From the NCBI RefSeq assembly GCF_041248615.1, contig NZ_CP158426.1: a stretch of DNA of 64,000 nucleotides; one strand, 5' to 3'. How positions within the stretch are numbered: the stretch's first letter is position 1; each line of letters opens with the position of its first letter. This document shows positions 1 through 64,000 of the stretch, piece after piece. A program made the position numbers and the translations under genes. The DNA comes from Escherichia coli. Its GTDB lineage: Bacteria > Pseudomonadota > Gammaproteobacteria > Enterobacterales > Enterobacteriaceae. Under the pieces are notes generated by a model. That model ran no database searches. It saw nothing but the letters and a program-made list of their open reading frames with translations, and was not told the DNA's origin.

Positions 1-1
1 C

Positions 2-580
2 CAGCGTGGTATTTTTCCGTGGTTTTCTCCCGGCGACCCCATCCTCTGGTGGTCGCCCGATCCCCGCGCGGTGCTTTGGCCTGAATCACTGCATATCAGC
101 CGTAGTATGAAGCGATTTCATAAACGCTCGCCCTATCGTGTCACGATGAATTACGCTTTTGGTCAGGTCATTGAAGGCTGTGCCAGCGATCGCGAAGAAG
201 GAACCTGGATCACGCGTGGCGTGGTCGAAGCCTACCATCGCCTTCACGAACTCGGTCATGCCCACTCCATTGAAGTCTGGCGTGAAGATGAGCTTGTCGG
301 CGGTATGTACGGCGTGGCCCAGGGAACGCTATTTTGTGGTGAGTCCATGTTCAGCCGGATGGAAAATGCGTCTAAAACGGCGCTTCTGGTATTCTGTGAG
401 GAATTTATTGGTCATGGCGGTAAGCTTATCGACTGCCAGGTACTTAACGATCACACAGCGTCGCTTGGTGCCTGCGAAATTCCCCGCCGGGATTACCTCA
501 ATTATCTCAATCAAATGCGCCTCGGACGATTGCCGAATAATTTCTGGGTACCACGGTGCTTGTTTTCACCACAAGAATGA
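2..580 (+). CDS. aat: Leucyl/phenylalanyl-tRNA--protein transferase, 5' end cut by window edge
   Basis: Frame open from position 2; translation ([31 protein letters not shown]...) matches recalled Aat; stop at 578-580. Confidence 0.9.
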
Positions 581-861
581 ATGTTTTCGGCACATTTCTC
601 CCCAGAGTGTTATAATTGCGGTCGCAGAGTTGGTTACGCTCATTACCCCGCTGCCGATAAGGAATTTTTCGCGTCAGGTAACGCCCATCGTTTATCTCAC
701 CGCTCCCTTATACGTTGCGCTTTTGGTGCGGCTTAGCCGTGTGTTTTCGGAGTAATGTGCCGAACCTGTTTGTTGCGATTTAGCGCGCAAATCTTTACTT
801 ATTTACAGAACTTCGGCATTATCTTGCCGGTTCAAATTACGGTAGTGATACCCCAGAGGAT

Positions 862-1083
<222 letters not shown>

Positions 1084-1123
1084 TTGTTTTACCGCCTGAT
1101 GGGCGAAGAGAAAGAACGAGTAA

Positions 1124-1152
1124 AAGGTCGGTTTAGCCGGCCTTTTTATTTT
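1124..1152 (+). terminator. Candidate rho-independent terminator after infA
   Basis: Imperfect hairpin aaggtcgg/ccggcctt followed by T-run; coordinates approximate. Confidence 0.4.
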
Positions 1153-1336
1153 GTGATATGTATGAAGTACTTTGGAAGTATAAATCCATAACTTGTCTCG
1201 ATGTAGATATACTGCACAACTTGTTTACAGTATGAGCAAACAATAATTATCATTAAAATTCTTCTTGACCGTTTTACTCCAACTCCCTATAGTAGCGCCC
1301 CGTTGCCACCCATGAGGTTTGGCAGCAAAACAATTT

Positions 1337-1424
1337 GGTGAGGTGTCCGAGTGGCTGAAGGAGCACGCCTGGAAAGTGTGTATACGGCAACGTATCGGGG
1401 GTTCGAATCCCCCCCTCACCGCCA
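1337..1424 (+). tRNA. serW: tRNA-Ser (GGA anticodon)
   Basis: 88-nt sequence GGTGAGGTGTCCGAGTGGCTGAAGGAGCACGCCTGGAAAGTGTGTATACGGCAACGTATCGGGGGTTCGAATCCCCCCCTCACCGCCA with long variable arm and CCA end; sits between infA and clpA as in K-12. Confidence 0.9.
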
Positions 1425-2003
1425 TATTTAAAGAAAAGCTCGTACGAAAGTGCGAGCTTTTTTTTTCGCATATTGCACTCCAGGGGGGATGAGAAGCCCC
1501 GACCGGGGTTCGACAACTGGCGCAGCCAGTTGGACAGACCACGAACACAGTGAGTGGGCTGCCCGCAGGGCGAGCGAAGCGAGTCAATCCCCCCCTCACC
1601 GCCATATTCAAAGAAGAGCTCGTACGAAAGTGCGAGCTTTTTTTTCGCATATTGCACTCCAGGGGGGATGAGAAGCCCCGACCGGGGTTCGACAACTGGC
1701 GCAGCCAGTTGGACAGACCACGAACACAGTGAGTGGGCTGCCCGCAGGGCGAGCGAAGCGAGTCTATCCCCCCCTCACCGCCATATTTAAAGAAAAGCTC
1801 GTACGAAAGTGCGAGCTTTTTTTTCGCATATTGCACTCCAGGGGGGATGAGAAGCCCCGACCGGGGTTCGACAACTGGCGCAGCCAGTTGGACAGACCAC
1901 GAACGCAGTGAGTGGGCTGCCCGCAGGGCGAGCGAAGCGAGTCTATCCCCCCCTCACCGCCATATTCAAAGAAGAGCTCGTACGAAAGTACGAGTTTTTT
2001 TTC
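1425..2003. repeat. Tandem direct repeat, three ~179-bp units, each with a terminator hairpin and a copy of the serW 3' end
   Basis: ...CCCCCCCTCACCGCCA recurs ending at 1424, 1604, 1783 and 1962; units near-identical with a few substitutions. Confidence 0.85.
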
Positions 2004-2242
2004 GCATTTTATCTGCCTGTACGGCAGTAAACGGTATAAAAATCGGGTTTTTCTTTCGGCTGGCTTTCTAAGCTGCCTGTACGGCAGTGAACTCAAATAC
2101 TACACGTCTAGCCCGTTGTTAATAAAGCAAAACCATCTCATTTTCCTGCTACCACCCTTTTTTATCCTTACCTTCCCGCAGCACTAATTATCAACAACTT
2201 ACCATCATCATCAAAAAAAGGGTCTGAACCTCCTCCACCCCA

Positions 2243-2280
2243 TAAACAAAAAGTCCGTAACCTCTTTCGAGATTACGGAC
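2243..2280 (-). terminator. Candidate rho-independent terminator of clpA
   Basis: Hairpin gtccgtaacc...ttacggac with A-run on + strand (T-run on - strand) just past the clpA stop. Confidence 0.5.
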
Positions 2281-2305
2281 TTCACCAACCTACCTAACAA
2301 TTAGA

Positions 2306-4582
2306 TTAATGCGCTGCTTCCGCCTTGTGCTTTTGTGCACTCTGGAATCCATAAGTCAGCTCATTTTTCTCTTTATCCAGCGCAACCGTCACCTGACCGC
2401 CGTCCACCAGCGAACCAAACAACAGTTCGTTGGCGAGCGGTTTTTTCAGGTTGTCCTGGATGACACGCGCCATCGGACGTGCGCCCATTGCCCGGTCGTA
2501 ACCTTTCTCGGCCAGCCAGTTACGCGCTTCCTGGCTCACTTCCAGAGAAACACCTTTCTGATCCAACTGAACCTGCAACTCGACGATGAATTTATCCACT
2601 ACCTGATGGATCACGTCGGTTGACAGATGATCGAACCAGATAATGTTGTCGAGACGGTTACGAAACTCCGGCGTAAAGATCTTCTTGATCTCTTCCATCG
2701 CATCGGTGCTGTTGTCCTGGTGGATAAGACCAATCGATTTACGCTCAGTTTCTCGTACCCCAGCGTTGGTGGTCATCACCAATACCACGTTACGGAAGTC
2801 CGCTTTGCGTCCGTTGTTATCGGTCAGCGTACCGTTGTCCATCACCTGCAACAGAATATTGAACACGTCCGGGTGCGCTTTCTCGATTTCGTCCAGCAGC
2901 AGCACCGCATGTGGATGCTTGATGACCGCATCAGTCAGCAAACCGCCCTGATCAAAACCAACGTATCCCGGAGGCGCACCAATCAGACGGCTGACGGTAT
3001 GGCGTTCCATATACTCGGACATATCAAAGCGCAGAAGCTCAATGCCCAAAGCTTTCGAAAGCTGTACCGTCACCTCTGTTTTCCCGACCCCGGTAGGGCC
3101 GGCAAACAGGAACGAACCGACCGGTTTATGTTCGTGACCTAAACCTGCACGCGCCATCTTAATGGCTTCAGTCAGCGCCTCGATGGCTTTATCCTGACCG
3201 AAGACCAGCATTTTCAGGCGATCGCCGAGGTTTTTCAGGGTATCGCGGTCACTCTGAGAAACACTCTTCTCTGGAATGCGCGCAATACGGGCCACCACGG
3301 ACTCAATATCCGCCACATTAACGGTTTTCTTGCGTTTGCTTACCGGCATCAGGCGTGCGCGAGCGCCCGCTTCGTCGATAACGTCAATGGCTTTATCCGG
3401 CAGATGACGATCGTTAATGTATTTCACCGCCAGCTCTACCGCTGCACGCACCGCTTTTGCGGTATAACGCACGTCGTGGTGCGCTTCATACTTCGGTTTC
3501 AGGCCATTGATGATTTGAACAGTTTCTTCGATCGACGGTTCAGTAATATCAATTTTCTGGAAGCGACGCGCCAGAGCACGGTCTTTCTCGAAAATGTTGC
3601 TGAACTCCTGATAGGTTGTCGAACCAATTACGCGAATTTTACCGCTGGAGAGCAACGGTTTGATTAGGTTAGCCGCATCGACCTGACCACCAGACGCTGC
3701 ACCCGCACCGATAATGGTGTGGATCTCATCAATAAACAGGATGCTGTTAGTGTCCTGCTCCAGCTGCTTGAGCAACGCTTTAAAACGTTTTTCAAAGTCG
3801 CCGCGATATTTTGTGCCCGCTAACAGAGAACCGATATCGAGAGAGTAAATCGTACAGTCAGCCATCACTTCCGGCACATCGCCCTGAACAATTCGCCAGG
3901 CAAGACCTTCTGCAATCGCGGTTTTACCGACACCAGATTCCCCCACCAGCAGCGGGTTGTTTTTACGGCGACGGCAGAGAACCTGAATAGCACGCTCCAG
4001 CTCCTTCTCACGACCAATCAGTGGGTCGATTCCGCCCACGCGCGCAAGCTGATTCAGGTTCGTCGTGAAATTCTCCATACGTTCCTCCCCACCAGCTTGT
4101 TCTTCGCTGTTTGGCTGGCTGCCAGGATCAGAAGACTGTGTCGGCTCGTCTTTACGCGTGCCATGAGAGATAAAGTTCACCACATCGAGACGGCTGACTT
4201 CATGTTTACGCAACAGATATGCCGCCTGCGACTCCTGTTCGCTAAAGATAGCGACCAGAACGTTTGCACCGGTAACCTCATTGCGACCGGAGGACTGGAC
4301 ATGGAAGACCGCACGTTGCAGTACACGCTGAAAACTCAGCGTTGGCTGTGTGTCGCGCTCCTCTTCACTGGCAGGCAGAACGGGTGTGGTTTGTTCAATA
4401 AAGGCTTCCAGTTCCTGACGGAGCGCAACCAAATCCACAGAACACGCTTCCAGCGCCTCCCGGGCAGATGGGTTACTGAGCAGCGCCAGTAACAAGTGCT
4501 CGACGGTCATAAACTCATGACGGTGCTCGCGCGCTCTGGCGAAAGCCATATTTAAACTGAGTTCCAGTTCTTGATTGAGCAT
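2306..4582 (-). CDS. clpA: ATP-dependent Clp protease ATP-binding subunit ClpA
   Basis: ORF 2306-4597; start placed at [24 protein letters not shown] (recalled ClpA N-terminus); two AAA+ modules with Walker motifs. Confidence 0.95.
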
Positions 4583-4612
4583 AGGCACCTCCCCCAATTT
4601 TTATGCCTGCAT

Positions 4613-4933
4613 TCAGGCTTTTTCTAGCGTACACAGCAATGGATGCTCATTCTCCCTCGCGTACTTGTTCACCATCGCCACTTTGGTTTCTGCAACCTCG
4701 GCGGTAAAGACTCCGCAAATGGCCTTCCCCTGGTAGTGAACAGCGAGCATCAATTGCGTTGCACGTTCTACATCATAAGAAAAGAATTTTTGTAACACGT
4801 CAATAACAAACTCCATCGGAGTGTAATCATCATTGACTAATATCACTTTATACATAGATGGCGGTTTTAGCGCGTCGCGAACTTTTTCTTCCGCCAGTTG
4901 ATCAAAGTCCAGCCAGTCGTTCGTTTTACCCAT
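4613..4933 (-). CDS. clpS: ClpS adaptor protein
   Basis: 106-aa [46 protein letters not shown]... directly upstream of clpA. Confidence 0.95.
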
Positions 4934-5255
4934 TGTCAGTTATCATCTTCGGTTACGGTTATCGGCAGAACGCCCTGCCGCTGACAAGAGCTTATTTGCC
5001 TGACCAATCTACTCCACATGATAGATAACTATCATCTATCGTTGGCATCAGCGACATCTGTCACATTCCTGTCAATAGCGTTAACTGCTTCAAATTTTTG
5101 ATTCATACCTGCCCCCTGGCCCCTGTCAAATGCTTGACGGCTCGCCCTAATTCTCTAAATTGTATTTCTAGAGTTGGCGAGGTTTTGAACAGCCCCCTCT
5201 CTGACCCCGGTTTATTCCATCTTACTTGTATAAGATTTGCGAAGGATGTCGAAGC

Positions 5256-5480
5256 ATGGAAAAGGGTACTGTTAAGTGGTTCAACAATGCCAAAGGGTTT
5301 GGTTTCATCTGCCCTGAAGGCGGCGGCGAAGATATTTTCGCTCATTATTCCACCATTCAGATGGATGGTTACAGAACGCTAAAAGCTGGACAATCCGTTC
5401 AGTTTGATGTCCACCAGGGGCCAAAAGGCAATCACGCCAGTGTTATTGTGCCCGTCGAAGTAGAAGCGGCAGTCGCATAG
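5256..5480 (+). CDS. cspD: Cold-shock-domain protein CspD
   Basis: MEKGTVKWFNNAKGFGFICPEGGGEDIFAHYS... 74 aa from the internal Met of ORF 5226-5480. Confidence 0.93.
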   Translation: MEKGTVKWFNNAKGFGFICPEGGGEDIFAHYSTIQMDGYRTLKAGQSVQFDVHQGPKGNHASVIVPVEVEAAVA

Positions 5481-5552
5481 CTCTTCTGTCTCATTGTGTA
5501 CATCCTAAAGGCAAAATGCCAGCCCGATCGGCTGGCATTTTTATCTCAAAAA

Positions 5553-7499
5553 TTACTCTCGTGCCAGAGCATCTACTGGATCCAGTCGTGCCGCATTTCG
5601 TGCGGGTAACCAGCCAAATAAAATCCCGGTGACCGTCGAGCAGAGAAACGCCAGCAGCAGCGCCAACGGTGAAAAACCAATCTCCCAGCCGGGTAAGAAA
5701 AGCTGTAAGGTGAAAGCAATTAACAGTGACAGTGTTATTCCCAACGCGCCACCGACCAGGCAAACCAGTACGGCTTCGATCAGAAACTGTTGCAACACAT
5801 CACTTGCTCGCGCACCTACAGCCATGCGAATGCCAATTTCCCGCGTCCGCTCGGTCACTGACACCAGCATAATATTCATTACACCAATACCGCCCACCAC
5901 TAGCGAAATCACCGCCACCAGCGTCAGAAACAGTTGTAAAGTACGTGTGGTCTTTTCAACGGTTTTCAAGACGCCGTCCATGTTCCAGGTAAAGAAATCC
6001 TTCTTACCGTGGCGCAGTGAAAGTAAACGCGTGAGTTGCTGTTCCGCCTCGGCGCTGTCAAATCCTTCTTTCACCCTGACAGTAATGGAGTTCAGCCACG
6101 ACTGGCCCATAACTCGCCCGGACATCGTGCTGTAAGGTAGCCAGACACGCAGCACTTTACTGCTACCAAACATCGACTGTTTTTCTTCCGCCACACCAAT
6201 GACTCTGGCGGGCATATTGCCGACCAGAATCACCTCGCCAACCACATCTGCTTTATGGGGGAAAAGCTGGCGGCGAGTATTACTGTCGAGCACCACCACC
6301 TGCGCACGACCGTTCAGCTGCTCCTGATTAAAGGTGTTCCCTTCACTGAAGGTCATGCCATAGACATTAAAATAATCGCCGCTCACGCCATTGGCACTGG
6401 CAGCAACATCAACATTGTTATAACGCAGGCGCAGGTTTTGCGAGACGGCAGGTGTGGCTGAGGCGACCCACGGTTGTTTTTGGATGGCGATTAAGTCGTC
6501 GTACTTCAGCGCCTGCTGATATTGCGGATCGTCATCGCCAAAATCTTTCCCGGGATAGACATCAATAGTATTCGTACCAATAGAACGAATATCCGCCAGC
6601 ACCATTTGTTTGGCGGCGTCGCCCACCACGACAATTGAAACCACCGACGCAATACCGATAATAATCCCCAGCATGGTCAGTAAAGTACGCATTTTATTCG
6701 CTGCCAGCGCCCGCCATGCCATCGTCAGCGCTTCGTTAAAACCGCTGACAAATTGCCGCCAGCCAGAGGCCGTGTTGACAACAGGTTCCGTCCCGCCAGC
6801 AACATTCACTTTTTCAACGGCGGGAGGATTGCGCACAATTTCGCCGTCGCGAATTTCGATCACCCGCTCGGCCTGAGCAGCGACCTGCGGATCGTGGGTA
6901 ACGATAATCACCGTATGCCCGCGATCGCGCAGCTGATGCAGGATCGCCATCACCTCTTCGCCAGAATGGCTGTCCAGTGCGCCGGTTGGTTCATCGGCAA
7001 GAATTACCTGACCGCCGTTCATCAATGCCCGCGCGATGCTGACGCGCTGTTGCTGCCCCCCCGAAAGCTGTGCCGGGTAATACTCTGTACGGTCTTCCAG
7101 CCCCAGTCGTTGCAGTAACTCCTGGGCGCGAAGCAGCCGCTGTTTCCGCTCAAGACCGGCATAGACGGCGGGTACTTCAACGTTCTGCTCGGCGGTTAAA
7201 TGCGAAAGCAAATGGTAACGCTGGAAAATAAAGCCGAAGTGTTCGCGACGCAGTTGCGCCAGCGCATCGGCGTCCAGCGTGGCAACATCCTGACCGGCTA
7301 CGCGATAGGTGCCGCTGGTGGCCTTATCCAGGCAGCCGAGAATATTCATCAGGGTCGATTTACCGGAACCCGAAGCGCCGACAATCGCCACCATCTCACC
7401 AGCATAAATATCGAGGGTGATGCCCTTCAGCACCTCAACCTGCTCATCACCGGCAGGATAGCTGCGACGAATATCCTTTAATTCGAGCAAGGGCGTCAT
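5553..7499 (-). CDS. macB: Macrolide export ABC transporter ATP-binding/permease protein MacB
   Basis: 648-aa ORF with N-terminal ABC ATPase ([18 protein letters not shown]) and C-terminal FtsX-like permease. Confidence 0.95.
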
Positions 7500-8611
7500 T
7501 GTGCAGCTCCTGGTTTGGCCTCACCAATCACCACTTCATCGCCCGCTTCCAGCCCTTTGACAATCTCAACATCGGTATCGTTACGTGCGCCAATCGTCAC
7601 TTCACGCTCGCGTGTTTCACCATTACGCAACAATTTGACTTTATAACGATTATCGCCAACCGGATCGCCTAACGCCGACAGAGGGATCGTCAGCACATTT
7701 TTCACATCGGTGAGCTGAATATGCACTTGCGCGGTCATATCCAGCCGCAGCAAACCATTGGGGTTGGGGACTTCAAAACGGGCGTAATAGAAAATAGCGT
7801 CGTTAACCTTTTCCGGCGTCGGTAGCACATCCTTGATTTGCCCCTCGTAGCGCGTCAGCGGATCGCCAAGCACCGTAAACCAGGCTTTTTGCCCCGACTT
7901 CAGGTGGATTACATCCGCTTCAGAAACCTGCGCTTTTACCAGCATGGTGCTCATATCTGCCAGCGTCAGAATGTTCGGTGCTTGTTGTGCGGCAATCACC
8001 GTCTGGCCTTGCAGAGTGGTGATTTGCGTGACTTCCCCGGCCATCGGGGCAACGATGCAGGTGTAATCGAGATTGGTTTTAGCCGTATCGAGTGAGGCCT
8101 GATTGCGCTTGATTTGCGCGTCAATGGTGCCAATTTGCGCCTGTTTCACAGCCATCTCCGTCGCGGCGGTATCAAGATCCTGCTGTGAAACCGCTTGCGT
8201 TTGTGCAAGACGTTGCTGACGGGAATACGTCACCCGCGCCAGTTTCAGCTCCGCTTCCGCCTGCTGCCGCTGCGCGCGTAGCTCCATCAGCGTTGCTTCC
8301 ACCTCCTTAATCTGGTTTTCAGCCTGTTCAGGATCAATAACCCCTAAAAGCTGGTCTTTTTTTACTTTATCGCCAATCGCCACCGACAGCGTTTTCAACT
8401 GACCGCTGACCTGCGCGCCCACATCAACCTTACGCAGCGCGTCCAGCTTTCCGGTCGCCAGCACGCTTTGCTGTAAATCACCGGGGCGCACAATCAGCGT
8501 CTGATAAGTCGGCACGGGTGCGTTAAGAATTCTCCATAACGTAATCAGCCCGGCAATGACTATCACCAGCGCAATAACGTAACGCTTCTTCACGGTTTTC
8601 CGCTTTTTCAT
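7496..8611 (-). CDS. macA: Macrolide export membrane fusion protein MacA
   Basis: ORF 7496-8638; start placed at [18 protein letters not shown]; overlaps macB start by 4 bp. Confidence 0.93.
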
Positions 8612-8725
8612 AAATATTCTGAATACTCCATATGCCAATCCGGGTCATTAACTTCAACGAAATATCAACAAAACCCTAAAATTTACGTTAGTAATCACAC
8701 TATTGATGTTTGGTTAAGATACGCA

Positions 8726-9718
8726 ATGGTGAAATCGACGTCATGTATAACCATTGATTTCATGAATATGTCGCAGCTAACTGAACGGACCTTTACGCCA
8801 TCTGAATCTCTCAGCAGCCTGTCACTTTTTCTTAGTCTGGCACGTGGACAGTGTCGGCCGGGTAAATTCTGGCATCGCCGTAGTTTTCGCCAGAAATTTT
8901 TGCTGCGCTCGTTGATTATGCCGCGTTTAAGCGTTGAGTGGATGAACGAACTTTCCCACTGGCCTAATCTCAATGTGTTGTTAACGCGCCAGCCGCGACT
9001 GCCTGTGCGTCTGCATCGCCCTTACCTTGCGGCGAATCTTAGCCGTAAGCAATTGCTGGAGGCGTTACGTTACCATTATGCGTTACTCCGCGGGTGTATG
9101 TCGGCGGAAGAATTCAGCTTATATTTGAATACCCCCGGGCTGCAACTGGCGAAGCTGGAAGGCAAAAACGGCGAGCAGTTCACACTTGAGCTGACCATGA
9201 TGATCTCAATGGATAAAGAAGGTGACAGCACAATCCTGTTCCGCAACAGCGAAGGTATTCCTCTGGCAGAGATCACGTTTACCCTGTGTGAATATCAGGG
9301 GAAAAGAACAATGTTTATTGGCGGACTGCAAGGCGCAAAATGGGAAATTCCACATCAGGAAATCCAGAATGCGACGAAAGCCTGCCACGGGCTATTTCCC
9401 AAACGCCTTGTGATGGAAGCAGCCTGTCTGTTTGCCCAACGTTTGCAGGTAGAGCAGATTATTGCCGTCAGCAATGAAACGCATATTTACCGCAGCCTGC
9501 GTTATCGCGATAAAGAAGGCAAGATCCATGCCGATTACAACGCTTTCTGGGAGTCGGTTGGCGGCGTATGTGATGCTGAACGCCATTACCGCCTTCCGGC
9601 ACAGATAGCACGAAAAGAGATTGCCGAAATCGCCAGTAAAAAACGGGCTGAATACCGTCGGCGCTATGAGATGCTCGACGCTATTCAGCCACAAATGGCC
9701 ACGATGTTTCGCGGTTAA
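8726..9718 (+). CDS. ybjX: VirK-like DUF535 protein YbjX
   Basis: 330-aa ORF in the K-12 position between macA and ybjD; start codon uncertain. Confidence 0.8.
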   Translation: MVKSTSCITIDFMNMSQLTERTFTPSESLSSLSLFLSLARGQCRPGKFWHRRSFRQKFLLRSLIMPRLSVEWMNELSHWPNLNVLLTRQPRLPVRLHRPYLAANLSRKQLLEALRYHYALLRGCMSAEEFSLYLNTPGLQLAKLEGKNGEQFTLELTMMISMDKEGDSTILFRNSEGIPLAEITFTLCEYQGKRTMFIGGLQGAKWEIPHQEIQNATKACHGLFPKRLVMEAACLFAQRLQVEQIIAVSNETHIYRSLRYRDKEGKIHADYNAFWESVGGVCDAERHYRLPAQIARKEIAEIASKKRAEYRRRYEMLDAIQPQMATMFRG

Positions 9719-11373
9719 TCCGCGCGACCGCGCGCCAGCCACAGCACGCGTGAGAACATTTTTTTCAGCAGCGTCGGTACGGAATCCACACCACGACGTC
9801 CTGCCTCCATTGCCACTTCAATGGCAAGATCGGGTTTGGAAGAGCGATGGATCGCTTTCGAGATAATTTTGCGCAGATTCATCGGTACATTTTCCGGGAT
9901 TTGCGCCACGCGGTGGAACACATCGGAAAATCCCTGGCGATACATAAAATGTTCCATATCCAGCGCCGGTAACGCCGTTAAATGTTCTCGTTCGGCTTCC
10001 CGATCGTTATTCAACAGGCTGCGTACCGTAGCGGCATATTTCTTCCCTGCTTCATCGCCATCGACCAGTACATGCCATTCAATCCCCATTCGCCGGGCAA
10101 ATTTAACCAGTGGCTTTAGCCCGGACTGGGCAAACTCAATGACCTTGATCCCTTCGGCATCAAAATGATGTCCGCACTGACGCGCCAGTTCATTGATAAC
10201 CCAGGTTTCCGTTTCCCCTTCCACCAGCAGCCAGCAGCGTGCAAACAGCGATGACGGACGGTTAAAACGAATGTGAAAGGATATGCGTCGGCTATCTTCG
10301 GTACTCAAGCCACTCGGCCCCAGACGCCAGGCGGCAACGCGCGAGGACTCACGTACCAGTCGGCAAACATGCTCTACCGGCGTTAACGAAAGCAACTCAC
10401 CCGAGTTGGTGGTGGCAATGCGCTGCAATGGCAGAAGATTCAACAGATGCCAGGCAACTGAAAGCATAATGGGGTGTAAACGGGTTTCTGGATCTTCAAT
10501 CAGCAATAATGGACGGGCGTCTTTATCCAGTCGCAATGTGCCTTTTGCCTGCAACAAAGTAGCAAACAGGCCGAGCAAAATAACCCGATACGAGCGCCCA
10601 CCAGGTCGGTCAATCATCCGGTTGATGATATCCAGATAGCGCCAGCTTCGTTGCTCATTGCTGGCTCGCCGCCGCATTAAACGATATCGCGCCTGTCCGG
10701 CCCCCTGCTCAGAGAAATAATGCTCAAGCAGCTGTACCATTGCGGAAAGTCCCTGACGAATCTGTCCATCAGAGAGATTTTGCGGATGTGAGGACAACTC
10801 ACGGGCGAGGAAATCGAGCTGGCGCGCGGTGACTTCCACATTAGGGACATTTGGCACCGTGCCGTTACGAATACGGCGCATAAAACGGGCATCACGCAAG
10901 CGCAGCACCGGCATTAAACGCACCAGATGGCGTGCCTGATCGTTAATATCCTCGACATCAATCGGATGTCCGTCTTTATCGAGAAAACTGCGCAGTGTCA
11001 TCACGCTGCCGTCTTCCGCACTCTCCCCTTCCAGACGATAAAAAATACGGTGATAGCCATCGGTGCATGGCGTCCAGCACGCTTCCAGTGGCCGATAGCG
11101 GCGTACCCGATGTCGGCCTGGCAGCGATTCGCGGAAGGTCAAAATAATATGCAGATGATGTTCTCGCCCGTTGATATCTCCCGGCGGGAACCAGAAATCG
11201 TCGCGCTCAAAATGGTAGAGATCTGATTCTGGCGATAGCAGCAGGGTTAAGGCGTCCAGCAAGCTGGATTTACCCCACGCGTTCTCCCCAATCAGGACGT
11301 TGTTTTGTTCCAGCATCAACGACAAACGGTTGATACCGCGAAAACCCACAATTTCAACGCGCTCAAGAATCAT
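9715..11373 (-). CDS. ybjD: OLD-family ATP-dependent endonuclease (ABC-ATPase + Toprim) YbjD
   Basis: 552-aa ORF, N-terminal P-loop GENAWGKSSLLDAL; conserved K-12 position next to aqpZ. Confidence 0.85.
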   Translation of the reverse strand: MILERVEIVGFRGINRLSLMLEQNNVLIGENAWGKSSLLDALTLLLSPESDLYHFERDDFWFPPGDINGREHHLHIILTFRESLPGRHRVRRYRPLEACWTPCTDGYHRIFYRLEGESAEDGSVMTLRSFLDKDGHPIDVEDINDQARHLVRLMPVLRLRDARFMRRIRNGTVPNVPNVEVTARQLDFLARELSSHPQNLSDGQIRQGLSAMVQLLEHYFSEQGAGQARYRLMRRRASNEQRSWRYLDIINRMIDRPGGRSYRVILLGLFATLLQAKGTLRLDKDARPLLLIEDPETRLHPIMLSVAWHLLNLLPLQRIATTNSGELLSLTPVEHVCRLVRESSRVAAWRLGPSGLSTEDSRRISFHIRFNRPSSLFARCWLLVEGETETWVINELARQCGHHFDAEGIKVIEFAQSGLKPLVKFARRMGIEWHVLVDGDEAGKKYAATVRSLLNNDREAEREHLTALPALDMEHFMYRQGFSDVFHRVAQIPENVPMNLRKIISKAIHRSSKPDLAIEVAMEAGRRGVDSVPTLLKKMFSRVLWLARGRAD

Positions 11374-11798
11374 ATCCCCTCCAGAAATATGTGACTTATC
11401 CTTTACGCTGGCAGTATAACGGGAAAGGCCATGCTAATACGTGATGACATCACATTTAAGCATGGCAAATGTCTGAAAAATGAGCGAATAATCGCGTTAT
11501 ACTCCCTCTTGCTGATAAGCCTGCAAAAACAACAAAATCAAATAATTAGCATGATAAATTATTTTTTATTACGCCTAAAGGATTAAATCTTTCGCTTGCA
11601 CTACACTGTCAATCAGACAAATGACTATATGGGGCAACCCGCTGTTGCCCTAAATCAAATTTACTGGATTTATTTATCTGGCGAATGATTTGCCTTCGTT
11701 TTTAAAATAGCCGCGCATTATTTCCGTCGTCACTTTTTTACGACGACCCTATAAAACGACCATATTTTTCACAGGGTCAATTTTTAATTGAGGTGGAT

Positions 11799-12494
11799 AT
11801 GTTCAGAAAATTAGCAGCTGAATGTTTTGGTACTTTCTGGCTTGTTTTTGGTGGCTGTGGTAGTGCCGTACTGGCCGCAGGCTTCCCGGAATTAGGCATT
11901 GGTTTTGCCGGCGTGGCGTTGGCGTTCGGTCTGACCGTTCTGACGATGGCCTTTGCTGTTGGTCACATTTCTGGTGGTCATTTTAACCCGGCGGTCACTA
12001 TTGGTTTATGGGCTGGCGGACGTTTTCCGGCAAAAGAAGTCGTTGGCTACGTAATTGCCCAGGTTGTCGGCGGTATTGTTGCAGCGGCTCTGCTGTATTT
12101 AATTGCCAGTGGTAAAACGGGTTTTGACGCGGCAGCCAGCGGTTTTGCTTCTAACGGTTATGGCGAGCATTCGCCAGGCGGTTATTCCATGCTTTCCGCG
12201 CTGGTAGTTGAACTGGTATTGAGTGCAGGTTTCCTGCTGGTGATCCACGGCGCAACCGACAAATTCGCTCCTGCTGGTTTTGCGCCGATCGCTATTGGTC
12301 TGGCCTTAACCCTGATTCACTTAATCAGTATTCCGGTGACTAACACTTCTGTTAACCCGGCGCGCAGCACCGCGGTTGCTATCTTCCAGGGCGGCTGGGC
12401 ATTAGAACAACTGTGGTTCTTCTGGGTGGTGCCAATTGTCGGCGGTATTATCGGTGGTCTGATTTACCGGACCCTGCTGGAAAAACGTAATTAA
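11799..12494 (+). CDS. aqpZ: Aquaporin Z
   Basis: [27 protein letters not shown]... with two NPA motifs ([14 protein letters not shown]). Confidence 0.95.
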
Positions 12495-12504
12495 TTAACG
12501 CAGA

Positions 12505-12532
12505 AGGCCTGGCGCAATGTCAGGCCTTTTTT
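12505..12532 (+). terminator. Rho-independent terminator after aqpZ
   Basis: aggcctg-gcgcaatgt-caggcct followed by TTTTTT. Confidence 0.6.
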
Positions 12533-12589
12533 AAATATATTGATTCATCTTCCTGTTGCGCTCCTTGATGTGTTAAGCCACATATAGTC

Positions 12590-12830
12590 ACTGGCGCAGG
12601 GAGCGCGCAGGGGGCGGCCAATCGCCGCCGCCCCCTGCACCCCCGGGCTCTGGCGAACAAAATCGCCGCTGCGCGGTGCCCTCGACTTATCCCTTGCGGC
12701 TACCGGGTCGGGCGCGAGATAACATCCCTGTAAAACGCGCCCTCAGCCCACATCCATGTGGGCTGCCCCGGCCTTCAGGGAACGCCTCGGCGATTTTGAC
12801 GCCACCAACACCGGTGCGGTTTGTAATTAA
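12590..12830. other. GC-rich intergenic element with several strong hairpins
   Basis: cagggggcggcc...gccgccccctg and agcccacatccatgtgggct dyads in an otherwise AT-rich intergenic region. Confidence 0.4.
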
Positions 12831-12977
12831 AGCGCAAGAATATCTTTAAATGAAAATGAATACCCTACCGATCCTTATGCATAACATTTCCTTTTAATTG
12901 CAACTTTACTCGTCCTTCCGCTTTCAGTAGTGTGTCATCGCGCATTTCGACTTCATCTTTGCAAGGACTGGGTTTTC

Positions 12978-13877
12978 ATGTTTTCTGGGCTGTTAATCAT
13001 TCTGGTTCCCCTGATTGTGGGTTACCTCATTCCTCTTCGCCAAAAAGCTGCATTAAGAGTTATTAATCAGCTATTAAGCTGGATGGTTTACCTCATTCTC
13101 TTTTTTATGGGTATCAGTCTGGCGTTTCTCGATAACCTCGCCAGTAACCTGTTGGCGATTCTGCATTATTCCGCCGTCAGCATTACCATTATTTTACTCT
13201 GCAATATTATTGCGTTGTTGTGGCTGGAGCGCGGTCTGCCGTGGCGCAACCACCACCAGCAAGAAAAACTCCCGTCGCGTATTGCGATGGCGCTGGAGTC
13301 GCTAAAACTGTGCGGCGTAGTAGTGATTGGTTTTGCCATTGGCCTGAGTGGACTGGCTTTCTTACAACATGCGACCGAAGCCAGTGAATACACCTTAATT
13401 CTGCTACTTTTCCTCGTCGGTATTCAGTTGCGCAATAATGGCATGACCTTAAAGCAGATTGTCCTTAATCGCCGGGGAATGATTGTCGCCGTGGTGGTGG
13501 TTGCCAGTTCATTAATTGGTGGTTTAATTAACGCCTTTATTCTTGATCTTCCCATCAATACCGCGCTGGCAATGGCCTCTGGTTTCGGCTGGTATTCTCT
13601 TTCCGGTATTTTATTGACTGAATCTTTTGGTCCGGTAATCGGGAGCGCGGCGTTTTTTAATGATCTGGCCCGTGAGCTGATTGCAATTATGTTGATCCCT
13701 GGGCTGATTCGCCGCAGCCGCTCTACCGCACTGGGCTTATGCGGTGCGACGTCGATGGATTTCACCCTGCCCGTTCTTCAACGTACTGGCGGGCTGGATA
13801 TGGTCCCGGCGGCGATTGTTCACGGTTTTATTCTTAGCCTGTTAGTGCCGATCCTCATCGCTTTTTTCTCTGCATAA
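12978..13877 (+). CDS. lysO: Lysine exporter LysO (YbjE)
   Basis: ORF 12930-13877; start placed at MFSGLLIILVPLIVGYLIPL; polytopic membrane protein in K-12 position. Confidence 0.85.
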   Translation: MFSGLLIILVPLIVGYLIPLRQKAALRVINQLLSWMVYLILFFMGISLAFLDNLASNLLAILHYSAVSITIILLCNIIALLWLERGLPWRNHHQQEKLPSRIAMALESLKLCGVVVIGFAIGLSGLAFLQHATEASEYTLILLLFLVGIQLRNNGMTLKQIVLNRRGMIVAVVVVASSLIGGLINAFILDLPINTALAMASGFGWYSLSGILLTESFGPVIGSAAFFNDLARELIAIMLIPGLIRRSRSTALGLCGATSMDFTLPVLQRTGGLDMVPAAIVHGFILSLLVPILIAFFSA

Positions 13878-14020
13878 TACCTCTCTGGCGGTAGATCCCT
13901 GCCGCCAAAATTGCGCTAAATCAATCTCCCTTAAAGTTGCATGAAAAATCCCTTTTATCCCCGCGTTAAGCGTCTTAACCTTAAACATGTATATTAAATA
14001 TAACTTTAAAAGGTGTGATC

Positions 14021-15673
14021 ATGTTTTGTGTGCAATGTGAACAAACTATCCGTACTCCGGCAGGAAACGGCTGCTCATACGCGCAGGGGATGTGTGGTAA
14101 AACGGCGGAAACCTCTGACCTTCAGGATTTACTCATCGCGGCGCTGCAAGGGCTTTCGGCCTGGGCGGTAAAAGCGCGTGAATACGGCATCATCAACCAC
14201 GATGTAGACAGCTTTGCGCCACGCGCATTTTTCTCAACCCTGACCAACGTTAACTTCGATTCTCCGCGTATAGTCGGCTACGCTCGTGAAGCGATTGCCC
14301 TGCGCGAGGCGCTGAAAGCACAATGCCTGGCTGTAGATGCCAACGCCCGCGTCGATAACCCGATGGCTGACCTGCAACTGGTGAGCGATGATCTCGGCGA
14401 GCTGCAACGTCAGGCAGCAGAATTTACCCCTAACAAAGATAAAGCGGCGATTGGCGAAAACATTCTCGGCCTGCGCCTGCTGTGCCTGTATGGCCTGAAA
14501 GGTGCGGCGGCCTATATGGAACACGCACACGTTCTCGGTCAATACGACAACGATATTTACGCCCAGTACCATAAAATCATGGCGTGGCTGGGGACCTGGC
14601 CTGCCGATATGAACGCGCTTCTTGAGTGTTCAATGGAAATCGGCCAGATGAACTTCAAAGTGATGAGCATTCTGGATGCAGGCGAAACCAGTAAATACGG
14701 TCACCCGACGCCAACCCAGGTCAACGTCAAAGCGACGGCGGGTAAATGCATTCTGATTTCCGGTCACGATCTCAAAGATCTCTACAACCTGCTGGAACAG
14801 ACCGAAGGCACGGGCGTTAATGTCTACACCCACGGCGAAATGCTGCCTGCGCATGGCTACCCGGAGCTGCGTAAATTCAAGCATCTGGTCGGTAACTACG
14901 GCAGCGGCTGGCAGAATCAGCAAGTGGAGTTCGCTCGTTTCCCTGGCCCCATCGTGATGACCTCGAACTGCATCATCGACCCAACCGTAGGCGCTTATGA
15001 CGATCGTATCTGGACCCGCAGCATCGTTGGCTGGCCGGGTGTGCGTCATCTGGATGGCGAAGATTTCTCTGCGGTCATCGCCCAGGCGCAACAAATGGCG
15101 GGCTTCCCGTACAGCGAAATTCCGCACCTGATCACCGTGGGCTTTGGTCGTCAAACGCTGCTTGGCGCAGCGGATACGCTGATTGATCTGGTAAGCCGTG
15201 AAAAACTGCGTCATATCTTCCTGCTTGGCGGCTGTGACGGCGCACGCGGCGAGCGTCACTACTTCACCGATTTCGCCACCAGCGTGCCGGATGACTGTCT
15301 GATCCTGACTCTCGCCTGTGGTAAATATCGCTTTAACAAACTCGAGTTTGGCGATATCGAAGGTCTGCCGCGTCTGGTAGATGCTGGTCAGTGTAACGAT
15401 GCTTACTCAGCGATTATTCTGGCGGTAACGCTGGCAGAAAAACTGGGCTGCGGTGTCAACGATCTGCCGCTGTCGCTGGTGCTCTCGTGGTTTGAACAGA
15501 AAGCGATTGTCATTCTGCTGACACTGCTTTCTCTGGGTGTGAAAAATATCGTAACCGGCCCGACTGCACCTGGTTTCCTGACACCAGACCTGCTGGCGGT
15601 GCTGAACGAGAAATTCGGCCTGCGTTCTATCACCACTGTTGAAGAAGACATGAAGCAACTGTTGAGCGCGTAA
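14021..15673 (+). CDS. hcp: Hybrid-cluster protein (hydroxylamine reductase)
   Basis: [38 protein letters not shown]... cysteine-rich N-terminus. Confidence 0.95.
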
Positions 15674-15684
15674 GGAGTTTGTCG

Positions 15685-16653
15685 ATGACGATGCCAACGA
15701 ATCAATGCCCGTGGCGGATGCAGGTTCATCACATTACGCAAGAAACGCCGGATGTATGGACGATTTCCCTGATTTGCCACGATTACTACCCATATCGCGC
15801 CGGGCAATATGCACTGGTCAGCGTGCGTAACTCAGCGGAAACGCTGCGTGCTTACACCATTTCCTCCACGCCAGGCGTGAGTGAATACATCACCCTGACT
15901 GTGCGGCGGATTGATGACGGTGTCGGCTCCCAGTGGCTGACGCGCGATGTAAAACGCGGTGATTATCTCTGGCTTTCGGACGCGATGGGGGAATTTACCT
16001 GCGACGATAAAGCAGAAGATAAATTCCTGTTGCTGGCGGCAGGCTGCGGCGTCACGCCGATTATGTCGATGCGTCGCTGGCTGGCGAAGAACCGTCCGCA
16101 GGCCGATGTGCAGGTGATCTACAACGTGCGTTCGCCGCAGGATGTTATTTTCGCCGATGAGTGGCGCAACTATCCGGTGACGCTGGTGGCAGAAAATAAC
16201 GTTACCGAAGGCTTTATCGCTGGTCGTCTCACTCGCGAACTGCTGACTCGCGTTCCTGACTTAGCTTCACGTACCGTGATGACCTGCGGCCCGGCTCCGT
16301 ATATGGATTGGGTAGAGCAGGAAGTGAAAGCGCTCGGCGTGACGCGTTTCTTTAAAGAGAAATTCTTCACCCCAGTAGCGGAAGCGGCGACCAGCGGTCT
16401 GAAATTCACCAAACTGCAACCGGCACGAGAATTTTACGCCCCGGTTGGCACCACGCTACTGGAGGCGCTGGAAAGCAATAACGTTCCGGTTGTCGCTGCC
16501 TGCCGTGCAGGTGTTTGCGGCTGCTGTAAGACGAAAGTGGTTTCCGGTGAATATACGGTGAGCAGCACAATGACGCTGACCGACGCCGAAATCGCTGAAG
16601 GTTACGTACTGGCCTGCTCCTGCCATCCGCAGGGGGATTTGGTTCTCGCATAA
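15685..16653 (+). CDS. hcr: NADH oxidoreductase Hcr
   Basis: MTMPTNQCPWRMQVHHITQETPDVWTISL..., C-terminal 2Fe-2S ferredoxin-like CRAGVCGCC; directly follows hcp. Confidence 0.93.
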   Translation: MTMPTNQCPWRMQVHHITQETPDVWTISLICHDYYPYRAGQYALVSVRNSAETLRAYTISSTPGVSEYITLTVRRIDDGVGSQWLTRDVKRGDYLWLSDAMGEFTCDDKAEDKFLLLAAGCGVTPIMSMRRWLAKNRPQADVQVIYNVRSPQDVIFADEWRNYPVTLVAENNVTEGFIAGRLTRELLTRVPDLASRTVMTCGPAPYMDWVEQEVKALGVTRFFKEKFFTPVAEAATSGLKFTKLQPAREFYAPVGTTLLEALESNNVPVVAACRAGVCGCCKTKVVSGEYTVSSTMTLTDAEIAEGYVLACSCHPQGDLVLA

Positions 16654-16662
16654 TCGCCTTAT

Positions 16663-16692
16663 GCCCGATGATATTCCTTTCATCGGGCTATT
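16663..16692 (+). terminator. Candidate terminator after hcr
   Basis: gcccgatgatattcctttcatcgggc hairpin followed by tattt. Confidence 0.45.
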
Positions 16693-16785
16693 TAACCGTT
16701 AGTGCCTCCTTTTTCCCCCATCCCTTCCCCCTCCGTCAGATGAACTAAACTTGTTACCGTTATCACATTCAGGAGATGGAGAACC

Positions 16786-18504
16786 ATGAAACAAACGGTT
16801 GCAGCTTATATCGCCAAAACACTCGAATCGGCAGGCGTGAAACGCATCTGGGGAGTCACGGGCGACTCTCTGAACGGTCTTAGTGACAGTCTTAATCGCA
16901 TGGGCACCATCGAGTGGATGTCCACCCGCCATGAAGAAGTGGCGGCCTTTGCCGCTGGCGCTGAAGCACAACTTTCAGGAGAACTGGCGGTCTGTGCCGG
17001 ATCGTGCGGCCCCGGAAACCTGCACTTAATCAACGGCCTGTTTGATTGCCACCGCAATCACGTTCCAGTACTGGCGATTGCCGCTCATATTCCCTCCAGC
17101 GAAATTGGCAGCGGCTATTTCCAGGAAACCCACCCACAAGAGCTATTCCGCGAATGTAGTCACTATTGCGAGCTGGTTTCCAGCCCGGAGCAGATCCCAC
17201 AAGTGCTGGCGATTGCCATGCGCAAAGCGGTGCTTAACCGTGGCGTTTCCGTTGTCGTGTTACCGGGCGACGTGGCGTTAAAACCTGCGCCAGAAGGGGC
17301 AACCTCGCACTGGTATCATGCGCCACAGCCAGTCGTGACGCCGGAAGAAGAAGAGTTACGCAAACTGGCGCAACTGCTGCGTTATTCCAGCAATATCGCC
17401 CTGATGTGTGGCAGCGGCTGCGCGGGGGCGCATAAAGAGTTAGTTGAGTTTGCCGGGAAAATTAAAGCGCCTATTGTTCATGCCCTGCGCGGTAAAGAAC
17501 ATGTCGAATACGATAATCCGTATGATGTCGGAATGACGGGATTAATTGGCTTCTCGTCAGGTTTCCATACCATGATGAACGCCGACACGTTAGTGCTACT
17601 CGGCACGCAATTTCCCTACCGCGCCTTCTACCCGACCGATGCCAAAATTATTCAGATTGATATCAACCCAGCCAGCATCGGCGCGCATAGCAAGGTAGAT
17701 ATGGCACTGGTCGGCGATATCAAATCAACCCTGCGGGCATTGCTGCCACTGGTGGAAGAAAAAACCGATCGCAAGTTTCTGGATAAAGCGCTGGAAGATT
17801 ACCGCGACGCTCGCAAAGGGCTGGACGATTTAGCTAAACCGAGCGAGAAAGCCATTCACCCGCAATATCTGGCGCAGCAAATTAGTCATTTTGCCGCCGA
17901 TGACGCTATTTTCACCTGTGACGTTGGTACGCCAACGGTGTGGGCGGCACGTTATCTAAAAATGAACGGCAAGCGTCGCCTGTTAGGTTCGTTTAACCAC
18001 GGTTCGATGGCTAACGCCATGCCGCAGGCGCTGGGCGCGCAGGCAACCGAGCCAGAACGCCAGGTGGTCGCCATGTGCGGCGATGGCGGTTTTAGCATGT
18101 TGATGGGCGATTTTCTCTCAGTAGTGCAGATGAAACTGCCAGTGAAAATTGTCGTCTTTAACAACAGCGTACTGGGCTTTGTGGCGATGGAGATGAAAGC
18201 CGGTGGCTATTTGACTGACGGCACCGAACTACACGACACCAACTTTGCCCGCATTGCCGAAGCGTGCGGAATTACGGGTATTCGCGTGGAAAAAGCCTCT
18301 GAAGTCGATGAAGCCCTGCAACGCGCCTTTTCCATCGACGGTCCGGTGCTGGTGGATGTGGTGGTCGCCAAAGAAGAATTAGCCATTCCACCGCAGATCA
18401 AACTCGAACAGGCCAAAGGTTTTAGCCTGTATATGTTGCGCGCAATCATCAGCGGACGCGGCGATGAAGTGATCGAACTGGCGAAAACAAACTGGCTAAG
18501 GTAA
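16786..18504 (+). CDS. poxB: Pyruvate oxidase (ubiquinone-dependent pyruvate dehydrogenase)
   Basis: 572-aa [37 protein letters not shown]... matches recalled PoxB. Confidence 0.96.
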
Positions 18505-18540
18505 AAAGGGTGGCATTTCCCGTCATAATAAGGACATGCC

Positions 18541-19542
18541 ATGATTGATTTACGCAGTGATACCGTTACCCGACCGAGCCGCGCCATGCTCGAAGCGATG
18601 ATGGCCGCCCCGGTTGGGGACGACGTTTACGGAGACGACCCTACCGTTAATGCTCTGCAGGACTATGCGGCAGAGCTTTCCGGTAAAGAAGCCGCCATTT
18701 TTCTGCCGACCGGCACCCAGGCTAACCTGGTCGCTCTGCTCAGTCACTGCGAACGCGGCGAAGAGTATATTGTCGGTCAGGCCGCGCATAACTATCTGTT
18801 TGAAGCCGGTGGTGCGGCGGTGCTGGGCAGTATTCAACCGCAACCCATCGACGCGGCTGCCGACGGCACGCTACCGCTGGATAAAGTGGCGATGAAAATC
18901 AAACCCGACGATATCCATTTCGCCCGCACCAAATTACTCAGTCTGGAAAACACCCACAACGGCAAAGTGCTGCCGCGGGAATACCTGAAAGAAGCATGGG
19001 AATTTACTCGCGAGCGCAATCTGGCGCTGCATGTTGACGGTGCGCGCATCTTTAATGCCGTGGTGGCTTACGGCTGCGAACTGAAAGAGATCACGCAATA
19101 TTGTGATTCGTTCACCATTTGCCTGTCGAAAGGACTTGGGACGCCAGTCGGCTCGTTACTGGTCGGTAATCGTGATTACATTAAACGTGCCATCCGCTGG
19201 CGGAAAATGACCGGTGGCGGGATGCGCCAGTCCGGCATTCTGGCTGCCGCCGGGATGTATGCCCTGAAAAATAACGTCGCGCGCTTACAGGAAGACCACG
19301 ACAACGCCGCCTGGATGGCGGAGCAGTTGCGTGAAGCAGGCGCGGATGTGATGCGTCAGGACACCAATATGCTGTTTGTTCGCGTCGGGGAAGAAAATGC
19401 TGCCGCGTTAGGCGAATACATGAAAGCGAGAAACGTGCTGATTAACGCCTCGCCGATTGTCCGCCTGGTGACCCATCTTGACGTCTCGCGTGCACAACTG
19501 GCGGAAGTCGCCGCCCACTGGCGCGCATTCCTGGCGCGTTAA
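18541..19542 (+). CDS. ltaE: Low-specificity L-threonine aldolase
   Basis: 333-aa [43 protein letters not shown]... Confidence 0.95.
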
Positions 19543-19552
19543 GGAGGGAGAG

Positions 19553-20983
19553 GTGCCGCAACGCATTTTAGTTCTCGGTGCCAGTGGCTATATTGGTCAG
19601 CATCTGGTGCGAACACTCAGCCAGCAGGGGCATCAGATCCTGGCGGCGGCACGTCATGTCGACAGGCTTGCAAAGCTGCAACTGGCAAATGTCAGTTGCC
19701 ATAAAGTCGATCTCAGCTGGCCGGATAACCTTCCGGCCCTGTTGCAGGATATCGATACGGTCTATTTTCTGGTGCACAGCATGGGCGAAGGCGGCGATTT
19801 TATCGCTCAGGAGCGCCAGGTGGCTCTCAACGTCCGCGATGCACTACGTGAAGTCCCAGTTAAGCAATTAATCTTTCTCAGTTCGTTGCAGGCCCCGCCA
19901 CATGAGCAGTCGGACCATCTGCGCGCCCGTCAGGCTACGGCGGATATTCTTCGTGAAGCGGGTGTCCCGGTGACCGAATTGCGTGCCGGAATAATCGTTG
20001 GTGCAGGTTCAGCGGCGTTCGAAGTCATGCGCGATATGGTCTACAACCTGCCAGTGTTAACGCCGCCACGCTGGGTTCGTTCACGCACCACGCCCATCGC
20101 GCTGGAAAACTTGCTGCACTATCTGGTGGCGCTGTTAGATCATCCGGCCTGCGAACATCGCATCTTCGAAGCCGCCGGACCAGAAGTGCTCAGTTATCAG
20201 CAACAGTTTGAACATTTTATGGCGGTGAGCGGTAAGCGCCGCTGGTTGATCCCCATCCCCCTCCCCACCCGCTGGATTTCGGTGTGGTTTCTTAATGTGA
20301 TTACTTCCGTACCACCCACCACCGCCAGGGCGTTGATTCAGGGGCTGAAACACGATCTGCTGGCGGATGACACCGAGCTACGTGCGCTCATCCCACAACG
20401 GCTGATCGCTTTCGATGACGCGGTACGTCGCACCCTGAAAGAAGAAGAAAAGCTGCTCAACTCCAGCGACTGGGGCTACGACGCACAGGCCTTTGCCCGC
20501 TGGCGACCGGAGTACGGTTATTTCGCCAAACAGGCGGGGTTTACCGTTAAAACGTCCGCCAGCCTTGCGGCTTTATGGCAGGTGGTGAATCAAATCGGCG
20601 GTAAAGAGCGTTATTTCTTTGGCAATATTTTGTGGCAAACCCGGGCGTTGATGGACCGCGCGATCGGTCATAAGCTGGCGAAAGGCCGCCCGGAGCGTGA
20701 ATATTTGCAGACCGGCGATGCGGTGGATAGCTGGAAAGTGATTGTCGTTGAACCGGAAAAACAACTTACGCTGTTATTTGGCATGAAAGCGCCGGGGCTG
20801 GGACGACTGTGTTTTACCCTGGAAGATAAAGGCGACTATCGTACTATCGATGTTCGCGCATTCTGGCATCCGCACGGTATGCCGGGGCTGTTTTACTGGT
20901 TATTGATGATCCCCGCGCATCTGTTTATTTTTCGCGGAATGGCAAAACAAATCGCCAGACTGGCAGAACAAAGCACAGATTAA
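19553..20983 (+). CDS. ybjT: NAD(P)-binding epimerase/dehydratase-family protein YbjT
   Basis: GTG start preceded by aaggaggg RBS; Rossmann motif [12 protein letters not shown]; 476 aa as recalled for YbjT. Confidence 0.85.
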
Positions 20984-21081
20984 TCGACAAAACCTACGTT
21001 ATTCTTTCATGTTTCCCATTGCATCATGGGGGAAATCACGGAAGAATGCGCACGTCATTTTCTCAACAACAGTGGATTGAT

Positions 21082-22095
21082 ATGAAGGTACTGGTTACCG
21101 GCGCCACCAGCGGCTTAGGTCGAAACGCGGTAGAGTTTTTATGCCAGAAAGGCATCAGCGTGCGAGCGACCGGTCGCAACGAGGCAATGGGTAAATTGCT
21201 GGAAAAAATGGGCGCAGAGTTTGTTCCGGCGGATCTGACCGAGCTGGTCTCATCACAAGCTAAAGTGATGCTCGCGGGCATTGATACGCTGTGGCACTGC
21301 TCCAGCTTTACCTCGCCCTGGGGGACACAACAGGCTTTCGATCTGGCTAACGTTCGCGCCACTCGCCGCCTGGGTGAATGGGCTGTCGCCTGGGGTGTGC
21401 GTAACTTTATTCATATCTCTTCCCCCTCCCTGTACTTCGATTATCACCACCATCGCGATATTAAAGAAGATTTTCGCCCTCACCGCTTCGCCAACGAGTT
21501 TGCCCGCAGCAAAGCAGCCAGCGAAGAGGTGATCAATATGCTTTCGCAGGCGAATCCACAAACGCGCTTTACTATTCTGCGCCCACAAAGTCTGTTCGGA
21601 CCGCACGATAAAGTCTTTATTCCCCGTCTGGCGCATATGATGCACCACTACGGCAGCATTCTGTTACCGCACGGCGGCAGTGCGCTGGTGGATATGACCT
21701 ACTATGAAAATGCCGTGCACGCCATGTGGCTGGCAAGCCAGGAAGCCTGCGATAAGCTACCTTCCGGGCGTGTGTACAACATCACCAATGGCGAGCATCG
21801 CACACTGCGCAGCATCGTGCAGAAGCTGATCGACGAGTTGAATATTGACTGTCGTATTCGTTCCGTCCCCTACCCGATGCTGGATATGATCGCCCGCAGC
21901 ATGGAGCGTTTAGGCCGCAAGTCAGCAAAAGAGCCGCCGCTGACCCACTACGGCGTCTCCAAGTTGAATTTTGACTTTACGCTGGATATTACGCGTGCGC
22001 AGGAAGAGTTAGGTTATCAACCAGTCCTCACCCTGGATGAAGGTATCGAGAAAACTGCCGCCTGGCTACGCGACCACGGAAAACTGCCGCGCTAA
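21082..22095 (+). CDS. ybjS: NAD-dependent epimerase/dehydratase-family protein YbjS
   Basis: [20 protein letters not shown]... from the internal Met of ORF 21019-22095. Confidence 0.85.
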
Positions 22096-22922
22096 TCCTG
22101 CCCGTATTTCTCCAGCAACGCTTCGGCAATCGCCTGAGTTTCTGCATCCGCTTCGCCGTTGTATAACGTCGGGCGGAAATGCATCTGGAACGCCATAATC
22201 ACGCGCCGCTGCTCGCGCGGTGTCATATCAGGTTTAACGTCATAACCGTAGCGCGCCAAAAGCTCCAGCAATGACGCGGTATCTACCGGTGTGTGCGGCG
22301 CGCGCCCGGCAAGGTAAAAGTTCACCCGCTGCGCATCCGGCCAGGCACCAATCCCCTGCTGCGCCAGTTGTTGCCAGGGGAATAACGGCCCCGGATCGTC
22401 TTTGCGCTGCGGCGCAATATCCGCATGCGCTACTACGTTTTCCGGCTTGATGTGATAACGGGCAATAATATCTTTCGCCAGCGGAATAAGCGCCTGAATC
22501 TGTGCCTGTTCAAACGGGGCAAAATATTTCACTCCGGATGATTTCTGCCAGCCACGGTTTTCCAGCTCAATGCCAATAGAGGTGTCGTTAAGGCGCGTTG
22601 CCCCGCGCCAGGCGCTAATCCCCGCATGCCAGGCCAGCTCCTGTTCCGGCACCAGTTGCCAGATGCGCGGTTTACCGTTGTATCGCGGTGGCACAGCAGG
22701 CACCAGATAATGCGAACTGACCTGCTTATCGGTCAGTGTCGCCAGCGAGCTATCAAAATCATCTGCGGTGTAGTGGATAACCAGCACTTTAATGCGCGGA
22801 TACGCCGCCTGCGCCTGGCGTCGGGTATCAAGCTGATATCCCTCTTTCTCGACAATGCCCTTTTCGCCGGCACACCCTGCCAGTAACAGAGCGGCGGCGA
22901 CCAGCCAGAAGACTCTTCTCAT
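22092..22922 (-). CDS. amiD: N-acetylmuramoyl-L-alanine amidase AmiD (lipoprotein)
   Basis: 276-aa ORF with lipobox LLAGCAG and amidase_2 domain. Confidence 0.9.
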
Positions 22923-23242
22923 CGACGCGTTTTCACCGCCGTACCGCTGACGCTAACCATCAGCATACTGCCATTTTGCCCGACCGTTTCGTAGTCGATA
23001 TCAATACCGACTACGGCATCAGCCCCCAGCGCCCGGGCCTGATCGCCGAGCTCCTCAAAGGCAATCTCCCGCGCTTTACGCAATTCTTTTTCATAAGCCC
23101 CGGAGCGTCCGCCAACGATATCGCGGATACCGGCAAAGAAATCACGGAAAATATTGGCACCTAAAATCGCTTCGCCGGTCACCACACCGCAATATTCGAC
23201 GATGGTCTGGCCTTCCAGAGTTGGGGTTGTAGAAAATTGCAT
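22919..23242 (-). CDS. ybjQ: UPF0145 protein YbjQ
   Basis: 107-aa [54 protein letters not shown]... Confidence 0.9.
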
Positions 23243-23452
23243 GATCGATCTCCTTGTTTGTTAAGCCTTCGATCTCTAAAGCATTATCGGACTGATATGC
23301 CATGTTGGGAAGAAGGTTTTGATCAGTTTAGGAAATCATCTCATTGTGTCAAAAACAGGTACATAAGCCTGTACAATTATCCGTTGCATAACCCGATATT
23401 AGTTTTATTATGGAGCACCGCTTACCTGTCGTATTATGTAGTACCAGCAACA

Positions 23453-33976: not shown

Positions 33977-35110
33977 TTAAACCGTCAGCACCACACAGCT
34001 GTCCACTTCCCAGCACAAACGCACTTCATCGCCCCAGGTCGGTAACCCTTTACGATGACGATGGGCGTTTTGTAGCTGGGCGCTAATCATTTGCCCACTT
34101 TTCAGACGAACGTGATACACCGAAAGATCGCCGAGATAGGCAATGTGTATCACCTCCCCCACCGCAAAATTGTAGCCGTCAGCAGGCGGTTGATCGCAAA
34201 GCATGATTTTTTCCGGGCGAAGCGCCACATGCACCGGCACGTTATCGACCACCGAAGCATCTACATCGACTTTCAGTGGATGCACCAGCCCCGGCGAATA
34301 AAGCACCAGACCATCTTCCTGACGCTCTTTGAGTACACCTTCAAAGACATTAACCGAGCCAATAAATTCGGCGCTGTAGCGGGTGGTCGGATGCTCATAG
34401 ATCTCTTCCGGTTCGCCAATCTGGACAAATTTCCCACGATTCATAATGGCGATACGCCCCGCCATGGTCATCGCCTCTTCCTGATCGTGGGTGACCATCA
34501 CACAAGTCACACCGACACGCTCCAGAATATCCACCACTTCAAGCTGCATCCGGTCACGCAGCTTTTTATCCAGCGCGCCCATCGGCTCATCGAGCAGTAA
34601 TAGTTTCGGGCGCTTGGCAAGGCTTCGGGCCAGGGCCACACGCTGTCGCTGACCACCGGAAAGCTGATGCGGTTTGCGTTTGGCGAACTCCTGCATATGC
34701 ACCAGCCCGAGCATCTCATTGACCCGGCTGGCAATTTCCGCTTTCGGTAGTTTGTCCTGTTTCAGGCCAAAAGCGATGTTCTGTTCCACGGTCATATGCG
34801 GAAACAGCGCGTAAGACTGAAACATCATATTGATGGGGCGCAGGTAAGGCGGAACCTGTGACAAATCGACGCCATCAAGCATTATCTGTCCGGCAGAAGG
34901 TTGTTCGAAACCTGCCAGCATACGCAGCAGCGTGGACTTGCCACAGCCGGATGCGCCCAGCAGCGCGAAGATTTCACCTTTGTAGATGGTCAGGCTGACA
35001 TCATCCACCGCATGTTGACCATCGTAGGATTTGGTGAGGTTGCGGATTTCTAATAGCGGCGTCAGCGCCTTACGGGTTTTCGCCTGCGGGCGAGGGATAG
35101 CGTCATTCAC
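33977..35110 (-). CDS. potG: Putrescine ABC transporter ATP-binding protein PotG
   Basis: GTG start at 35110 giving (M)NDAIPRPQAKTRKALTPLLEIRNL...; Walker A GASGCGKST. Confidence 0.9.
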   Translation of the reverse strand: MNDAIPRPQAKTRKALTPLLEIRNLTKSYDGQHAVDDVSLTIYKGEIFALLGASGCGKSTLLRMLAGFEQPSAGQIMLDGVDLSQVPPYLRPINMMFQSYALFPHMTVEQNIAFGLKQDKLPKAEIASRVNEMLGLVHMQEFAKRKPHQLSGGQRQRVALARSLAKRPKLLLLDEPMGALDKKLRDRMQLEVVDILERVGVTCVMVTHDQEEAMTMAGRIAIMNRGKFVQIGEPEEIYEHPTTRYSAEFIGSVNVFEGVLKERQEDGLVLYSPGLVHPLKVDVDASVVDNVPVHVALRPEKIMLCDQPPADGYNFAVGEVIHIAYLGDLSVYHVRLKSGQMISAQLQNAHRHRKGLPTWGDEVRLCWEVDSCVVLTV

Positions 35111-35204
35111 GGCTGCTCTCCGGCATTGAATGTGTGCAAGCGCACCATAATGGTGCGAATTGCCGGCGGGCGTGGTGCGCCCGTCCGGCATCTACGACTG
35201 CGGA

Positions 35205-36317
35205 TTATTTTCCGCTCTTCACTTTGGTCCACGCGCGGGTGCGCACACGGTCTATTTTTGGATCCTGCACTTTCAGAGTGAACAACTTCGCACGAACGTC
35301 CGCCGGAGGATAAATCCCTGGATTATCACGCACTTCCGCGCTTACCAGCGGCGTAGCTTCTTTGTTCGCGTTGGCATAGAACACATGGTCGGAAATATGC
35401 GCCACCACATCCGGGCGCAGCAGGTAATTCAGGAACTGATAGGCTTCGTCTTTATTTTTGGCATCCGCAGGCATGGCGAAGACATCAAAGAACGCCATCG
35501 CCCCTTCTTTCGGAATCGAGAACGAGACATTAACGCCATTCTTCGCTTCCTTCGCGCGGTTTGACGCCTGCCAGACATCACCTGCCCAGCCGATAGCGAC
35601 GCAAATATCGCCGTTTGCCAGGTCGTTAATGTATTGAGATGAATGGAAATAACGAATGTTCGGGCGCAGCTTTAACAGCAGATCGGTAGCCGGTCCGGTG
35701 TAATCATCCGCTTTAGTGCTGTTGGGATCTTTGCCGAGATAATTCAGCACGGTAGCAAACACTTCTTCCGGTGCATCAAGGAAAGAGACGCCGCAGCTTT
35801 TCAGTTTTTCCAGATTTTCAGGTTTGAGGATCAAGTCCCAGCTATCGACGGGCGCGTTTTCGCCCAGCACCGCTTTGACTTTATCGACGTTATAGCCAAT
35901 CCCGGTTGTCGCCCACATATAGGGCATAGCAAATTTATTATCCGGGTCGTGTTTGGCAACCAACTTCAGCAGTTCCGGGTCGAGATTCTTCCACTCCGGC
36001 AATTTGCTTTTATCCAGCGGCTGGAAAACTCCCGCAGTCAACTGGCGTTCAAGAAAGCTTGCTGACGGCACCACCAGGTCAAAGCCGGTGCTACCCGCCA
36101 TTAATTTGCCTTCCAGTACTTCGTTAGAGTCGAAAACATCGTAGACGACTTTAATACCGGTTTCTTTTTCAAAATTGGCCACCGTGTCCGGGGCGATATA
36201 ATCAGACCAGTTATAAATGTGAAGTGTTTTTTGTTCAGCCGCGAGCGTGCCGACAGAGACGGCCATCAGAGCACCCGTAACCAGACCCGATAGCCATTTT
36301 TTATTTAAGGCGGTCAT
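35205..36317 (-). CDS. potF: Putrescine-binding periplasmic protein PotF
   Basis: MTALNKKWLSGLVTGALMAVSVGTLAAEQKTLHIYNW... from the internal Met of ORF 35205-36467. Confidence 0.93.
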   Translation of the reverse strand: MTALNKKWLSGLVTGALMAVSVGTLAAEQKTLHIYNWSDYIAPDTVANFEKETGIKVVYDVFDSNEVLEGKLMAGSTGFDLVVPSASFLERQLTAGVFQPLDKSKLPEWKNLDPELLKLVAKHDPDNKFAMPYMWATTGIGYNVDKVKAVLGENAPVDSWDLILKPENLEKLKSCGVSFLDAPEEVFATVLNYLGKDPNSTKADDYTGPATDLLLKLRPNIRYFHSSQYINDLANGDICVAIGWAGDVWQASNRAKEAKNGVNVSFSIPKEGAMAFFDVFAMPADAKNKDEAYQFLNYLLRPDVVAHISDHVFYANANKEATPLVSAEVRDNPGIYPPADVRAKLFTLKVQDPKIDRVRTRAWTKVKSGK

Positions 36318-36667
36318 ATCTCTTTCCTTCTGAAAGTTCGTTAACAAACGAACAAAAGTTGTCACACTGAAAGATATGCAATAAACGTGCATATTTTTTA
36401 TCGGCGCGGTGTAAGAAAAGAGAACTCTCTCCCGGCCAGCACTGCTCGCTATATAAAAGCATCGCAAGAATAACTTTAGCCAGGGTTTGAGACTATAGCT
36501 CGGATTAAAAAACGGTATTTAACAAATTTTTATGCGTATTTGCTCTATGTGATAAAGCCAAATCGGCACAAGAGAAGTGAAATAATCTTTAAGAAAAGGT
36601 TAAAAACAGCAGATAATTTTGCAGCACGCAGTCACTGCGGCAGCGACTGCGTACTCGAAAGGAGTTA

Positions 36668-37144
36668 TCAGTGGAGGAAATAGTTTTCGGTAACGTTGTT
36701 TTGCCCTTCATCGTCAGTCGGTAACAGCAGTTGATGGGCATTAGCTTCAAGAATGACCATCGAAATCTGCTCTTCGCTCTGACGCACGAACCATGCAAAC
36801 TGCTCATAGGTTACGCCCTGCATAACGGATAAAGACTGGCAAACCACCAGCTTTGGCAGATTATCATCCTGCATATCAAGAAATGCTTTCACGGTCAGCG
36901 AACTGGCATTGATGGCAGATAAATCTGCCGCCAGGGGCAATACGGCTGAAGGTCGGACTTCCGCCATGGCAGAAAACAGGATCGTGTTATCGATCAGATC
37001 GATTTTGGCATCAAAGACACCGTCGAAATTCTGCATATGGGGCAGATGCAGAGCCTGACAGTTATCACATTCAAAAAAACTCATCCCCAGGTCATCGAGC
37101 CATTGACGCAGCGTATCCAGACCAGGAACGACCAGCGATGTCAT
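36668..37144 (-). CDS. ybjN: YbjN (sensory-transduction regulator-like)
   Basis: MTSLVVPGLDTLRQWLDDLGMSFFECDNCQALHLPH... 158 aa. Confidence 0.88.
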   Translation of the reverse strand: MTSLVVPGLDTLRQWLDDLGMSFFECDNCQALHLPHMQNFDGVFDAKIDLIDNTILFSAMAEVRPSAVLPLAADLSAINASSLTVKAFLDMQDDNLPKLVVCQSLSVMQGVTYEQFAWFVRQSEEQISMVILEANAHQLLLPTDDEGQNNVTENYFLH

Positions 37145-37231
37145 AATTTTGTACAACCTCTTTCGATAAAAAGACCGGCACAGCTTACGCAAAAAGCGCA
37201 GGCAAAACCATGATCAGTAATGTGATTGCGA

Positions 37232-38134
37232 CTAACCACCCGTTTTCAGGCAATATTCCGTCGTAGCGTGGCGTTCGATCCAGCGGATCATTTTACCCGC
37301 GATGTCGATACCGGTGGTTTTTTCTATTCCTTCCAGCCCCGGCGACGCATTCACTTCCATCACCAACGGCCCACGATTAGCACGCAAAATATCTACACCA
37401 GCAACATCCAGCGCCATCGTTCGCGCGGCTTTTATCGCGATTTCACGCTCCTGTGGTGTGATACTGGCGACGCTTGCCGCGCCGCCACGATGCAAATTGG
37501 AACGAAAATCGCCCTCTTTCGCCCGCCGTTCAATCGCAGCGACCACTTCATCGCCAACAACCAGACAGCGGATATCACACCCTTGCGCCTCTTTGATATA
37601 TTCCTGCACCAGAATATGCGCGTTCAGACCGCGGAAAGCGTCAATCACGCTTTCGGCCGCCTGACGCGTCTCCGCCAGCACGACGCCAATTCCCTGCGTG
37701 CCTTCAACCAACTTGACCACCAGCGGCGCACCACCGACCATGTCGATTAAATCGCTGGTATCATCCGGCGAATGCGCAATGCCCGTGACAGGCAGGTCGA
37801 TGCCCTGACGCGCCAGCAGTTGCATGGAACGCAATTTGTCACGCGCCCGGGCAATGGCGACCGACTCATTGAGCGGATAGCTCCCCAGCATCTCGAACTG
37901 GCGCAGTGCCGCCGTCCCATAAAAGGTAATGGCGGTGCCAATACGCGGGATCACTGCGTCAAAATGGGGTAACTTGCGGCCTTTGTAGTGAATAGAAGAC
38001 GCCGCAGGATTTATGTTCATGTAGCAAGAAAGCGGATCAAGAATTTCAACCAGGTGACCGCGCTGTATAGCGGCTTCACGCAGCCGCTTACACGAATAGA
38101 GCGTTCCATCCCGGGACAATATGGCAATTTTCAC
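37232..38134 (-). CDS. rimK: Ribosomal protein S6 glutamate ligase RimK
   Basis: 300-aa ATP-grasp [38 protein letters not shown]... Confidence 0.95.
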
Positions 38135-38194
38135 CCTGCACCTCTCTGTCAGACCTGGTCAAAAGCCCGCGTATCATACATCGGCGTGGCGGTT

Positions 38195-38906
38195 TTAGCG
38201 CGTCGCCCAACCCTGTTTGTGCAAATAATCCAGAATAAATGGGCGGCTTTCTTTAATGATTGTTCGGCGGATATGATCGCTCCAGGTATCCCGGCGATTA
38301 TTGCTGCCACGGGTCCGCCAGTTGTTCGTCATACTGCGCCAGTGCGTCTTTATCCAGCGGTTGATAGCTGTTTTCATGCACCAAAATGGAGGACGGTAAA
38401 CGCGGCTTAAGATCCGGATTATCCGCAGGCCAGCCAAGGCACAGCCCAAACAGCGGCAGAACATGCTGCGGTAATTTCAGCAGCTCCGTCACCGCTTCAA
38501 TATTATTGCGCAGGCCGCCGATATATACCCCGCCCAATCCCAGCGATTCCGCTGCGGTTAATGCATTCTGCGCCATCATTGCCGTATCAACGACACCGAG
38601 CAACAGTTGTTCCGCCAGGCCAAGTTGTGCATCCGGACAGATCTGTAAATGGCGGTTAAAGTCGGCACAGAACACCCAGAACTCCGCCGCTTGCGCTACG
38701 TGTTTTTGCCCGCCGGTCAGCGTCACCAGTTCTTCACGTAACGCTTTGTCGGTAATGCGAATAATGCTACTGCACTGCAAAAAACTGGAACTGGACGTCG
38801 CACGGGCGCTGTTAATAATCGCCTCACGCTGCGCTTCGGAAATGGGTTCATCAGTGAAATGGCGAATGGAGCGATGGCCACAAATAAGTTCAATGGTTGG
38901 CGTCAT
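38195..38906 (-). pseudogene. nfsA: nfsA (oxygen-insensitive NADPH nitroreductase) interrupted by a frameshift near 38313
   Basis: N-terminal 197 aa in one frame ends ...QYDEQLADPWQQ*; the recalled NfsA C-terminus TRGSNNRRDTWSDHIRRTIIKESRPFILDYLHKQGWATR is in a second frame (ORF 38195-38464). Confidence 0.8.
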
Positions 38907-39177
38907 TATCTTTTTCTCTTTCTGAACGTGAATATTGCGGTGGACGGTTCATCAGCTGTGGGGCAAGACGTTTTGCCACCTGAAGAATAACCACCACCGC
39001 AGCGGGAAGCATGAGCAAAACACCGAGAAAAATCATCAGAATCTGCACTTCTGGCCGAGAAAATGGCTCAGGCAGCGACAGGGAGCCGCTTACCGACAGC
39101 AGCGCCACCGCCAGCAACATCATTCCGATAAATTCCAGTATCAACACGCTTTTAGGCAATTTACCGATCGCGCGCAT
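38890..39177 (-). CDS. ybjC: Small membrane protein YbjC
   Basis: 95-aa ORF immediately upstream of nfsA, as in K-12. Confidence 0.85.
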   Translation of the reverse strand: MRAIGKLPKSVLILEFIGMMLLAVALLSVSGSLSLPEPFSRPEVQILMIFLGVLLMLPAAVVVILQVAKRLAPQLMNRPPQYSRSEREKDNDANH

Positions 39178-39336
39178 ACGCTTCCCTCTGCAAAGTGAGC
39201 CTTCAGTCTAAAACTTTTCACTGTATTGTGTTTAACAGTTATAGCTTTTAGCAATTAATGCAACAGGTTAAACCTACTTTCAGCGAATTCATTTTAGCGT
39301 GATCATTACAGGCATAAATCTATGAGGAGAGAAATA

Positions 39337-39594
39337 ATGCAAACCGTTATTTTTGGTCGTCCGGGTTGCCCTTACTGTGTGCGTGCAAAAGATCTGGCTG
39401 AGAAATTGAGCAATGAACGCGATGATTTTCAGTATCAGTATGTAGATATTCGTGCGGAAGGGATCACTAAAGAAGATCTACAACAAAAGGCAGGTAAACC
39501 CGTAGAAACCGTGCCGCAGATTTTTGTCGATCAGCAACATATCGGCGGCTATACCGATTTTGCTGCATGGGTGAAAGAGAATCTGGACGCCTGA
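39337..39594 (+). CDS. grxA: Glutaredoxin 1
   Basis: MQTVIFGRPGCPYCVRAKDLAEKL... CPYC active site. Confidence 0.95.
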   Translation: MQTVIFGRPGCPYCVRAKDLAEKLSNERDDFQYQYVDIRAEGITKEDLQQKAGKPVETVPQIFVDQQHIGGYTDFAAWVKENLDA

Positions 39595-39604
39595 TCGTCT
39601 GACA

Positions 39605-39636
39605 AGCCCTCGCGTTGAGGGCTTTATTGATTTTTT
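39605..39636 (+). terminator. Rho-independent terminator after grxA
   Basis: agccctcgcgttgagggct hairpin followed by ttattgattttttc. Confidence 0.55.
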
Positions 39637-40001
39637 CTGTGCTGTGGTTTAAACAAACTACTGATAAATAAGAAACACAGTGCCCCCAGCGCACACCAGA
39701 ACACCGCACTTAATAACCATGCCAGCTCTTGCCAGAATGAGCGCGTCGGTGAAAAAAACAGCCGCATAATAAGCATTGAACAGGGTGCCGCCAGCATTGC
39801 ACCAAACAGAGGTTTCAAGACTTCTCTACGCTGTGAAAAGAAGCTGGCAACTGCTCCAGGAAGAATGAAAAACAGCAAGCCGATTTCAGGATGCCCGGCA
39901 GCCCGAAAAGCGCCTTTCATGTGCGTCGCCAGAAAAAGGCACACCACAATGAAGAGGACAAAACAGCAGATTGCCCCCGCCCAACGTTGTTTATGTTTCA
40001 C
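39624..40001 (-). CDS. ybjM: Inner membrane protein YbjM
   Basis: 125-aa hydrophobic ORF in K-12 position. Confidence 0.85.
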   Translation of the reverse strand: MKHKQRWAGAICCFVLFIVVCLFLATHMKGAFRAAGHPEIGLLFFILPGAVASFFSQRREVLKPLFGAMLAAPCSMLIMRLFFSPTRSFWQELAWLLSAVFWCALGALCFLFISSLFKPQHRKNQ

Positions 40002-40270
40002 TCGTTCCTCCTGACACTGCGTCTATCGAACACATTTTTCGCCAGTGTGGCGTTCAGTAAGATAAAGCCGCTTCGCATTCCATGCTAATATAGGCCAACG
40101 CAATTCATATAGCCGTTGATACCTAATGTGATTACACTAGTAAAATATATTGTTACTTTACTATCGTTTAGGTGCGCTGAATGAATCTGCGCCCTGAATT
40201 CTGGTAAAAAACATTATCGTAAATTACCATTTCTTTCAACAGCTTACTAGTAAACAAGAAGTTAGCCTCC

Positions 40271-41956
40271 GTGAATATAAACGTCGCCGAATTGTTAAAT
40301 GGGAATTACATTCTGTTATTATTTGTGGTCCTCGCGCTTGGGCTATGTCTCGGGAAATTACGACTTGGTTCGATCCAACTGGGTAATTCCATTGGCGTTT
40401 TAGTCGTATCGCTGTTATTAGGCCAACAACATTTCAGCATTAACACCGACGCGCTTAATCTTGGCTTTATGCTGTTTATTTTCTGCGTCGGGGTCGAAGC
40501 CGGACCGAACTTTTTTTCCATTTTTTTTCGCGATGGGAAAAATTACCTAATGTTAGCACTGGTGATGGTTGGCAGTGCGCTGGCCATCGCCTTAGGGTTA
40601 GGTAAGCTGTTTGGCTGGGATATTGGCCTGACGGCCGGTATGTTAGCAGGCTCTATGACGTCAACACCGGTTCTGGTCGGTGCTGGCGATACACTGCGTC
40701 ATTCCGGCATGGAAAGCAGGCAGCTCTCACTGGCACTGGATAATCTGAGCCTCGGGTATGCCTTAACCTATTTAATCGGTCTGGTGAGTTTGATTGTTGG
40801 TGCGCGTTACTTGCCGAAATTGCAGCATCAGGACTTACAGACCAGCGCCCAGCAAATCGCCCGCGAACGTGGCCTGGACACAGATGCCAACCGTAAGGTT
40901 TATTTGCCGGTGATCCGCGCCTACCGCGTCGGCCCGGAGCTGGTAGCCTGGACCGACGGCAAAAATCTGCGTGAACTGGGTATTTATCGACAAACCGGCT
41001 GCTACATTGAACGTATTCGGCGTAACGGGATTCTGGCAAATCCAGACGGTGATGCCGTGCTACAAATGGGCGATGAAATAGCGTTGGTAGGCTACCCCGA
41101 CGCCCACGCCCGACTCGATCCCAGTTTCCGTAATGGCAAAGAAGTTTTCGATCGTGACCTTCTCGACATGCGTATCGTCACTGAAGAAGTGGTCGTTAAA
41201 AACCATAACGCTGTTGGCAAACGCCTGGCACAACTGAAGTTGACCGATCACGGTTGCTTCCTTAACCGCGTCATACGTAGCCAGATTGAGATGCCGATTG
41301 ATGACAACGTCGTGCTTAACAAAGGTGACGTTTTACAAGTCAGCGGCGATGCCCGCCGCGTAAAAACCATCGCCGATCGCATCGGCTTTATCTCGATTCA
41401 CAGCCAGGTCACTGACTTGCTGGCATTCTGCGCCTTCTTTGTTATTGGGCTGATGATCGGGATGATCACCTTCCAGTTCAGCACATTCAGTTTCGGCATG
41501 GGGAACGCTGCCGGGTTGTTATTCGCCGGAATTATGCTGGGCTTTATGCGTGCTAACCACCCGACCTTCGGTTACATTCCGCAGGGTGCATTAAGCATGG
41601 TGAAGGAGTTCGGCTTGATGGTGTTTATGGCAGGCGTTGGTCTGAGCGCTGGTAGCGGTATTAATAACGGCCTGGGCGCGATTGGCGGTCAGATGTTGAT
41701 TGCCGGATTGATTGTCAGTCTGGTGCCAGTGGTTATCTGCTTCTTGTTCGGTGCTTATGTATTGCGAATGAACCGCGCACTGTTGTTCGGCGCAATGATG
41801 GGCGCACGCACCTGCGCGCCGGCAATGGAGATCATCAGTGATACAGCTCGCAGTAACATCCCGGCGCTGGGCTATGCGGGCACCTACGCAATCGCCAACG
41901 TCCTGCTGACGCTGGCAGGGACAATCATCGTCATGGTATGGCCAGGATTAGGATAA
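40271..41956 (+). CDS. ybjL: Putative AAE-family transporter YbjL (two TrkA-C domains)
   Basis: 561-aa [39 protein letters not shown]... Confidence 0.93.
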
Positions 41957-41999
41957 AACTGAAGTTGCCCTGAAAATGAAATTTTTTTGCACAACCGCA

Positions 42000-42027
42000 G
42001 AACTTTTCCGCAGGGCATCAGTCTTAA
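42000..42027 (+). promoter_or_regulatory. Candidate sigma-E promoter of rybB
   Basis: GAACTT (-35-like) about 16 bp upstream of TCTTAA (-10-like), ending ~6 bp before the sRNA 5' end. Confidence 0.5.
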
Positions 42028-42032
42028 TTAGT

Positions 42033-42111
42033 GCCACTGCTTTTCTTTGATGTCCCCATTTTGTGGAGCCCATCAACCCCGCCATTTCGGTTCAAGGTTG
42101 GTGGGTTTTTT
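42033..42111 (+). ncRNA. rybB: RybB small RNA (sigma-E-dependent)
   Basis: GCCACTGCTTTTCTTTGATGTCCCCATTTTGTGGAGCCCATCAACCCCGCCATTTCGGTTCAAGGTTGGTGGGTTTTTT matches recalled RybB nearly base for base; lies downstream of ybjL as in K-12. Confidence 0.8.
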
Positions 42112-42191
42112 GTTGCCTGAAATTTATGCCTTTTAAAATCATGATATTAGAAGCACTGTTTTTTAACGATGGCGACAAAATGGCGGCAGCG

Positions 42192-42407
42192 TCAAAGAGA
42201 GAGCGCCACCTGTCCTGATTTCATTGGATGCGGCTGAACCGGATTTGACTCTTTTGGCGTTGCAATCGAACGAACAAAAGTTTCATGGGTAACAAAAGTA
42301 TGGCTGCAGTTAATGTTCTGGCACTGGTTGTAACGCTCTTTGGTCAATGAAGATACCTGAAAACTGCTGCGAGTATGGGCGGCACTTCCACACAGTGGGC
42401 AAATCAT
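42192..42407 (-). CDS. ogr: Ogr-type zinc-finger late transcription activator
   Basis: ~71 aa with CPLC...CQNINC zinc-finger spacing, similar to recalled P2 Ogr; start codon uncertain (ORF runs to 42443). Confidence 0.8.
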   Translation of the reverse strand: MICPLCGSAAHTRSSFQVSSLTKERYNQCQNINCSHTFVTHETFVRSIATPKESNPVQPHPMKSGQVALSL

Positions 42408-42500
42408 CATTTTTCGAGTTCTCCCCATTTTTGCTAAATTCACAATAATGATACCGCATTATTCCATTTTGCAAACTTAAAAGTTCTCCATTGCGAAGAA

Positions 42501-43601
42501 TCATTCCATTTCGAAATCATCAATCCTCACTTCAAGCTCCAGACTGGTCGTAAAACCGTTATCCGGGCTGACGGTATGTGTCAGAGTCGTAATGGTCCAT
42601 TCCGCATCATCTATCGGCTGTTTAAAACCACTGACTTTCACTGGCATTTCCGTGTAGAGATCTGCCCGACCTTCCGCCAGTTGTAGCGAGAATGACGCAA
42701 CGCCGCGTTGCAGGCGTTCCCACTGCATTTTCGCTGCCCGTTCAGCGTTGCTCCGGTTGGCATAAGTGCGATTAAGTACCAGCACGTTTTCATCTGTACC
42801 CACCAGGTAATCGCCCTGCTTCGCTTCCGGCTCTTTCTTCTGCTTCTTAGTTCTGCGCTTACGCTTCACCGTTGTGCTTTCTTTCTTCGCGGGTTCGCGG
42901 GTATGCAACCAGCTGGCAATTACGCCCGTGTAGGCTCCGCGATCTGCCAGGGTAAATCGGTGACTGTCGCCGTCCTTGCGTGTGATAGTGATCACTGGCA
43001 GTGGTTTACCAGTGGCGCTTTTGCCCAGCCCCTGCCGGATGAATAACAGATTGCCATTTTTCACCGACGCGATGGCACCGTACTGTCGCGCCAGCCGCAT
43101 CAGAAAACTGCCGTCACTCTCATTAGTCTGGTCTATATGCTCCACGGGCTTATCCGACAGGTCTTTACCCAGTGCCATCTTCAGCTTGTGCCGCGCGGCT
43201 ATTTCCTTCACCACCTCCCCGATGGTGGCGTTATGCCACGATTTTTCACGGCGGGTATTCAGGGTTTCCCGAAAATCAGCACTTCGCGCCCGGATAGTCA
43301 GGCGGTCCGGTGCGCCAGTGTGTTCAATCTCGTCCACCGTGAATGCCCCTTTCGGGAAAAGCTGCTGCCCCTTCCAGCCCAGCGCCAGCGTAATGACCGC
43401 ACCACGGCGCGGCAGCGCTATTTTTCCATCGGCGTCGTCCAGCTCCAGATCAAGCTGGTCCGCTTCAAAGCCCCGGTTATCCGTCAGCGTCAGCCTCATC
43501 AGGCGGTTATCCAGCACAGTGGTGATATCCCTGCCCTCAATACTGATGTTGAATGCGGGAGTTTTGTTGCCTTTGCTAAGCAGTTCAGAGCTGAAATTCA
43601 C
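42501..43601 (-). CDS. P2 gpD-like tail protein
   Basis: 366-aa ORF at the position of P2 gene D (after U, before ogr). Confidence 0.8.
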   Translation of the reverse strand: MNFSSELLSKGNKTPAFNISIEGRDITTVLDNRLMRLTLTDNRGFEADQLDLELDDADGKIALPRRGAVITLALGWKGQQLFPKGAFTVDEIEHTGAPDRLTIRARSADFRETLNTRREKSWHNATIGEVVKEIAARHKLKMALGKDLSDKPVEHIDQTNESDGSFLMRLARQYGAIASVKNGNLLFIRQGLGKSATGKPLPVITITRKDGDSHRFTLADRGAYTGVIASWLHTREPAKKESTTVKRKRRTKKQKKEPEAKQGDYLVGTDENVLVLNRTYANRSNAERAAKMQWERLQRGVASFSLQLAEGRADLYTEMPVKVSGFKQPIDDAEWTITTLTHTVSPDNGFTTSLELEVRIDDFEME

Positions 43602-44083
43602 GACAGCAGCCCTCCCACCGTTTTACTGATATCACTTAAGGCAGATGTTGCCGTGTCCTGCAGATTATTCAGTTGCGTACTGAGATCACCGAACATATCG
43701 GACAGGGATTCATCCACCCGTTTGAGCGACAGGGTGAACTCAATCCGGCGCGGCATACCGTCGCGGAAAAACTCCGTTTTAGTCAGATTCAGTCCCTCAA
43801 TCACATACATGCCGTAAATCGTGCCGCTGCCTTCAATCAGGGGCCATGCTTTTCCCTGTTCTGCCATCTGCTCCAGAGCCAGCAACGACAGCCTGCCGCC
43901 CGTTATCTCCGGCATAAGAACACCAGAAAGCGTCAGCATGTCGTTGTCCGGTCCCAGAAACTGCGTGGACGGACGACGGTTTACCCGGCTGTTTGCCGCA
44001 TGTCGCCAGCTGCGTTGATACTGCAGTTCCTGATACGGAACGGTGCGCAGCATAAACACGTACAATCCCAGCACCATCATCAT
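43598..44083 (-). CDS. P2 gpU-like tail protein
   Basis: 161-aa ORF between T and D, overlapping both by 4 bp. Confidence 0.8.
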   Translation of the reverse strand: MMMVLGLYVFMLRTVPYQELQYQRSWRHAANSRVNRRPSTQFLGPDNDMLTLSGVLMPEITGGRLSLLALEQMAEQGKAWPLIEGSGTIYGMYVIEGLNLTKTEFFRDGMPRRIEFTLSLKRVDESLSDMFGDLSTQLNNLQDTATSALSDISKTVGGLLS

Positions 44084-47000
44084 GCGTCGTATCCCCCCTG
44101 ATCGCTGTAGTTACTCCTGGCTTTTGCCTTCAGCCTGCGTTCACGTTCATCAAGCTGGCGGGCCACCTCCCGCGCAATATCCTGCGCACTTTGTCCTGGC
44201 TGCGTCTGAATGATGATCTGCGTCGGTGCCTCAATCCGTTGAACGGGCGGCACAGTGGCTGCACGACTCACCATCGCTTCGCCGCCTTTCGCGGGAAGTG
44301 CCAAAGGATGTAACGGTGGAAGCTCTGCTGGCGCGGCAGCAACACCCATCATTCCGGCGACAACGGCAGCCAGTGCAGCTGTATTTCTCCGGCTGGTCAC
44401 GTTTGCCGGGCCGTTAACAATTTCCGGCCCGTTTTCACCAACGATGCCAAACTGCCCGCGCGGGATATAGCCGCCGCTGTCATACATCCCCGCAAAGCCA
44501 TATCCCCATGACGGAAAACCACCCGATGGCATCATCACTTTACCGTCTGCATTCACCGTCGCAGGTTGCTGACGCGTCACGCTTTCCGGCAGTTTCGCCT
44601 TTGCAGCCTCTTTACTGACAATACCGAGTTTCTCCAGCAACCAGGAAACGCCGGATTTCAGGGAGTCCAACGGATGCATGACCATATTCAGCCCTTCCGC
44701 CAGTGCCTCCCCGAATCGTCGCCCCATTGCCGCTGCGCTCTGCAGTTCGGCAGAGGTCGACTTAACAGGCGTCAGCAGATCAGTAAACCAGCCCCACAAC
44801 GCCTGTACTTTGTCGCCAATCCACTGGAACACGGGCTTAAGCGGTTCGAATGCAGCACTGATGGGACCTGCCGCCGCTTTGAATCCTTCCACCACGCCAC
44901 CGAGAAATGCGGTGATGGGTTGCCAGTATTTCCAGACAACCAGCGCCACGCCCGCCAGTGCAGTAAACACAAGACCTATCGGACTGAGCAGAGCACCTAA
45001 CAGACCAGATACGGCATACAGGGCAACGCGCAGCATCGCCAGCGGACCGGATGCCAGCACACGCAGCACCGCGCCTGCGGCAGCCAGTCCACCGCGTAGT
45101 GCTGCCAGTGGATTCATAAACATCACAGCAACCGCACGTAAACCGGATAATCCAGACCGCAAAAGTGCAACCGGCGCACCTGCTACAGTTTTCATGACAT
45201 TTCCCGTCAGTGATGCCGTGCGGCGCAAAGATGACAACGGTGCAGTAAGTAAACCCGCAGCGTTGCCCGATGAAGCAAGCCCGCGTCGCAGCAGTACCAG
45301 TGGTGCGCCAGCCAGCCAGGACAACGCGCTGCTGGTTCGAGTTAATGCTGCCGTAACGGAAGGTAACGTTTTGATACCCAGCACAGAGAATCCCAGACGG
45401 ATCACTGCCAGCGGCCCCAGCACTGCAGCCAGCGCCACCGCTAAGGTGCCGAGGCCGACGGTAACCGCAGCCACAACAGCCGATGCTTTCATCAGTGTGC
45501 CTGTCAGTTCTGGGTTAGCTTCCACCCAGCGACGCAACGCCCCCGTGACGCTTTTCACCGTGTACAGAATATCCATCAGCGGCTGGCGCAGCGTTTCGCC
45601 CAGGCTGCTGAAGGTGTTCTGCGCTCCGGTTTTGACCAGCAACCACTGCGCAGAAAGTGAATCCTTGTTAATGTCGGATTCTTTCTGCATGGAGCCGAGC
45701 GCATCATTGCCCGCTGTCAGTTTTAACTGACGCTGCAGTTCCGGCAGGTTGTTTGCCAGTTTCGCCGCGTCATCGCCAAACTCTTTACCAAACAACATAG
45801 TCATGGCAGACAGGCGCTTGTCCTGCGGCAGCGCGTTCACCTTCTCCAGCACGCGCTGGATGGTTCCCATCGCATCCTTCGTCATCTGCTTTTCAATCAC
45901 TTCAGGATTGAGTTTCAGCAGATTCATCCCTTCAAAGAAACTCTTGCTTTGCATGGTGGCAATGGACAATTCACGCACCATCGCGTTTGCTGCACTGGCT
46001 GCAACCTCCGGCGCAGCACCCAGAGTCAGGAAGGTGGAACCCAGCGCCGCCGCTTTACGATAATCCAGACGGTCAGCCACACCGCCCAGACGTTGCATAA
46101 CATCGATGATGTCTGCCCCTTTCGACATTGCGTTATCATCCAGATAGTTCAGCGCATCACCGAGCTGTTCAATATTGCGGGTAGGTATTTTGTAGAGCTG
46201 GGCGATTTTTCCCAGACTTTCTGACAGTTCATCCGCTGGCAGCTCAAAGGCTGTTGCCGCCTTTGCTGCCGTGCTGGCGAAGGCCAGCAGGTCACGTTTC
46301 TGGTCTTCCCAGCTGTCGTCAGGGTTTGCGACGTTCATGCGCGCACCACCTTCAACCAGTGCGGCGAAGTCCACAGCACCGTTTTCCATCGGCAACTGTT
46401 CGCTGGCAGCCTTGATGGCATCCTGCATTTCATAAAAACGTGCAGTACGGTTTCCATTATCGTCACGCAGACCATTGACCTGCTTTGCCACACCTTTCAT
46501 GGCATCTTCCATGCTGGTATAGCTTTTTACTGCCGCCATCACTGGCGTCCCCATTGCCAGCCCTGCAGCCGTGGTAGTGGCTCCAGCTCCTGCAATACGA
46601 TCGCGCACCTCCAGCGAACGGGCATAACTGGCACGCGCTGCATTCATCCTGCGCTGAGCTTCCCCCAGTCGCTTCAGCCGCGCCTCCTGTTTCGACAGTT
46701 CCTGGTTATAACGTGATGTTTCACGGGCTAAACGGGCAGTTGCTCCCGCATCATCTTTCGCAGAAATTCCCGCCCGGTACAGTTCTGCACGCACAAGCGC
46801 CGTTTGCTTCTGCAAATATTTTTGTTGTTCTTCCAGGCGTTGGACTGCCAGCGTTTGCCGACCTAAAGCCACAAGGTGCCGTTGTGATGGTTGTTCCATC
46901 GCCTCCAGCTCAGAGCTAAGCAAATTAGCCTTCTGTCTGGCATAGTTCAGCCTGTCGCCTAACTTCTTGTTATCGGCCTGCAGCTTGCGAAATTTTTCCA

Positions 47001-47157
47001 GGCTGTTACCCGCCTGATTGAGTTGCTTTAATGCGTCACGGGAGTTTCTGATTGCGCCAGCCAGCTCTTTCGAACTGGCCTGTGCAGCACGGAATGGGCG
47101 GGTGAGTTTGTCAACCGCATTAAGAATGACCTGCAGCCGCAGGTTATTATTACTCAT
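44080..47157 (-). CDS. Tail tape-measure protein (P2 gpT-like)
   Basis: 1025-aa Ala/Gly-rich coiled-coil protein downstream of the E/E' pair. Confidence 0.85.
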   Translation of the reverse strand: MSNNNLRLQVILNAVDKLTRPFRAAQASSKELAGAIRNSRDALKQLNQAGNSLEKFRKLQADNKKLGDRLNYARQKANLLSSELEAMEQPSQRHLVALGRQTLAVQRLEEQQKYLQKQTALVRAELYRAGISAKDDAGATARLARETSRYNQELSKQEARLKRLGEAQRRMNAARASYARSLEVRDRIAGAGATTTAAGLAMGTPVMAAVKSYTSMEDAMKGVAKQVNGLRDDNGNRTARFYEMQDAIKAASEQLPMENGAVDFAALVEGGARMNVANPDDSWEDQKRDLLAFASTAAKAATAFELPADELSESLGKIAQLYKIPTRNIEQLGDALNYLDDNAMSKGADIIDVMQRLGGVADRLDYRKAAALGSTFLTLGAAPEVAASAANAMVRELSIATMQSKSFFEGMNLLKLNPEVIEKQMTKDAMGTIQRVLEKVNALPQDKRLSAMTMLFGKEFGDDAAKLANNLPELQRQLKLTAGNDALGSMQKESDINKDSLSAQWLLVKTGAQNTFSSLGETLRQPLMDILYTVKSVTGALRRWVEANPELTGTLMKASAVVAAVTVGLGTLAVALAAVLGPLAVIRLGFSVLGIKTLPSVTAALTRTSSALSWLAGAPLVLLRRGLASSGNAAGLLTAPLSSLRRTASLTGNVMKTVAGAPVALLRSGLSGLRAVAVMFMNPLAALRGGLAAAGAVLRVLASGPLAMLRVALYAVSGLLGALLSPIGLVFTALAGVALVVWKYWQPITAFLGGVVEGFKAAAGPISAAFEPLKPVFQWIGDKVQALWGWFTDLLTPVKSTSAELQSAAAMGRRFGEALAEGLNMVMHPLDSLKSGVSWLLEKLGIVSKEAAKAKLPESVTRQQPATVNADGKVMMPSGGFPSWGYGFAGMYDSGGYIPRGQFGIVGENGPEIVNGPANVTSRRNTAALAAVVAGMMGVAAAPAELPPLHPLALPAKGGEAMVSRAATVPPVQRIEAPTQIIIQTQPGQSAQDIAREVARQLDERERRLKAKARSNYSDQGGYDA

Positions 47158-47586
47158 CGTTGGCCCCGCTTCTCTGAATCGCTTTATACCGCCATTCCAG
47201 CACTTCGGTCAGCGGCATAACGTCAGTAACGGATGGCGGCCAGTGAAAAATGGTGGCGATATCTGCCACCAGAGCGTCAACCGTCAGGCTGTCGGTAAAC
47301 CGGCAAGCACCGACTTCTTCAACAAAAAAGTGACAACCTCAACCGACATAGCTGTGAGATCTGCCGGGTCCATCTCTGCGATTTCCTGTGCAGTCAGTGC
47401 CGGACTGGAAATGCGGGGGATCACGGTCATCATCGCGTTCACATCCATATCCATAATGGCCTGCAGGCGTGTACCGCGCAGCGCACCGGACTGCGGTTTA
47501 CGCAACACAATTTCGGTAATTTCTGTTTTACCGCGCATGATGGGGGTATCCAGTTGAATGGTCTTTTCAGTCTGCTTATCGCTCAT
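47150..47586 (-). CDS. gpE' extended tail chaperone made by -1 programmed frameshift
   Basis: Slippery TTTTTTG (minus strand, 47324-47330); -1 frame stays open ~52 codons (FFVEEVGACRFTDSLTVDALVADIATIFHWPPSVTDVMPLTEVLEWRYKAIQRSGANDE) and stops at 47150-47152, overlapping the T start. Confidence 0.7.
47284..47586 (-). CDS. Tail assembly chaperone (P2 gpE-like)
   Basis: 100-aa ORF ending just after a TTTTTTG slippery heptamer. Confidence 0.8.
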   Translation of the reverse strand: MSDKQTEKTIQLDTPIMRGKTEITEIVLRKPQSGALRGTRLQAIMDMDVNAMMTVIPRISSPALTAQEIAEMDPADLTAMSVEVVTFLLKKSVLAGLPTA

Positions 47587-47640
47587 TTTATTGTCCTGTA
47601 AATTGGGTTCTGGCGCGGTATCCCGCGCCGTTCAGATACA

Positions 47641-48156
47641 TCAGAGGCCGAGGGCGTTGCGGTGCGCTTCCATCAGGTCCACACCGTCCACAATTTCCAC
47701 CATGTTGATAAGGTCCACTTCATAGAGCACCTCACCATTGATAGTCAGCTTCGCGTAGCTGTTGGTACTGGTCACTTTGGTGGTGTTGCTTTCGCCCGTC
47801 TTCCACTCACCGGAATCCACTTCTTTGTGACGTCCGCGCACCACAAGCTCCACGGCCTGCACTTCCCCGGTATCGTCACGCTGGATAGAGCCGGTAAAGC
47901 GCAGCTGGATGCCATCCACCGTGGCTTTGCCCATCTGCTTAAACAGCAGCAGTTCAGTACCACCAATGGAAAATTCTGTATCCAGTGCACTGTCATCCAG
48001 TCCCAGATCCACATCCACCGCCCCCGGCATTCCGCCGCCGCGATACTTCTCATATTTGCGGGTGAATTTCGGCAGCGTCAGCGACTCAACGATCCCCTGC
48101 CAGTTATTCCCGTCGTTAAACAGGTTCAGGTGTTTTAATTTACGTGGTAAAGCCAT
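47641..48156 (-). CDS. Tail tube protein (P2 gpFII-like)
   Basis: 171-aa ORF directly downstream of the sheath gene. Confidence 0.85.
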   Translation of the reverse strand: MALPRKLKHLNLFNDGNNWQGIVESLTLPKFTRKYEKYRGGGMPGAVDVDLGLDDSALDTEFSIGGTELLLFKQMGKATVDGIQLRFTGSIQRDDTGEVQAVELVVRGRHKEVDSGEWKTGESNTTKVTSTNSYAKLTINGEVLYEVDLINMVEIVDGVDLMEAHRNALGL

Positions 48157-48165
48157 GTTGTCCCC

Positions 48166-49338
48166 TTACGCGCTGACCTGGCTGGCGAAATTCACCAGGT
48201 ACTGATCGGTGATGCGCTGACGCAGCATCAGGTTTTCAAGTGGTGGCACTGGCGTGTAGTCGTAATCGATGGTGAGTTTTCCGGCTTTCAGAGTGTCTTT
48301 GTCGTTCACCGACTCATCCAGCCAGCAATCGCCACCAATGAGATAGCCCTGACTGACCAGGCTGCGCATTTTGGCGCGGATACCTTCGATAATGTCCCGG
48401 GCCAGCGACGGGTTAAGCGGTTTATCCACCGCCCACATGTGTGCTTCTGCCATCGTGTCCATCAGCACCTGCGCCGTGCGGGTGTAGTTTTCGAAGGCAA
48501 AGAGCGGGTCATCACTCAGGCAGCGGGAACCCCAGAAGCGGAAACCGTCTTTGCGGATAAGGGTGGTGACGTCGTTCTGGTTCAGCAGACCTGCATCGGT
48601 TGCCGGGTCCTGCAGATCCCAGAACACATCTGCAGAAATTCCGGTGACACCGTTCACGCCCACGTTGGACAGGCTTTTGTGCCACCCAGTCTGCTCATCA
48701 ATTTTGGCACGCAGACCAAGCGCACGGGCGGTGGCATATGCCGTTGCTTCGGCATTCAGCACCGTGTCCCAGCCAGTAAAGTCGGGCCAGATCAGCATTC
48801 CTTCGCGCTGGCTGAAGTTTTCACGGTAAGTGATCGCCTCCTGCACCGTCTTGCAGCCATACGCTGACAGGTAAGCAAACCCACGCAGGCTTTGCGCCAC
48901 ACTCAGCAACTCAGTAGCAACGGCTTTGTTATCGTGACCTGGCACGCCGAGAATGCGCGGTTTAACGCCGAGCTGTGTCTGGGCAGATAACAGGGCTTTC
49001 ATGCCTGTTTTTTTACCTTCAGCAGTCACTGCGCCGATGATATTGGTCGTGGTTTCTTCTTCCGCTTCACCCTGCGGCACACGCACAACAACGGTCACGG
49101 GTTTTGCCTGGTCAGCGATGGCGTCCAGCGAACGGGCCAGCGTACCGGACTCACCCGCTTTACCGCTGGCAGTCAGCACATCAGTGATCAGCACTGGTTT
49201 ATTAAGAGGAAACATTTTTGCATCGGCATCATCGCCCGTGCAGACCATACCCACGATGGCGGTGCTCACCGTGGTAATGGATCGGGTGCCTTCGTTGACT
49301 TCAACAACGCGCACCCCGTGGTGGTAATCCTGAGCCAT
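48166..49338 (-). CDS. Contractile tail sheath protein (P2 gpFI-like)
   Basis: 390-aa [35 protein letters not shown]... Confidence 0.9.
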
Positions 49339-49414
49339 AGTGGCGAACCTCCTGATTGGATTAGGCTTCGCCCTATGTTGAAGTGATTGTGCCTGACAAA
49401 CAGCTAAGCGCAGT

Positions 49415-49432
49415 TGTACCGTTATTCACACA
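49415..49432. promoter_or_regulatory. Candidate Ogr-dependent late promoter element (TGT-N12-ACA) upstream of the sheath gene
   Basis: TGTACCGTTATTCACACAA, ~85 bp upstream of the FI start; shares TGTA...CACACAA with the dyads at 55472 and 61922. Confidence 0.55.
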
Positions 49433-49480
49433 AAATGACGGTATTTGTCTGCTTGCAGGGATAATCAAAATTATGCTGAT

Positions 49481-50047
49481 TCAGGGGGATTCATTGCTCT
49501 TATTTGCCGGAAATTTTCTATAAATGGTAGAAACGCCTACATCAAAAATCAGTGCAATACGCTGTCTTGATTCTCCGGCCTCGAGTAAACGTCCAATCTG
49601 TGCCCACTGTTCAGTGGTCAACTTAGGACGGCGTCCACCTACTCTGCCTTTAGCACGAGCTGCAGCCAGCCCTGCCCTGGTACGTTCAACTATCAGTTCG
49701 CGTTCCATTTCAGCCAGGGCACCCATGACATGAAAAAAGAAACGGCCCATTGGGGTACTGGTATCAATACTGTCAGTCAGGCTTCGGAAATTCACACCAC
49801 GCTGGCGCAACTCTTCTATCAGCGTAACAAGATGCCGCATACTGCGCCCCAACCTGTCCAGCTTCCAGACAACCAGCGTGTCTCCTGCCGATAGTGTCCT
49901 GAGCAGCTTTTTCAGCCCCGGTCTGTCGGACTTGGTGCCACTGATTTTATCCTCAAAAATCCGCTCACATCCCGCACAGTTCAGTGCATTGCGTTGCAAA
50001 TCGGTGTTCTGGTCATTTGTTGACACGCGTACATAGCCAATAAGCAT
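49481..50047 (-). CDS. Pin/Gin/Hin-family serine DNA invertase
   Basis: MLIGYVRVSTNDQNTDLQRNALNCAGCE...VWKLDRLGRSMRHL...; catalytic Ser in VRVSTNDQ; close to recalled e14 Pin and Mu Gin. Confidence 0.9.
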   Translation of the reverse strand: MLIGYVRVSTNDQNTDLQRNALNCAGCERIFEDKISGTKSDRPGLKKLLRTLSAGDTLVVWKLDRLGRSMRHLVTLIEELRQRGVNFRSLTDSIDTSTPMGRFFFHVMGALAEMERELIVERTRAGLAAARAKGRVGGRRPKLTTEQWAQIGRLLEAGESRQRIALIFDVGVSTIYRKFPANKSNESP

Positions 50048-50102
50048 GATCAATCCCCTGAATAAAAACCAGGGATGATGCCAGTTAGCTGTTACCTCTG
50101 CA

Positions 50103-50128
50103 TTTTCTTAAACGTTGGTTTGGGAGAA
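50103..50128. other. Invertase crossover site (pix/gix-like), invertase-proximal
   Basis: TTTTCTTAAACG-TT-GGTTTGGGAGAA, two 12-bp half-sites around a 2-bp core, ~56 bp upstream of the invertase start; the GGTTTGGGAGAA half is identical to the site in H in inverted orientation. Confidence 0.7.
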
Positions 50129-50572
50129 GGTGCTCCAGCTATTGGTGTTCCGTTCTTCTGGCCGTCCGCTGCAATGCCAGATACCGTAATCGAAAGCTGG
50201 TCCGGCATGGTGTTTTTGAAGTTCAACGGCGCGAAATTCTCTGCCACTGATTACCCTGTGCTGGCGAAAGTGTTTCCTTCGCTGGTATTACCTGAAGCCC
50301 GCGGTGATTTCATTCGTATCTGGGATGACGGGCGAGGGGCGGACAGTGGACGAGCATTATTAAGCTGGCAGGCAGCAACATCTTTATCGCAATTTGGAGG
50401 TAATTATCCAGAGGGGTCCGGCCATTCGATTGCTAATCACGATGGAATATCAGCACACGAGCCGGGTTTCTCTCGATACCATTACACCAGTAATTCAGTG
50501 GGTGATGGTGTGAATTTTATAGCCGTCAGACCACGTAACATCGCATTTAACTTTCTGGTGAGGGCTAAATAA
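50129..50572 (+). CDS. Start-less alternative tail-fibre C-terminal segment (Sv'), expressed only after inversion
   Basis: Frame continues in phase from the crossover site; encodes GAPAIGVPFFWPS...LPEARGDFIRIWDDGRGADSGRALLSWQ..., a typical tail-fibre receptor-binding C-terminus. Confidence 0.7.
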   Translation, partial: GAPAIGVPFFWPSAAMPDTVIESWSGMVFLKFNGAKFSATDYPVLAKVFPSLVLPEARGDFIRIWDDGRGADSGRALLSWQAATSLSQFGGNYPEGSGHSIANHDGISAHEPGFSRYHYTSNSVGDGVNFIAVRPRNIAFNFLVRAK

Positions 50573-51165
50573 TGAAACCTGTTTTTGATAAAAATGGGCT
50601 GGCTACAGTGCCGGGCGATATGCGTTGTTTTTATTATGATGCTGAAACATCTGAGTATACGGGCTGGTCTGATGAATATATTAATACTGGCGTAAGTATG
50701 CCCGCCTGTTCCACTGGAATTGACCCTGGCGAAAACATTCCGGGAAGAGTGGCAGTATTTACAGGTAAGGGATGGAGCCATGAAGAAGACCATCGCAATG
50801 AGACTGTTTACTCAATCGAAAATGGTGCTGCTGTTACAGTGGATTATATCGGTGCCATCAAAAACGGTTATGTCACGCTTTCACCGTTAACGCCATATGA
50901 TAAATGGGATGGTAAGAAATGGGTGACAGATACTGAGGCACAACACGGTGCCGCAGTAGAAGCGGCAGAAGCACAGCGCCAGTCACTGATTGATGCAGCA
51001 ATGGCTTCCATTAGTCTGATTCAGCTGAAATTACAGGCCGGACGTAAACTGACGCAGGCAGAAACAACCAGACTTAACGCTGTGCTGGATTACATTGACG
51101 CGGTGACGGCAACAGATACCAGCACCGCGCCGGATGTCATCTGGCCTGAACTGCCGGAGGCGTAG
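50572..51165 (+). CDS. Tail fibre assembly protein, cognate to Sv'
   Basis: 197-aa ORF MKPVFDKNG... with Tfa-type C-terminus (AVLDYIDAVTATDTSTAPDVIWPELP). Confidence 0.8.
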   Translation: MKPVFDKNGLATVPGDMRCFYYDAETSEYTGWSDEYINTGVSMPACSTGIDPGENIPGRVAVFTGKGWSHEEDHRNETVYSIENGAAVTVDYIGAIKNGYVTLSPLTPYDKWDGKKWVTDTEAQHGAAVEAAEAQRQSLIDAAMASISLIQLKLQAGRKLTQAETTRLNAVLDYIDAVTATDTSTAPDVIWPELPEA

Positions 51166-51577
51166 GCCATTCAATATCTGGAGCACTGGAGGTATCAACC
51201 AGTTCCAGTGCGTCCAGATAATCCAGCCACAAATTATATTGCGCCAGTTCCTCACCTTTCAGACGACCAATAGCCGCTTTACCAGGCCATTGTTTACTGT
51301 TCATATAATCGTTGGCCTGATTAATCAATTGCTGCTTCTCCAATTCGGCTGCAGCAATTTGTTCCTCATGTGTTGGTGGTGGAATTTCAGACCATGCAGG
51401 AAAACCATTTTCTCCAGCGATACGGATTTTTCCTTTCGGCGGTAATCCGGAAAACTCAATATACACTTGCTCATCAACTTCAACAGCATCATCTGGCCAT
51501 GAGTCAGCTTGAGTGTAATCCTCTTTCATCTCCAGCGGATAGAAAGAGTTTGTAGTCGCGGAATATATGTAATTCAT
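51137..51577 (-). CDS. Tail fibre assembly protein, cognate to the currently expressed fibre tip
   Basis: 146-aa ORF with Tfa-type C-terminus (LWLDYLDALELVDTSSAPDIEWPTPP); converges on and overlaps the other tfa by 29 bp. Confidence 0.8.
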   Translation of the reverse strand: MNYIYSATTNSFYPLEMKEDYTQADSWPDDAVEVDEQVYIEFSGLPPKGKIRIAGENGFPAWSEIPPPTHEEQIAAAELEKQQLINQANDYMNSKQWPGKAAIGRLKGEELAQYNLWLDYLDALELVDTSSAPDIEWPTPPAVQAR

Positions 51578-51598
51578 TTTTCACTCCATATAGCTAAA

Positions 51599-52999
51599 TT
51601 AACAGCCTAACGCTAAAAATGAAGCGCCGAGGCCAGGAGTACTGGCTCTGGATATAAATTTAACCGGGTCGGGACTAAAACCTGCACAGGCAATATAACC
51701 AACAGCCCCGCTATCTGGTGTGTAGTCTTGTGAGACCAAAACACGCAGACATCTGTTTGGAAATGCAATCGGGAAATGGGTTACTACATCCTGTGCAATG
51801 CCTGGTGCGCCGATTGAGCCCCACTGAAGAATAAAACCTGATGGTAATTTTTGATATCCAGTACCTGAAACAGAAAGCGTGAAGCTACCCATATCAGGTA
51901 TCTGATTCGCCCCTGTCCCTACATTCCTTTTAGCCGCTTCTCCCAAACCAAGGTATGTGAGAAGACCAGCTACATCCTTTCCACTCAAATTGGTAAGCGT
52001 ATTGTCCAGCGGTTGTTTACCTGACAGCGCATTAAGCATTGTCGTGGCAAAGTTCGGATCATTCCCCAGCGCCGCTGCCAGTTCGTTCAGCGTATCCAGT
52101 GCCGCAGGTGCAGAACCCACCATTGCTGCAATCGCCGATTTCACAAAAGCCGTGGTGGCAATCTGTGTATTGTTGACCGACTGTGCCGCAGTAGGTGCTG
52201 TTGGCGTTCCGGTAAGTGCCGGACTCGACAGTGGCGCTTTTAGTTCCAGCGCATTGTTAATGGTGGTGCTGAATTTGGGGTCATTGTTTATGGCCGCGGC
52301 TATTTCTTTCAGCGTGTCCAGCGTGGCTGGCGCACCATTAATAAGAGCCGTCAGTGCCGCCTGAACAAACGCGGTGGTCGCAAGTTGCGTGGTATTATTC
52401 CCCGCCGCTGGCGTTGGTGCTTTGGGGGTTCCGGTAAACGTCGGGCTGGCTTTTGGCGCGTACTGTGAATGCGGGTCCAGTGCGGCAAGATGTTTTGCCA
52501 TCAGATCATCCGCGTACACCTTCAGCTCCAGTGCCTTGTCATCCACATACTTGCGGGTTGCCAGCACTACAGCAGGGTCGATTTTCAGGGTGATATTGTC
52601 CGTGCTGCTGGTAATCAGCACCATGCGCACGGTCTGAGTGCGCCCGCTACCTTCAGCCAGTTGCGGCTTATAGCTTTCCGGGCAGTTGCCCACGGCAATC
52701 AATGCCCCTGACTCATCAAACAAGCCCACTTCACGTATCCACCAACCGCCCTCGTTTTCAGGGATCACCTGTTCGGCAATAATCTGACTGCTGTTCTGCG
52801 GGTCGATATAGAGCATATTCAGCGCAGCCCGGCGTTTCTCATTTACCAGTGCAGTCTGCTTTGAGTCTGGCGTTGGCAATGCTCCGCCGCCATCGCCCAC
52901 CGCCATATGGGTAATTTTTAGCGGCACACCGAGCGCGGCGGCGCTGGCAAGTTTCGCCGCGCCAATATCCGTCAGCAGGGTATAAAATTTTGTGCTCAT
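51599..52999 (-). CDS. Tail fibre protein (P2 gpH-like), constant N-terminus fused in current orientation to variable tip Sv
   Basis: 466-aa ORF; crossover site lies in-frame at codons ~346-354 (YLGLGE). Confidence 0.85.
51938..51963. other. Invertase crossover site (pix/gix-like) inside the tail fibre gene
   Basis: TTCTCCCAAACC-AA-GGTATGTGAGAA on + strand; shares 14/14 TTCTCCCAAACCAA with the reverse complement of the site at 50103-50128. Confidence 0.7.
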
Positions 53000-53601
53000 G
53001 GATTCACTCTCATTGTGTCAATAACATGGACCGCCCCGCCTTCATGCGCGGTGCCGCCGGAAATAATTGTTTCGTTGATATACGGATAGATCGTGATTTC
53101 TTCGCCAAGATAGCTGGCGGCTCCCACCCAATGCGGGCCGCTGGTCTGCAGGTTGATGGACATGCCGATCATGTGACGGCTACATGGTTTGGCATCGCTT
53201 ATCAGTCGCTCAAGTTCCAGATAGGTATCTTCAGTGATGCCCTGGTCCTGCACGCCGATATCCAGACGAAACGTGCCCGGTGCCTCTCCGGTCTGCCACC
53301 ACTCAATAATGCGGATCAGAAAGCCGAACGGCTCCACCACCCGCCGCACGGCACTGGTGGTCCCTTTATGCTGATGAACATAAAAAGCATCCTTCACCAC
53401 CTGGCGCTTGACGCTTTCTGTCCAGCCCTCGTCCCAGCGATCCACAGAGAACGCCCAGGCGAGATAAGGCAGGAAACTGATCGGACAGGTTGCCGGGTTC
53501 CACAAGTCACGCAGCGGCACCTGCAGATCAGAAATCCCGCTGCAGGTTTGCGCCAGTCGGCGCTCCAGTAGTGTTGAACCCGGTGGCAGCAGACTATTCA
53601 T
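52996..53601 (-). CDS. Baseplate assembly protein (P2 gpI-like)
   Basis: 201-aa ORF in P2 order between J and H. Confidence 0.8.
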
Positions 53602-54502
53602 CCGTTCCTCCGTTGGTTACGCTCCACTGCGTACATGATGCCGCCTGTGTTTTGTTCAGGACCACATCCGCCAGCGGTGAAGCCAGCTCCACACGCTGCA
53701 CTCCCTCAACATGCAGGGCGGCAAAGATGGCGCTACGGCGAATATCCCGACCAAGCCGCGTCTGACTGGCGATGTACTTCTGCAGGCTGGCTTTTGCCGC
53801 TGCCATTACCGGCTCTGCTTCCGGTCCCGGATAGAGAAAAATGGTGGCTTCCACGCGATACGGGATGATTTCTGCGCTGCGAACCGTAAGACGGTCAGCC
53901 ACCGGGCGGACGTTCTCACTGTTCAGAGCTTTTTCCACCACGTCCAGCAGGTCTTTTTCTGCAGTTCCATCGCCTTCGCGGCTAAGGACAGTCAGCACCA
54001 CCTCTGCAGGTGCCGGGCTGGTTGCACTGGCATCCGCCACCCGACCGTCGGCGCTTCGGGCATGAAATTCATAAGCTGCAGTTGGCCCCGCAACTGAAAG
54101 CCCTTCAAAGGCTGCAGGCACACGCAGGCGTAACGCTTCATCGCTTTCCATCACAGCTGCAACGGGCGGCACAGCGTCATTATCAGCAGGCGTCACCGTC
54201 AGGCGTTTTACGTTGTAGTTGGCAGCGAGCTGGTCAAGATCGCTGCCCATCGCGTAAGCCGCCATCACAGCCTGCGCGGCTTCGTTAATGCGCTGGCGCA
54301 GAAGCAACTCACGGTAAGCGTTCTCCTGCAGCAATTTGGTGACGGGTTCAGATTCCAGTTCCAGCGTGCGGATCACTGCTTCCTGCTCATCTTTCGGATG
54401 AAGCGCCACAAATTCGGCCTTGCGTTCGGCAAGCAGCGTCTCAAAGTCCGGCACATCCACAATCTGCGGCGCAGGCAACTGCGAAAGGTCAATCACTGCC
54501 AT
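53594..54502 (-). CDS. Baseplate assembly protein (P2 gpJ-like)
   Basis: ORF 53594-54541; start placed at MAVIDLSQLPAPQIV. Confidence 0.8.
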   Translation of the reverse strand: MAVIDLSQLPAPQIVDVPDFETLLAERKAEFVALHPKDEQEAVIRTLELESEPVTKLLQENAYRELLLRQRINEAAQAVMAAYAMGSDLDQLAANYNVKRLTVTPADNDAVPPVAAVMESDEALRLRVPAAFEGLSVAGPTAAYEFHARSADGRVADASATSPAPAEVVLTVLSREGDGTAEKDLLDVVEKALNSENVRPVADRLTVRSAEIIPYRVEATIFLYPGPEAEPVMAAAKASLQKYIASQTRLGRDIRRSAIFAALHVEGVQRVELASPLADVVLNKTQAASCTQWSVTNGGTDE

Positions 54503-54848
54503 TCTCTGCTCCTGTTGATACGGAAAGGGAAACAGGCACACCGTTATTACGCCGCCCGCTCAGCGCCACCACCATTGAACCGTCAAAATTGCTGTTGATG
54601 GTGATGGAATCCAGCGTCATCCGTGGCTCCCAGCGACTCAGTGCCACATACACAGCCGACATGACCTGCAGGCGTAACGCCGGATTTTGTGGCTGATCTA
54701 TTAAAGCCGACAGCAGGGAACCATATTCCCGGCGGGCAATGCGGCTACCCTGCGGTGTCAGCAGAATGTCCCGCACCGACTGGCGCAGATGGTCAATATC
54801 AGTAATAGCTTTACCGCTGGTATTGTTCATCCCGATATAAAGCGTCAT
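54489..54848 (-). CDS. Baseplate protein (P2 gpW-like)
   Basis: 119-aa ORF between V and J. Confidence 0.8.
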   Translation of the reverse strand: MTLYIGMNNTSGKAITDIDHLRQSVRDILLTPQGSRIARREYGSLLSALIDQPQNPALRLQVMSAVYVALSRWEPRMTLDSITINSNFDGSMVVALSGRRNNGVPVSLSVSTGAENGSD

Positions 54849-55423
54849 ACCGGGCCTCCGGTTGTGTCGCCGCCTTTCAGGACGCCAGTATGCTGATGCG
54901 CATCAACCACGATCCCGTTAGAACTCATTGCACCGCCACCCTGGGTAACGCCACCATTGATCACCACTTCGCTGTTAATACGCGTGCGGTCAGCCTCCAG
55001 CACAAACTCACTGGTTTTCAGGGTGATGTTGTCGGCAGCCTCAATGACCATGGATTTGATGCCCCTGACATACCAGCGCCCGGTGGCGGGTTCGTATTCA
55101 AACCAGCCACCATCAGGATGTTCTGTCACGCAGGCTTCCGCCGACGTTGACGGCGGTGCGAACTGATTCGAATAGATGGCGGGCAACGCAAAGGCGGTTT
55201 CCAGATTGCCACCCAGGCTGAACAGCACAACCTGCTCGCCCACAGACGGTTTCCACCAGGTGCGCGATTTGCCCGCGCGCAGTGTCAGCCAGTTAATCCA
55301 GTTGGTTTCAAGGTCGCCCGTTTTCACCCGGCAAAGCCAGTTCTCCCGGTCCACCTCGGTGACTACACCAGTGCGGATCAGGTTGGTGATAAGGCGCATG
55401 ATTTCAGTCAGTTGTGCATTCAT
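54845..55423 (-). CDS. Baseplate spike protein (P2 gpV-like)
   Basis: ORF 54845-55501; start placed at MNAQLTEIMRLITNLIRTGVV by similarity to recalled P2 V. Confidence 0.8.
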   Translation of the reverse strand: MNAQLTEIMRLITNLIRTGVVTEVDRENWLCRVKTGDLETNWINWLTLRAGKSRTWWKPSVGEQVVLFSLGGNLETAFALPAIYSNQFAPPSTSAEACVTEHPDGGWFEYEPATGRWYVRGIKSMVIEAADNITLKTSEFVLEADRTRINSEVVINGGVTQGGGAMSSNGIVVDAHQHTGVLKGGDTTGGPV

Positions 55424-55471
55424 GAGAGCGATCCTTGCACAACCGGGTAGAGTGATGTAATACAGAGCGTA

Positions 55472-55489
55472 TGTATGGAGAACCACACA
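55472..55489. promoter_or_regulatory. Candidate Ogr-dependent late promoter element (TGT-N12-ACA) upstream of V
   Basis: TGTATGGAGAACCACACAA, ~55 bp upstream of the V start. Confidence 0.5.
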
Positions 55490-55518
55490 AAAGAGAAACA
55501 ATTTCTAAGGTATTTAAG

Positions 55519-56385
55519 ATGACACAAATCGCAATTTATGGATTTAATTTCACTAAAAAAATCACATTTGACGGTGGTGAGTTAACTCCTATTTTCAGTT
55601 CATGGAGTGAGTTAAAAAAAAATGGCTGGGCTAATGATAGGTACATCCTCACTGGTTTTTTCAAACCAAACTCGAATAACTACGCCACTCAACAGCAGCT
55701 TATTTTTGATTTACAAGCAGTTCTTAGTTTTATTGAACAAAAAAATGTAATCATTTCAGGAGAACTTGAAAATGATGAAACCCCTTTCAATTTCAAACCA
55801 TCTCTACCCAAAAAGCTTGACAAAAAAAGAGATAAGGGTGCGGGCATTATCATCATGGAAGATTATTTTGCACCAAACAGCCGAGAAAATTTTATTTGCT
55901 TAGCCATGGAAAAACTAAATAGTAAAGCCATGCTAAAACAAGATGCCTTTAGAACATCATTTTTTAAATCAATGCTAGCTTTCCGCGACTCAATAAATTA
56001 TATCGACGTCAGATATTATTTATTATTCTCGGCACTAGAAGCACTTTGCAGATTTATTAAAAATGACTACTCCCCTGCCAAAACACCACAAATAATCACT
56101 CAGGTTTTAAAAGAATATGGTTTTAATGTCGAAAAAACAGGACATACATTAGCTCAAAGAAACATTATGCATTACTGCAAACTCCGTCACTCGCTGTTCC
56201 ACAATGGTAAATACATTGCCTATCTTGATGAAAAAAACTCAGATGGCAAAATTGAAATTCAAGATTACTCATCAAATTTGAATTTACTGGTGCCACTTGT
56301 ACTAATGAAATTCATAGGATTTGATGACAATTATATAAACTGGGACTCATGGATTGATAGGAATCCATTTATCAGTAAAAAGTAA
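55519..56385 (+). CDS. AT-rich hypothetical cargo protein (~288 aa) between tail genes V and S; function unknown, candidate accessory/defence gene
   Basis: ATG at 55519 (ORF frame opens at 55471); visibly AT-rich and Lys/Asn/Ile/Phe-rich; opposite strand to all flanking late genes; no P2 counterpart at this position; C-terminal R-x4-H motif (RHSLFH). Confidence 0.7.
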   Translation: MTQIAIYGFNFTKKITFDGGELTPIFSSWSELKKNGWANDRYILTGFFKPNSNNYATQQQLIFDLQAVLSFIEQKNVIISGELENDETPFNFKPSLPKKLDKKRDKGAGIIIMEDYFAPNSRENFICLAMEKLNSKAMLKQDAFRTSFFKSMLAFRDSINYIDVRYYLLFSALEALCRFIKNDYSPAKTPQIITQVLKEYGFNVEKTGHTLAQRNIMHYCKLRHSLFHNGKYIAYLDEKNSDGKIEIQDYSSNLNLLVPLVLMKFIGFDDNYINWDSWIDRNPFISKK

Positions 56386-56411
56386 ACTAAATTTTATAAA
56401 TGTGGTTTTAT

Positions 56412-56858
56412 TTATCTCTGTAACCAATTTAGCAAAGCATCCTGAATGACAGTTTCCACATCATCATTTACGCCTAGGAGACGACGCTCTGCGTAACGGA
56501 CCTCCGGTCCTCTTCGACTGATGCGATCACGCAGGCCGTAGTGATGAACGCGGGCAATGCGCTGCACCTGACCTTCAAACTGCACGCTGGCAGAATCGGC
56601 GCTGGCGGCAGTTTTCAGGTATTTTGTGGTGCGCAGCTTTGTAAACATCTGACGTTTGATGCGCCCCTTTTTGCTGCGTGCTGTTACCCGTCGCGGCTCA
56701 TAACTGCTGCCATCTGGATTGCGCTGCATCCTGATGTTCTGCTGCTGTGTCCGGCGCAGTTCCTGCGCCAGCTGGCGCATCATGCGACTTCTCGTGGCTG
56801 GTTCCAGATTCGCCAGCAAGGCACTCAACCAGTCGTCCACCTTCTGCAGTTCAGCCAC
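56412..56858 (-). CDS. Tail completion protein (P2 gpS-like)
   Basis: 148-aa ORF MAELQKVDDWLSALLANLEPATRSRMMRQLAQELRR... Confidence 0.8.
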   Translation of the reverse strand: MAELQKVDDWLSALLANLEPATRSRMMRQLAQELRRTQQQNIRMQRNPDGSSYEPRRVTARSKKGRIKRQMFTKLRTTKYLKTAASADSASVQFEGQVQRIARVHHYGLRDRISRRGPEVRYAERRLLGVNDDVETVIQDALLNWLQR

Positions 56859-57303
56859 GTTTCACCGTCCACATTTCTTCAGGTTCATCGGGTTCTGCTA
56901 CAGCTTCAACGCTCGACACACTGCCGTCAGTGCTGACCAGCACACGCTCCGTCAGTTGCAGGTTCAGGCTGATATCACAGACATCGTTGCGCAGAATATC
57001 CACCTCAAAGGTGAATAGTTTTTCCCGTAACGCCGGGTTATTGATGGCATCGGGCTGGTTATCCCTCAGCCACAGCAAAACCGGGGCCATCAGCAGATTC
57101 TGGTCGCCGCTGAAATCCTCAATCACCGCGTTCAGGGTGTAACGGTACTCCCACGACATGGAGCTGGCCCCCGTAGCAACCAGCGAACCGTTATCCACAA
57201 ACAGATGCAGTTTGTCCGGGTTATTGCGGACATAAGGCACCGCTTTATTGAGGGCGTGGCGCAGGGATTGTGGTTTGTTCACTGTTTCGCTCCTGACACG
57301 CAA
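56851..57303 (-). CDS. Tail completion protein (P2 gpR-like)
   Basis: 150-aa ORF overlapping S by 8 bp. Confidence 0.8.
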   Translation of the reverse strand: MRVRSETVNKPQSLRHALNKAVPYVRNNPDKLHLFVDNGSLVATGASSMSWEYRYTLNAVIEDFSGDQNLLMAPVLLWLRDNQPDAINNPALREKLFTFEVDILRNDVCDISLNLQLTERVLVSTDGSVSSVEAVAEPDEPEEMWTVKRG

Positions 57304-57535
57304 TAATCATGTCCACTTTGTCTGCACAGACCGCCCAGGCGGCCTCCGTTTCATCCAGCAATGCGTTCAGATCACCGTTAGTGCGCGGCGCTGCCTGCTC
57401 CAGCCGACACGGCGTCACTCGCGGACAACCACTGACGGTAAGCTGCACCTCCGGTGAGTGCCGGACGTTCCCGCAGCCGGATAATGTCAGCAGGCAAAGG
57501 AGTATCAGCCCAGCGGCGTAAATCCTCGTTCTCAC
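57245..57535 (-). CDS. Outer-membrane lipoprotein spanin (Rz1/LysC-like), out of frame across the lysB/R junction
   Basis: Lipobox LLTLSGC; Pro-rich mature part; overlaps lysB 3' end and R 5' end. Confidence 0.65.
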   Translation of the reverse strand: MRTRIYAAGLILLCLLTLSGCGNVRHSPEVQLTVSGCPRVTPCRLEQAAPRTNGDLNALLDETEAAWAVCADKVDMIIACQERNSEQTTIPAPRPQ

Positions 57536-57806
57536 GTTTCAGTTCCTCGATCCGGCGTTGTCGTTGTCTCAGCAGTGCGCTGGTCTGTTCTGCTTCGGCG
57601 TAGAGCCGCGCCTGCTCCCGATTATTGGTTTCAGCCAGAATGGACAGACCGATCAGCTGGCTGTTTTTCTTCGTCAGTTCTTGCGCTTTACTTTTCAGCG
57701 CCGTGCGCTGCGTTTCGATGGTGTGGCTGGCGCTGTTAAGCCGCCACGACTGCCAGCCCAGCGTAACGAGTGCCAGCGCCACCACTACTGCCAGCGCACG
57801 CGTCAT
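57378..57806 (-). CDS. Inner-membrane spanin (Rz/LysB-like)
   Basis: 142-aa ORF with N-terminal TM segment and charged coiled-coil region. Confidence 0.7.
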   Translation of the reverse strand: MTRALAVVVALALVTLGWQSWRLNSASHTIETQRTALKSKAQELTKKNSQLIGLSILAETNNREQARLYAEAEQTSALLRQRQRRIEELKRENEDLRRWADTPLPADIIRLRERPALTGGAAYRQWLSASDAVSAGAGSAAH

Positions 57807-58318
57807 AGTCCAGCTCCTTTAAGGCACCAGGCCATCTCCCGCGCACGGCGGTTATCCAGCCCCTGATTAAACACACCTTTTACATACACCCAGCGCGGCA
57901 ACTGTCGGCACGCATCCGCCCAGCGCCGCTGATTGAGCAATTTCACCAGCGTGGAACTGCAGGCATTGCCCGTACCCACGTTGAAGGCAAACGACACCGC
58001 AGCGTCATACACCTTCTGCGGCGGCTGTTGCTTCACACACCTTTCCAGCGCCCGCTCCACACGCAGCACGTTGGAGATCAGCCCTTCTGCTGCCTGTCGC
58101 TCCGTAATGGTTTTGCCGGGAATGACGCCCGACGTATTACCAATGCCGTCAGTCCAGACACCCGCGCTGCACTGATACGGCTGCAGGCGACAGCCTTCGT
58201 AATCGGCAATCAGTTTCAGCCCTTCCACGGAGGTGTGAAGCTGCTGAAAACCCGGCAGCATGGCAGCAATAGCCAGCACGGCCCCGACAAGGCAGCGTTT
58301 AACGATTGATGGATTCAT
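57803..58318 (-). CDS. Phage lysozyme (endolysin) with weakly hydrophobic Gly/Ala-rich N-terminus (possible SAR type)
   Basis: 171-aa ORF; N-terminus RCLVGAVLAIAAMLPGF then VEGLKLIADYEGCRLQPYQCSAGVWTDGIGNT. Confidence 0.8.
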   Translation of the reverse strand: MNPSIVKRCLVGAVLAIAAMLPGFQQLHTSVEGLKLIADYEGCRLQPYQCSAGVWTDGIGNTSGVIPGKTITERQAAEGLISNVLRVERALERCVKQQPPQKVYDAAVSFAFNVGTGNACSSTLVKLLNQRRWADACRQLPRWVYVKGVFNQGLDNRRAREMAWCLKGAGL

Positions 58319-58514
58319 AGTCCTCCCGCGAGATCTGCCCGTCGCGCAGAAGCTGGTAGGCTTTGTGTTTGTAGTACCAGTTGATAGCCAGCATCAGCAC
58401 ACCAATCATCAGGCCGCCCAGCGTTGAGGCATCCTTGATGGACAAATCGCCCAGCCAGGCCAGCACGACGGCGATGCAATACGTGATAAAGGCGCTGATT
58501 CGCTCAAGCGTCAT
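58299..58514 (-). CDS. Holin (two predicted TM segments, 71 aa)
   Basis: Small ORF immediately upstream of the endolysin with hydrophobic stretches ITYCIAVVLAWLG and LGGLMIGVLMLAINWYY. Confidence 0.65.
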   Translation of the reverse strand: MTLERISAFITYCIAVVLAWLGDLSIKDASTLGGLMIGVLMLAINWYYKHKAYQLLRDGQISREDYESINR

Positions 58515-58517
58515 AAT

Positions 58518-58721
58518 TCAGTCCCATAGCTGGACGGTCTGCACGGTGGTGGTAGTCGGAATGTCCGGCAGCTCCACCTGCAGCCCGTGAGGTAAAAAGG
58601 GGCCGTATTCGGCAAGCCCCGGATTTGCCTTCAGTACCTGCTCCGTGACACCCTGCGTGCGCCCGTAATGACGCCAGCAAAGCGCGTCCACCGTGTCATA
58701 CTGATGCGCACGCACTTTCAT
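58518..58721 (-). CDS. P2 gpX-like tail protein
   Basis: 67-aa ORF between L and the holin, in P2 order. Confidence 0.7.
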   Translation of the reverse strand: MKVRAHQYDTVDALCWRHYGRTQGVTEQVLKANPGLAEYGPFLPHGLQVELPDIPTTTTVQTVQLWD

Positions 58722-59185
58722 CAGATAAGCTCCACTGTGCAGTGCGGCGCATCCTGCACCCGGCTGATGGCCCAGCGGGCATCACGCCACAAATCACCGC
58801 TTGCTTCCGCCAGTTCCTCGCCTCGCTTCACACCGGACGCCGTGGCGTCATAGTCCTGATAACGCTCGTTGAGCATGGCGCGTGCCCAGCAGTAAACCGC
58901 GTTGAAATAGTGCTGAATGCGCTCACTTTTGCCGTCCAGCTGTTCTGCCGGAACCTCTGCCAGCGAGGCATAGCCCAGCATCTGCTGGCGTCTGCGAAAC
59001 TCATACAGCTCTGCGTTGACCTCCGAAATTGCCGACAGCGCAACCTGCTTTAGACGCGGCTGCGTCACCGTGCCGTCAGTGCGCATCACACTGCGAAACT
59101 CCGACAGGTCCACATCAGGCCAGAACGGCGTATTTCTGATGATTTCCGCCTGTTCCGGTGCCTGTTCTGGCGCAACAAACTTCAT
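58721..59185 (-). CDS. Head completion protein (P2 gpL-like)
   Basis: ORF 58721-59248; start placed at MKFVAPEQ; C-terminus ELWRDARWAISRVQ resembles recalled P2 L. Confidence 0.75.
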   Translation of the reverse strand: MKFVAPEQAPEQAEIIRNTPFWPDVDLSEFRSVMRTDGTVTQPRLKQVALSAISEVNAELYEFRRRQQMLGYASLAEVPAEQLDGKSERIQHYFNAVYCWARAMLNERYQDYDATASGVKRGEELAEASGDLWRDARWAISRVQDAPHCTVELI

Positions 59186-59280
59186 GCTGCTTTCTCCTGA
59201 AATAAAGGGCGGTGGACGGGGTTTTGATGTGGCAGAGCCTTTCGCCACCCCGTGCCGCCCGTGCGCGGGGGCACGTTCTG

Positions 59281-59931
59281 TCAGCGGCTGTCATTGCGCA
59301 GTCTGCGCTCCAGCTGCTGTTTGTCTTTTTTCACGCCACAGCGGGGATCGAGCTGTAACGCATGGTTGAGATGGTTAAGGGCAGAAGCCGGATTGCTTTC
59401 ACTCAGGACAGCGCCAATCGCTTTATGCAGACGCGCCCGTGACTGGTCCGGCATATCCAGACCGTCTGTCAGCTCCAGCGTCTGCAACAACAGATCGGCA
59501 TCAAAGCCGGTGGCGGCAAGCATTGCGCTCTGCGCCGCGTCTGCCATTTCCTCTGCCAGCACGGTCTGCACATTGCGGTTACCCAGCGGCATCACCCAGC
59601 CATGACGCAGGGCATGACGCCCGATCTCCAGCGCCCCGGCATAATCTCCGGCATCAATGCGCCACAGCATCACGTACATCAGCACGTCATCCTGCTGTGC
59701 GCCTCCGGCAGTCAGGACACCCTCTGCCCAGGCGGCGTACTTCGGCAGCAGCTCCACCTTGATTTCCGCTTTTTTGACCGTGGACTGAACGCCCTTGAGA
59801 CGGCGGCGGTCTTCCGCCAGTTGCAGCAGCATCAGGTCATAGCCCGATGCGTGGCGAACACTGCCGCCCTCGCGGGCGGCCTGTTCAGCCTGAACGCGCA
59901 GGCGATGCTGCCGTGCGGGACTCAGGCTCAT
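59281..59931 (-). CDS. Terminase small (endonuclease) subunit (P2 gpM-like)
   Basis: 216-aa ORF between N and L. Confidence 0.8.
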   Translation of the reverse strand: MSLSPARQHRLRVQAEQAAREGGSVRHASGYDLMLLQLAEDRRRLKGVQSTVKKAEIKVELLPKYAAWAEGVLTAGGAQQDDVLMYVMLWRIDAGDYAGALEIGRHALRHGWVMPLGNRNVQTVLAEEMADAAQSAMLAATGFDADLLLQTLELTDGLDMPDQSRARLHKAIGAVLSESNPASALNHLNHALQLDPRCGVKKDKQQLERRLRNDSR

Positions 59932-59934
59932 GGA

Positions 59935-60993
59935 TTACGCTCCGGTTTCGGCTGCGGCGGCGCTGAAATCACCAATCTGGATGTTTTCCACCAGTGCGGC
60001 GCAGCGGTAGTCCTCAACCACATAGGCTTCGTTAACGGATTCAAAGTTGTCAATCCGGTCACGTTTCGGGTTGTCGATAACTGAACGACGGCGGGTGTCT
60101 TCCTGCCAGTAGATGGACAGGTTATCCAGACGGGTGATCAGCAGCGCATTCGGCGGGAAGAACGGCGCACGCACGGCCTGCAGGCCACCCATGCGTTTCT
60201 GACTGATGATCATATCGGCAGCCAGTTTTTCACTGTTTTCCTGCTCTTTGTTGACCAGCGGGAAATACTTGTCAGACAGCAGTTCACGACCACAAATCAC
60301 CACCAGATCGTCATCGTCCTGGTAGACCACGTCGATAAGCTCATTGACCGCATCCATCACCACAGCGTCCAGGTTGGCATATTCGCCCCCTTTCCCGACT
60401 TTCACCGCACCCGGTGTGGTTTCACCGCCCGTGGTGGTGCTGCCCATGACGTGATCCGGTGCATCCTCACGGATTTTCTGCAGCCAGCCTTTATTCACAT
60501 CCTGCAGTAGCGGGTTTTCGCTACGGTTGGAGGTTTTCGCACGCTTCACGCCGTTAAAACCGATCATGATGCGGTCCAGTGCCTGACGTTTCACGATGGC
60601 ATCACGGATGCGCACCTGGAAATCCTGAAACTTCGCCCACAGGTCCAGCTTCGCGTAGGTCAGTACCGTGTCAAAGTTGGTCTGCTCGCATTTGTATTCC
60701 ACATCGACCATCAGCGTCGGATCGACAGGCTCACGCTCTTTTGCGGTGGTATCAGTGGTTCCGGCAATGGTGCTGCCAACACCCAGCCCCAGCAACTGAC
60801 CAGACTGCTCAGTCACTGGCGTGACGTTAATCAGCGTCAGGAATGCGGCGGATTGCTGGATCTGGTCTTCCAGCGTCTGCTGCACGGACGGCTCCACGGT
60901 GAACTTGCTGGACAGTTCTTCAACTGCCACACCGTTCAGACGCGCCAGCTGCTGCAGGTAAGCGTTAAAAGCAAAGCGGGTATTCTTCTTCAT
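59935..60993 (-). CDS. Major capsid protein (P2 gpN-like)
   Basis: 352-aa ORF MKKNTRFAFNAYLQQLARLNGV... Confidence 0.9.
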   Translation of the reverse strand: MKKNTRFAFNAYLQQLARLNGVAVEELSSKFTVEPSVQQTLEDQIQQSAAFLTLINVTPVTEQSGQLLGLGVGSTIAGTTDTTAKEREPVDPTLMVDVEYKCEQTNFDTVLTYAKLDLWAKFQDFQVRIRDAIVKRQALDRIMIGFNGVKRAKTSNRSENPLLQDVNKGWLQKIREDAPDHVMGSTTTGGETTPGAVKVGKGGEYANLDAVVMDAVNELIDVVYQDDDDLVVICGRELLSDKYFPLVNKEQENSEKLAADMIISQKRMGGLQAVRAPFFPPNALLITRLDNLSIYWQEDTRRRSVIDNPKRDRIDNFESVNEAYVVEDYRCAALVENIQIGDFSAAAAETGA

Positions 60994-61009
60994 CAGGTTT
61001 TGTGCTCCA

Positions 61010-61843
61010 TCAGCAATTGGTCAGAGTGTCAGCGGGGGCGTTACCGCCTGTTGCACGCTGGCGGTAGTCCTGGCGGCTGTCTTCATGGCTCAGCTTGTCC
61101 ACCAGTTCGTTAAAGGCGGTCAGCTGTGCCTGCAGGGCAGTCTCCAGCTCAGACAGGCGTTCTTCCTGCTCAGACAGGGATTTTTCGGTGCGCGCACTCA
61201 GGTTCTGCTGCTCAGTGGCGACCAGTTCCACGGCCTTATGCACATCAGAGAACCGGGCGTCATCGGACTGCTCTTTTTTGGTGAACAGCGCCGTGACACG
61301 GGCAAACAGGGACGGTTTGTCCTCCTGGATTTCTTCCAGTTCGATCACCGTTTCCTCTGCAGCGGTAAAGAGATTGGCAGGATTCTGCTTGCGGTTTGCC
61401 AGCGGGTTATGGGCTGCACTGGCGCTGAATGTCAGCATTTCAGTGCCCAGACTGGCAGGGTCATCAGTGGCAGCCAGGCCGACCAGGTAGGCTTTGCCCG
61501 TATCAGCGAACTTCGGGCTGACTTCCATAGAGGTGAATAATTTCTGGCCTTTTTTCACCAGCTCCACCAAGGACTCCGTTGGCTCAACGTCGGCATACAG
61601 CGCCATCTTGCCTGCCAGCGGACCTTCCGTGATTTCTTCAGCAAACAGCGCCGTCACCTTGCCGTAGCGGTTAAAGGTGCTTTCCGGCAGATAAGACTTG
61701 ATGTGCTCAAGGTTAATCAGCGCGGTGTACACCGCCGGGTTGTAGCTGGCTGCCATCTGTTCCAGCCATTCACGCTGGATTTCGCGTCCGTCGGTGGTGG
61801 CACCTTCCACCCCGATGCGAAAACGCTTTGCTTTCACTGTCAT
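61010..61843 (-). CDS. Capsid scaffolding protein (P2 gpO-like)
   Basis: 277-aa ORF upstream of the capsid gene. Confidence 0.85.
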   Translation of the reverse strand: MTVKAKRFRIGVEGATTDGREIQREWLEQMAASYNPAVYTALINLEHIKSYLPESTFNRYGKVTALFAEEITEGPLAGKMALYADVEPTESLVELVKKGQKLFTSMEVSPKFADTGKAYLVGLAATDDPASLGTEMLTFSASAAHNPLANRKQNPANLFTAAEETVIELEEIQEDKPSLFARVTALFTKKEQSDDARFSDVHKAVELVATEQQNLSARTEKSLSEQEERLSELETALQAQLTAFNELVDKLSHEDSRQDYRQRATGGNAPADTLTNC

Positions 61844-61921
61844 GAGCCGTGCTCCGTTAGAAAAAACTTACTGGAGCCTTATGGTTGCGGTGATGGGGGC
61901 AGTGAAACAATGCACGGTATT

Positions 61922-61939
61922 TGTACCGACAACCACACA
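61922..61939. promoter_or_regulatory. Candidate Ogr-dependent late promoter element (TGT-N12-ACA) in the divergent O/P control region
   Basis: TGTACCGACAACCACACAA in the 142-bp gap between O (-) and P (+). Confidence 0.5.
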
Positions 61940-61985
61940 AACCGCAGGCGGGGAAAGCCTTCATTCAAGGCTGTAGGTTTGTGCC

Positions 61986-64000: not shown

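What the first reader, a model, noticed from the sequence alone, without database searches (positions are those of the whole stretch)
47150..47586. Conserved -1 programmed frameshift (E/E') ahead of the tape-measure gene
Gene E ends just after a TTTTTTG slippery heptamer (minus strand, 47324-47330). The -1 frame from that point stays open for ~52 codons and stops at 47150-47152, overlapping the T start codon at 47157. This is the arrangement of P2 E and E+E' and of the lambda G/GT tail chaperone. It means the 47157-47284 gap is coding, not intergenic.
Basis: partly seen in the sequence, partly recalled or inferred. Interest (0 to 1): 0.3.

Follow-up and report, generated by a model that had tools for sequence, protein, structure and literature searches.

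The report
P2-type tail chaperone frameshift (E/E+E')
This is the well-known programmed -1 ribosomal frameshift that lets a P2-like prophage of E. coli make two tail-assembly chaperones (E and the longer E+E') from one start codon; it is real and strongly conserved, but it is ordinary and already described for this phage family.

Summary
The -1 frame is closed by a TGA four codons upstream. From the heptamer it stays open for 57 codons (not ~52) to TAA 47152..47150, overlapping the ATG of tape-measure gene T (47157).

The 145-aa fusion matches Pfam Phage_TAC_7 (E part) and Phage_P2_GpE (E' part). Its neighbours are sheath FI, tube FII, T, U and D.

The heptamer, its phase and a 53-58 codon -1 frame are kept in all 98 relatives examined. 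These include L-413C and Carl1, where the -1 frameshift is annotated, as well as phiCTX, RSA1 and a Zymomonas element. Variation in the E-to-T "gap" concentrates at the third codon position of the -1 frame.

The separate 39-aa "GpE family" ORF in RefSeq, starting at GTG 47269, has no ribosome-binding site. Its start codon is missing in several relatives.

I found no convincing downstream stimulatory structure. Weak leads remain: an upstream GAGGU and a 6-bp hairpin 8 nt downstream.

The feature is already known and of low interest, apart from an annotation gap in RefSeq.

The parts
47284..47586 (-). Gene E: tail assembly chaperone, 100 aa, the product of standard (0-frame) translation
   Evidence: ORF. 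Pfam PF10109 Phage_TAC_7, E=2.4e-18, residues 9-88. phrog_103 'tail protein', E=3.6e-42. RefSeq names it 'phage tail assembly protein'.
47323..47329 (-). Slippery heptamer T_TTT_TTG, in phase X_XXY_YYZ relative to E
   Evidence: A T6 heptamer (TTTTTTG/A/C/T) sits in the same phase and position in 12 annotated phages, 80 IMG/VR loci and 6 distant relatives. It is the same heptamer reported for P2 (PMC3091744).
47150..47323 (-). E' : the -1 frame extension, 57 sense codons plus TAA (47152..47150)
   Evidence: Translation. Pfam PF06528 Phage_P2_GpE, 65.5 bits against a cutoff of 23. phrog_1756 covers fusion residues 85-145, across the junction. Excess third-position variation in the -1 frame.
47150..47586 (-). 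E+E' fusion coding region: 47586..47323 joined to 47323..47150 with base 47323 read twice; 145 aa
   Evidence: tblastn finds the two-piece (two-frame) match in 386 of 421 phage records. The AlphaFold model of the fusion has pLDDT 87.7 and pTM 0.78, with one helix (residues 74-92) running through the junction.
47339..47341 (-). TGA that closes the -1 frame four codons upstream of the heptamer
47267..47269 (-). GTG used by RefSeq/GenBank pipelines as the start of a separate 39-aa 'GpE family phage tail protein'; judged an ORF-calling artefact
   Evidence: Annotation. The anti-SD duplex upstream is only -3.0 kcal/mol, against a background mean of -2.8 and -7 to -11.5 for FI, FII, T, U and D. The equivalent codon is GAA in Arsenophonus, Ala in RSA1 and Trp in VP58.5.
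44080..47157 (-). Gene T: tape measure protein, 1025 aa; its ATG overlaps the E' stop (ATGAGTAA)
   Evidence: Pfam PF10145. TIGR01760 tape_meas_TP901, E=3e-92. The junction ATGAGTRA is kept in nearly all relatives.
47641..48156 (-). Gene FII: tail tube protein, immediately upstream of E
   Evidence: Pfam PF04985, E=8.8e-60.
47291..47314 (-). Candidate local hairpin GUCGGU-12 nt-ACCGAC, 8 nt after the heptamer; unproven as a stimulator
   Evidence: Energy -7.6 kcal/mol. 82% of cells pair against 79% in shuffles, with two pairs changed on both sides. It is not chosen by the MFE fold or by RNAalifold and is lost in P2-type relatives.
47336..47340 (-). Shine-Dalgarno-like GAGGU, 6-7 nt upstream of the heptamer; an unproven lead
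   Evidence: The anti-SD duplex is -6.8 kcal/mol here and -8 to -10.8 in P2-like L-413C, RE-2010, RSA1 and phiCTX. It is at or below -6.8 in 9 of 14 lineages, against 14% of background windows at or below -6. It also encodes a conserved Glu-Val, and another Glu codon nearby is equally invariant.

Best explanation
The window carries the FI-FII-E-E'-T-U-D tail operon of a P2-like (Peduoviridae; Elveevirus/Felsduovirus-type) prophage of E. coli.

Shown from sequence: the anatomy of the site, the homology of both parts of the fusion, and the conservation of the arrangement.

Inferred mechanism:
- Ribosomes translating E reach ACU_UUU_UUG.
- With tRNA-Phe on UUU in the P site and tRNA-Leu on UUG in the A site, a minority slip one base 5' and re-pair on UUU_UUU.
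- They then read GUU as the next codon and continue for 57 codons in the -1 frame.

Most ribosomes therefore make the 100-aa E, and a minority make the 145-aa E+E' (junction ...VVTFL|VEEVG...).

Inferred from lambda G/GT and from the P2 work as cited in papers read here: both products are tail assembly chaperones. The shared E part coats the tape-measure protein T. The E' domain of the rare fusion recruits tube protein FII, so that the tube polymerises around T. The fixed E : E+E' ratio set by frameshift efficiency is what matters, and neither protein is expected in the finished virion.
For: - In-phase T_TTT_TTG, a 57-codon open -1 frame, and a stop overlapping the T ATG.
- The fusion hits PF10109 (residues 9-88) and PF06528 (residues 107-143, 65.5 bits), and also phrog_103 and phrog_1756; the latter spans the junction.
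- The gene neighbourhood sheath/tube/E/T/U/D is confirmed by Pfam.
- The heptamer, its phase and a 53-58 codon -1 frame are kept in 12 annotated phages from at least 6 genera, in 80 of 80 IMG/VR loci, and in phiCTX, RSA1, Smp131, VP58.5, a Zymomonas element and Carl1.
- The 0-frame tail after the heptamer varies from 6 to 22 codons, while the -1 tail stays constant in length.
- L-413C, Smp131 and Carl1 records annotate the joined E+E' CDS.
- G93, L101 and L106 are invariant in the first, 7-sequence alignment (not in the wider 13-sequence one). They lie in the -1 frame upstream of the supposed GTG start.
- The gap shows a coding signature in the -1 frame.
- Literature: P2 frameshifts at TTTTTTG to give a 91-aa E and a 142-aa E+E' (PMC3091744; PMC3931495). 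The G-T type frameshift is widely conserved, and its efficiency in P2 is 2-3 fold that of lambda (PMC5009743).
Against: - There is no expression data for this prophage; the fusion product itself is inferred.
- No significant stimulatory RNA structure was found. The 93 nt downstream fold with z=-1.3, and the RNAalifold consensus is -4.6 kcal/mol with no covariation term.
- In E. coli reporter work, U-rich heptamers such as U_UUU_UUA and U_UUU_UUU are less slippery than A_AAA_AAG (PMC5009743). Efficiency here therefore cannot be read from the sequence.
- RefSeq and most GenBank relatives annotate E' as a separate small ORF.
- NCBIfam has no model matching E or the fusion.
- The prophage's tail-fibre region is annotated as partly pseudogenised, so the phage may not be fully functional.
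Confidence: 0.93

Rival explanations
1. E' is an independent 39-aa protein initiated at GTG 47269, as the RefSeq and GenBank pipelines annotate it, and no frameshift is involved.
For: It is annotated this way in the identical E. coli record and in most relatives. Pfam PF06528 and phrog_6416 are built on this 37-39 aa unit. A GTG or ATG sits at this position in many relatives.
Against: - The anti-SD pairing upstream is at background level: -3.0 kcal/mol, against -7 to -11.5 for neighbouring genes.
- The codon is not a start codon in Arsenophonus (GAA), RSA1 (Ala) or VP58.5 (Trp).
- The -1 frame is conserved at the protein level for the 18 codons between the heptamer and the GTG, including G93, L101 and L106, which are invariant in the 7-sequence alignment.
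- phrog_1756 aligns across fusion residues 85-145.
- The -1 frame opens exactly at the conserved heptamer.
- P2 E' is reported to lack a ribosome-binding site and to be made as an extension of E (PMC3931495).
Confidence: 0.03
2. The same E+E' protein is produced by transcriptional slippage. RNA polymerase adds one extra U on the T6 run, and ribosomes then translate the edited mRNA normally.
For: The site is a homopolymeric run, and in Smp131 and Zymomonas it is T7. A +1 U transcript would put E' in frame. Transcriptional slippage is documented in bacteria (PMC5009743).
Against: - Documented productive bacterial slippage uses runs of about 9 A or T; six T is short.
- The run keeps the ribosomal X_XXY_YYZ phase in all 98 relatives despite deep divergence and variable E lengths. 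Polymerase slippage would not require this.
- The 3' base is mostly G.
- The P2 event is described in the literature as translational.
Confidence: 0.04
3. The heptamer and the open -1 frame are a chance coincidence, or a decayed remnant, with no product.
For: 6.7% of in-ORF positions have a -1 frame this long, and TTTTTTG occurs 10 times on this strand. Part of the prophage's tail-fibre region is annotated as pseudogenes.
Against: The Pfam hit for the -1 peptide has E=2.9e-18. The arrangement is conserved in 98 of 98 relatives. The variation pattern is that of purifying selection in the -1 frame. About 999 of 5426 complete E. coli genomes carry this junction at 80% identity or more.
Confidence: 0.005

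Closest known systems
Bacteriophage P2 E / E+E' (FETUD tail operon; Christie et al. 2002, known here through PMC3091744 and PMC3931495) and its annotated copy in Yersinia phage L-413C
   Same: Same gene order, FI-FII-E-E'-T-U-D. Same T_TTT_TTG heptamer in the same phase. The -1 extension is 57 codons in both. The E' stop overlaps the T ATG in both. E' lacks its own ribosome-binding site. Product sizes are similar: 100/145 aa here against 91/142 aa in P2.
   Different: Only 46-47% protein identity to the P2-type fusion. E continues 12 codons past the heptamer here, against 6 in P2/L-413C. This clade has a 6-bp hairpin 8 nt downstream and a terminator-like hairpin inside E' that the P2 type lacks. 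T is 1025 aa here.
Closest relatives: Klebsiella phage 4LV2017 (Elveevirus), and Salmonella phages SopEPhi and RE-2010 (Felsduovirus, Fels-2 type)
   Same: 84-98% nucleotide identity across E/E'/T. The heptamer and -1 frame geometry are identical. E' is already recognised in those records: 'tail protein E'' in RE-2010 and 'similar to gpE+E` of bacteriophage P2' in SopEPhi.
   Different: Those records list E' as a separate 39-aa CDS rather than as a joined frameshift product. The window uses TAA rather than TGA as the E' stop.
Lambda G/GT and the general 'conserved frameshift in tail assembly chaperone genes' of long-tailed phages (Levin 1993; Xu, Hendrix and Duda 2004, 2013, 2014, as summarised in PMC5009743)
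   Different: Sequence similarity to lambda G/T was not tested here, and P2-related and lambda tail proteins are reported to share none (PMC3931495). The slippery sequence differs. The P2 type is reported to frameshift 2-3 fold more efficiently. This is a contractile-tail phage, not a siphovirus.
E. coli dnaX -1 frameshift (A_AAA_AAG with a 5' SD-like element and a 3' stem-loop)
   Same: A homopolymer-type heptamer ending in G. An upstream anti-SD-complementary element (GAGGU) and a hairpin a few nucleotides downstream are possible here.
   Different: Here the putative elements are weak (-6.8 and -7.6 kcal/mol) and unproven. The SD-like element is 6-7 nt upstream, which from my own recollection is closer than the roughly 10-nt spacing in dnaX. 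The outcome is a C-terminal extension rather than early termination.

Membership tests
P2-type E/E+E' tail assembly chaperone frameshift (Peduoviridae) | An E homologue located between tail tube gene FII and tape-measure gene T | tested here: met
   PF10109 for E, PF04985 for FII, and PF10145/TIGR01760 for T, all adjacent on the minus strand.
P2-type E/E+E' tail assembly chaperone frameshift (Peduoviridae) | A T_TTT_TTG (T6G) slippery heptamer in phase X_XXY_YYZ near the 3' end of E | tested here: met
   47329..47323, with phase 2 relative to the E ATG, 12 codons before the E stop. It matches the P2 site as described in PMC3091744.
P2-type E/E+E' tail assembly chaperone frameshift (Peduoviridae) | A -1 frame ORF homologous to P2 E' that overlaps the end of E and the start of T | tested here: met
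   57 codons. PF06528 at 65.5 bits. 55% amino-acid identity in the -1 frame to the L-413C E' tail. The stop at 47152..47150 overlaps ATG 47157.
P2-type E/E+E' tail assembly chaperone frameshift (Peduoviridae) | E' has no translation initiation signal of its own | tested here: met
   The anti-SD duplex is -3.0 kcal/mol before GTG 47269, against -7 to -11.5 for FI, FII, T, U and D. The start codon is not conserved in Arsenophonus, RSA1 or VP58.5.
P2-type E/E+E' tail assembly chaperone frameshift (Peduoviridae) | The fusion protein is actually made, at roughly 10% of E, and E' is essential for tail assembly | not testable with these tools
   This needs protein analysis of induced lysates and genetics. 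The only support here is the purifying-selection signature in the -1 frame.
Lambda G/GT-type tail assembly chaperone pair (general class; Xu et al. 2004) | Two overlapping ORFs between the major tail gene and the tape-measure gene, linked by a slippery sequence, giving a short and an extended product | tested here: met
Lambda G/GT-type tail assembly chaperone pair (general class; Xu et al. 2004) | A shared tail-assembly-chaperone fold | tested here: inconclusive
Lambda G/GT-type tail assembly chaperone pair (general class; Xu et al. 2004) | The short part binds the tape measure, the extension binds the tube protein, and both are absent from virions | not testable with these tools
   This is biochemical. 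It is inferred by analogy from PMC5009743.
dnaX/IS-type stimulated -1 frameshift cassette | A functional 3' stem-loop or pseudoknot 5-9 nt after the heptamer | tested here: inconclusive
   A 6-bp hairpin lies 8 nt downstream (-7.6 kcal/mol), with marginal covariation (15 of 500 shuffles reach its pairing level). The region as a whole is not unusually structured (z=-1.3; alifold -4.6). There is no Rfam hit. The literature reports no such structure in P2 or the Burkholderia relatives.

The most novel reading that the evidence does not exclude
The most novel reading not excluded concerns the Fels-2/Elveevirus clade. Here the frameshift, or the expression of T that follows it, may be tuned by cis elements not described for P2. 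The candidates are (a) an upstream anti-SD-complementary GAGGU(G) 6-7 nt before the heptamer, which is enriched across lineages that use TTTTTTG; (b) a 6-bp hairpin 8 nt downstream; and (c) a stable terminator-like hairpin with a U-tract inside E' (47271..47251), which could attenuate transcription into T-U-D.
Probability: 0.15. Interest if true: 0.3.

Novelty: already known. Interest (0 to 1): 0.1.

Why it matters
Biologically this adds nothing new. It is one more copy of a textbook recoding event, present in roughly a fifth of complete E. coli genomes.

Its practical value lies in annotation. RefSeq/PGAP and most GenBank phage records split the product into a 'phage tail assembly protein' and a spurious 39-aa 'GpE family phage tail protein', with no ribosomal-slippage join. 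Pfam PF06528 and phrog_6416 are modelled on that truncated unit.

Anyone doing proteomics, engineering P2-like tails or tailocins, or training gene callers should use the 145-aa join(47586..47323, 47323..47150) product.

Tried and rejected
- Downstream stimulatory structure. The MFE fold of the 93 nt after the heptamer is not significant (z=-1.3). Per-sequence MFE folds differ between relatives. The RNAalifold consensus is trivial. A hand-named 6-bp hairpin gave only marginal support. I therefore rejected it as an established stimulator and kept it as a lead.
- Rfam scan of 46900-47800 at E<=1: only two noise hits.
- NCBIfam: no model for E or the fusion.
- PDB sequence search: nothing at E<=1.
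- Upstream SD-like element. It is enriched across lineages. But GAG invariance within the close clade is not distinctive, since a GAA Glu codon and a CAG Gln codon nearby are equally invariant. This is not enough to claim function.
- Translational coupling of T to E' termination. T has its own moderate SD (-7.0 kcal/mol), so coupling is not required.
- Independent initiation of E', transcriptional slippage, and chance: considered and rejected (see rival explanations).
- The primary P2 paper (Christie et al. 2002; PMC135442 / doi 10.1128/JB.184.23.6522-6531.2002) is not held in the library. Its content is cited only through papers that describe it.

Full report
OBSERVATION

Reading the minus strand and translating it exactly gives the following picture.

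- Gene E runs from ATG 47586 to TGA 47286..47284 and encodes 100 aa.
- Its codons 86-88 are ACT TTT TTG. The heptamer T_TTT_TTG therefore occupies 47329..47323, in the canonical X_XXY_YYZ phase.
- The -1 frame carries a TGA at 47341..47339, four codons upstream of the heptamer.
- That stop lies inside the string ATGAGTAA, whose ATG (47157) starts the 1025-aa tape-measure gene T.
- A -1 shift after decoding TTG would give a 145-aa protein with the junction ...SVEVVTFL|VEEVGACRF...

IS IT MORE THAN CHANCE?

Geometry alone is only mildly unusual. In this window, 6.7% of in-ORF positions have a -1 frame open for 57 or more codons, and TTTTTTG occurs 10 times on this strand. The content of the -1 frame is decisive.

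- The fusion hits Pfam PF10109 (Phage_TAC_7, 'tail assembly chaperone proteins E, or 41 or 14') over residues 9-88. It hits PF06528 (Phage_P2_GpE) over residues 107-143 at 65.5 bits, against a cutoff of 23.
- In PHROGs it hits phrog_103 for the E part. It also hits phrog_1756, which aligns over residues 85-145 and so crosses the junction.
- The neighbours are the sheath FI, tube FII, T, U and D, all confirmed by Pfam/TIGRFAM.
- The window is identical to the chromosome of E. coli NRZ14408 (NZ_LT599825.1). The prophage sits next to ybjL, with ogr at its end.

COMPARATIVE EVIDENCE

Close and moderately distant relatives:
- blastn finds the E/E'/T junction in 113 phage records. The closest are Elveevirus (Klebsiella phage 4LV2017, 97%) and Felsduovirus (SopEPhi and RE-2010, 84-85%).
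- I fetched 12 annotated relatives spanning at least six genera, plus an Arsenophonus plasmid-prophage. Every one has a T6 heptamer (TTTTTTG, once TTTTTTC) in the same phase at the same place, followed by 56-57 open -1 codons whose stop overlaps the T ATG.

Wider sampling:
- An IMG/VR scan found more than 589 relatives. In all 80 loci kept, the heptamer (78 TTTTTTG, 2 TTTTTTA) and a 57-58 codon -1 frame are present.
- tblastn with the fusion finds a two-piece, two-frame match covering at least 80% of the query in 386 of 421 phage records. Hosts include Burkholderia, Ralstonia, Pseudomonas, Vibrio, Stenotrophomonas and Zymomonas.
- Six of these distant relatives were checked by hand: phiCTX, RSA1, Smp131, VP58.5, Zymomonas and Carl1. 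All keep an in-phase T6/T7 heptamer 8-22 codons before the E stop, followed by a 53-57 codon -1 frame.

Signs of selection:
- The 0-frame tail after the heptamer varies from 6 to 22 codons, while the -1 tail is nearly constant. This places selection on the -1 frame.
- Within the 'gap' between the E stop and the T start, variable columns fall 28/15/38 on -1-frame codon positions 1/2/3. Minimum changes are 32/20/62 (chi-square p=4e-6).
- Mean amino-acid identity is highest in that frame, and the other two frames contain stops.

MECHANISM

The best-supported reading is tandem -1 ribosomal slippage. With tRNA-Phe on UUU in the P site and tRNA-Leu on UUG in the A site, both re-pair one base 5' on UUU_UUU. 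The ribosome then continues with GUU.

- This is the mechanism reported for P2, where TTTTTTG yields a 91-aa E and a 142-aa E+E' (PMC3091744).
- The review PMC5009743 places it in the widely conserved lambda G-T class and states that efficiency in P2 and its relatives is 2-3 fold that of lambda.
- By analogy with lambda, the common E part binds the tape measure and the E' domain recruits the tube protein. The ratio of the two products is critical, and neither is in the mature virion. That part is inference.
- An AlphaFold model of the fusion, built from a 13-sequence alignment, is confident (pLDDT 87.7, pTM 0.78). It shows a beta-hairpin plus helices for E, a helical E', and one helix (residues 74-92) running through the junction.

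RIVAL EXPLANATIONS

(i) Independent initiation of a 39-aa E' at GTG 47269. This is how RefSeq and most GenBank records annotate it. Against it:
- The upstream anti-SD pairing is at background level: -3.0 kcal/mol, against -7 to -11.5 for FI, FII, T, U and D.
- The codon is GAA in Arsenophonus, Ala in RSA1 and Trp in VP58.5.
- Residues that are invariant in the first, 7-sequence alignment (G93, L101, L106) lie in the -1 frame upstream of this codon.

(ii) Transcriptional slippage on the T6 run would give the same protein. However, documented cases use runs of about nine, and the ribosomal phase of the run is kept in all 98 relatives.

(iii) Chance is excluded by the conservation data.

STIMULATORY ELEMENTS

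- The 93 nt after the heptamer are not unusually structured (z=-1.3).
- MFE folds differ among relatives, the RNAalifold consensus is trivial, and Rfam has nothing.
- This agrees with the literature statement that P2 and its Burkholderia relatives lack such hairpins.
- A local 6-bp hairpin, GUCGGU-N12-ACCGAC, begins 8 nt after the heptamer (47314..47291, -7.6 kcal/mol). It shows one clean compensatory change (GUCGGC/GCCGAC in the Klebsiella phages). Overall support is marginal, and it is lost in the P2 type.
- Upstream, GAGGU (47340..47336) can pair with the anti-SD. Nine of 14 lineages have a duplex at or below -6.8 kcal/mol there, against 14% of background windows at or below -6. But it encodes a conserved Glu-Val, and its invariance within the close clade is not distinctive.
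- Both elements are leads, not findings.

COMPARISON AND NOVELTY

This is a member of the P2 E/E+E' family on every sequence-testable criterion. It is one instance of the general lambda G/GT-type chaperone frameshift. It is already known. Close relatives carry the labels 'tail protein E'' and 'similar to gpE+E` of bacteriophage P2', and about 999 of 5426 complete E. coli genomes carry this junction.

The only useful residue is an annotation point. RefSeq lacks the ribosomal-slippage join and lists a spurious 39-aa ORF.

One correction to the proposed check: mass spectrometry should be done on induced lysates rather than on virions, because the chaperones are not expected in the particle.

Noticed in passing
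window 47251-47271 (minus strand), with the U-tract to ~47241: There is a terminator-like hairpin inside the E' coding region: UGGUGGC-AGAUAUC-GCCACCA followed by UUUUUCAC. It folds at -12.2 kcal/mol with z=-2.3 (3 of 200 shuffles fold as well). It is 91% paired in 14 relatives, and one pair changes G-C to A-U in the P2/186-type phages. At 52 nt after the heptamer it is too far away to be a frameshift stimulator. It could be a by-product of the conserved V-A-D-I-A-T-I-F codons, or a partial attenuator ahead of T.
   Followed up: partly
window 47336-47340 (minus strand): An SD-like GAGGU lies 6-7 nt upstream of the slippery heptamer. Stronger versions (GAGGUGGU, AAGGUGGU) occur at the same place in RE-2010, L-413C, RSA1, Carl1 and phiCTX. 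It is absent in the four relatives whose heptamer ends in C or T, and also in Arsenophonus, whose heptamer ends in G.
   Followed up: partly
window 47150-47157 (minus strand) and the equivalent site in L001-L092: The overlap of the T start with the E' stop, ATGAGTRA, is nearly invariant: 78 of 80 IMG/VR loci and all 12 annotated relatives have it. This would allow termination-reinitiation coupling of T to ribosomes that have frameshifted. However, T also has its own moderate SD at -7.0 kcal/mol.
   Followed up: partly
window 49481-53000: This looks like an invertible tail-fibre segment. It has a Hin/Gin-type serine invertase (49481..50053, minus strand; PF00239 and HTH_7). It has imperfect inverted repeats at 50103-50134 and 51932-51963, 1797 nt apart. 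Tail-fibre-assembly genes lie in both orientations. RefSeq marks the tail-fibre gene and an 'integrase' fragment here as partial pseudogenes, which may simply reflect the orientation of the segment.
   Followed up: partly
window 47267-47269; Pfam PF06528 and phrog_6416: The public family models for 'GpE' (37-39 positions) begin exactly at the GTG/ATG that ORF callers pick. They therefore appear to be built on a truncated artefact of the real E+E' extension, which starts 18 codons earlier at the heptamer.
   Followed up: yes
window 44080-44098 and 43598-43601 (minus strand): The T/U and U/D gene junctions overlap by ATGA/GTGA-type 4-nt overlaps. A G_GGG_GGA heptamer lies 3 codons before the T stop, and its long open -1 frame is simply gene U. 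This is an ordinary gene overlap, not a second frameshift.
   Followed up: no
window 1337-1424 and 40271-42410: Host context: tRNA-Ser(GGA) at 1337-1424, and hcp/hcr/poxB around 14-18 kb. The prophage end lies between ybjL (40271..41956) and the ogr/Delta-like gene (42192..42410). The prophage runs off the right end of the window.
   Followed up: no

Follow-up and report, generated by a model that had tools for sequence, protein, structure and literature searches.

What switches on the late genes of the P2-like prophage carried by E. coli NRZ14408? We analysed a window of 64,000 nucleotides, which contains only the late half of this Elveevirus-like element (integrated between ybjL and rcdA). 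The initial annotation had placed three TGT-N12-ACA dyads there, at 49415-49432, 55472-55489 and 61922-61939, and had put them 55-90 bp upstream of the first genes of late operons. All three are exact at those positions: TGTACCGTTATTCACACAA (49415-49433) before the tail sheath gene FI, TGTATGGAGAACCACACAA (55472-55490) before the baseplate gene V, and TGTACCGACAACCACACAA (61922-61940) between the scaffold gene O and the terminase gene P; the strings quoted here have 19 nt, and the TGT-N12-ACA core to which the earlier end coordinates refer has 18 nt. Measured from the dyad centre, the ATG begins 55.5 to 87.5 bp away, in agreement with the annotation (FI: 85.5, ATG at 49338, minus strand; V: 57.5, 55423, minus; O: 87.5, 61843, minus; P: 55.5, 61986, plus). 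We consider it very probable that the three dyads are operator sites of the prophage's own Ogr-type late activator and that they control four late promoters.

The dyads precede the F, V, O and P operons, whose genes were identified by Pfam. FI, which opens the F operon, lies at 48166..49338 (Phage_sheath_1 and Phage_sheath_1C; RefSeq agrees), the baseplate spike gene V, first of the V operon, at 54845..55423 (Phage_base_V, Apex; also in RefSeq), and the capsid scaffold gene O, first of the O operon, at 61010..61843 (Phage_GPO, E = 1.7e-112), all on the minus strand; the terminase large subunit gene P heads the P-Q operon on the plus strand (61986..63752; Terminase_5, Terminase_6N, Terminase_6C). 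A consensus scan, which is a weak test, found no sigma-70 -35/-10 pair in late-gene orientation at the three promoter regions, and -10-like hexamers are present where P2-type geometry expects them.

The TGT-N12-ACA consensus, the promoters PP, PO, PV and PF, and the CX2CX22CX4C motif of Ogr are known from earlier work (PMC3931495, PMC5694545). The initial annotation had likened the dyads to Ogr/Delta-activated P2 late promoters, and this is borne out by an intact ogr gene and by the P2 record, which has activator sites at the three syntenic places: pO/pP at 3057-3087 (transcription starts 3016 and 3127), pV at 10239-10266 (start 10308, the V ATG) and pF at 17555-17583 (start 17626-28). According to the record's annotation, the P2 site centres lie 55-58 bp from mapped transcription starts, and one 'activator binding site; pO, pP promoters' serves starts 55-56 bp to either side. 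Dyad-to-ATG distances in the prophage and P2, respectively, are 85.5 and 83 bp for FI, 57.5 and 55.5-57 bp for V, and 87.5 and 95.5 bp for O. In the direction of transcription, the P2 sites read TTGTGTC.., TTGTGCT.. and TTGTCTG.., and those of the prophage TTGTGTG... The two phages share gene order, the three site positions, a single site for divergent pO and pP, a TTGTG-type half-site, a 72-aa C4 zinc-finger activator and a divergent non-essential gene beside the pV site (orf30 in P2); a dyad centre 55-58 bp from the transcription start and transcription of V from its own ATG are predicted for the prophage from P2 geometry. They differ in that the prophage sites are perfect, whereas P2 has TGT-N12-CCA at F and O/P, and N11 or CAA at V; since P2's own sites are imperfect in this way (CCA, N11 spacing), a perfect dyad is neither necessary nor sufficient. 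Moreover, the cargo gene of the prophage is unrelated to orf30, and an invertase lies upstream of pF where P2 has Z/fun.

The activator gene, ogr (42192..42410, minus strand), is encoded by the same element as the dyads. Its 72-aa product carries the zinc finger CX2CX22CX4C, is matched by Pfam Ogr_Delta at 77.6 bits (cut-off 26.3; E = 6.7e-22), is named 'ogr/Delta-like zinc finger family protein' in RefSeq and, although it shares only 51% identity with P2 Ogr along its full 72 residues, keeps C4, C7, C30 and C35. After induction, Ogr would bind each dyad, whose centre would lie about 55-58 bp ahead of a transcription start, and would recruit host sigma-70 RNA polymerase, through the alpha-subunit contact described for P2, to promoters with a weak -10 and no -35. 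The dyad at 49415-32 would then drive pF leftwards through FI-FII-E-T-U-D, and that at 55472-89 would drive pV leftwards through V-W-J-I-H from a start at or beside the V ATG. The dyad at 61922-39 would serve both pO, leftwards (O-N-M-L-X-lysis-R-S), and pP, rightwards (P-Q), probably from the P ATG. We infer Ogr binding, Ogr dependence, the -55 geometry, the alpha-subunit contact and the timing in this prophage from P2 and 186. The early region of the prophage is 186-like (CI, CII, Fil); in phage 186 the late activator is named B and is repressed by CI. Class I activation by CRP is comparable, with a site near -61.5 and an alpha-CTD contact, a dyad-bound upstream activator bringing polymerase to a promoter with a poor -35. 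The dyad finding is correct but ordinary, the mechanism being a textbook one: an uncharacterised E. coli prophage would keep the classical P2 Ogr switch, and four late promoters can be annotated. Taken alone this matters little; the comparative by-products are somewhat more useful.

The real evidence for the dyads is position and conservation rather than pattern counts. Among related loci, TGT-N12-ACA stands at a fixed offset from the start codon in all 240 (80 each for V, FI and O), with a position spread of 1-8 bp within each set. Each of the 80 V loci has exactly one such dyad at -63 to -66, although 23 different sequences occur upstream and the S-V spacers include at least 10 that are unrelated; in all 80 FI loci it lies at -87 to -94 from the FI ATG, among 64 distinct upstream sequences of several visibly different types; and in all 80 O loci it is kept, with changes confined to the N12. 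Conservation is independent of the flanks, the offset holding even where flanking sequence is unrelated, and the survey yields a clean operator definition, T-TGT-N12-ACA-A at fixed offsets. Counts are more equivocal. The initial annotation had judged an extended pattern shared by the dyads, TGTA-N8-CACACAA, unlikely by chance; its frequency (three occurrences against 0.03 expected from shuffles) favours that judgement, which is weakened by the pattern having been defined after the sites were seen. Without the extension, TGT-N12-ACA is no commoner in the window than chance predicts (13 found, 15 expected), the one observation in favour of regarding the dyads as chance matches. Synteny with the P2 sites, the extended pattern and the 240 conserved loci speak against this; the chance of a dyad starting within an 8-bp range is about 0.002 per independent sequence family. 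We regard coincidence as exceedingly improbable, effectively refuted by the comparative data.

We also scored the DNA with a matrix trained on relatives' sites only, the window's own three sites being left out and the TGT and ACA columns being fixed by the way the training sites were chosen. The dyad loci rank top both in the window and across all 36 kb of the prophage, the latter scan being one that the initial annotation had named as a check: pF scored 21.9 bits, the O/P dyad 21.2 and 19.0 bits, and pV 17.9 bits. Applied to the P2 genome, the same matrix placed the annotated O/P and F sites second and third. Of 20 shuffled windows, one reached 20.5 bits, above three of the five listed strand readings of real sites (17.9-21.9), so the matrix alone is not decisive. 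Two weak matches, one inside D at 42678-42703 (13.7 bits) and one at 55505-55530 (11.9 bits), have scores that shuffled controls also reach, and were rejected. The scan of the early/immunity region returned no additional site, which counts against the dyads binding some other dimeric regulator, be it a host protein of CRP/FNR type or a phage repressor. The TGTG...CACA half-sites do resemble the outer bases of CRP sites. However, the CRP consensus TGTGA-N6-TCACA amounts to TGT-N10-ACA, and the spacing is N12, not N10, in the window and throughout the 240 related loci; CRP also belongs to a different protein family from Ogr, and the dyads sit exactly at the positions of P2's annotated activator sites. 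A regulator other than Ogr is, on this evidence, very unlikely. The operator family extends beyond P2: Psid and PLL (Delta) of the satellite P4 and Pag of PSP3 have TGT-N12-ACA operators, and their activators belong to Pfam Ogr_Delta (PMC3931495), so that both families are common to these systems and the prophage.

The dyads might instead be intact relics, no longer a working switch, in a prophage that is defective or never induced in this strain. Two fragments of the tail-fibre region are labelled pseudogenes by PGAP, and the window covers the late half alone. Against this, the strain's RefSeq record shows the prophage at full length, about 34 kb from ogr to int, and includes genes for repressor, replication, portal and terminase; neither ogr nor any late ORF that we checked is truncated. 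Where PGAP sees pseudogenes there is a Cin/Gin-type invertible segment, bounded by 32-nt inverted repeats at 50103-34 and 51932-63, which explains the pattern; an H ORF of 466 aa is open. We therefore think a defunct switch improbable. The satellite activator Delta is a tandem two-domain protein, and the window has no satellite genes.

The pF dyad (49415..49432, minus strand) reads TTGTGTGAATAACGGTACA in the direction of transcription, has the top matrix score and is syntenic with the P2 pF site. A -10-like ACATAG/CATAGG lies at about 49372-49378, P2 geometry places the predicted transcription start at about 49366-49368, and FI has the Shine-Dalgarno sequence AGGAGG ahead of its ATG. Compared with relatives, the mosaic breakpoints are of two kinds, one at the FI ATG (49339) and the other immediately upstream of the dyad (49433-49441); these junctions mark out the promoter as a module spanning dyad to ATG (49339..49441, minus strand). 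A 10-mer, ACAAATACCGT, adjoins both the pF and the pO dyads; because it is missing in a relative with the same pF (breakpoint 49441), the pF promoter has no need of it.

The divergent O-P control region is a 142-bp spacer (61844..61985) with only one strong site, the common pO/pP dyad at 61922..61939, which serves both directions and reads TTGTGTGGTTGTCGGTACA towards O. For pO there is a -10-like CATAAG at 61879-61884 and a predicted start at about 61873-61875; for pP, a -10-like TAGGTT at 61974-61979 and a predicted start at about 61986, the A of the P ATG. By this geometry, which draws on the starts annotated in P2 and on comparison with Fels-2 and ST13, the P mRNA is probably leaderless, in contrast to P2, where the P ATG lies 78.5 bp from the dyad centre (55.5 bp here) behind a 23-nt leader. 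A later start codon for P is implausible, as the Terminase_5 domain begins at residue 11. Fels-2 is nearly collinear with the prophage here (spacer of 142 bp; distance from the dyad 55.5 bp to P and 87.5 bp to O), ST13-OXA48phi12.1 has the same dyad geometry, and the counterpart hexamer in both is TATGTT, six nt ahead of the P ATG. A fourth dyad at 61980-61997 (TGTGCCATGAACACCACA, 17.8 bits), which overlaps the P ATG, was considered as a second Ogr site and rejected: it is imperfect in Fels-2 (..CCA), has N13 in ST13-OXA48phi12.1 and is broken in one of 80 close relatives. Its TGT lies in the conserved spacer between -10 and ATG and its ACA is codon 4 of P, and it is probably a by-product. A terminator-like hairpin called at 61915-61928 is inside the promoter and overlaps the dyad, and we do not regard it as a terminator.

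The pV dyad (55472..55489, minus strand) reads TTGTGTGGTTCTCCATACA in the direction of transcription. Within the promoter (55424..55490, minus strand), a -10-like TGCAAG occupies 55434-55439, and the predicted start is 55423-55425, at or beside the V ATG, so that dyad geometry predicts a leaderless or near-leaderless V mRNA. In the P2 record the V-operon start is the first base of the V CDS. Across relatives, Shine-Dalgarno pairing ahead of V is weak, with a median of -1.5 kcal/mol vs. -6.6 for FI. Our literature search on P2 gene V as leaderless gave nothing usable, and the statement relies on coordinates from P2's GenBank record.

Variation among P2-like phages in the S-V region is already known (PMC3091744, PMC6823313). 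We delimited an exchangeable AT-rich cassette there (the 'orf30 locus', 55424..56420), holding the pV promoter and a cargo gene, from the blastn breakpoints seen with 10 relatives that carry other cassettes or none. DNA homology of 91-95% ends exactly at the V ATG (55423-55426) and returns only between 56421 and 56513, within the 3′ end of S, which sets the far boundary. As homology ends exactly at the V ATG, the V promoter, dyad and core, is part of the exchanged segment; the earlier view that the cargo ORF was inserted without disrupting this promoter does not hold, the whole promoter having been swapped with the cassette. The pV promoter here differs in sequence from that of cargo-less relatives and would be its equivalent in function only. 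In 60 of 79 relatives' loci the S-V spacer is 68 bp long without cargo; in the rest it is 553-1539 bp, with a GC content of 0.31-0.35.

The cargo ORF (55519..56385, plus strand), divergent from V, encodes 288 aa, belongs to phrog_4373 and has an invariant RNALFH (Rx4H) motif; its product looks like a HEPN-domain protein, a class with an Rx4-6H motif in an all-alpha fold. The cargo gene has no Pfam or PADLOC match and no similarity to P2 orf30, and a profile search against PDB sequences returned no significant match. Control of pV by Ogr could be complemented by a second role of the pV dyad, with Ogr or the pV polymerase shutting the cargo gene off at late onset. The cargo start is only 38.5 bp from the dyad centre, which leaves no room for a cargo 5′-UTR or promoter clear of the Ogr site and the pV core. 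Across all cargo cassettes examined, 22.5-40.5 bp separate the dyad centre from the cargo ATG and 55.5-57.5 bp separate it from the V ATG. By eye, a candidate cargo promoter can be drawn on the plus strand (TTGCAC at 55435-40, the complement of the pV -10-like hexamer, and TGTAAT at 55456-61). However, its 15-nt spacer is short, it is not clearly conserved in other cassettes, and upstream of the cargo ATG the consensus scan gave no promoter on the plus strand; we hold this second role to be rather doubtful.

We propose, tentatively, that in this phage lineage the essential late promoters do not belong to a fixed backbone but travel inside exchangeable cassettes: the S-V cassette with HEPN-type cargo would bring the Ogr site and pV core, joined at the start codon of a leaderless V mRNA, the pF module would likewise run from dyad to ATG, and terminase P would also be leaderless in the Fels-2/Elveevirus clade. 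If this is true, cargo interlocked with an essential promoter would be hard to lose, and Ogr or polymerase could silence it at late onset. The mosaic junctions lie at start codons, so that promoters move together with cargo at two known hotspots, of which S-V ('orf30') holds an unannotated HEPN-like gene family.

A P2-like prophage (Peduoviridae) contributes its late half to the window (42.2-64 kb); identity to Escherichia phage Cartapus, Klebsiella phage 4LV2017, and phage 500465-1 is ~96%, and the 186-like early region is located outside the window. The chromosome of E. coli NRZ14408 matches the window at 100% identity, and there the prophage, ~34 kb from ogr to int, is flanked by ybjL and rcdA. 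The late genes are on the minus strand, with D, U, T, E, and FII between ogr (42192-42410) and FI (48166-49338); a tail-fiber region and then I, J, and W precede V (54845-55423), and the remaining genes fill the stretch between S (56412-56858) and O (61010-61843). The divergent cargo ORF (55519-56385) and P (61986-63752) are on the plus strand.

The TGT-N12-ACA dyads reported in the initial annotation are present exactly as described upstream of FI (TGTACCGTTATTCACACAA, 49415-49433; pF), of V (TGTATGGAGAACCACACAA, 55472-55490; pV), and between O and P (TGTACCGACAACCACACAA, 61922-61940; pO and pP). Read along transcription, all three are TTGTGTG-N8-TACA, and their centers lie 85.5, 57.5, 87.5, and 55.5 bp from the start codons of FI, V, O, and P, respectively. 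The extended pattern TGTA-N8-CACACAA had been considered unlikely by chance, and shuffling agrees (three found vs. 0.03 expected), but it was the sites themselves that defined this pattern, and the bare TGT-N12-ACA shows no enrichment across the window (13 found vs. 15 expected), so that significance must rest on position and conservation.

Conservation was assessed in viral contigs, with 80 loci per gene for V, FI, and O. The V proteins are 95-99% identical, and the regions upstream of V comprise 23 distinct sequences with at least 10 unrelated S-V spacers: a 68-bp spacer without cargo in 60 of 79 relatives' loci, in which the dyad begins 4 nt after the S stop codon, and nine other length classes that are AT-rich cassettes of 553-1539 bp. 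A single TGT-N12-ACA is present in every V locus (80/80), each time beginning 63-66 bp ahead of the V ATG, and the distance from dyad center to V ATG is also 55.5-57.5 bp in Cartapus, in P2, and in distant cassettes with cargo homologues (57 and 35% protein identity). The FI loci have 64 distinct upstream sequences of several visibly different types, all with the dyad at -87 to -94. At the O loci the spacer is nearly invariant, and the few substitutions in the dyad are all inside N12, none in TGT or ACA.

A scan of the whole prophage with a weight matrix trained on relatives' sites, the window's own left out, gave the three dyads the top ranks, both within the window and across all 36 kb of the prophage; the TGT and ACA columns of this matrix were fixed by the choice of training sites, and 20.5 bits was reached by 1 of 20 shuffled windows. 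On the P2 genome the same matrix ranked the annotated O/P and F sites second and third. A second perfect dyad in the window, TGTGCCATGAACACCACA (61980-61997, 17.8 bits), lies across the start codon of P, at 58 bp from the shared dyad. It is probably incidental to the conservation of the spacer and coding sequence, since Fels-2 and ST13-OXA48phi12.1 do not conserve it and 1 of 80 close relatives has a disrupted copy. A 10-mer, ACAAATACCGT (minus-strand reading), occurs just upstream of the pF dyad (49434-49450) and just downstream of the pO dyad (61911-61921); it is probably not required, since one relative with the same pF module is without it.

Ogr-type late promoters are known to have a TGT-N12-ACA consensus at four promoters (PP, PO, PV, and PF), and the activator Ogr has a CX2CX22CX4C zinc finger (PMC3931495, PMC5694545). 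Pfam assigns the ORF at 42192-42410 to Ogr_Delta (E = 6.7e-22); all of its 72 residues align gap-free with P2 Ogr at 51% identity, the four cysteines included. The P2 record annotates one activator binding site for pO and pP (3057-3087), with the P-operon (3016) and O-operon (3127) transcription starts 55-56 bp on each side of its center, so the single O/P dyad of the window is exactly the known P2 arrangement. The P2 pV site is at 10239-10266, with the V-operon start (10308) at the first base of the V CDS, and the pF site is at 17555-17583, with the start at 17626-28. The P2 sites (TTGTGTCAGTGATAAGCCA, TTGTGCTGTCGATTAGCCA, and TTGTCTGGTAGTTCTACAA) have the promoter-distal TTGTG half-site in common with the window dyads, but are less perfect.

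In a simple consensus scan, none of the three regions had a sigma-70 -35/-10 pair in late-gene orientation. Hexamers resembling a -10 element lie at the expected distance from the dyads: ACATAG/CATAGG at about 49372-78 (pF), TGCAAG at 55434-39 (pV), and CATAAG at 61879-84 (pO) on the minus strand, and TAGGTT at 61974-79 (pP) on the plus strand, with transcription starts predicted at about 49366-68, 55423-25, 61873-75, and 61986, respectively. The P2 mechanism is the best explanation of the dyads: Ogr would bind each about 55-58 bp upstream of the transcription start and recruit the host polymerase to promoters with a weak -10 alone. The sites, their geometry and conservation, and the activator gene are observed here; Ogr binding, alpha-subunit contact, and timing are carried over from the established P2 and 186 systems. 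The P2-syntenic sites, conserved offsets, and ogr homologue support the initial reading as Ogr-type late promoters, a further example of a well-understood system, except for what it said of the cassette.

P2-like phages are known to vary at the S-V ("orf30") locus (PMC3091744, PMC6823313), and the cargo had been thought to have inserted without disrupting the V promoter. Homology (91-95% DNA) to relatives with another or no cassette stops at the V ATG (55423-55426) and does not return until 56421-56513, within the 3' end of S; the dyad-to-ATG sequence is unrelated to that of cargo-less relatives. The V promoter was therefore not spared: the exchangeable segment (55424-56513) holds all of pV and the last codons of S, and, judging from these alignments, each S-V cassette brings its own version of the V promoter. 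Breakpoints at pF fall either on the FI ATG (49339) or a short way upstream of the dyad (49433-49441), delimiting a dyad-to-ATG module, and pF likewise appears to be a swapped promoter module.

The 288-aa cargo product, a putative HEPN-like protein, has no match in Pfam or PADLOC and no relation to P2 orf30 or Cartapus gp14. It belongs to phrog_4373; in other prophages its homologues sit at the same S-V hotspot, and elsewhere they adjoin resolvase or integrase genes. P2 orf30 is likewise divergent beside the pV site. In all cassettes examined the cargo ATG is 22-40 bp from the dyad center, so the cargo 5' UTR or promoter must overlap the predicted Ogr site, and regulatory interplay between the two is possible. 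A candidate cargo promoter read by eye at 55435-55461 (+; TTGCAC, 15-nt spacer, TGTAAT), whose TTGCAC is the complement of the pV -10-like GTGCAA, was not picked up by the consensus scan and is not clearly conserved; transcription from it would begin just short of the dyad and exclude simultaneous use of pV.

Shine-Dalgarno pairing is almost absent upstream of V (median -1.5 vs. -6.6 kcal/mol for FI), which is consistent with the P2 annotation of V as transcribed from its own ATG. Fels-2 and ST13-OXA48phi12.1 have the same 55.5 bp between dyad center and P ATG as the window, and in all three, six nt separate the ATG from a TAGGTT or TATGTT hexamer (window 61974-61988); we therefore predict that P mRNA is leaderless in this clade, in contrast to the P2 transcript with its 23-nt leader.

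The Hin/Gin/Cin-type DNA invertase gene (49481-50053, minus strand) adjoins an invertible segment of ~1.86 kb ending in 32-nt inverted repeats (50103-50134 and 51932-51963, core TTGGTTTGGGAGAAG), the right one within tail-fiber gene H. Alternative tail-fiber and assembly ORFs lie there on both strands, and the segment probably explains the PGAP pseudogene labels at 51494-51961 and 52610-52999. Just past the right end of the window (NRZ14408 record 23502-26911), genes for a RES-family NAD+ phosphorylase and a P-loop NTPase adjoin the portal gene and are likely defense or toxin cargo at the P2 "TO" hotspot.

Follow-up and report, generated by a model that had tools for sequence, protein, structure and literature searches.

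A Gin/Cin/Pin-type tail-fibre inversion switch in an apparently intact P2-like prophage of Escherichia coli

A DNA invertase gene beside a short segment that holds two alternative fibre ends raises the question of whether that segment still inverts, and of what its inversion would change. We addressed this for a tail-fibre locus in a 64-kb stretch of E. coli DNA (64,000 nucleotides; hereafter the window), which an initial annotation had described as a Pin-type host-range switch and in which the invertase gene and both crossover sites read exactly as it had them (Table 1). We consider it highly probable that this locus still works as a tail-fibre switch with two states, of the Gin/Cin/Pin type, in an apparently intact P2-like prophage.

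Table 1. Features of the invertible tail-fibre locus (window coordinates).
Feature	Position	Strand	Description
DNA invertase gene, 188 aa	49481..50047	minus	Pin/Gin/Cin/Hin subclass of serine recombinases; Pfam, PHROG and Gin-structure matches
Presumed Fis-dependent recombinational enhancer	49958..50029	minus	Nucleotides 19-90 of the invertase gene, 5' end; homology to P1 interval
Invertase-proximal crossover site, 26 bp	50103..50128	+	Outer half TTTTCTTAAACG, core TT, inner half GGTTTGGGAGAA; whole site TTTTCTTAAACGTTGGTTTGGGAGAA
Invertible segment	50115..51951	.	1837 bp with both core dinucleotides, 1833 bp between them
Silent alternative fibre tip, GLGE + 147 aa	50117..50572	+	Tail-collar type, now unjoined to H; PHROG 3100, 523
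Tail fibre assembly chaperone, 197 aa, for the collar-type tip	50572..51165	+	PHROG 105 (4e-84); Pfam Caudo_TAP_N + Caudo_TAP
Tail fibre assembly chaperone, 146 aa, for the currently expressed tip	51137..51577	minus	PHROG 188 (2e-66); Pfam Caudo_TAP
Variable H tip, currently expressed, GLGE + 112 aa	51599..51949	minus	gp53-like C-terminal domain; Pfam Gp53-like_C on the 466-aa product
Crossover site within gene H, 26 bp	51938..51963	+	Inner half TTCTCCCAAACC, core AA, outer half GGTATGTGAGAA; whole site TTCTCCCAAACCAAGGTATGTGAGAA
Constant N-terminal part of fibre gene H, about 350 aa	51952..52999	minus	Pfam Phage_tail_fib; PHROG 327, 7032

Invertase, crossover sites and fibre genes

The invertase open reading frame (ORF) gives 188 aa from its ATG, and the product has the domain layout of a small serine recombinase: an N-terminal resolvase catalytic domain (Pfam Resolvase, residues 3-135, 4e-53) with a nucleophilic serine (Gin S9 / Hin S10), followed by a C-terminal helix-turn-helix (HTH_7, residues 138-181, 3e-15). 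It matches PHROG 125, DNA invertase (9e-101), and its residues 1-184 align to the solved Gin structures 3uj3/4m6f (E=8e-93). Identity reaches 85% with PinE of e14, 77% with Cin of P1 and 74% with Gin of Mu, in agreement with the earlier assignment to the Pin/Gin type. PHROGs and Pfam gave informative families where NCBIfam did not, no NCBIfam family exceeding the cut-off for the invertase and none being returned for the fibre parts. The exact protein occurs on at least 1000 public contigs. A tyrosine-recombinase shufflon of the Rci type was dropped as a candidate, because the adjoining recombinase is a serine invertase.

S9, R7, D64, R65 and R68 are invariant in an alignment with Gin, Cin and Pin, and the product of the intact gene retains all catalytic residues. 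Also present are K46, K47, R50, Q150, R153 and L154, the counterparts of Hin residues 47, 48, 51, 151, 154 and 155 (numbering here is that of Hin minus one). In Hin, K47, K/R48, K/R51, Q151, R154 and L155 contact Fis and the enhancer, and they are conserved uniquely in Fis/enhancer-dependent invertases (PMC3798978). By its sequence, the protein belongs with these Fis/enhancer-dependent DNA invertases (Hin/Gin/Cin/Pin, the 'Din' family).

The two 26-bp sites constitute the top inverted repeat of the region. They are imperfectly palindromic and inverted relative to each other, with identical inner 12-bp halves and the same 2-bp core, TT and AA being reverse complements; the repeat common to both is 15 bp long. 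The 14-mer TTGGTTTGGGAGAA occurs exactly twice in the window, on opposite strands, against a chance expectation over 64 kb of 0.42 even with two mismatches permitted. Scored against a palindromic invertase-site consensus, the sites reach 19/20 and 18/20, with the next best 26-mer in the window at 14/20. Theirs is the sole such pair in the window, and a search across all 64 kb for further crossover sites, of the Min/p15B multi-inversion or the three-repeat EPEC type, found none. The invertase-proximal site lies 55 bp upstream of the invertase ATG and differs from the e14 site beside pinE at 1 of 26 aligned positions. Inversion of the e14 P segment was demonstrated at an inverted repeat identical to the crossover 16-mer here, TTGGTTTGGGAGAAGG (PMC12529663).

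Both sites are in frame with the fibre, as proposed earlier. The H-internal site encodes T-Y-L-G-L-G-E, residues 348-354 of the 466-aa H, and leaves a current tip of 112 aa, the length first given. Flipping the segment in silico between the two core dinucleotides produces an uninterrupted, in-frame fibre of 501 aa (H'), and H as it stands in the window is likewise open. The alternative tip, previously put at 148 aa, is 147 aa long after GLGE. It had also been called start-less: it is indeed unjoined to H, but an ATG at 50075 opens a mechanical 165-aa ORF over it, which gene callers annotate.

The segment holds the two convergent assembly genes already recognized, which overlap by 29 bp; that for the 146-aa chaperone follows H on the same strand. 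The tips come from different families, Gp53-like_C and tail collar, the silent one aligning to the C-terminal end of the PHROG 3100 and 523 profiles (tail fibre / tail collar fibre), and both chaperones are of the Caudo_TAP type. A constant N-terminus can thus be fused in frame to either tip, each with its own chaperone.

The surroundings show the P2 late gene order, ogr-D-U-T-E/E'-FII-FI ... H-I-J-W-V-S-R-lysis-X-L-M-N-O / P-Q, when the RefSeq annotation of E. coli NRZ14408, the window ORFs and the P2 record are compared, with H in the P2 order V-W-J-I-H. The host element is an apparently complete P2-like prophage (Peduoviridae). In the P2 record fun(Z) lies immediately upstream of FI, so the initial annotation was right that P2 has Z/fun at this position.

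Both orientations in public genomes

The inversion is real, and both states occur naturally at exactly the predicted junctions. Where the initial annotation had suggested looking for both orientations in sequence data, public assemblies supplied the exact recombinant, at 100% identity, in otherwise identical chromosomes. A flipped construct of 3001 nt is 100.0% identical, in one piece, to NZ_LT599825.1 (E. coli NRZ14408, locus L001), and window positions 29300-64000 (34.7 kb) equal the NRZ14408 chromosome with 0 mismatches save that 50115-51951 is inverted. A second locus (L009, GCA_020005525.1) is 100% identical to the window with the segment flipped, and a third (L006) is 100% identical in the window's orientation, so that 9.4-kb loci at 100% identity occur in both orientations. 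The breakpoints in L001 and L009 fall inside the 15-bp shared repeat. Because the two orientations are found in DNA identical over 34.7 kb and in these 9.4-kb loci, the flips must be very recent.

Of the two exact fusion proteins, the 466-aa H is present on 22 public contigs and the predicted 501-aa H' on 12. Among more distant E. coli relatives, counted from matches over at least 80% of the query length, 12 records have the window's orientation and 8 are flipped. Isolates with near-serial assembly and WGS accessions (GCA_0098888xx, WXG*), which probably come from one project, differ in the orientation of the segment. Within RefSeq complete E. coli genomes the window's own orientation has no 100% match (best 94.6%), and the flipped construct has one.

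Could the locus be a locked relic, its sites and invertase recognizable but no longer recombining, with orientation differences that are old and inherited? A simple consensus scan found no clear sigma-70-like promoter for the invertase, as a relic might lead one to expect. However, opposite orientations within 34.7 kb without a mismatch and within 9.4-kb loci at 100% identity, together with a full set of catalytic residues, argue against a relic. One draft contig also ends 77 bp past the site and another holds the junctions of both states, which is what mixed cultures produce. We regard a relic as extremely improbable.

We attach next to no probability to the orientation differences being assembly errors or the product of RecA-dependent recombination between short inverted repeats. 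Short-read assemblers can mis-join inverted repeats, and one locus (L005) has an obviously chimeric 485-bp insert at the site. Yet the repeat shared here, at only 15 bp, is below assembler k-mer length, and it is too short for efficient RecA recombination. Moreover, 34 contigs, closed chromosomes among them, carry one or other of the exact full-length fusion proteins, and the breakpoints fall on a canonical invertase site adjoining an intact invertase and match the e14 repeat that has been mapped by experiment. We infer that this invertase, acting at these sites, catalyses the flip in vivo. Other Pin-type invertases of the host could flip the segment in trans, as PinQ does on e14 (PMC12529663).

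Proposed mechanism and lysogen functions

Under the preferred reading of a site-specific switch, dimers of the 188-aa serine invertase would bind the two 26-bp sites and presumably gather with a Fis-bound enhancer located within the opening 90 nt of the gene that encodes the invertase itself. The dimers would cleave each site at its central dinucleotide (TT/AA) and turn through 180 degrees, thereby inverting 1.8 kb. Since the two sites agree in inner half and core, each would be regenerated and the reaction would be reversible; and as one site lies in frame in H, a constant fibre part of 354 residues would be joined to either tip. In the window's state, the constant part is followed by the 112-aa gp53-like tip and then the 146-aa chaperone, and in the flipped state by the 147-aa collar-type tip and then the 197-aa chaperone.

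The presumed enhancer was placed by homology to the interval that the P1 record annotates as 'enhancer of Cin-mediated C-segment inversion'; facts on sites and enhancers were drawn from PMC3798978, the P1 record annotation and PMC12529663. Identity over its 72 nt is 76% with cin, 74% with gin and 87.5% with pinE, and G-N13-C elements lie at nucleotides 22-36 and 71-85 of the invertase gene, positions that match those in gin and pin. The interval overlaps strongly conserved codons, and its third-codon-position identity with cin or gin is no higher than in the rest of the gene. Because synonymous positions in nucleotides 19-90 are no more conserved than elsewhere, enhancer function is inseparable from coding constraint, and Fis binding and enhancer dependence are presumed from the homology.

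It is also conceivable that the switch serves the lysogen besides, or instead of, virion host range. The ATG at 50075 opens a short leader, MMPVSCYLCIFLNVGLGE, followed by whichever tip faces it, and a free tip protein made from this ORF could shield a surface receptor from other phages by blocking it. The leader shows conservation with that of e14 stfE, MPFACYFFIFINVGLGEG; gene callers annotate the short-leader ORF in both states; and StfE2, created in e14 when PinQ or PinE inverts the segment, blocks adsorption of T2 (PMC12529663). However, conservation of the leader has a simpler explanation in the crossover site and, on the opposite strand, the upstream region of the invertase; the consensus scan found no promoter for the ORF; identity between the gp53-like tip and that of StfP is only 27%; and in a prophage that looks complete virion function suffices. 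A role in the lysogen seems very unlikely, and we are very doubtful that the 18-aa leader plus 'off' tip would be expressed there as a free, receptor-masking tip like StfE2. If it were, a host-defence phenotype would be switched in addition to the host range of the virion.

Known relatives and significance

Among the closest known counterparts of the tail-fibre switch is the e14 P segment with PinE, which shares the near-identical proximal site, the 16-mer and the layout, in which a gp53-like tip and its Tfa are convergent with a collar-type tip and its Tfa and the tfa genes overlap by 29 bp. Segment sizes are similar (1797 bp in e14, 1833 bp here). The differences are that e14 carries a short StfP in a defective element, whereas here a full-length P2-type H constant part (354 aa) lies in an apparently complete prophage, and that the tips have diverged, with 27% identity between the expressed tip and that of StfP and 42% between the silent tip and StfE. 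At the DNA level only the invertase (80%) and the 3' ends of tfa (90%) align.

Mu G/Gin and P1 C/Cin share the enzyme subclass, the principle of joining Sc to Sv-U or Sv'-U', and the placement of the invertase gene just outside the segment with an enhancer in its 5' end. Their segments are longer (3 kb and 4.2 kb, against 1.8 kb here), their phage type is other than P2-like, and the TT/AA core differs from that of gix. The invertase gene here points away from its segment, an arrangement shared with Mu, whereas in P1 the cin gene is directed at cixL.

Invertible tail-fibre modules in the same phage family, at the same locus between the fibre genes and FI, are known from prophages of EPEC E2348/69, Salmonella Fels-2 (Fin), Klebsiella phage KP12 and Escherichia phage Cartapus. 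In EPEC P2-like prophages, inversion of about 1.8-2.2 kb was shown by whole-genome sequencing and PCR in 2014 (PMC4272514), and fibre inversion next to fin has been described in Fels-2 (PMC7953296). The annotated invertase of KP12 is 99.5% identical to that studied here. The present switch is the simple two-site version, whereas three repeats and four states are seen in one EPEC prophage. At the Z/fun hotspot of P2-like phages, an invertase 'often' occurs together with inverted neighbours (bioRxiv 10.1101/2024.10.15.618418).

The tip pair varies between phages, as mosaic database matches show, and another E. coli has, in a Mu/e14-type tail module, a cassette comprising the invertase with both tips and both chaperones at about 92% identity. 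The suggestion that the module came from an e14/Mu/P1-like source is supported in part, as exchange with e14-type elements in either direction.

We conclude that the switch is real, active and ordinary. All the structural claims of the initial annotation held, apart from the small corrections given above. Tail-fibre switches of this kind are already well documented, their mechanism is a textbook one that has been seen in this phage family before, and invertase cassettes are common at the Z/fun position of P2-like phages and have been described there, so the novelty was overrated at first. With the exact invertase on more than a thousand public contigs, the locus carries little weight for discovery. 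It does account for draft assemblies that end or turn chimeric here, for the pseudogenes into which annotation pipelines divide the fibre gene, and for the wrong label 'integrase' on the silent tip. It also explains how clonal isolates can differ by a 1.8-kb inversion, which is not to be counted as an evolutionary difference. For the biology of the phage, the unrelated folds and families of the two tips suggest that they bind different receptors. Given two alternative fibre tips, a lysogenic population carrying this prophage should therefore release two virion types of different receptor specificity, which would be a form of host-range bet-hedging.

Both orientations in public genomes

We found both orientations of the tail-fibre segment among public assemblies, as would be expected of the Pin-type switch that the initial annotation had proposed. 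A 3001-nt construct flipped in silico matched the Escherichia coli NRZ14408 chromosome (NZ_LT599825.1) in one piece at 100.0% identity. Among RefSeq complete E. coli genomes, the window-orientation sequence matched nothing above 94.6%. Compared directly, window positions 29300-64000 show zero mismatches to this chromosome, save for the inverted 50115-51951, and the breakpoints lie within a 15-bp repeat common to both crossover sites. Additionally, a 5.35-Mb contig of GCA_014857235.1 equals the window in its own orientation, GCA_020005525.1 equals it but is flipped, and the WXGT and WXGQ assemblies share the same few SNPs with WXGM in opposite orientation, these closely numbered accessions apparently coming from one project. 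Twenty-two public contigs encode the exact 466-aa fibre H, and 12 encode the 501-aa recombinant H' exactly as predicted after a flip; among more distant relatives (at least 80% of query length matched), 12 records have the window's orientation and 8 are flipped. Both states thus occur naturally, and the switch is demonstrably active in nature.

Traces of the alternative state are also visible within assemblies. At the invertase-proximal site, GCA_009888885.1 has an insert of 485 bp (locus L005, 6871-7370), a chimera of 223 bp of inverted H-constant DNA and 276 bp of the gp53-like tip, which are both junctions of the other orientation, and in the sister draft GCA_009888865.1 the contig stops 77 bp beyond the site. 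As a 15-bp repeat cannot confuse an assembler, we infer that the cultures sequenced contained both orientations. Within the 90% cluster, many fibre proteins annotated as 'partial' (345-391 aa) likewise end near crossover residue 354.

In the flipped NRZ14408 record, RefSeq/PGAP makes no call for the intact 501-aa fibre gene, which is annotated as two 'incomplete' pseudogenes (22195-22662 and 23311-23700 of the NRZ14408 locus). Its collar-type tip is mislabelled 'integrase, partial', as in several other E. coli genomes (database matches H8, H15, H16 and H41).

Anatomy of the switch

Features of the invertible segment and the prophage junction
Feature	Position	Strand	Details
RybB sRNA gene and adjoining ogr end of the prophage	42036-42114; 42192-42410	plus; minus	RybB, 104 bits
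DNA invertase ORF, 188 aa	49481-50047	minus	Pfam Resolvase + HTH_7
Invertase-proximal crossover site	50103-50128		TTTTCTTAAACG-TT-GGTTTGGGAGAA; 55 bp upstream of invertase ATG
Collar-type fibre tip, GLGE + 147 aa	between sites		convergent with gp53-like tip
Chaperone, 197 aa	between sites		convergent with 146-aa chaperone and gp53-like tip; 29-bp overlap
Caudo_TAP chaperone, 146 aa	between sites	as H
gp53-like tip of H, 112 aa	between sites	minus, as H	Pfam Gp53-like_C
Second crossover site	51938-51963		TTCTCCCAAACC-AA-GGTATGTGAGAA; within H
Tail fibre gene H, 466 aa	51599-52999	minus

The crossover sites have the sequences and positions first described for them, and form the region's strongest inverted repeat. 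The 14-mer TTGGTTTGGGAGAA occurs only twice in the 64-kb window, on opposite strands and both times at these sites. Their scores against a palindromic invertase-site consensus are 19/20 and 18/20, compared with 14/20 for the best of all other 26-mers in the window; the system thus has just these two sites and is not a multi-inversion shufflon.

When 50115-51951 is reverse-complemented in silico, the 354 constant H residues are fused to the collar-type tip in the same reading frame; the resulting 501-aa H' is open, which bears out the in-frame tip swap foreseen from the sequence. The alternative tip is 147 aa long rather than 148, and its silent ORF is not strictly start-less, a mechanical ATG at 50075 providing an 18-aa leader. 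By analogy with StfE2, this short-leader ORF beside the invertase might be given a defence role in the lysogen, which we consider unlikely; we read it as the silent alternative fibre tip.

The invertase matches the PHROG 'DNA invertase' profile (9e-101), aligns end to end with solved Gin structures (E=8e-93) and is 85% identical to e14 PinE, 77% to P1 Cin and 74% to Mu Gin, consistent with the resemblance to Pin and Gin noted initially. The nucleophile S9 and R7, D64, R65 and R68 are invariant. It also has K46, K47, R50, Q150, R153 and L154, whose Hin equivalents are reported to be uniquely conserved among Fis/enhancer-dependent invertases (McLean et al., PMC3798978). A putative enhancer at nt 19-90 of the gene, in a stretch of highly conserved codons, is homologous to the interval that the P1 record annotates as the Cin enhancer. 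The exact protein occurs on at least 1000 public contigs.

Prophage setting and related systems

The P2-like prophage has the canonical order ogr-D-U-T-E-FII-FI-[invertase cassette]-H-I-J-W-V-S-R-lysis-head genes and adjoins ybjL and rybB. The RybB gene has ybjL as its direct neighbour on one side and the ogr end on the other, placing the prophage junction at or beside rybB. As anticipated, the P2 record has fun(Z) at the cassette's position. A TGT-N12-ACA dyad (49415-49432, minus) between the invertase stop codon and FI is located where P2 has the Ogr-activated late promoter PF; thus, the cassette fits precisely into the gap between the fibre operon and a PF that looks intact.

The orf30 position of P2, between genes V (baseplate) and S (tail completion), is occupied by an opposite-strand ORF of 288 aa (55519-56385, plus); this ORF has no Pfam match and may be a moron or accessory gene. 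Past the window end, the same prophage (NRZ14408 locus, 35534-38943) encodes two proteins between its portal and replication genes, a RES-family NAD+ phosphorylase and one with a P-loop NTPase fold; they are probably cargo, for defence or as toxins, inserted at the other P2 hotspot.

Elsewhere in the window, a frameshift splits nfsA (nitroreductase A; 38195-38906, minus) into ORFs of 202 and 89 aa, and the identical NRZ14408 record marks the gene 'frameshifted'. NfsA loss is a step towards nitrofuran resistance. At 1337-2092, tRNA-Ser(GGA) is followed by an RtT-family match, a tandem 179-bp unit (~2.3 copies, 1600-2002) and two CRISPR type I-F-like repeats 60 bp apart (2013-2032 and 2073-2092; Rfam CRISPR-DR4), a minimal or remnant array.

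Invertible tail-fibre switches are already known, and at this location. The crossover 16-mer TTGGTTTGGGAGAAGG is identical to the inverted repeat where e14 P-segment inversion was demonstrated. At the invertase-proximal site, a single position separates this cassette from e14. Two P2-like prophages of EPEC E2348/69 showed phase-variable inversions of ~1.8-2.2 kb by deep sequencing and PCR in 2014 (PMC4272514), fibre inversion beside fin was described for Fels-2 (PMC7953296), and a DNA invertase with adjacent genes inverted is 'often' seen at the P2 Z/fun hotspot (2024 preprint, bioRxiv 10.1101/2024.10.15.618418). An annotated invertase of Klebsiella phage KP12 is 99.5% identical to the one here. 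In E. coli 2018-05-5CC, a cassette ~92% identical (invertase, both tips, both chaperones) follows a baseplate module of Mu/e14 type, so that different phage types evidently share this cassette. Such sharing agrees in part with the suggested acquisition from an e14/Mu/P1-like source, and transfer may have gone either way.

A proposed reversible choice of fibre tip

Site sequences, the open H' and both orientations in public genomes support the initial interpretation, and the classical invertase mechanism is the best explanation. Invertase dimers would occupy both crossover sites and be activated, presumably by a Fis-bound enhancer inside the invertase gene; cleavage at the TT/AA core would precede strand exchange via subunit rotation. 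The inner half-sites being identical, each inversion would regenerate both sites, making the switch reversible. Inversion would presumably depend on Fis. The 188-aa invertase probably catalyses the flip in vivo; other Pin proteins can work in trans, PinQ on e14 being an example (PMC12529663). Fibres of the prophage would thus end in either of two unrelated tips that have cognate chaperones of their own, and these tips may differ in receptor specificity.

Follow-up and report, generated by a model that had tools for sequence, protein, structure and literature searches.

A candidate single-protein HEPN ribonuclease carried as accessory cargo at the S–V (orf30) site of a P2-like prophage in Escherichia coli

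What kind of gene lies between two tail genes of a P2-like prophage on the strand opposite to both, and what might it do for its host? The question is raised by a 64,000-nt stretch of the Escherichia coli contig NZ_CP158426.1 (assembly GCF_041248615.1), hereafter the window, which contains the late region of a P2/186-like prophage from approximately position 42190 to the window end; the prophage adjoins ybjL. The chromosome of E. coli NRZ14408 (NZ_LT599825.1) matches the window at 100% identity, save for one inverted tail-fibre segment. An earlier note, made from the sequence alone, had described a 288-aa open reading frame (ORF) in the gap between V and S, far richer in AT than its neighbors and beginning approximately 30 bp from the dyad of the V promoter. 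All of this is borne out by the ORF list of the window: the ORF, with an ATG start, is on the plus strand whereas V and S are both on the minus strand, its GC content is 33% compared with 55–60% for its neighbors, and 29 bp separate it from the dyad (Table 1). Measured along the sequence, GC is 0.32–0.35 over the ORF and 0.54–0.60 in the flanks, with 0.332 for the cargo gene as a whole and a GC3 of 0.31. In the annotation of an identical E. coli genome, the PGAP label of the product (WP_001579974.1) is hypothetical protein.

Table 1. Features of the S–V junction and of the encoded cargo protein (window coordinates).
Feature	Position	Strand	Remarks
Gene V, baseplate assembly protein	54845..55423	-	ORF list, annotation
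Variable segment, 1031 bp	55424..56454		Promoter region, cargo gene, and last 43 bp of S
Divergent intergenic region	55424..55518		V late promoter region, together with any promoter of the cargo gene
TGT-N12-ACA dyad TGTATGGAGAACCACACA	55472..55489		29 bp before the cargo ATG; read from the sequence
Cargo gene	55519..56385	+	Two-domain 288-aa protein; identical to WP_001579974.1
N-terminal alpha/beta domain, residues 1 to about 105–118	55519..55872	+	Model; proposed sensor or regulatory domain
C-terminal helical HEPN-like domain, residues ~121–288	55879..56382	+	Model
E174-x3-R178 (E174-A-L-C-R178), upstream E-x3-[KR] motif	56038..56052	+	Helix 162–181
R223-H-S-L-F-H228, Rx4H motif	56185..56202	+	C-terminal end of helix 216–229
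Gene S, tail completion/virion morphogenesis protein	56412..56858	-	ORF list, annotation

The ORF is not a chance product, as judged from its stop-free length, shuffled sequences, strong homologues, and substitution pattern. At the composition of the cargo gene, 288 stop-free codons have a chance of ~2e-10, and the longest stop-free stretch at the locus spans 309 codons, whereas 2000 shuffles averaged 70 and never exceeded 154. Homologues match at E-values of 1e-100 or better, and comparison with the Klebsiella allele gives a pN of 0.28 and a pS of 0.74; pN is thus far below pS, which indicates purifying selection on the gene. An upstream in-frame ATG at 55471 would yield an alternative 304-aa form, but the 288-aa start is preferred because phrog_4373 aligns from residue 1 and the homologues share the same methionine. 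This phage protein family (“unknown function”) is the sole database match, and its profile aligns with the cargo protein over the full profile length (positions 1–283 of 283, E 2e-142).

Comparison with related phages identifies the gene as accessory rather than structural, in line with the earlier note. The closest phage record, CP019275.1, has flanks 94–95% identical to those of the window and an empty junction of 111 bp (V–S spacing of 68 bp), compared with 1031 bp in the window, and 75 of the 80 closest S-bearing viral contigs are likewise empty. In a blastn comparison with CP019275.1, the left-hand alignment ends at 55423, exactly at the V start codon, and the right-hand one begins at 56455, within S and 43 bp from its 3′ end. 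The position of these boundaries, together with the absence of direct repeats or att-like sites flanking the variable segment, suggests that the segment was moved by recombinational cassette exchange rather than by site-specific insertion. Homologues occupy the same junction in Klebsiella phage ST437-OXA245phi4.1 (57% identity) and Salmonella phage RE-2010 (35% identity), in which the flanking W, V, S, and R proteins are 73–82% and 83–94% identical to those of the window, respectively. By this comparison, the cargo alleles at the S–V junction change far more rapidly than the structural proteins on either side.

The same note had assumed that P2 carries only a late promoter between S and V, and had remarked that the gene is not at the two classic P2 cargo hotspots (tin/old and Z/fun). 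The assumption about P2 is wrong. P2 itself has Orf30 there, a non-essential protein of 261 aa whose gene runs against S and V in the gap between them and starts beside the activator site of the V promoter. The orf30 locus is one of three loci, with the TO and Z/fun regions, where P2-like phages commonly carry non-P2 genes, and the genes at these loci are presumed to be horizontally acquired (PMC3091744). As the locus is named in the literature as a variable site for foreign genes, the location of the cargo gene is not unusual. The gene has every feature of the orf30-locus positional class (S–V location, orientation opposite to the late operons, AT richness, and dispensability) and its position, strand, and start beside the V-promoter activator site are identical to those of Orf30. 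The two nevertheless differ in that the proteins have no sequence similarity and P2 has an annotated terminator between S and orf30; homology of the cargo protein to P2 Orf30 (NP_046770) was rejected (BLASTP E 32). We read the cargo gene as an accessory cassette, complete in itself, at the S–V (orf30) site of a P2-like prophage.

To examine the occupancy of this junction, 80 IMG/VR loci were retrieved with each of three S proteins (240 in all), a survey of alternative cargo that the earlier note had also suggested. Among loci with a window-type S (one cut before V), 75 junctions were empty, two carried the 288-aa cargo gene (one of them cut at a contig end), one carried a homologue of 56% identity split into two ORFs (L071), and one an unrelated 231-aa membrane protein. 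With a P2-type S (one locus without V), 52 were empty, 21 encoded Orf30, and six encoded a protein of 247–278 aa with an LRNILTHQ motif, which was split in two of the six. With an RE-2010-type S, 63 were empty, six carried the RE-2010-type homologue, one the Klebsiella-type homologue, two the 231-aa membrane protein, and eight other cargos. Every extracted cargo of this last kind had a GC content of 0.34–0.40 and lay on the strand opposite to S and V. Over the 240 contigs, the junction is mostly empty and is otherwise filled by AT-rich, opposite-strand cargo. Among complete E. coli genomes, 23 of 5426 have the whole element, and approximately 1000 match the V/S flanks only.

Three of these other cargos are recognized by PADLOC. 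The junction of locus L196 encodes a complete Septu system (PtuA, E 1e-140; PtuB, E 5e-100), and locus L229 has a gap of 2005 bp, the same as that of the Septu locus. Members of the candidate defence families PDC-S31 (L231, E 1e-37; L242 shares its gap length) and PDC-S15 (L243, E 6e-32) occupy the same site. The cargo of the S–V junction is thus polymorphic and demonstrably includes defence systems, and the hypothesis of a defensive role for the cargo gene is strengthened by their presence. The argument from location is imperfect, since most cargos at the junction, such as P2 Orf30 and the membrane proteins, are of unknown function; PADLOC returned no match for P2 Orf30. One further cargo, a 563-aa protein at L219, has D..Y.L..S.E.LA and LRxxxxH motifs that align with those of the cargo family. 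An hhalign comparison of the family profile with this protein was not significant (probability 0.9%).

A confident AlphaFold model built on the family alignment (pLDDT 89.9, pTM 0.89) divides the cargo protein into two domains, of which the N-terminal alpha/beta domain is proposed, from the model, to be a sensor or regulatory domain. In structure matches of the model, the C-terminal half resembles HEPN toxins, Csm6, AbiA, and AbiV. The closest solved folds are the HepT toxins of HEPN-MNT systems (5YEP and the 7AE-series), and Las1, Cas13h, and LsoA appear among the lower-ranked matches. The modelled domain forms the four-helix up-down bundle of the HEPN superfamily and has a beta-hairpin (residues 233–246) inserted after the catalytic helix.

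The hallmarks of HEPN sequences are an Rx4-6H motif that ends helix 3, a polar N, D, or H after the arginine, and an upstream E-x3-[KR] motif (PMC3710099), and all of them are present in the cargo protein. The string KLRHSLFHNG, in which an R-x4-H of the HEPN kind had been noticed from the sequence, corresponds to residues 221–230, with R223 at nt 56185–56187 and H228 at nt 56200–56202, and the motif indeed ends helix 3 of a HEPN-like helical fold. The family consensus at this motif is RNALFH, and the polar residue after the arginine is H224 here and N in the consensus. Residues R223, L226, F227, H228, E174, R178, and D163 are invariant within 39 closer members of the family. Across 52 diverse members, H228 is the only invariant column, R223, E174, F227, and W278 are at least 90% conserved, and the catalytic-motif residues are the only polar residues conserved family-wide. 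The HEPN identity of the C-terminal half is supported by the model, and the sequence points to an intact, predicted metal-independent RNase site composed of E174-x3-R178 and R223-x4-H228. Some HEPN domains are non-catalytic or ligand-binding.

The family to which the protein belongs is compact. The identical protein occurs on at least 1000 contigs, mostly from Salmonella and also from E. coli and Citrobacter. Homologues form 78 clusters at 90% identity and approximately 144 at 50% identity, nearly all of 270–320 aa and aligning end to end, in Salmonella, E. coli, Klebsiella, Citrobacter, Pantoea, Vibrio, Shewanella, Halomonas, Acinetobacter, Nitrospina, and metagenomes. PADLOC 2.0, NCBIfam, and Pfam gave no match for the query (PADLOC at E ≤ 1, Pfam even at E ≤ 10), and PADLOC gave none at the same cutoff for ten distant family members. 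Pfam HEPN_Apea (PF18739) hit 2 of 52 relatives at E ≤ 0.1, the best at a sub-threshold 8e-3. Searches of PDB sequences, with the single sequence and with a profile, returned only noise, and a profile search of a 5.8-billion-protein set did not reach beyond the ~280-aa family and found no bridge to ApeA. In the searchable literature, four accessions gave no match and no experimental test of the family was found, while “Apea-like HEPN” led to nothing beyond the ApeA preprint; family motifs were absent from the DefensePredictor supplements as stored. The gene had been presented as an undescribed candidate, which stands insofar as the defence databases, of which PADLOC was searched, do not recognize it, whereas the family as such is not wholly undescribed.

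Among known systems, one of the closest is ApeA (Gao_Ape), a single-protein HEPN anti-phage system. UniProt labels homologues of the cargo protein “Apea-like HEPN”, and Foldseek with the whole model retrieved proteins of 420–470 aa annotated with an “ApeA N-terminal domain” and a “YopA central domain” (E ~1e-4, TM 0.5–0.58 over ~300 columns). Both systems are single-gene units without a partner, and in both the C-terminal HEPN domain carries insertions beyond helix 3 and finds its nearest solved neighbor in HepT, as described for ApeA (bioRxiv 10.64898/2026.01.26.701840). The characterized ApeA proteins, ~580 aa long, are built of a helical N-terminal, a PafA-like Mid, and a HEPN domain, assemble into decameric or dodecameric rings, and cut tRNA anticodon loops, and one ApeA is activated by 5′-phosphorylated deoxydinucleotides (bioRxiv 10.64898/2026.01.26.701840). 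The cargo protein, on the other hand, has only 288 aa and two domains, and no counterpart was identified in it of the helical N-terminal domain, which in ApeA borders the ligand pocket shared with HEPN. It is called ApeA-resembling here and is not filed as ApeA, because it fails the PADLOC profile, is unmatched by Pfam HEPN_Apea, and lacks the three-domain, ~580-aa architecture. It can be described as a mini-ApeA-like solo HEPN protein, of a family that is at best peripheral to ApeA.

The cassette and the surroundings of distant homologues were also searched for a partner gene. The 1031-bp cassette contains no second ORF in the ORF list, no direct-repeat array or Rfam RNA was found between 55000 and 57000, and no neighbor gene is conserved across four contexts of distant homologues. 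These contexts are diverse. In Halomonas, the homologue is the first gene beside a divergent IntI-like integrase and is followed by small same-strand genes with attC-like imperfect palindromes between them; on the basis of the integrase and the palindromes, it is probably an integron cassette. The Vibrio alginolyticus homologue lies on an island with an integrase and a resolvase, that of Nitrospina between two integrases near an Eco57I-type methyltransferase, and that of Acinetobacter alone between housekeeping genes. A HEPN-like integron cassette, Esos, is known from V. cholerae. Unlike in HepT/MntA, there is no MNT nucleotidyltransferase gene adjacent to the cassette or in the four distant contexts, and the cargo protein has an extra N-terminal domain and the beta-hairpin insertion; the missing MNT neighbor speaks against a type VII toxin-antitoxin system of this kind. 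The lack of a repeat array and of an Rfam match between 55000 and 57000 likewise speaks against a type III toxin-antitoxin or AbiF-like system with an RNA antitoxin. The protein also differs from RnlA/LsoA (RNase LS) in its weak structure scores, its length and number of domains, and the lack of an RnlB/LsoB-type antitoxin gene.

Given the fold, the conservation of the motifs, the accessory status, the lack of any partner gene, and the defence-like nature of the site, all computed in this analysis, we lean somewhat toward the reading that the cargo gene encodes a single-protein HEPN RNase that is normally latent and serves in abortive infection or defence. There is precedent for such a protein, as the single-protein HEPN defences ApeA, HepS, and DARNA are tRNA anticodon nucleases activated by infection. 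HepS (STM14_3211), from the Gifsy-1 prophage of Salmonella, is a single HEPN protein that is constitutively expressed in a latent form and, once triggered by tail-tip structural proteins of an infecting phage, cleaves the anticodon loops of tRNAs (PMC13043305). Like the cargo gene, hepS is a prophage accessory gene; by length and motif position, HepS differs in being shorter than 250 aa, with its motif at R100–H105 and no extra N-terminal domain, and it belongs to a different locus of a lambdoid prophage. Tha, of Staphylococcus aureus prophages, is described as a HEPN-domain defence activated by tail proteins (PMC11087260) and, like HepS, is an abortive-infection system encoded by a prophage accessory gene. 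DARNA/PD-T7-3 is a further HEPN tRNA anticodon nuclease.

We infer expression in the lysogen, RNase activity, target, trigger, and anti-phage phenotype along the following lines. The lysogen would produce the HEPN cargo protein in a latent form, probably as a dimer or a larger oligomer in which the composite active site is kept switched off, by analogy with other HEPN enzymes. [quoted passage not shown] The most likely target, by analogy with ApeA, HepS, DARNA, and PrrC, would be the anticodon loops of tRNAs. Translation would halt and the infection abort, which would protect sister lysogens and the prophage they carry.

An unlikely alternative is that the HEPN RNase is a selfish toxin or addiction element that stabilizes the prophage or cassette without a specific anti-phage role. 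This could occur through the killing of cells that lose the element or through stress-induced growth arrest. In favor of this reading are the AT richness and mobility of the gene and the finding that its closest solved folds belong to the HepT toxins of HEPN-MNT toxin-antitoxin pairs. In addition, one homologue probably sits in an integron, where the commonest “defence” class is that of toxin-antitoxin systems. However, neither an antitoxin gene nor a repeat-RNA antitoxin or Rfam RNA is present in the 1031-bp cassette, no antitoxin accompanies the distant homologues, and a toxin without an antidote would be unable to mediate addiction. Moreover, the identical protein is preserved intact on at least 1000 contigs.

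The signals around the gene bear on a second alternative, which we consider just as improbable: that the RNase benefits the phage itself, through a role in the lytic cycle, counter-defence directed at cyclic oligoadenylates or host RNAs, or exclusion of P4-type satellites. The 95 bp between the V start codon and the cargo ORF contain a dyad that lines up with the activator-binding site of the V promoter of P2, which the P2 annotation places 42–69 bp upstream of V. In an alignment of this intergenic region with its equivalents from four other P2-like phages, P2 included, the dyad is conserved, as is the block TTGCACAA. Late co-activation of the cargo gene from this Ogr-type late activator site of V, so close to its start, is conceivable, and some HEPN enzymes do degrade cyclic oligoadenylates. 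On the other hand, the gene is missing from most near-identical phages and is therefore dispensable, homologues occur outside phages (at the integron-type locus, on islands, and alone in a chromosome), and the gene is oriented against both late operons, like the lysogenic-conversion genes of P2 and Orf30.

At the other end of the gene, the cargo stop codon is only 26 bp from the stop codon of S, and no hairpin terminator lies between them. P2 carries an annotated terminator between S and orf30. Across these 26 bp without a hairpin, late R–S transcription would run antisense into the cargo gene, and such read-through may, speculatively, silence the gene during the lytic growth of its own prophage.

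A promoter scan upstream of the cargo gene found no sigma-70 consensus, and AT-rich foreign genes are often silenced by H-NS; both would favor the gene being silent cargo. Of all the readings, this one, or its variant in which the HEPN-like domain is inactive or ligand-binding in a regulator or adaptor, is the least probable, despite the split homologue of L071 at the same junction and the loss of catalysis in some HEPN families, because pN falls far short of pS, conservation across the ~144 clusters coincides exactly with the catalytic R, H, and E-x3-R, and non-catalytic HEPN families typically lack the Rx4-6H motif that is kept here (PMC3710099).

The preferred reading, a latent solo HEPN defence protein, can be extended in a bolder form that we offer as a possibility and find doubtful. 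The ~280-aa family may constitute a new single-gene anti-phage system (“TBP-like sensor + Apea-type HEPN”), a minimal nuclease whose small N-terminal domain would recognize a phage-derived trigger unlike those of ApeA, HepS, and DARNA, the S–V junction may be a general defence hotspot of Peduoviridae, and antisense read-through from R–S may serve as a lytic off-switch.

Prophage hotspots with HEPN abortive-infection genes are already well established, so the general picture is unchanged. Prophage-borne solo HEPN defence candidates are known as well, whereas the cargo family itself is uncharacterized and absent from defence databases. The gene is a good experimental candidate and the orf30 site has gained a useful characterization, although specialists would not be surprised by either. 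With Septu, PDC-S31, and PDC-S15 among the cargo, the survey provides direct evidence for the defence-type character of the orf30 locus in P2-like phages, and for this reason the unannotated occupants of the locus are now defence candidates as well, including P2 Orf30, the 247–278-aa and 563-aa Rx4H proteins, and the small membrane proteins. If confirmed, the cargo protein would be a very compact solo-HEPN defence protein missed by PADLOC, Pfam, and NCBIfam, from a family that is widespread in the P2-like prophages of Salmonella, E. coli, and Klebsiella, and with 288 aa in two domains it would offer a tractable system for the latency and activation of HEPN RNases.

The S-V junction, the intergenic site between tail genes S and V that holds the 288-aa cargo gene of the window, encodes a known defence system and candidate defence families in other P2-like phages. 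A complete Septu lies between S and V of locus L196, on the opposite strand and with a GC content of 0.34, and comprises PtuA (410 aa, PADLOC E = 1e-140) and PtuB (217 aa, PADLOC E = 5e-100); the S-V gap of L229 has the same length, 2005 bp. The gap of L231 encodes a member of the PADLOC candidate defence family PDC-S31 (297 aa, DUF2971-like) and is matched in length by that of L242, while L243 carries a member of PDC-S15 (301 aa, FRG-like). Small multi-pass membrane proteins of 231, 174, and 147 aa were also observed as alternative S-V cargos (L078, L218, and L221, respectively).

Other cargo proteins at this junction contain an R-x4-H motif, the catalytic motif of HEPN proteins. An AT-rich protein of 247-278 aa with the motif EDLRNILTHQ occupies the S-V gap of the P2-type phages L107, L131, L144, and L157, is split in L101/L102, and has no Pfam or PADLOC match. 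This protein may be a second HEPN-like cargo, unrelated to the first. In addition, L219 encodes a 563-aa cargo with DLDAAYTLFVASIESLAQ and LRSKYVH, which resemble the helix and R-x4-H motifs of the 288-aa protein's family; it had no Pfam or PADLOC match, and its hhalign comparison with this family was not significant.

Among the homologues of the 288-aa protein, the S-V copy in L071 (55-56% identical) is broken into ORFs of 112 and 202 aa, which makes it a pseudogene unless the break is a sequencing error. In the Halomonas locus L085, starting from a divergent IntI-like integrase (PF13495 and PF00589), the homologue comes first and is followed by small genes on the same strand (cupin, DUF6998, and acetyltransferases) with attC-like imperfect palindromes between them. 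This region is probably a chromosomal integron array.

Positions of features in the window and in surveyed loci (locus coordinates are the locus's own)
Feature	Sequence	Position
Recombinase/invertase gene	window	about 49481-50047
Inverted tail-fibre segment	window	50115-51954
H-like tail-fibre ORF	window	51599-52999
Putative antisense ORF	window	55689-55856 (-)
Membrane-protein cargo	L078	3952-4647
Membrane-protein cargo	L218, S-V gap	
Membrane-protein cargo	L221, S-V gap	
Split homologue	L071	3936-4948
Septu	L196	about 3890-5956
563-aa cargo	L219	about 3896-5815
Homologue and integrase region	L085	4693-9939
A-Q hotspot	L091	29534-32943

Within the prophage itself, a putative 55-aa ORF lies antisense inside the cargo gene. 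Compared with the E. coli NRZ14408 record, which is elsewhere 100% identical, one tail-fibre segment of the window has the reverse orientation. Because this segment adjoins a recombinase/invertase gene, it has the appearance of a Gin/Cin-type host-range switch, an invertible element captured here in the opposite orientation. The H-like tail-fibre ORF is intact (466 aa) in the window, and the NRZ14408 reference annotation lists truncated 'tail protein' and 'integrase' pseudogenes in the same region. Past the right end of the window, the NRZ14408 locus (L091) encodes a RES-family NAD+ phosphorylase and a P-loop NTPase at the classical A-Q hotspot of the prophage holding the 288-aa cargo gene, and therefore this prophage probably carries cargo at two hotspots.

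What the first reader, a model, noticed from the sequence alone, without database searches (positions are those of the whole stretch)
57245..58514. Lysis cassette: small two-TM holin, lysozyme with possible SAR N-terminus, and embedded spanin pair
The holin candidate (71 aa, two hydrophobic segments) directly precedes a lysozyme whose N-terminus is weakly hydrophobic and Gly/Ala-rich (RCLVGAVLAIAAMLPGF), as in signal-arrest-release endolysins. The lipoprotein spanin (lipobox LLTLSGC) is encoded out of frame across the lysB 3' end and the R 5' end. A pinholin/SAR-endolysin pairing would differ mechanistically from the canonical P2 Y/K system.
Basis: inference. Interest (0 to 1): 0.25.

Follow-up and report, generated by a model that had tools for sequence, protein, structure and literature searches.

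The report
Known prophage lysis cassette, SAR-type lysozyme
This is the ordinary, already annotated cell-bursting gene set of a P2-like prophage of E. coli, with a small holin, a membrane-tethered lysozyme like that of phage P1, and a P2-type spanin pair; about one in five complete E. coli genomes carry it.

Summary
All four genes are real. They lie on the minus strand exactly at 57245-58514:
- holin, 71 aa, two hydrophobic segments
- lysozyme, 171 aa
- LysB, 142 aa
- LysC, 96 aa

The lysozyme is a phage P1 Lyz-type signal-arrest-release (SAR) endolysin by sequence. Its best solved relative is P1 Lyz. It has the E41-x8-C50-x5-T56 catalytic motif, a Cys at E+2 (C43) and a Cys (C9) in the N-terminal hydrophobic segment. 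This three-cysteine pattern co-varies across distant relatives. It is not the R21 type.

The spanins are P2 LysB/LysC equivalogs. They are overlapped, not embedded.

The holin passes Pfam's cut-off for the HP1 holin family. HP1 Hol was shown experimentally to be a pinholin paired with a SAR endolysin. The resemblance to HP1 Hol and to the phage 21 holin is weak, though, and the first hydrophobic segment is strongly hydrophobic, unlike that of phage 21. Pinholin status is therefore unproven.

The sequence is 100% identical to an E. coli chromosome, where all four genes are annotated. The cassette occurs in 1037 of 5426 complete E. coli genomes. A 2023 paper already called the near-identical Klebsiella phage KP12 enzyme P1-like SAR. 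Interest is low.

The parts
58299..58514 (-). Holin, 71 aa, class II (two hydrophobic segments, about 6-22 and 29-46; charged C-terminal tail; single start codon)
   Evidence: ORF. Pfam PF16080 (HP1 holin family) 36.7 bits against cut-off 28.8; PF04971 (P21 S) 23.2 bits, below its cut-off of 26. PHROG 20 holin 1.9e-26. Hydropathy. PGAP name 'HP1 family phage holin' on the identical DNA.
57803..58318 (-). Lysozyme (GH24/T4-type), 171 aa, P1 Lyz-type SAR endolysin candidate. Its ATG lies 20 nt inside the holin gene and follows a GGGAGGA Shine-Dalgarno sequence.
   Evidence: PF00959 4.7e-40. Best solved relative is P1 Lyz 1XJT, 7.2e-27. 38% identity to P1 Lyz and 34% to HP1 Lys. The start and N-terminus are conserved in relatives.
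58241..58318 (-). Codons 1-26 of the lysozyme: basic K7-R8, then C9 and a hydrophobic core CLVGAVLAIAAMLPGF inside an uncharged run of 23 residues. This is the putative SAR segment, carrying the Cys that would perform disulfide isomerisation.
   Evidence: Mean KD 2.27, against 2.21 for P1 Lyz and 2.27 for RrrD; Gly/Ala/Ser/Thr fraction 0.38, against 0.50 and 0.61. The Cys aligns with P1 C13 and recurs in 29 of 31 distant representatives of this type.
58151..58198 (-). Catalytic motif E41-G-C43-x6-C50-x5-T56, corresponding to P1 Lyz E42, C44, C51 and T57
   Evidence: Alignments; motif scan.
57378..57806 (-). lysB, i-spanin, 142 aa, with an N-terminal TMD (residues 4-20) and a long helical periplasmic part. 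Its ATG overlaps the lysozyme stop (ATGA).
   Evidence: TIGR03495 phage_LysB 175.3 bits against 92.75. PHROG 89 1.8e-47. 36% identity to P2 LysB.
57245..57535 (-). lysC, o-spanin lipoprotein, 96 aa, GTG start after GAGGA, in the +1 frame relative to lysB. Overlapped architecture.
   Evidence: NF038368 P2_Rz1 124.7 bits against 27. PF23793 1.5e-15. 42% identity to P2 LysC over the full length, both 96 aa.
57473..57484 (-). Lipobox L18-S19-G20-C21 of LysC. Gly follows the Cys, so no inner-membrane retention signal is expected.
   Evidence: Read from the sequence. P2 LysC aligns with CAGC at the same place.
58518..58721 (-). Gene X (tail/baseplate protein), the upstream neighbour that fixes the P2 gene order
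   Evidence: PF05489 2.2e-34.
56851..57303 (-). Gene R (tail completion), the downstream neighbour. Its 5' end overlaps the lysC 3' end. The start is 57303 (TTG) or 57282 (PGAP).
   Evidence: PF06891 4.1e-46; PGAP annotation.

Best explanation
This is the late-operon lysis module of a P2-like (Peduoviridae, Elveevirus-like) prophage in an E. coli chromosome. The gene order is X, holin, lysozyme, lysB/lysC, R.

Shown here: the gene identities, the family memberships, the cysteine signature and the spanin architecture.

Proposed mechanism, inferred by homology:
1. The lysozyme is exported by Sec and stays tethered to the inner membrane by its uncleaved N-terminal segment.
2. While tethered it is inactive, because the catalytic C50 is locked in a disulfide with C43.
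3. The two-TMD holin accumulates and triggers, collapsing the membrane potential.
4. The N-terminal segment leaves the bilayer. The thiol of C9 attacks the C43-C50 disulfide and frees C50, as in phage P1 Lyz.
5. The active enzyme degrades the murein.
6. LysB (inner membrane) and LysC (outer-membrane lipoprotein) then disrupt the outer membrane.

Whether the holin makes small pinholes, as HP1 Hol and S21 do, or large holes is not resolved. I put pinholin at about 0.5.
For: - Family matches for all four genes.
- The best solved relative is P1 Lyz, and the alignment enters the N-terminal segment.
- E41/C43/C50/T56 corresponds to P1 E42/C44/C51/T57.
- Among 50%-identity cluster representatives, 29 of the 31 that have a hydrophobic N-terminus plus the Cys pair also carry a Cys in that segment. 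Asp-type (R21-like) relatives lack all three cysteines. A conserved Cys in the segment makes sense only if the segment stays on the mature protein.
- The N-terminus and its ATG are conserved across relatives at 55-98% identity. Met20 is Thr in most relatives, so it is not an alternative start.
- The hydrophobic segment matches P1 Lyz and RrrD in mean hydropathy and in the length of the uncharged run.
- The holin-plus-overlapping-lysozyme module keeps the same cysteine signature in RE-2010, Yersinia YenM_06.16-2, Erwinia EtG, Klebsiella RCIP0057 and HP1.
- For HP1, hol was shown experimentally to behave as a pinholin and lys as a SAR endolysin (PMC7312051).
- The near-identical KP12.peg.319 was modelled onto 1XJT with the SAR helix conserved (PMC9902359).
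- The holin TMD2 motif S30xxxG34xxxG38 aligns with G40xxxS44xxxG48 of the S21-like EssD.
Against: - Nothing here is experimental for this cassette. No signal-peptide predictor was available, and a simple -3/-1 scan finds formally possible cleavage sites after residues 19, 23 and 33.
- The segment is less Gly/Ala-rich than proven SAR domains: 0.38 against 0.50-0.61.
- Holin similarity to HP1 Hol itself is marginal: 21% identity, pairwise E 0.19, hhalign probability 4%. Similarity to EssD is confined to TMD2.
- TMD1 is strongly hydrophobic: KD 2.28, against 1.46 for HP1 Hol and 0.55 for EssD.
- There is no dual start, and this variant has no lysA.
Confidence: 0.75

Rival explanations
1. The holin is a canonical large-hole class II holin rather than a pinholin. 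The SAR lysozyme simply uses the depolarisation that any holin causes.
For: - TMD1 is strongly hydrophobic (KD 2.28) and not SAR-like, unlike S21/EssD (0.55).
- The P21 S family cut-off is missed.
- hhalign gives low probabilities against both HP1 Hol and EssD.
- Established knowledge: P1 Lyz works with holins that are not pinholins.
- From memory and unverified here: the Serratia NucE 'secretory protein' was reported to substitute for lambda S. Some databases give relatives of this holin the name 'putative secretory protein'.
Against: - The holin passes the Pfam cut-off for the family whose founder, HP1 Hol, behaved as a pinholin (PMC7312051).
- The TMD2 small-xxx-small zipper aligns with that of S21-like EssD.
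- In every relative examined, the holin is followed by an overlapping SAR-type lysozyme and never by a soluble one.
Confidence: 0.45
2. The N-terminal segment of the lysozyme is a cleaved Sec signal peptide. A soluble, active enzyme is secreted, as with Lys44 of phage fOg44, and is restrained in some other way.
For: - The layout is typical of a signal peptide: basic n-region KR, a 16-residue h-region, and helix-breaking P22-G23.
- Formal -3/-1 sites exist.
- SignalP called the homologous HP1 Lys N-terminus a signal peptide (PMC7312051).
Against: - The Cys in the segment is conserved and co-varies with the C43/C50 pair. That would be pointless if the segment were removed.
- The homolog P1 Lyz keeps its N-terminal segment, which is resolved in crystal structure 1XJT.
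- The candidate cleavage sites lie inside the h-region or inside the conserved fold.
Confidence: 0.1
3. The long N-terminus is a start-codon artefact. Translation begins at GTG (Val14), as annotated for the 157-aa versions, giving a cytoplasmic soluble lysozyme that needs a large-hole holin.
For: Some public records annotate a 157-aa product. The ATG start lies 20 nt inside the holin gene.
Against: - The ATG is preceded by GGGAGGA, while the GTG has no such site.
- Residues 1-13, including K-R-C, are conserved as protein in relatives at only 55-60% identity.
- The same overlap with the holin gene occurs in HP1, EtG, YenM and RE-2010.
- PGAP aa.
- A start at Val14 would still leave most of the hydrophobic segment in place.
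Confidence: 0.03

Closest known systems
Haemophilus phage HP1 hol/lys/orf25 cassette (PMC7312051)
   Same: - A P2-like myovirus.
- A small holin with two predicted TMDs and no dual start, whose gene overlaps the lysozyme gene.
- A P1-type lysozyme with a Cys in the N-terminal segment plus the E+2 and catalytic Cys.
- A LysB-like gene follows.
- The window holin passes the Pfam cut-off of the HP1 holin family.
   Different: - Holin identity to HP1 Hol is only 21%, and TMD1 is much more hydrophobic (2.28 against 1.46).
- Lysozyme identity is 34%.
- HP1's cassette sits after the tail tube gene, not between X and R.
- HP1 has experimental support; this cassette has none.
Phage P1 endolysin Lyz (PDB 1XJT/1XJU)
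   Same: - Best solved relative: 7e-27, 38% identity.
- The same E-x8-C-x5-T motif, the same Cys at E+2, and a Cys in the N-terminal hydrophobic segment.
   Different: - The Cys sits at the start of the segment: C9, 32 residues before the catalytic Glu, against C13 and 29 residues in P1.
- The segment is less Gly-rich.
- The window protein lacks P1's 11-residue insertion after the NVG motif.
- P1 lyz is not next to its main holin, lydA.
Phage 21 S21/R21 pinholin-SAR pair (E. coli K-12 DLP12 EssD/RrrD used here as stand-ins)
   Same: - A 71-aa holin with two TMDs.
- The TMD2 zipper and the juxtamembrane N-x-Y-[YF]-K motif align.
- The lysozyme belongs to the same Pfam family and has an N-terminal hydrophobic segment.
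   Different: - The holin misses the P21 S family cut-off, has no dual start, and its TMD1 is not weakly hydrophobic.
- R21/RrrD uses a catalytic Asp and no cysteine caging.
- The phage 21-type spanins are embedded; these are overlapped.
Phage P2 lysis cassette Y-K-lysA-lysB-lysC
   Same: - The same position between X and R.
- lysB and lysC are equivalogs, at 36% and 42% identity.
- LysC is 96 aa in both.
- The same overlapped architecture, with a 38-nt overlap into R if the PGAP start is used.
   Different: - The holin and endolysin are unrelated to Y (three TMDs, PF04550) and K.
- There is no lysA.
Near-identical cassettes: Escherichia phage Cartapus, Klebsiella phage KP12 contig (peg.316-320), 4LV2017, Salmonella Fels-2/RE-2010/SopEPhi
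   Same: - 95-97% nucleotide identity for Cartapus and KP12; 80% (holin) and 92% (lysozyme) protein identity for the Salmonella group.
- KP12.peg.319 has already been described as a P1-like SAR endolysin in a P2-type cassette with overlapped spanins (PMC9902359).
   Different: Most of these carry lysA between the lysozyme and lysB. The window, Cartapus and Kp4865-2 do not.

Membership tests
SAR endolysin, P1 Lyz subtype | T4-type (GH24) lysozyme domain | tested here: met
   PF00959 4.7e-40; P1 Lyz 1XJT 7.2e-27.
SAR endolysin, P1 Lyz subtype | An N-terminal uncharged, moderately hydrophobic segment after basic residues, rich in weakly hydrophobic residues | tested here: inconclusive
   The uncharged run is 23 residues, against 24 in P1 Lyz and in RrrD. 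Mean KD is 2.27, against 2.21 and 2.27. The Gly/Ala/Ser/Thr fraction is only 0.38, against 0.50 and 0.61.
SAR endolysin, P1 Lyz subtype | Catalytic E-x8-C-x5-T, a caging Cys at E+2, and an isomerising Cys in the N-terminal segment | tested here: met
   E41, C43, C50, T56 and C9 are present. The pattern co-varies in distant relatives, 29 of 31.
SAR endolysin, P1 Lyz subtype | The segment is not cleaved, export depends on Sec, and release and activation follow membrane depolarisation | not testable with these tools
   Needs fractionation, immunoblots, and azide or energy-poison experiments. The only indirect support is the conserved Cys in the segment.
Pinholin, S21 type | Two transmembrane segments and a charged cytoplasmic C-terminal tail | tested here: met
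   Two hydropathy peaks at 6-22 and 28-48, and a tail of net charge +1. Topology itself was not tested.
Pinholin, S21 type | TMD1 is itself a weakly hydrophobic SAR segment that leaves the membrane | tested here: not met
   TMD1 KD is 2.28 with Gly/Ala/Ser/Thr 0.31, against 0.55 and 0.62 for EssD.
Pinholin, S21 type | Membership of the Pfam P21 holin S family (PF04971) | tested here: not met
   23.2 bits against a cut-off of 26. EssD scores 121 bits.
Pinholin, S21 type | Dual-start motif giving an antiholin | tested here: not met
   There is a single Met at the start (MTLER...), and the next Met is residue 36.
Pinholin, S21 type | Small-xxx-small-xxx-small zipper in TMD2 | tested here: met
   S30, G34 and G38 align with G40, S44 and G48 of EssD. 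G34 and G38 are nearly invariant. The role of this motif in S21 is recalled from memory.
Pinholin, S21 type | Lesions too small for a folded endolysin; lethal without lysis | not testable with these tools
   Needs lambda S-null complementation and reporter-leakage assays.
HP1 holin family (PF16080) | Score above the curated cut-off | tested here: met
   36.7 bits against 28.8. NCBI names the identical protein 'HP1 family phage holin'. Direct similarity to HP1 Hol is weak.
P2-type two-component spanin (LysB/LysC), overlapped | An i-spanin with an N-terminal TMD, passing the LysB equivalog model | tested here: met
   TIGR03495 175.3 bits against 92.75; TMD at residues 4-20.
P2-type two-component spanin (LysB/LysC), overlapped | An o-spanin with a lipobox, passing the LysC equivalog model | tested here: met
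   NF038368 124.7 bits against 27; L-S-G-C21.
P2-type two-component spanin (LysB/LysC), overlapped | The o-spanin gene starts inside the i-spanin gene in another frame and ends beyond it | tested here: met
   158-nt overlap, +1 frame, 133 nt past the lysB stop. Same as P2. The PGAP note says 'not fully embedded'.
P2 Y/K canonical holin-endolysin pair | A holin of family PF04550 with three TMDs, and a K-type endolysin | tested here: not met
   No PF04550 hit for the window holin, while P2 Y scores 2.6e-42. The lysozyme against K gives only noise.

The most novel reading that the evidence does not exclude
The holin could be a pinholin that works without a membrane-exiting TMD1. Its TMD1 is as hydrophobic as an ordinary anchor. 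If it nevertheless makes only small holes, it would be a second topological route to pinhole formation, perhaps like the C-terminal externalisation proposed for HP1 Hol. It would be regulated without a dual-start antiholin and, in this variant, without LysA.
Probability: 0.2. Interest if true: 0.35.

Novelty: already known. Interest (0 to 1): 0.08.

Why it matters
It matters little beyond correct annotation. The cassette shows that many P2-like prophages of enterobacteria use a P1/HP1-type tethered lysozyme rather than the textbook P2 Y/K pair. This is already in the literature for HP1 and KP12.

The practical lesson concerns gene starts in public records:
- Some records truncate the lysozyme to 157 aa, which cuts away the start of the N-terminal segment, including the K-R-C9 motif.
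- PGAP starts lysC inside its signal peptide.
- Several phage records omit lysC altogether.

These errors hide the features that define the mechanism.

Tried and rejected
- **Profile comparison of the holin.** hhalign of the holin alignment against HP1 Hol, EssD and P2 Y gave probabilities of 4%, 19% and 2%. The alignment is too shallow (Neff 1.8) to decide remote homology.
- **Serratia NucE/NucD.** I tried to read Berkmen et al. 1997 on NucE, but the paper is not held. Two literature searches added nothing usable. The NucE link therefore rests on memory only.
- **PsP3.** I thought PsP3gp10 might be a characterised homolog, but PsP3 carries the P2 Y/K type.
- **Promoter and terminator scan of 55300-59400.** Nothing above the shuffled expectation, and no counterpart of the P2 attenuator in lysC.
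- **IMG/VR scan with the holin alignment.** It returned only holins 100% identical to the window's. This was useful for lysA frequency but not for diversity.
- **The 304-aa ORF at 55471-56385.** No match in Pfam, PADLOC or NCBIfam.
- **Structure prediction.** Not run. The tool returns no coordinates, so Cys-Cys distances could not be measured, and a model of the near-identical KP12 protein is already published.
Full report
**Observation**

- a 71-aa holin (58299-58514)
- a 171-aa lysozyme (57803-58318), whose ATG lies 20 nt inside the holin gene behind a GGGAGGA ribosome-binding site
- lysB (57378-57806), whose ATG overlaps the lysozyme stop
- lysC (57245-57535, GTG start behind GAGGA)

The neighbours are N, M, L and X upstream and R and S downstream, which is the P2 late-gene order. 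Family matches leave no doubt that the genes are real:
- PF00959 4.7e-40, PF16080 4.3e-9 and PF23793 1.5e-15
- PHROG holin, endolysin and spanin families
- LysB and LysC equivalog models far above their cut-offs

**Where it comes from**

The 1270 bases are 100% identical to the chromosome of E. coli NRZ14408. There PGAP annotates 'HP1 family phage holin', 'lysozyme', 'LysB' and 'LysC'. Related sequence is present in 1037 of 5426 complete E. coli genomes. The best phage matches are Escherichia phage Cartapus (Peduoviridae, Elveevirus) and many Klebsiella and E. coli P2-like prophages at 95-97% identity.

**The lysozyme**

Its best solved relative is phage P1 Lyz (1XJT, 7.2e-27), and the alignment runs into the N-terminal hydrophobic segment. 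The motif E41-G-C43-x6-C50-x5-T56 reproduces P1's E42, C44, C51 and T57. C9 sits at the start of the hydrophobic segment, as C13 does within P1's.

I scanned 148 cluster representatives at 50% identity. Of these, 31 combine a hydrophobic N-terminus with both catalytic-site cysteines, and 29 of those 31 also carry a Cys in the N-terminal segment. Relatives with a catalytic Asp (the R21/RrrD type) lack all three. A 22-sequence alignment shows the same split.

This co-variation is the strongest evidence available here that the segment remains part of the mature enzyme. It also supports regulation as in P1 Lyz, where the Cys in the segment frees the catalytic Cys from a caging disulfide after membrane release. 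That mechanism is established for P1 and is only inferred here.

The segment equals P1 Lyz and RrrD in mean hydropathy (KD) and in uncharged length, but it is less Gly/Ala-rich. I could not run a signal-peptide predictor, so cleavage is not formally excluded.

Three points count against the shorter 157-aa start found in some records:
- the ribosome-binding site precedes the ATG, not the GTG
- residues 1-13 are conserved as protein in relatives at 55-60% identity
- the same overlap with the holin gene occurs in five genera

Met20 is Thr in most relatives, so it is not a conserved internal start.

**The holin**

It has two hydrophobic segments and a charged tail. It passes Pfam's cut-off for the HP1 holin family and misses that of the P21 S family.

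HP1 Hol has been shown to kill without lysis and without beta-galactosidase leakage. HP1 Lys lyses on its own when overexpressed and depends on Sec. The authors concluded pinholin plus SAR endolysin (PMC7312051).

The transfer of that conclusion to this holin is weak:
- Identity to HP1 Hol is 21%, with a pairwise E of 0.19.
- Profile comparison is uninformative.
- TMD1 is strongly hydrophobic (KD 2.28), against 1.46 for HP1 Hol and 0.55 for the S21-like EssD.
- There is no dual start.

In favour of a pinholin:
- The TMD2 motif S30xxxG34xxxG38 and the following N-W-Y-Y-K align with G40xxxS44xxxG48 and N-L-Y-F-K of EssD.
- G34 and G38 are nearly invariant.
- In every relative examined, the holin is followed by an overlapping P1-type SAR lysozyme.

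SAR endolysins need only depolarisation, so either kind of holin would serve. I leave pinholin at about even odds.

**The spanins**

LysB and LysC are equivalogs of P2 LysB and LysC, at 36% and 42% identity, and LysC is 96 aa in both. lysC starts 158 nt before the lysB stop in the +1 frame, ends 133 nt after it, and overlaps R. This is the 'overlapped' class as defined by Kongari et al. (PMC6139136). It matches P2 and PGAP's own note. The word 'embedded' in the finding's title is wrong.

**Comparison with P2**

The holin and lysozyme are unrelated to P2 Y and K. The cassette is therefore a mosaic: an HP1/P1-type holin-lysozyme pair joined to P2-type spanins, in the P2 position.

That mosaic is common. 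The Fels-2 group (RE-2010, SopEPhi), Erwinia EtG, the Yersinia phages and Klebsiella RCIP0057 all have it, and RCIP0057's gene is annotated 'SAR-endolysin'. A 2023 paper described the near-identical KP12.peg.319 as a P1 Lyz-like SAR endolysin in a P2-type cassette with overlapped spanins, by modelling only (PMC9902359).

**Verdict**

- SAR-type: yes, of the P1 kind.
- Pinholin: plausible but unproven.
- Embedded: no.

Nothing here is new. The kind of system is known and has been tested experimentally in HP1. This exact sequence is public and annotated, and its SAR character has been noted in print for a 95% identical copy.

Noticed in passing
window 57800-57810 (lysozyme/lysB junction); L002 2304-2681: This prophage has no lysA. 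Most close relatives carry a 378-nt lysA (125 aa, four hydrophobic segments, PF28015) between the lysozyme and lysB. Among 80 IMG/VR contigs with an identical holin, 53 have lysA and 23 lack it. The two forms also differ in the lysozyme C-terminus (QGAN against KGAGL) and in the LysB N-terminus.
   Followed up: partly
L008 1501-2391 (ENA contig k141_507); protein P0011: A 296-aa in-frame fusion of the lysozyme to LysA. It is caused by a 1-nt deletion (CCTGGTG to CCTGTG) that removes the nearly invariant C165. It is seen in 48 collection blocks and in many related clusters, including complete genomes. It is probably prophage decay or a recurrent homopolymer error, but it is surprisingly frequent.
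   Followed up: partly
window 55471-56385 (+): A 304-aa ORF on the opposite strand, between tail genes S and V, at the position of P2 orf30. It has no hit in Pfam, PADLOC or NCBIfam, and PGAP calls it hypothetical. The cargo at this spot differs in every relative examined: a 176-aa ORF in Cartapus, an ATPase plus a hypothetical in 813R9, and DUF6216 in L008. This suggests a variable cargo hotspot.
   Followed up: partly
window 57493-57535 and 58277-58318; L002, L001, L094: Start-codon and gene-call problems in public records of this cassette. The lysozyme is called at 157 aa from GTG Val14 in 813R9 and some NCBI proteins. PGAP starts lysC 14 codons late, inside the signal peptide, leaving only MLTLSGC. 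lysC is not annotated at all in Cartapus, RE-2010 and YenM_06.16-2.
   Followed up: yes
L091 1795-2016; L092 and L093 1795-2016: Diverged members of the holin family in Yersinia, Erwinia and Klebsiella phages (28-37% identity) begin MGLKME, MGLTME or MGLSME, with two Met codons four apart. This looks like a dual-start motif, which the window holin lacks.
   Followed up: no
window 24001-26000: A sharp low-GC stretch (0.346, against about 0.51-0.56 around it) in the composition profile. It was not examined.
   Followed up: no
window 1337-1424 (+): A tRNA-Ser (GGA) gene, the only tRNA in the window. Its relation to any prophage boundary was not checked.
   Followed up: no
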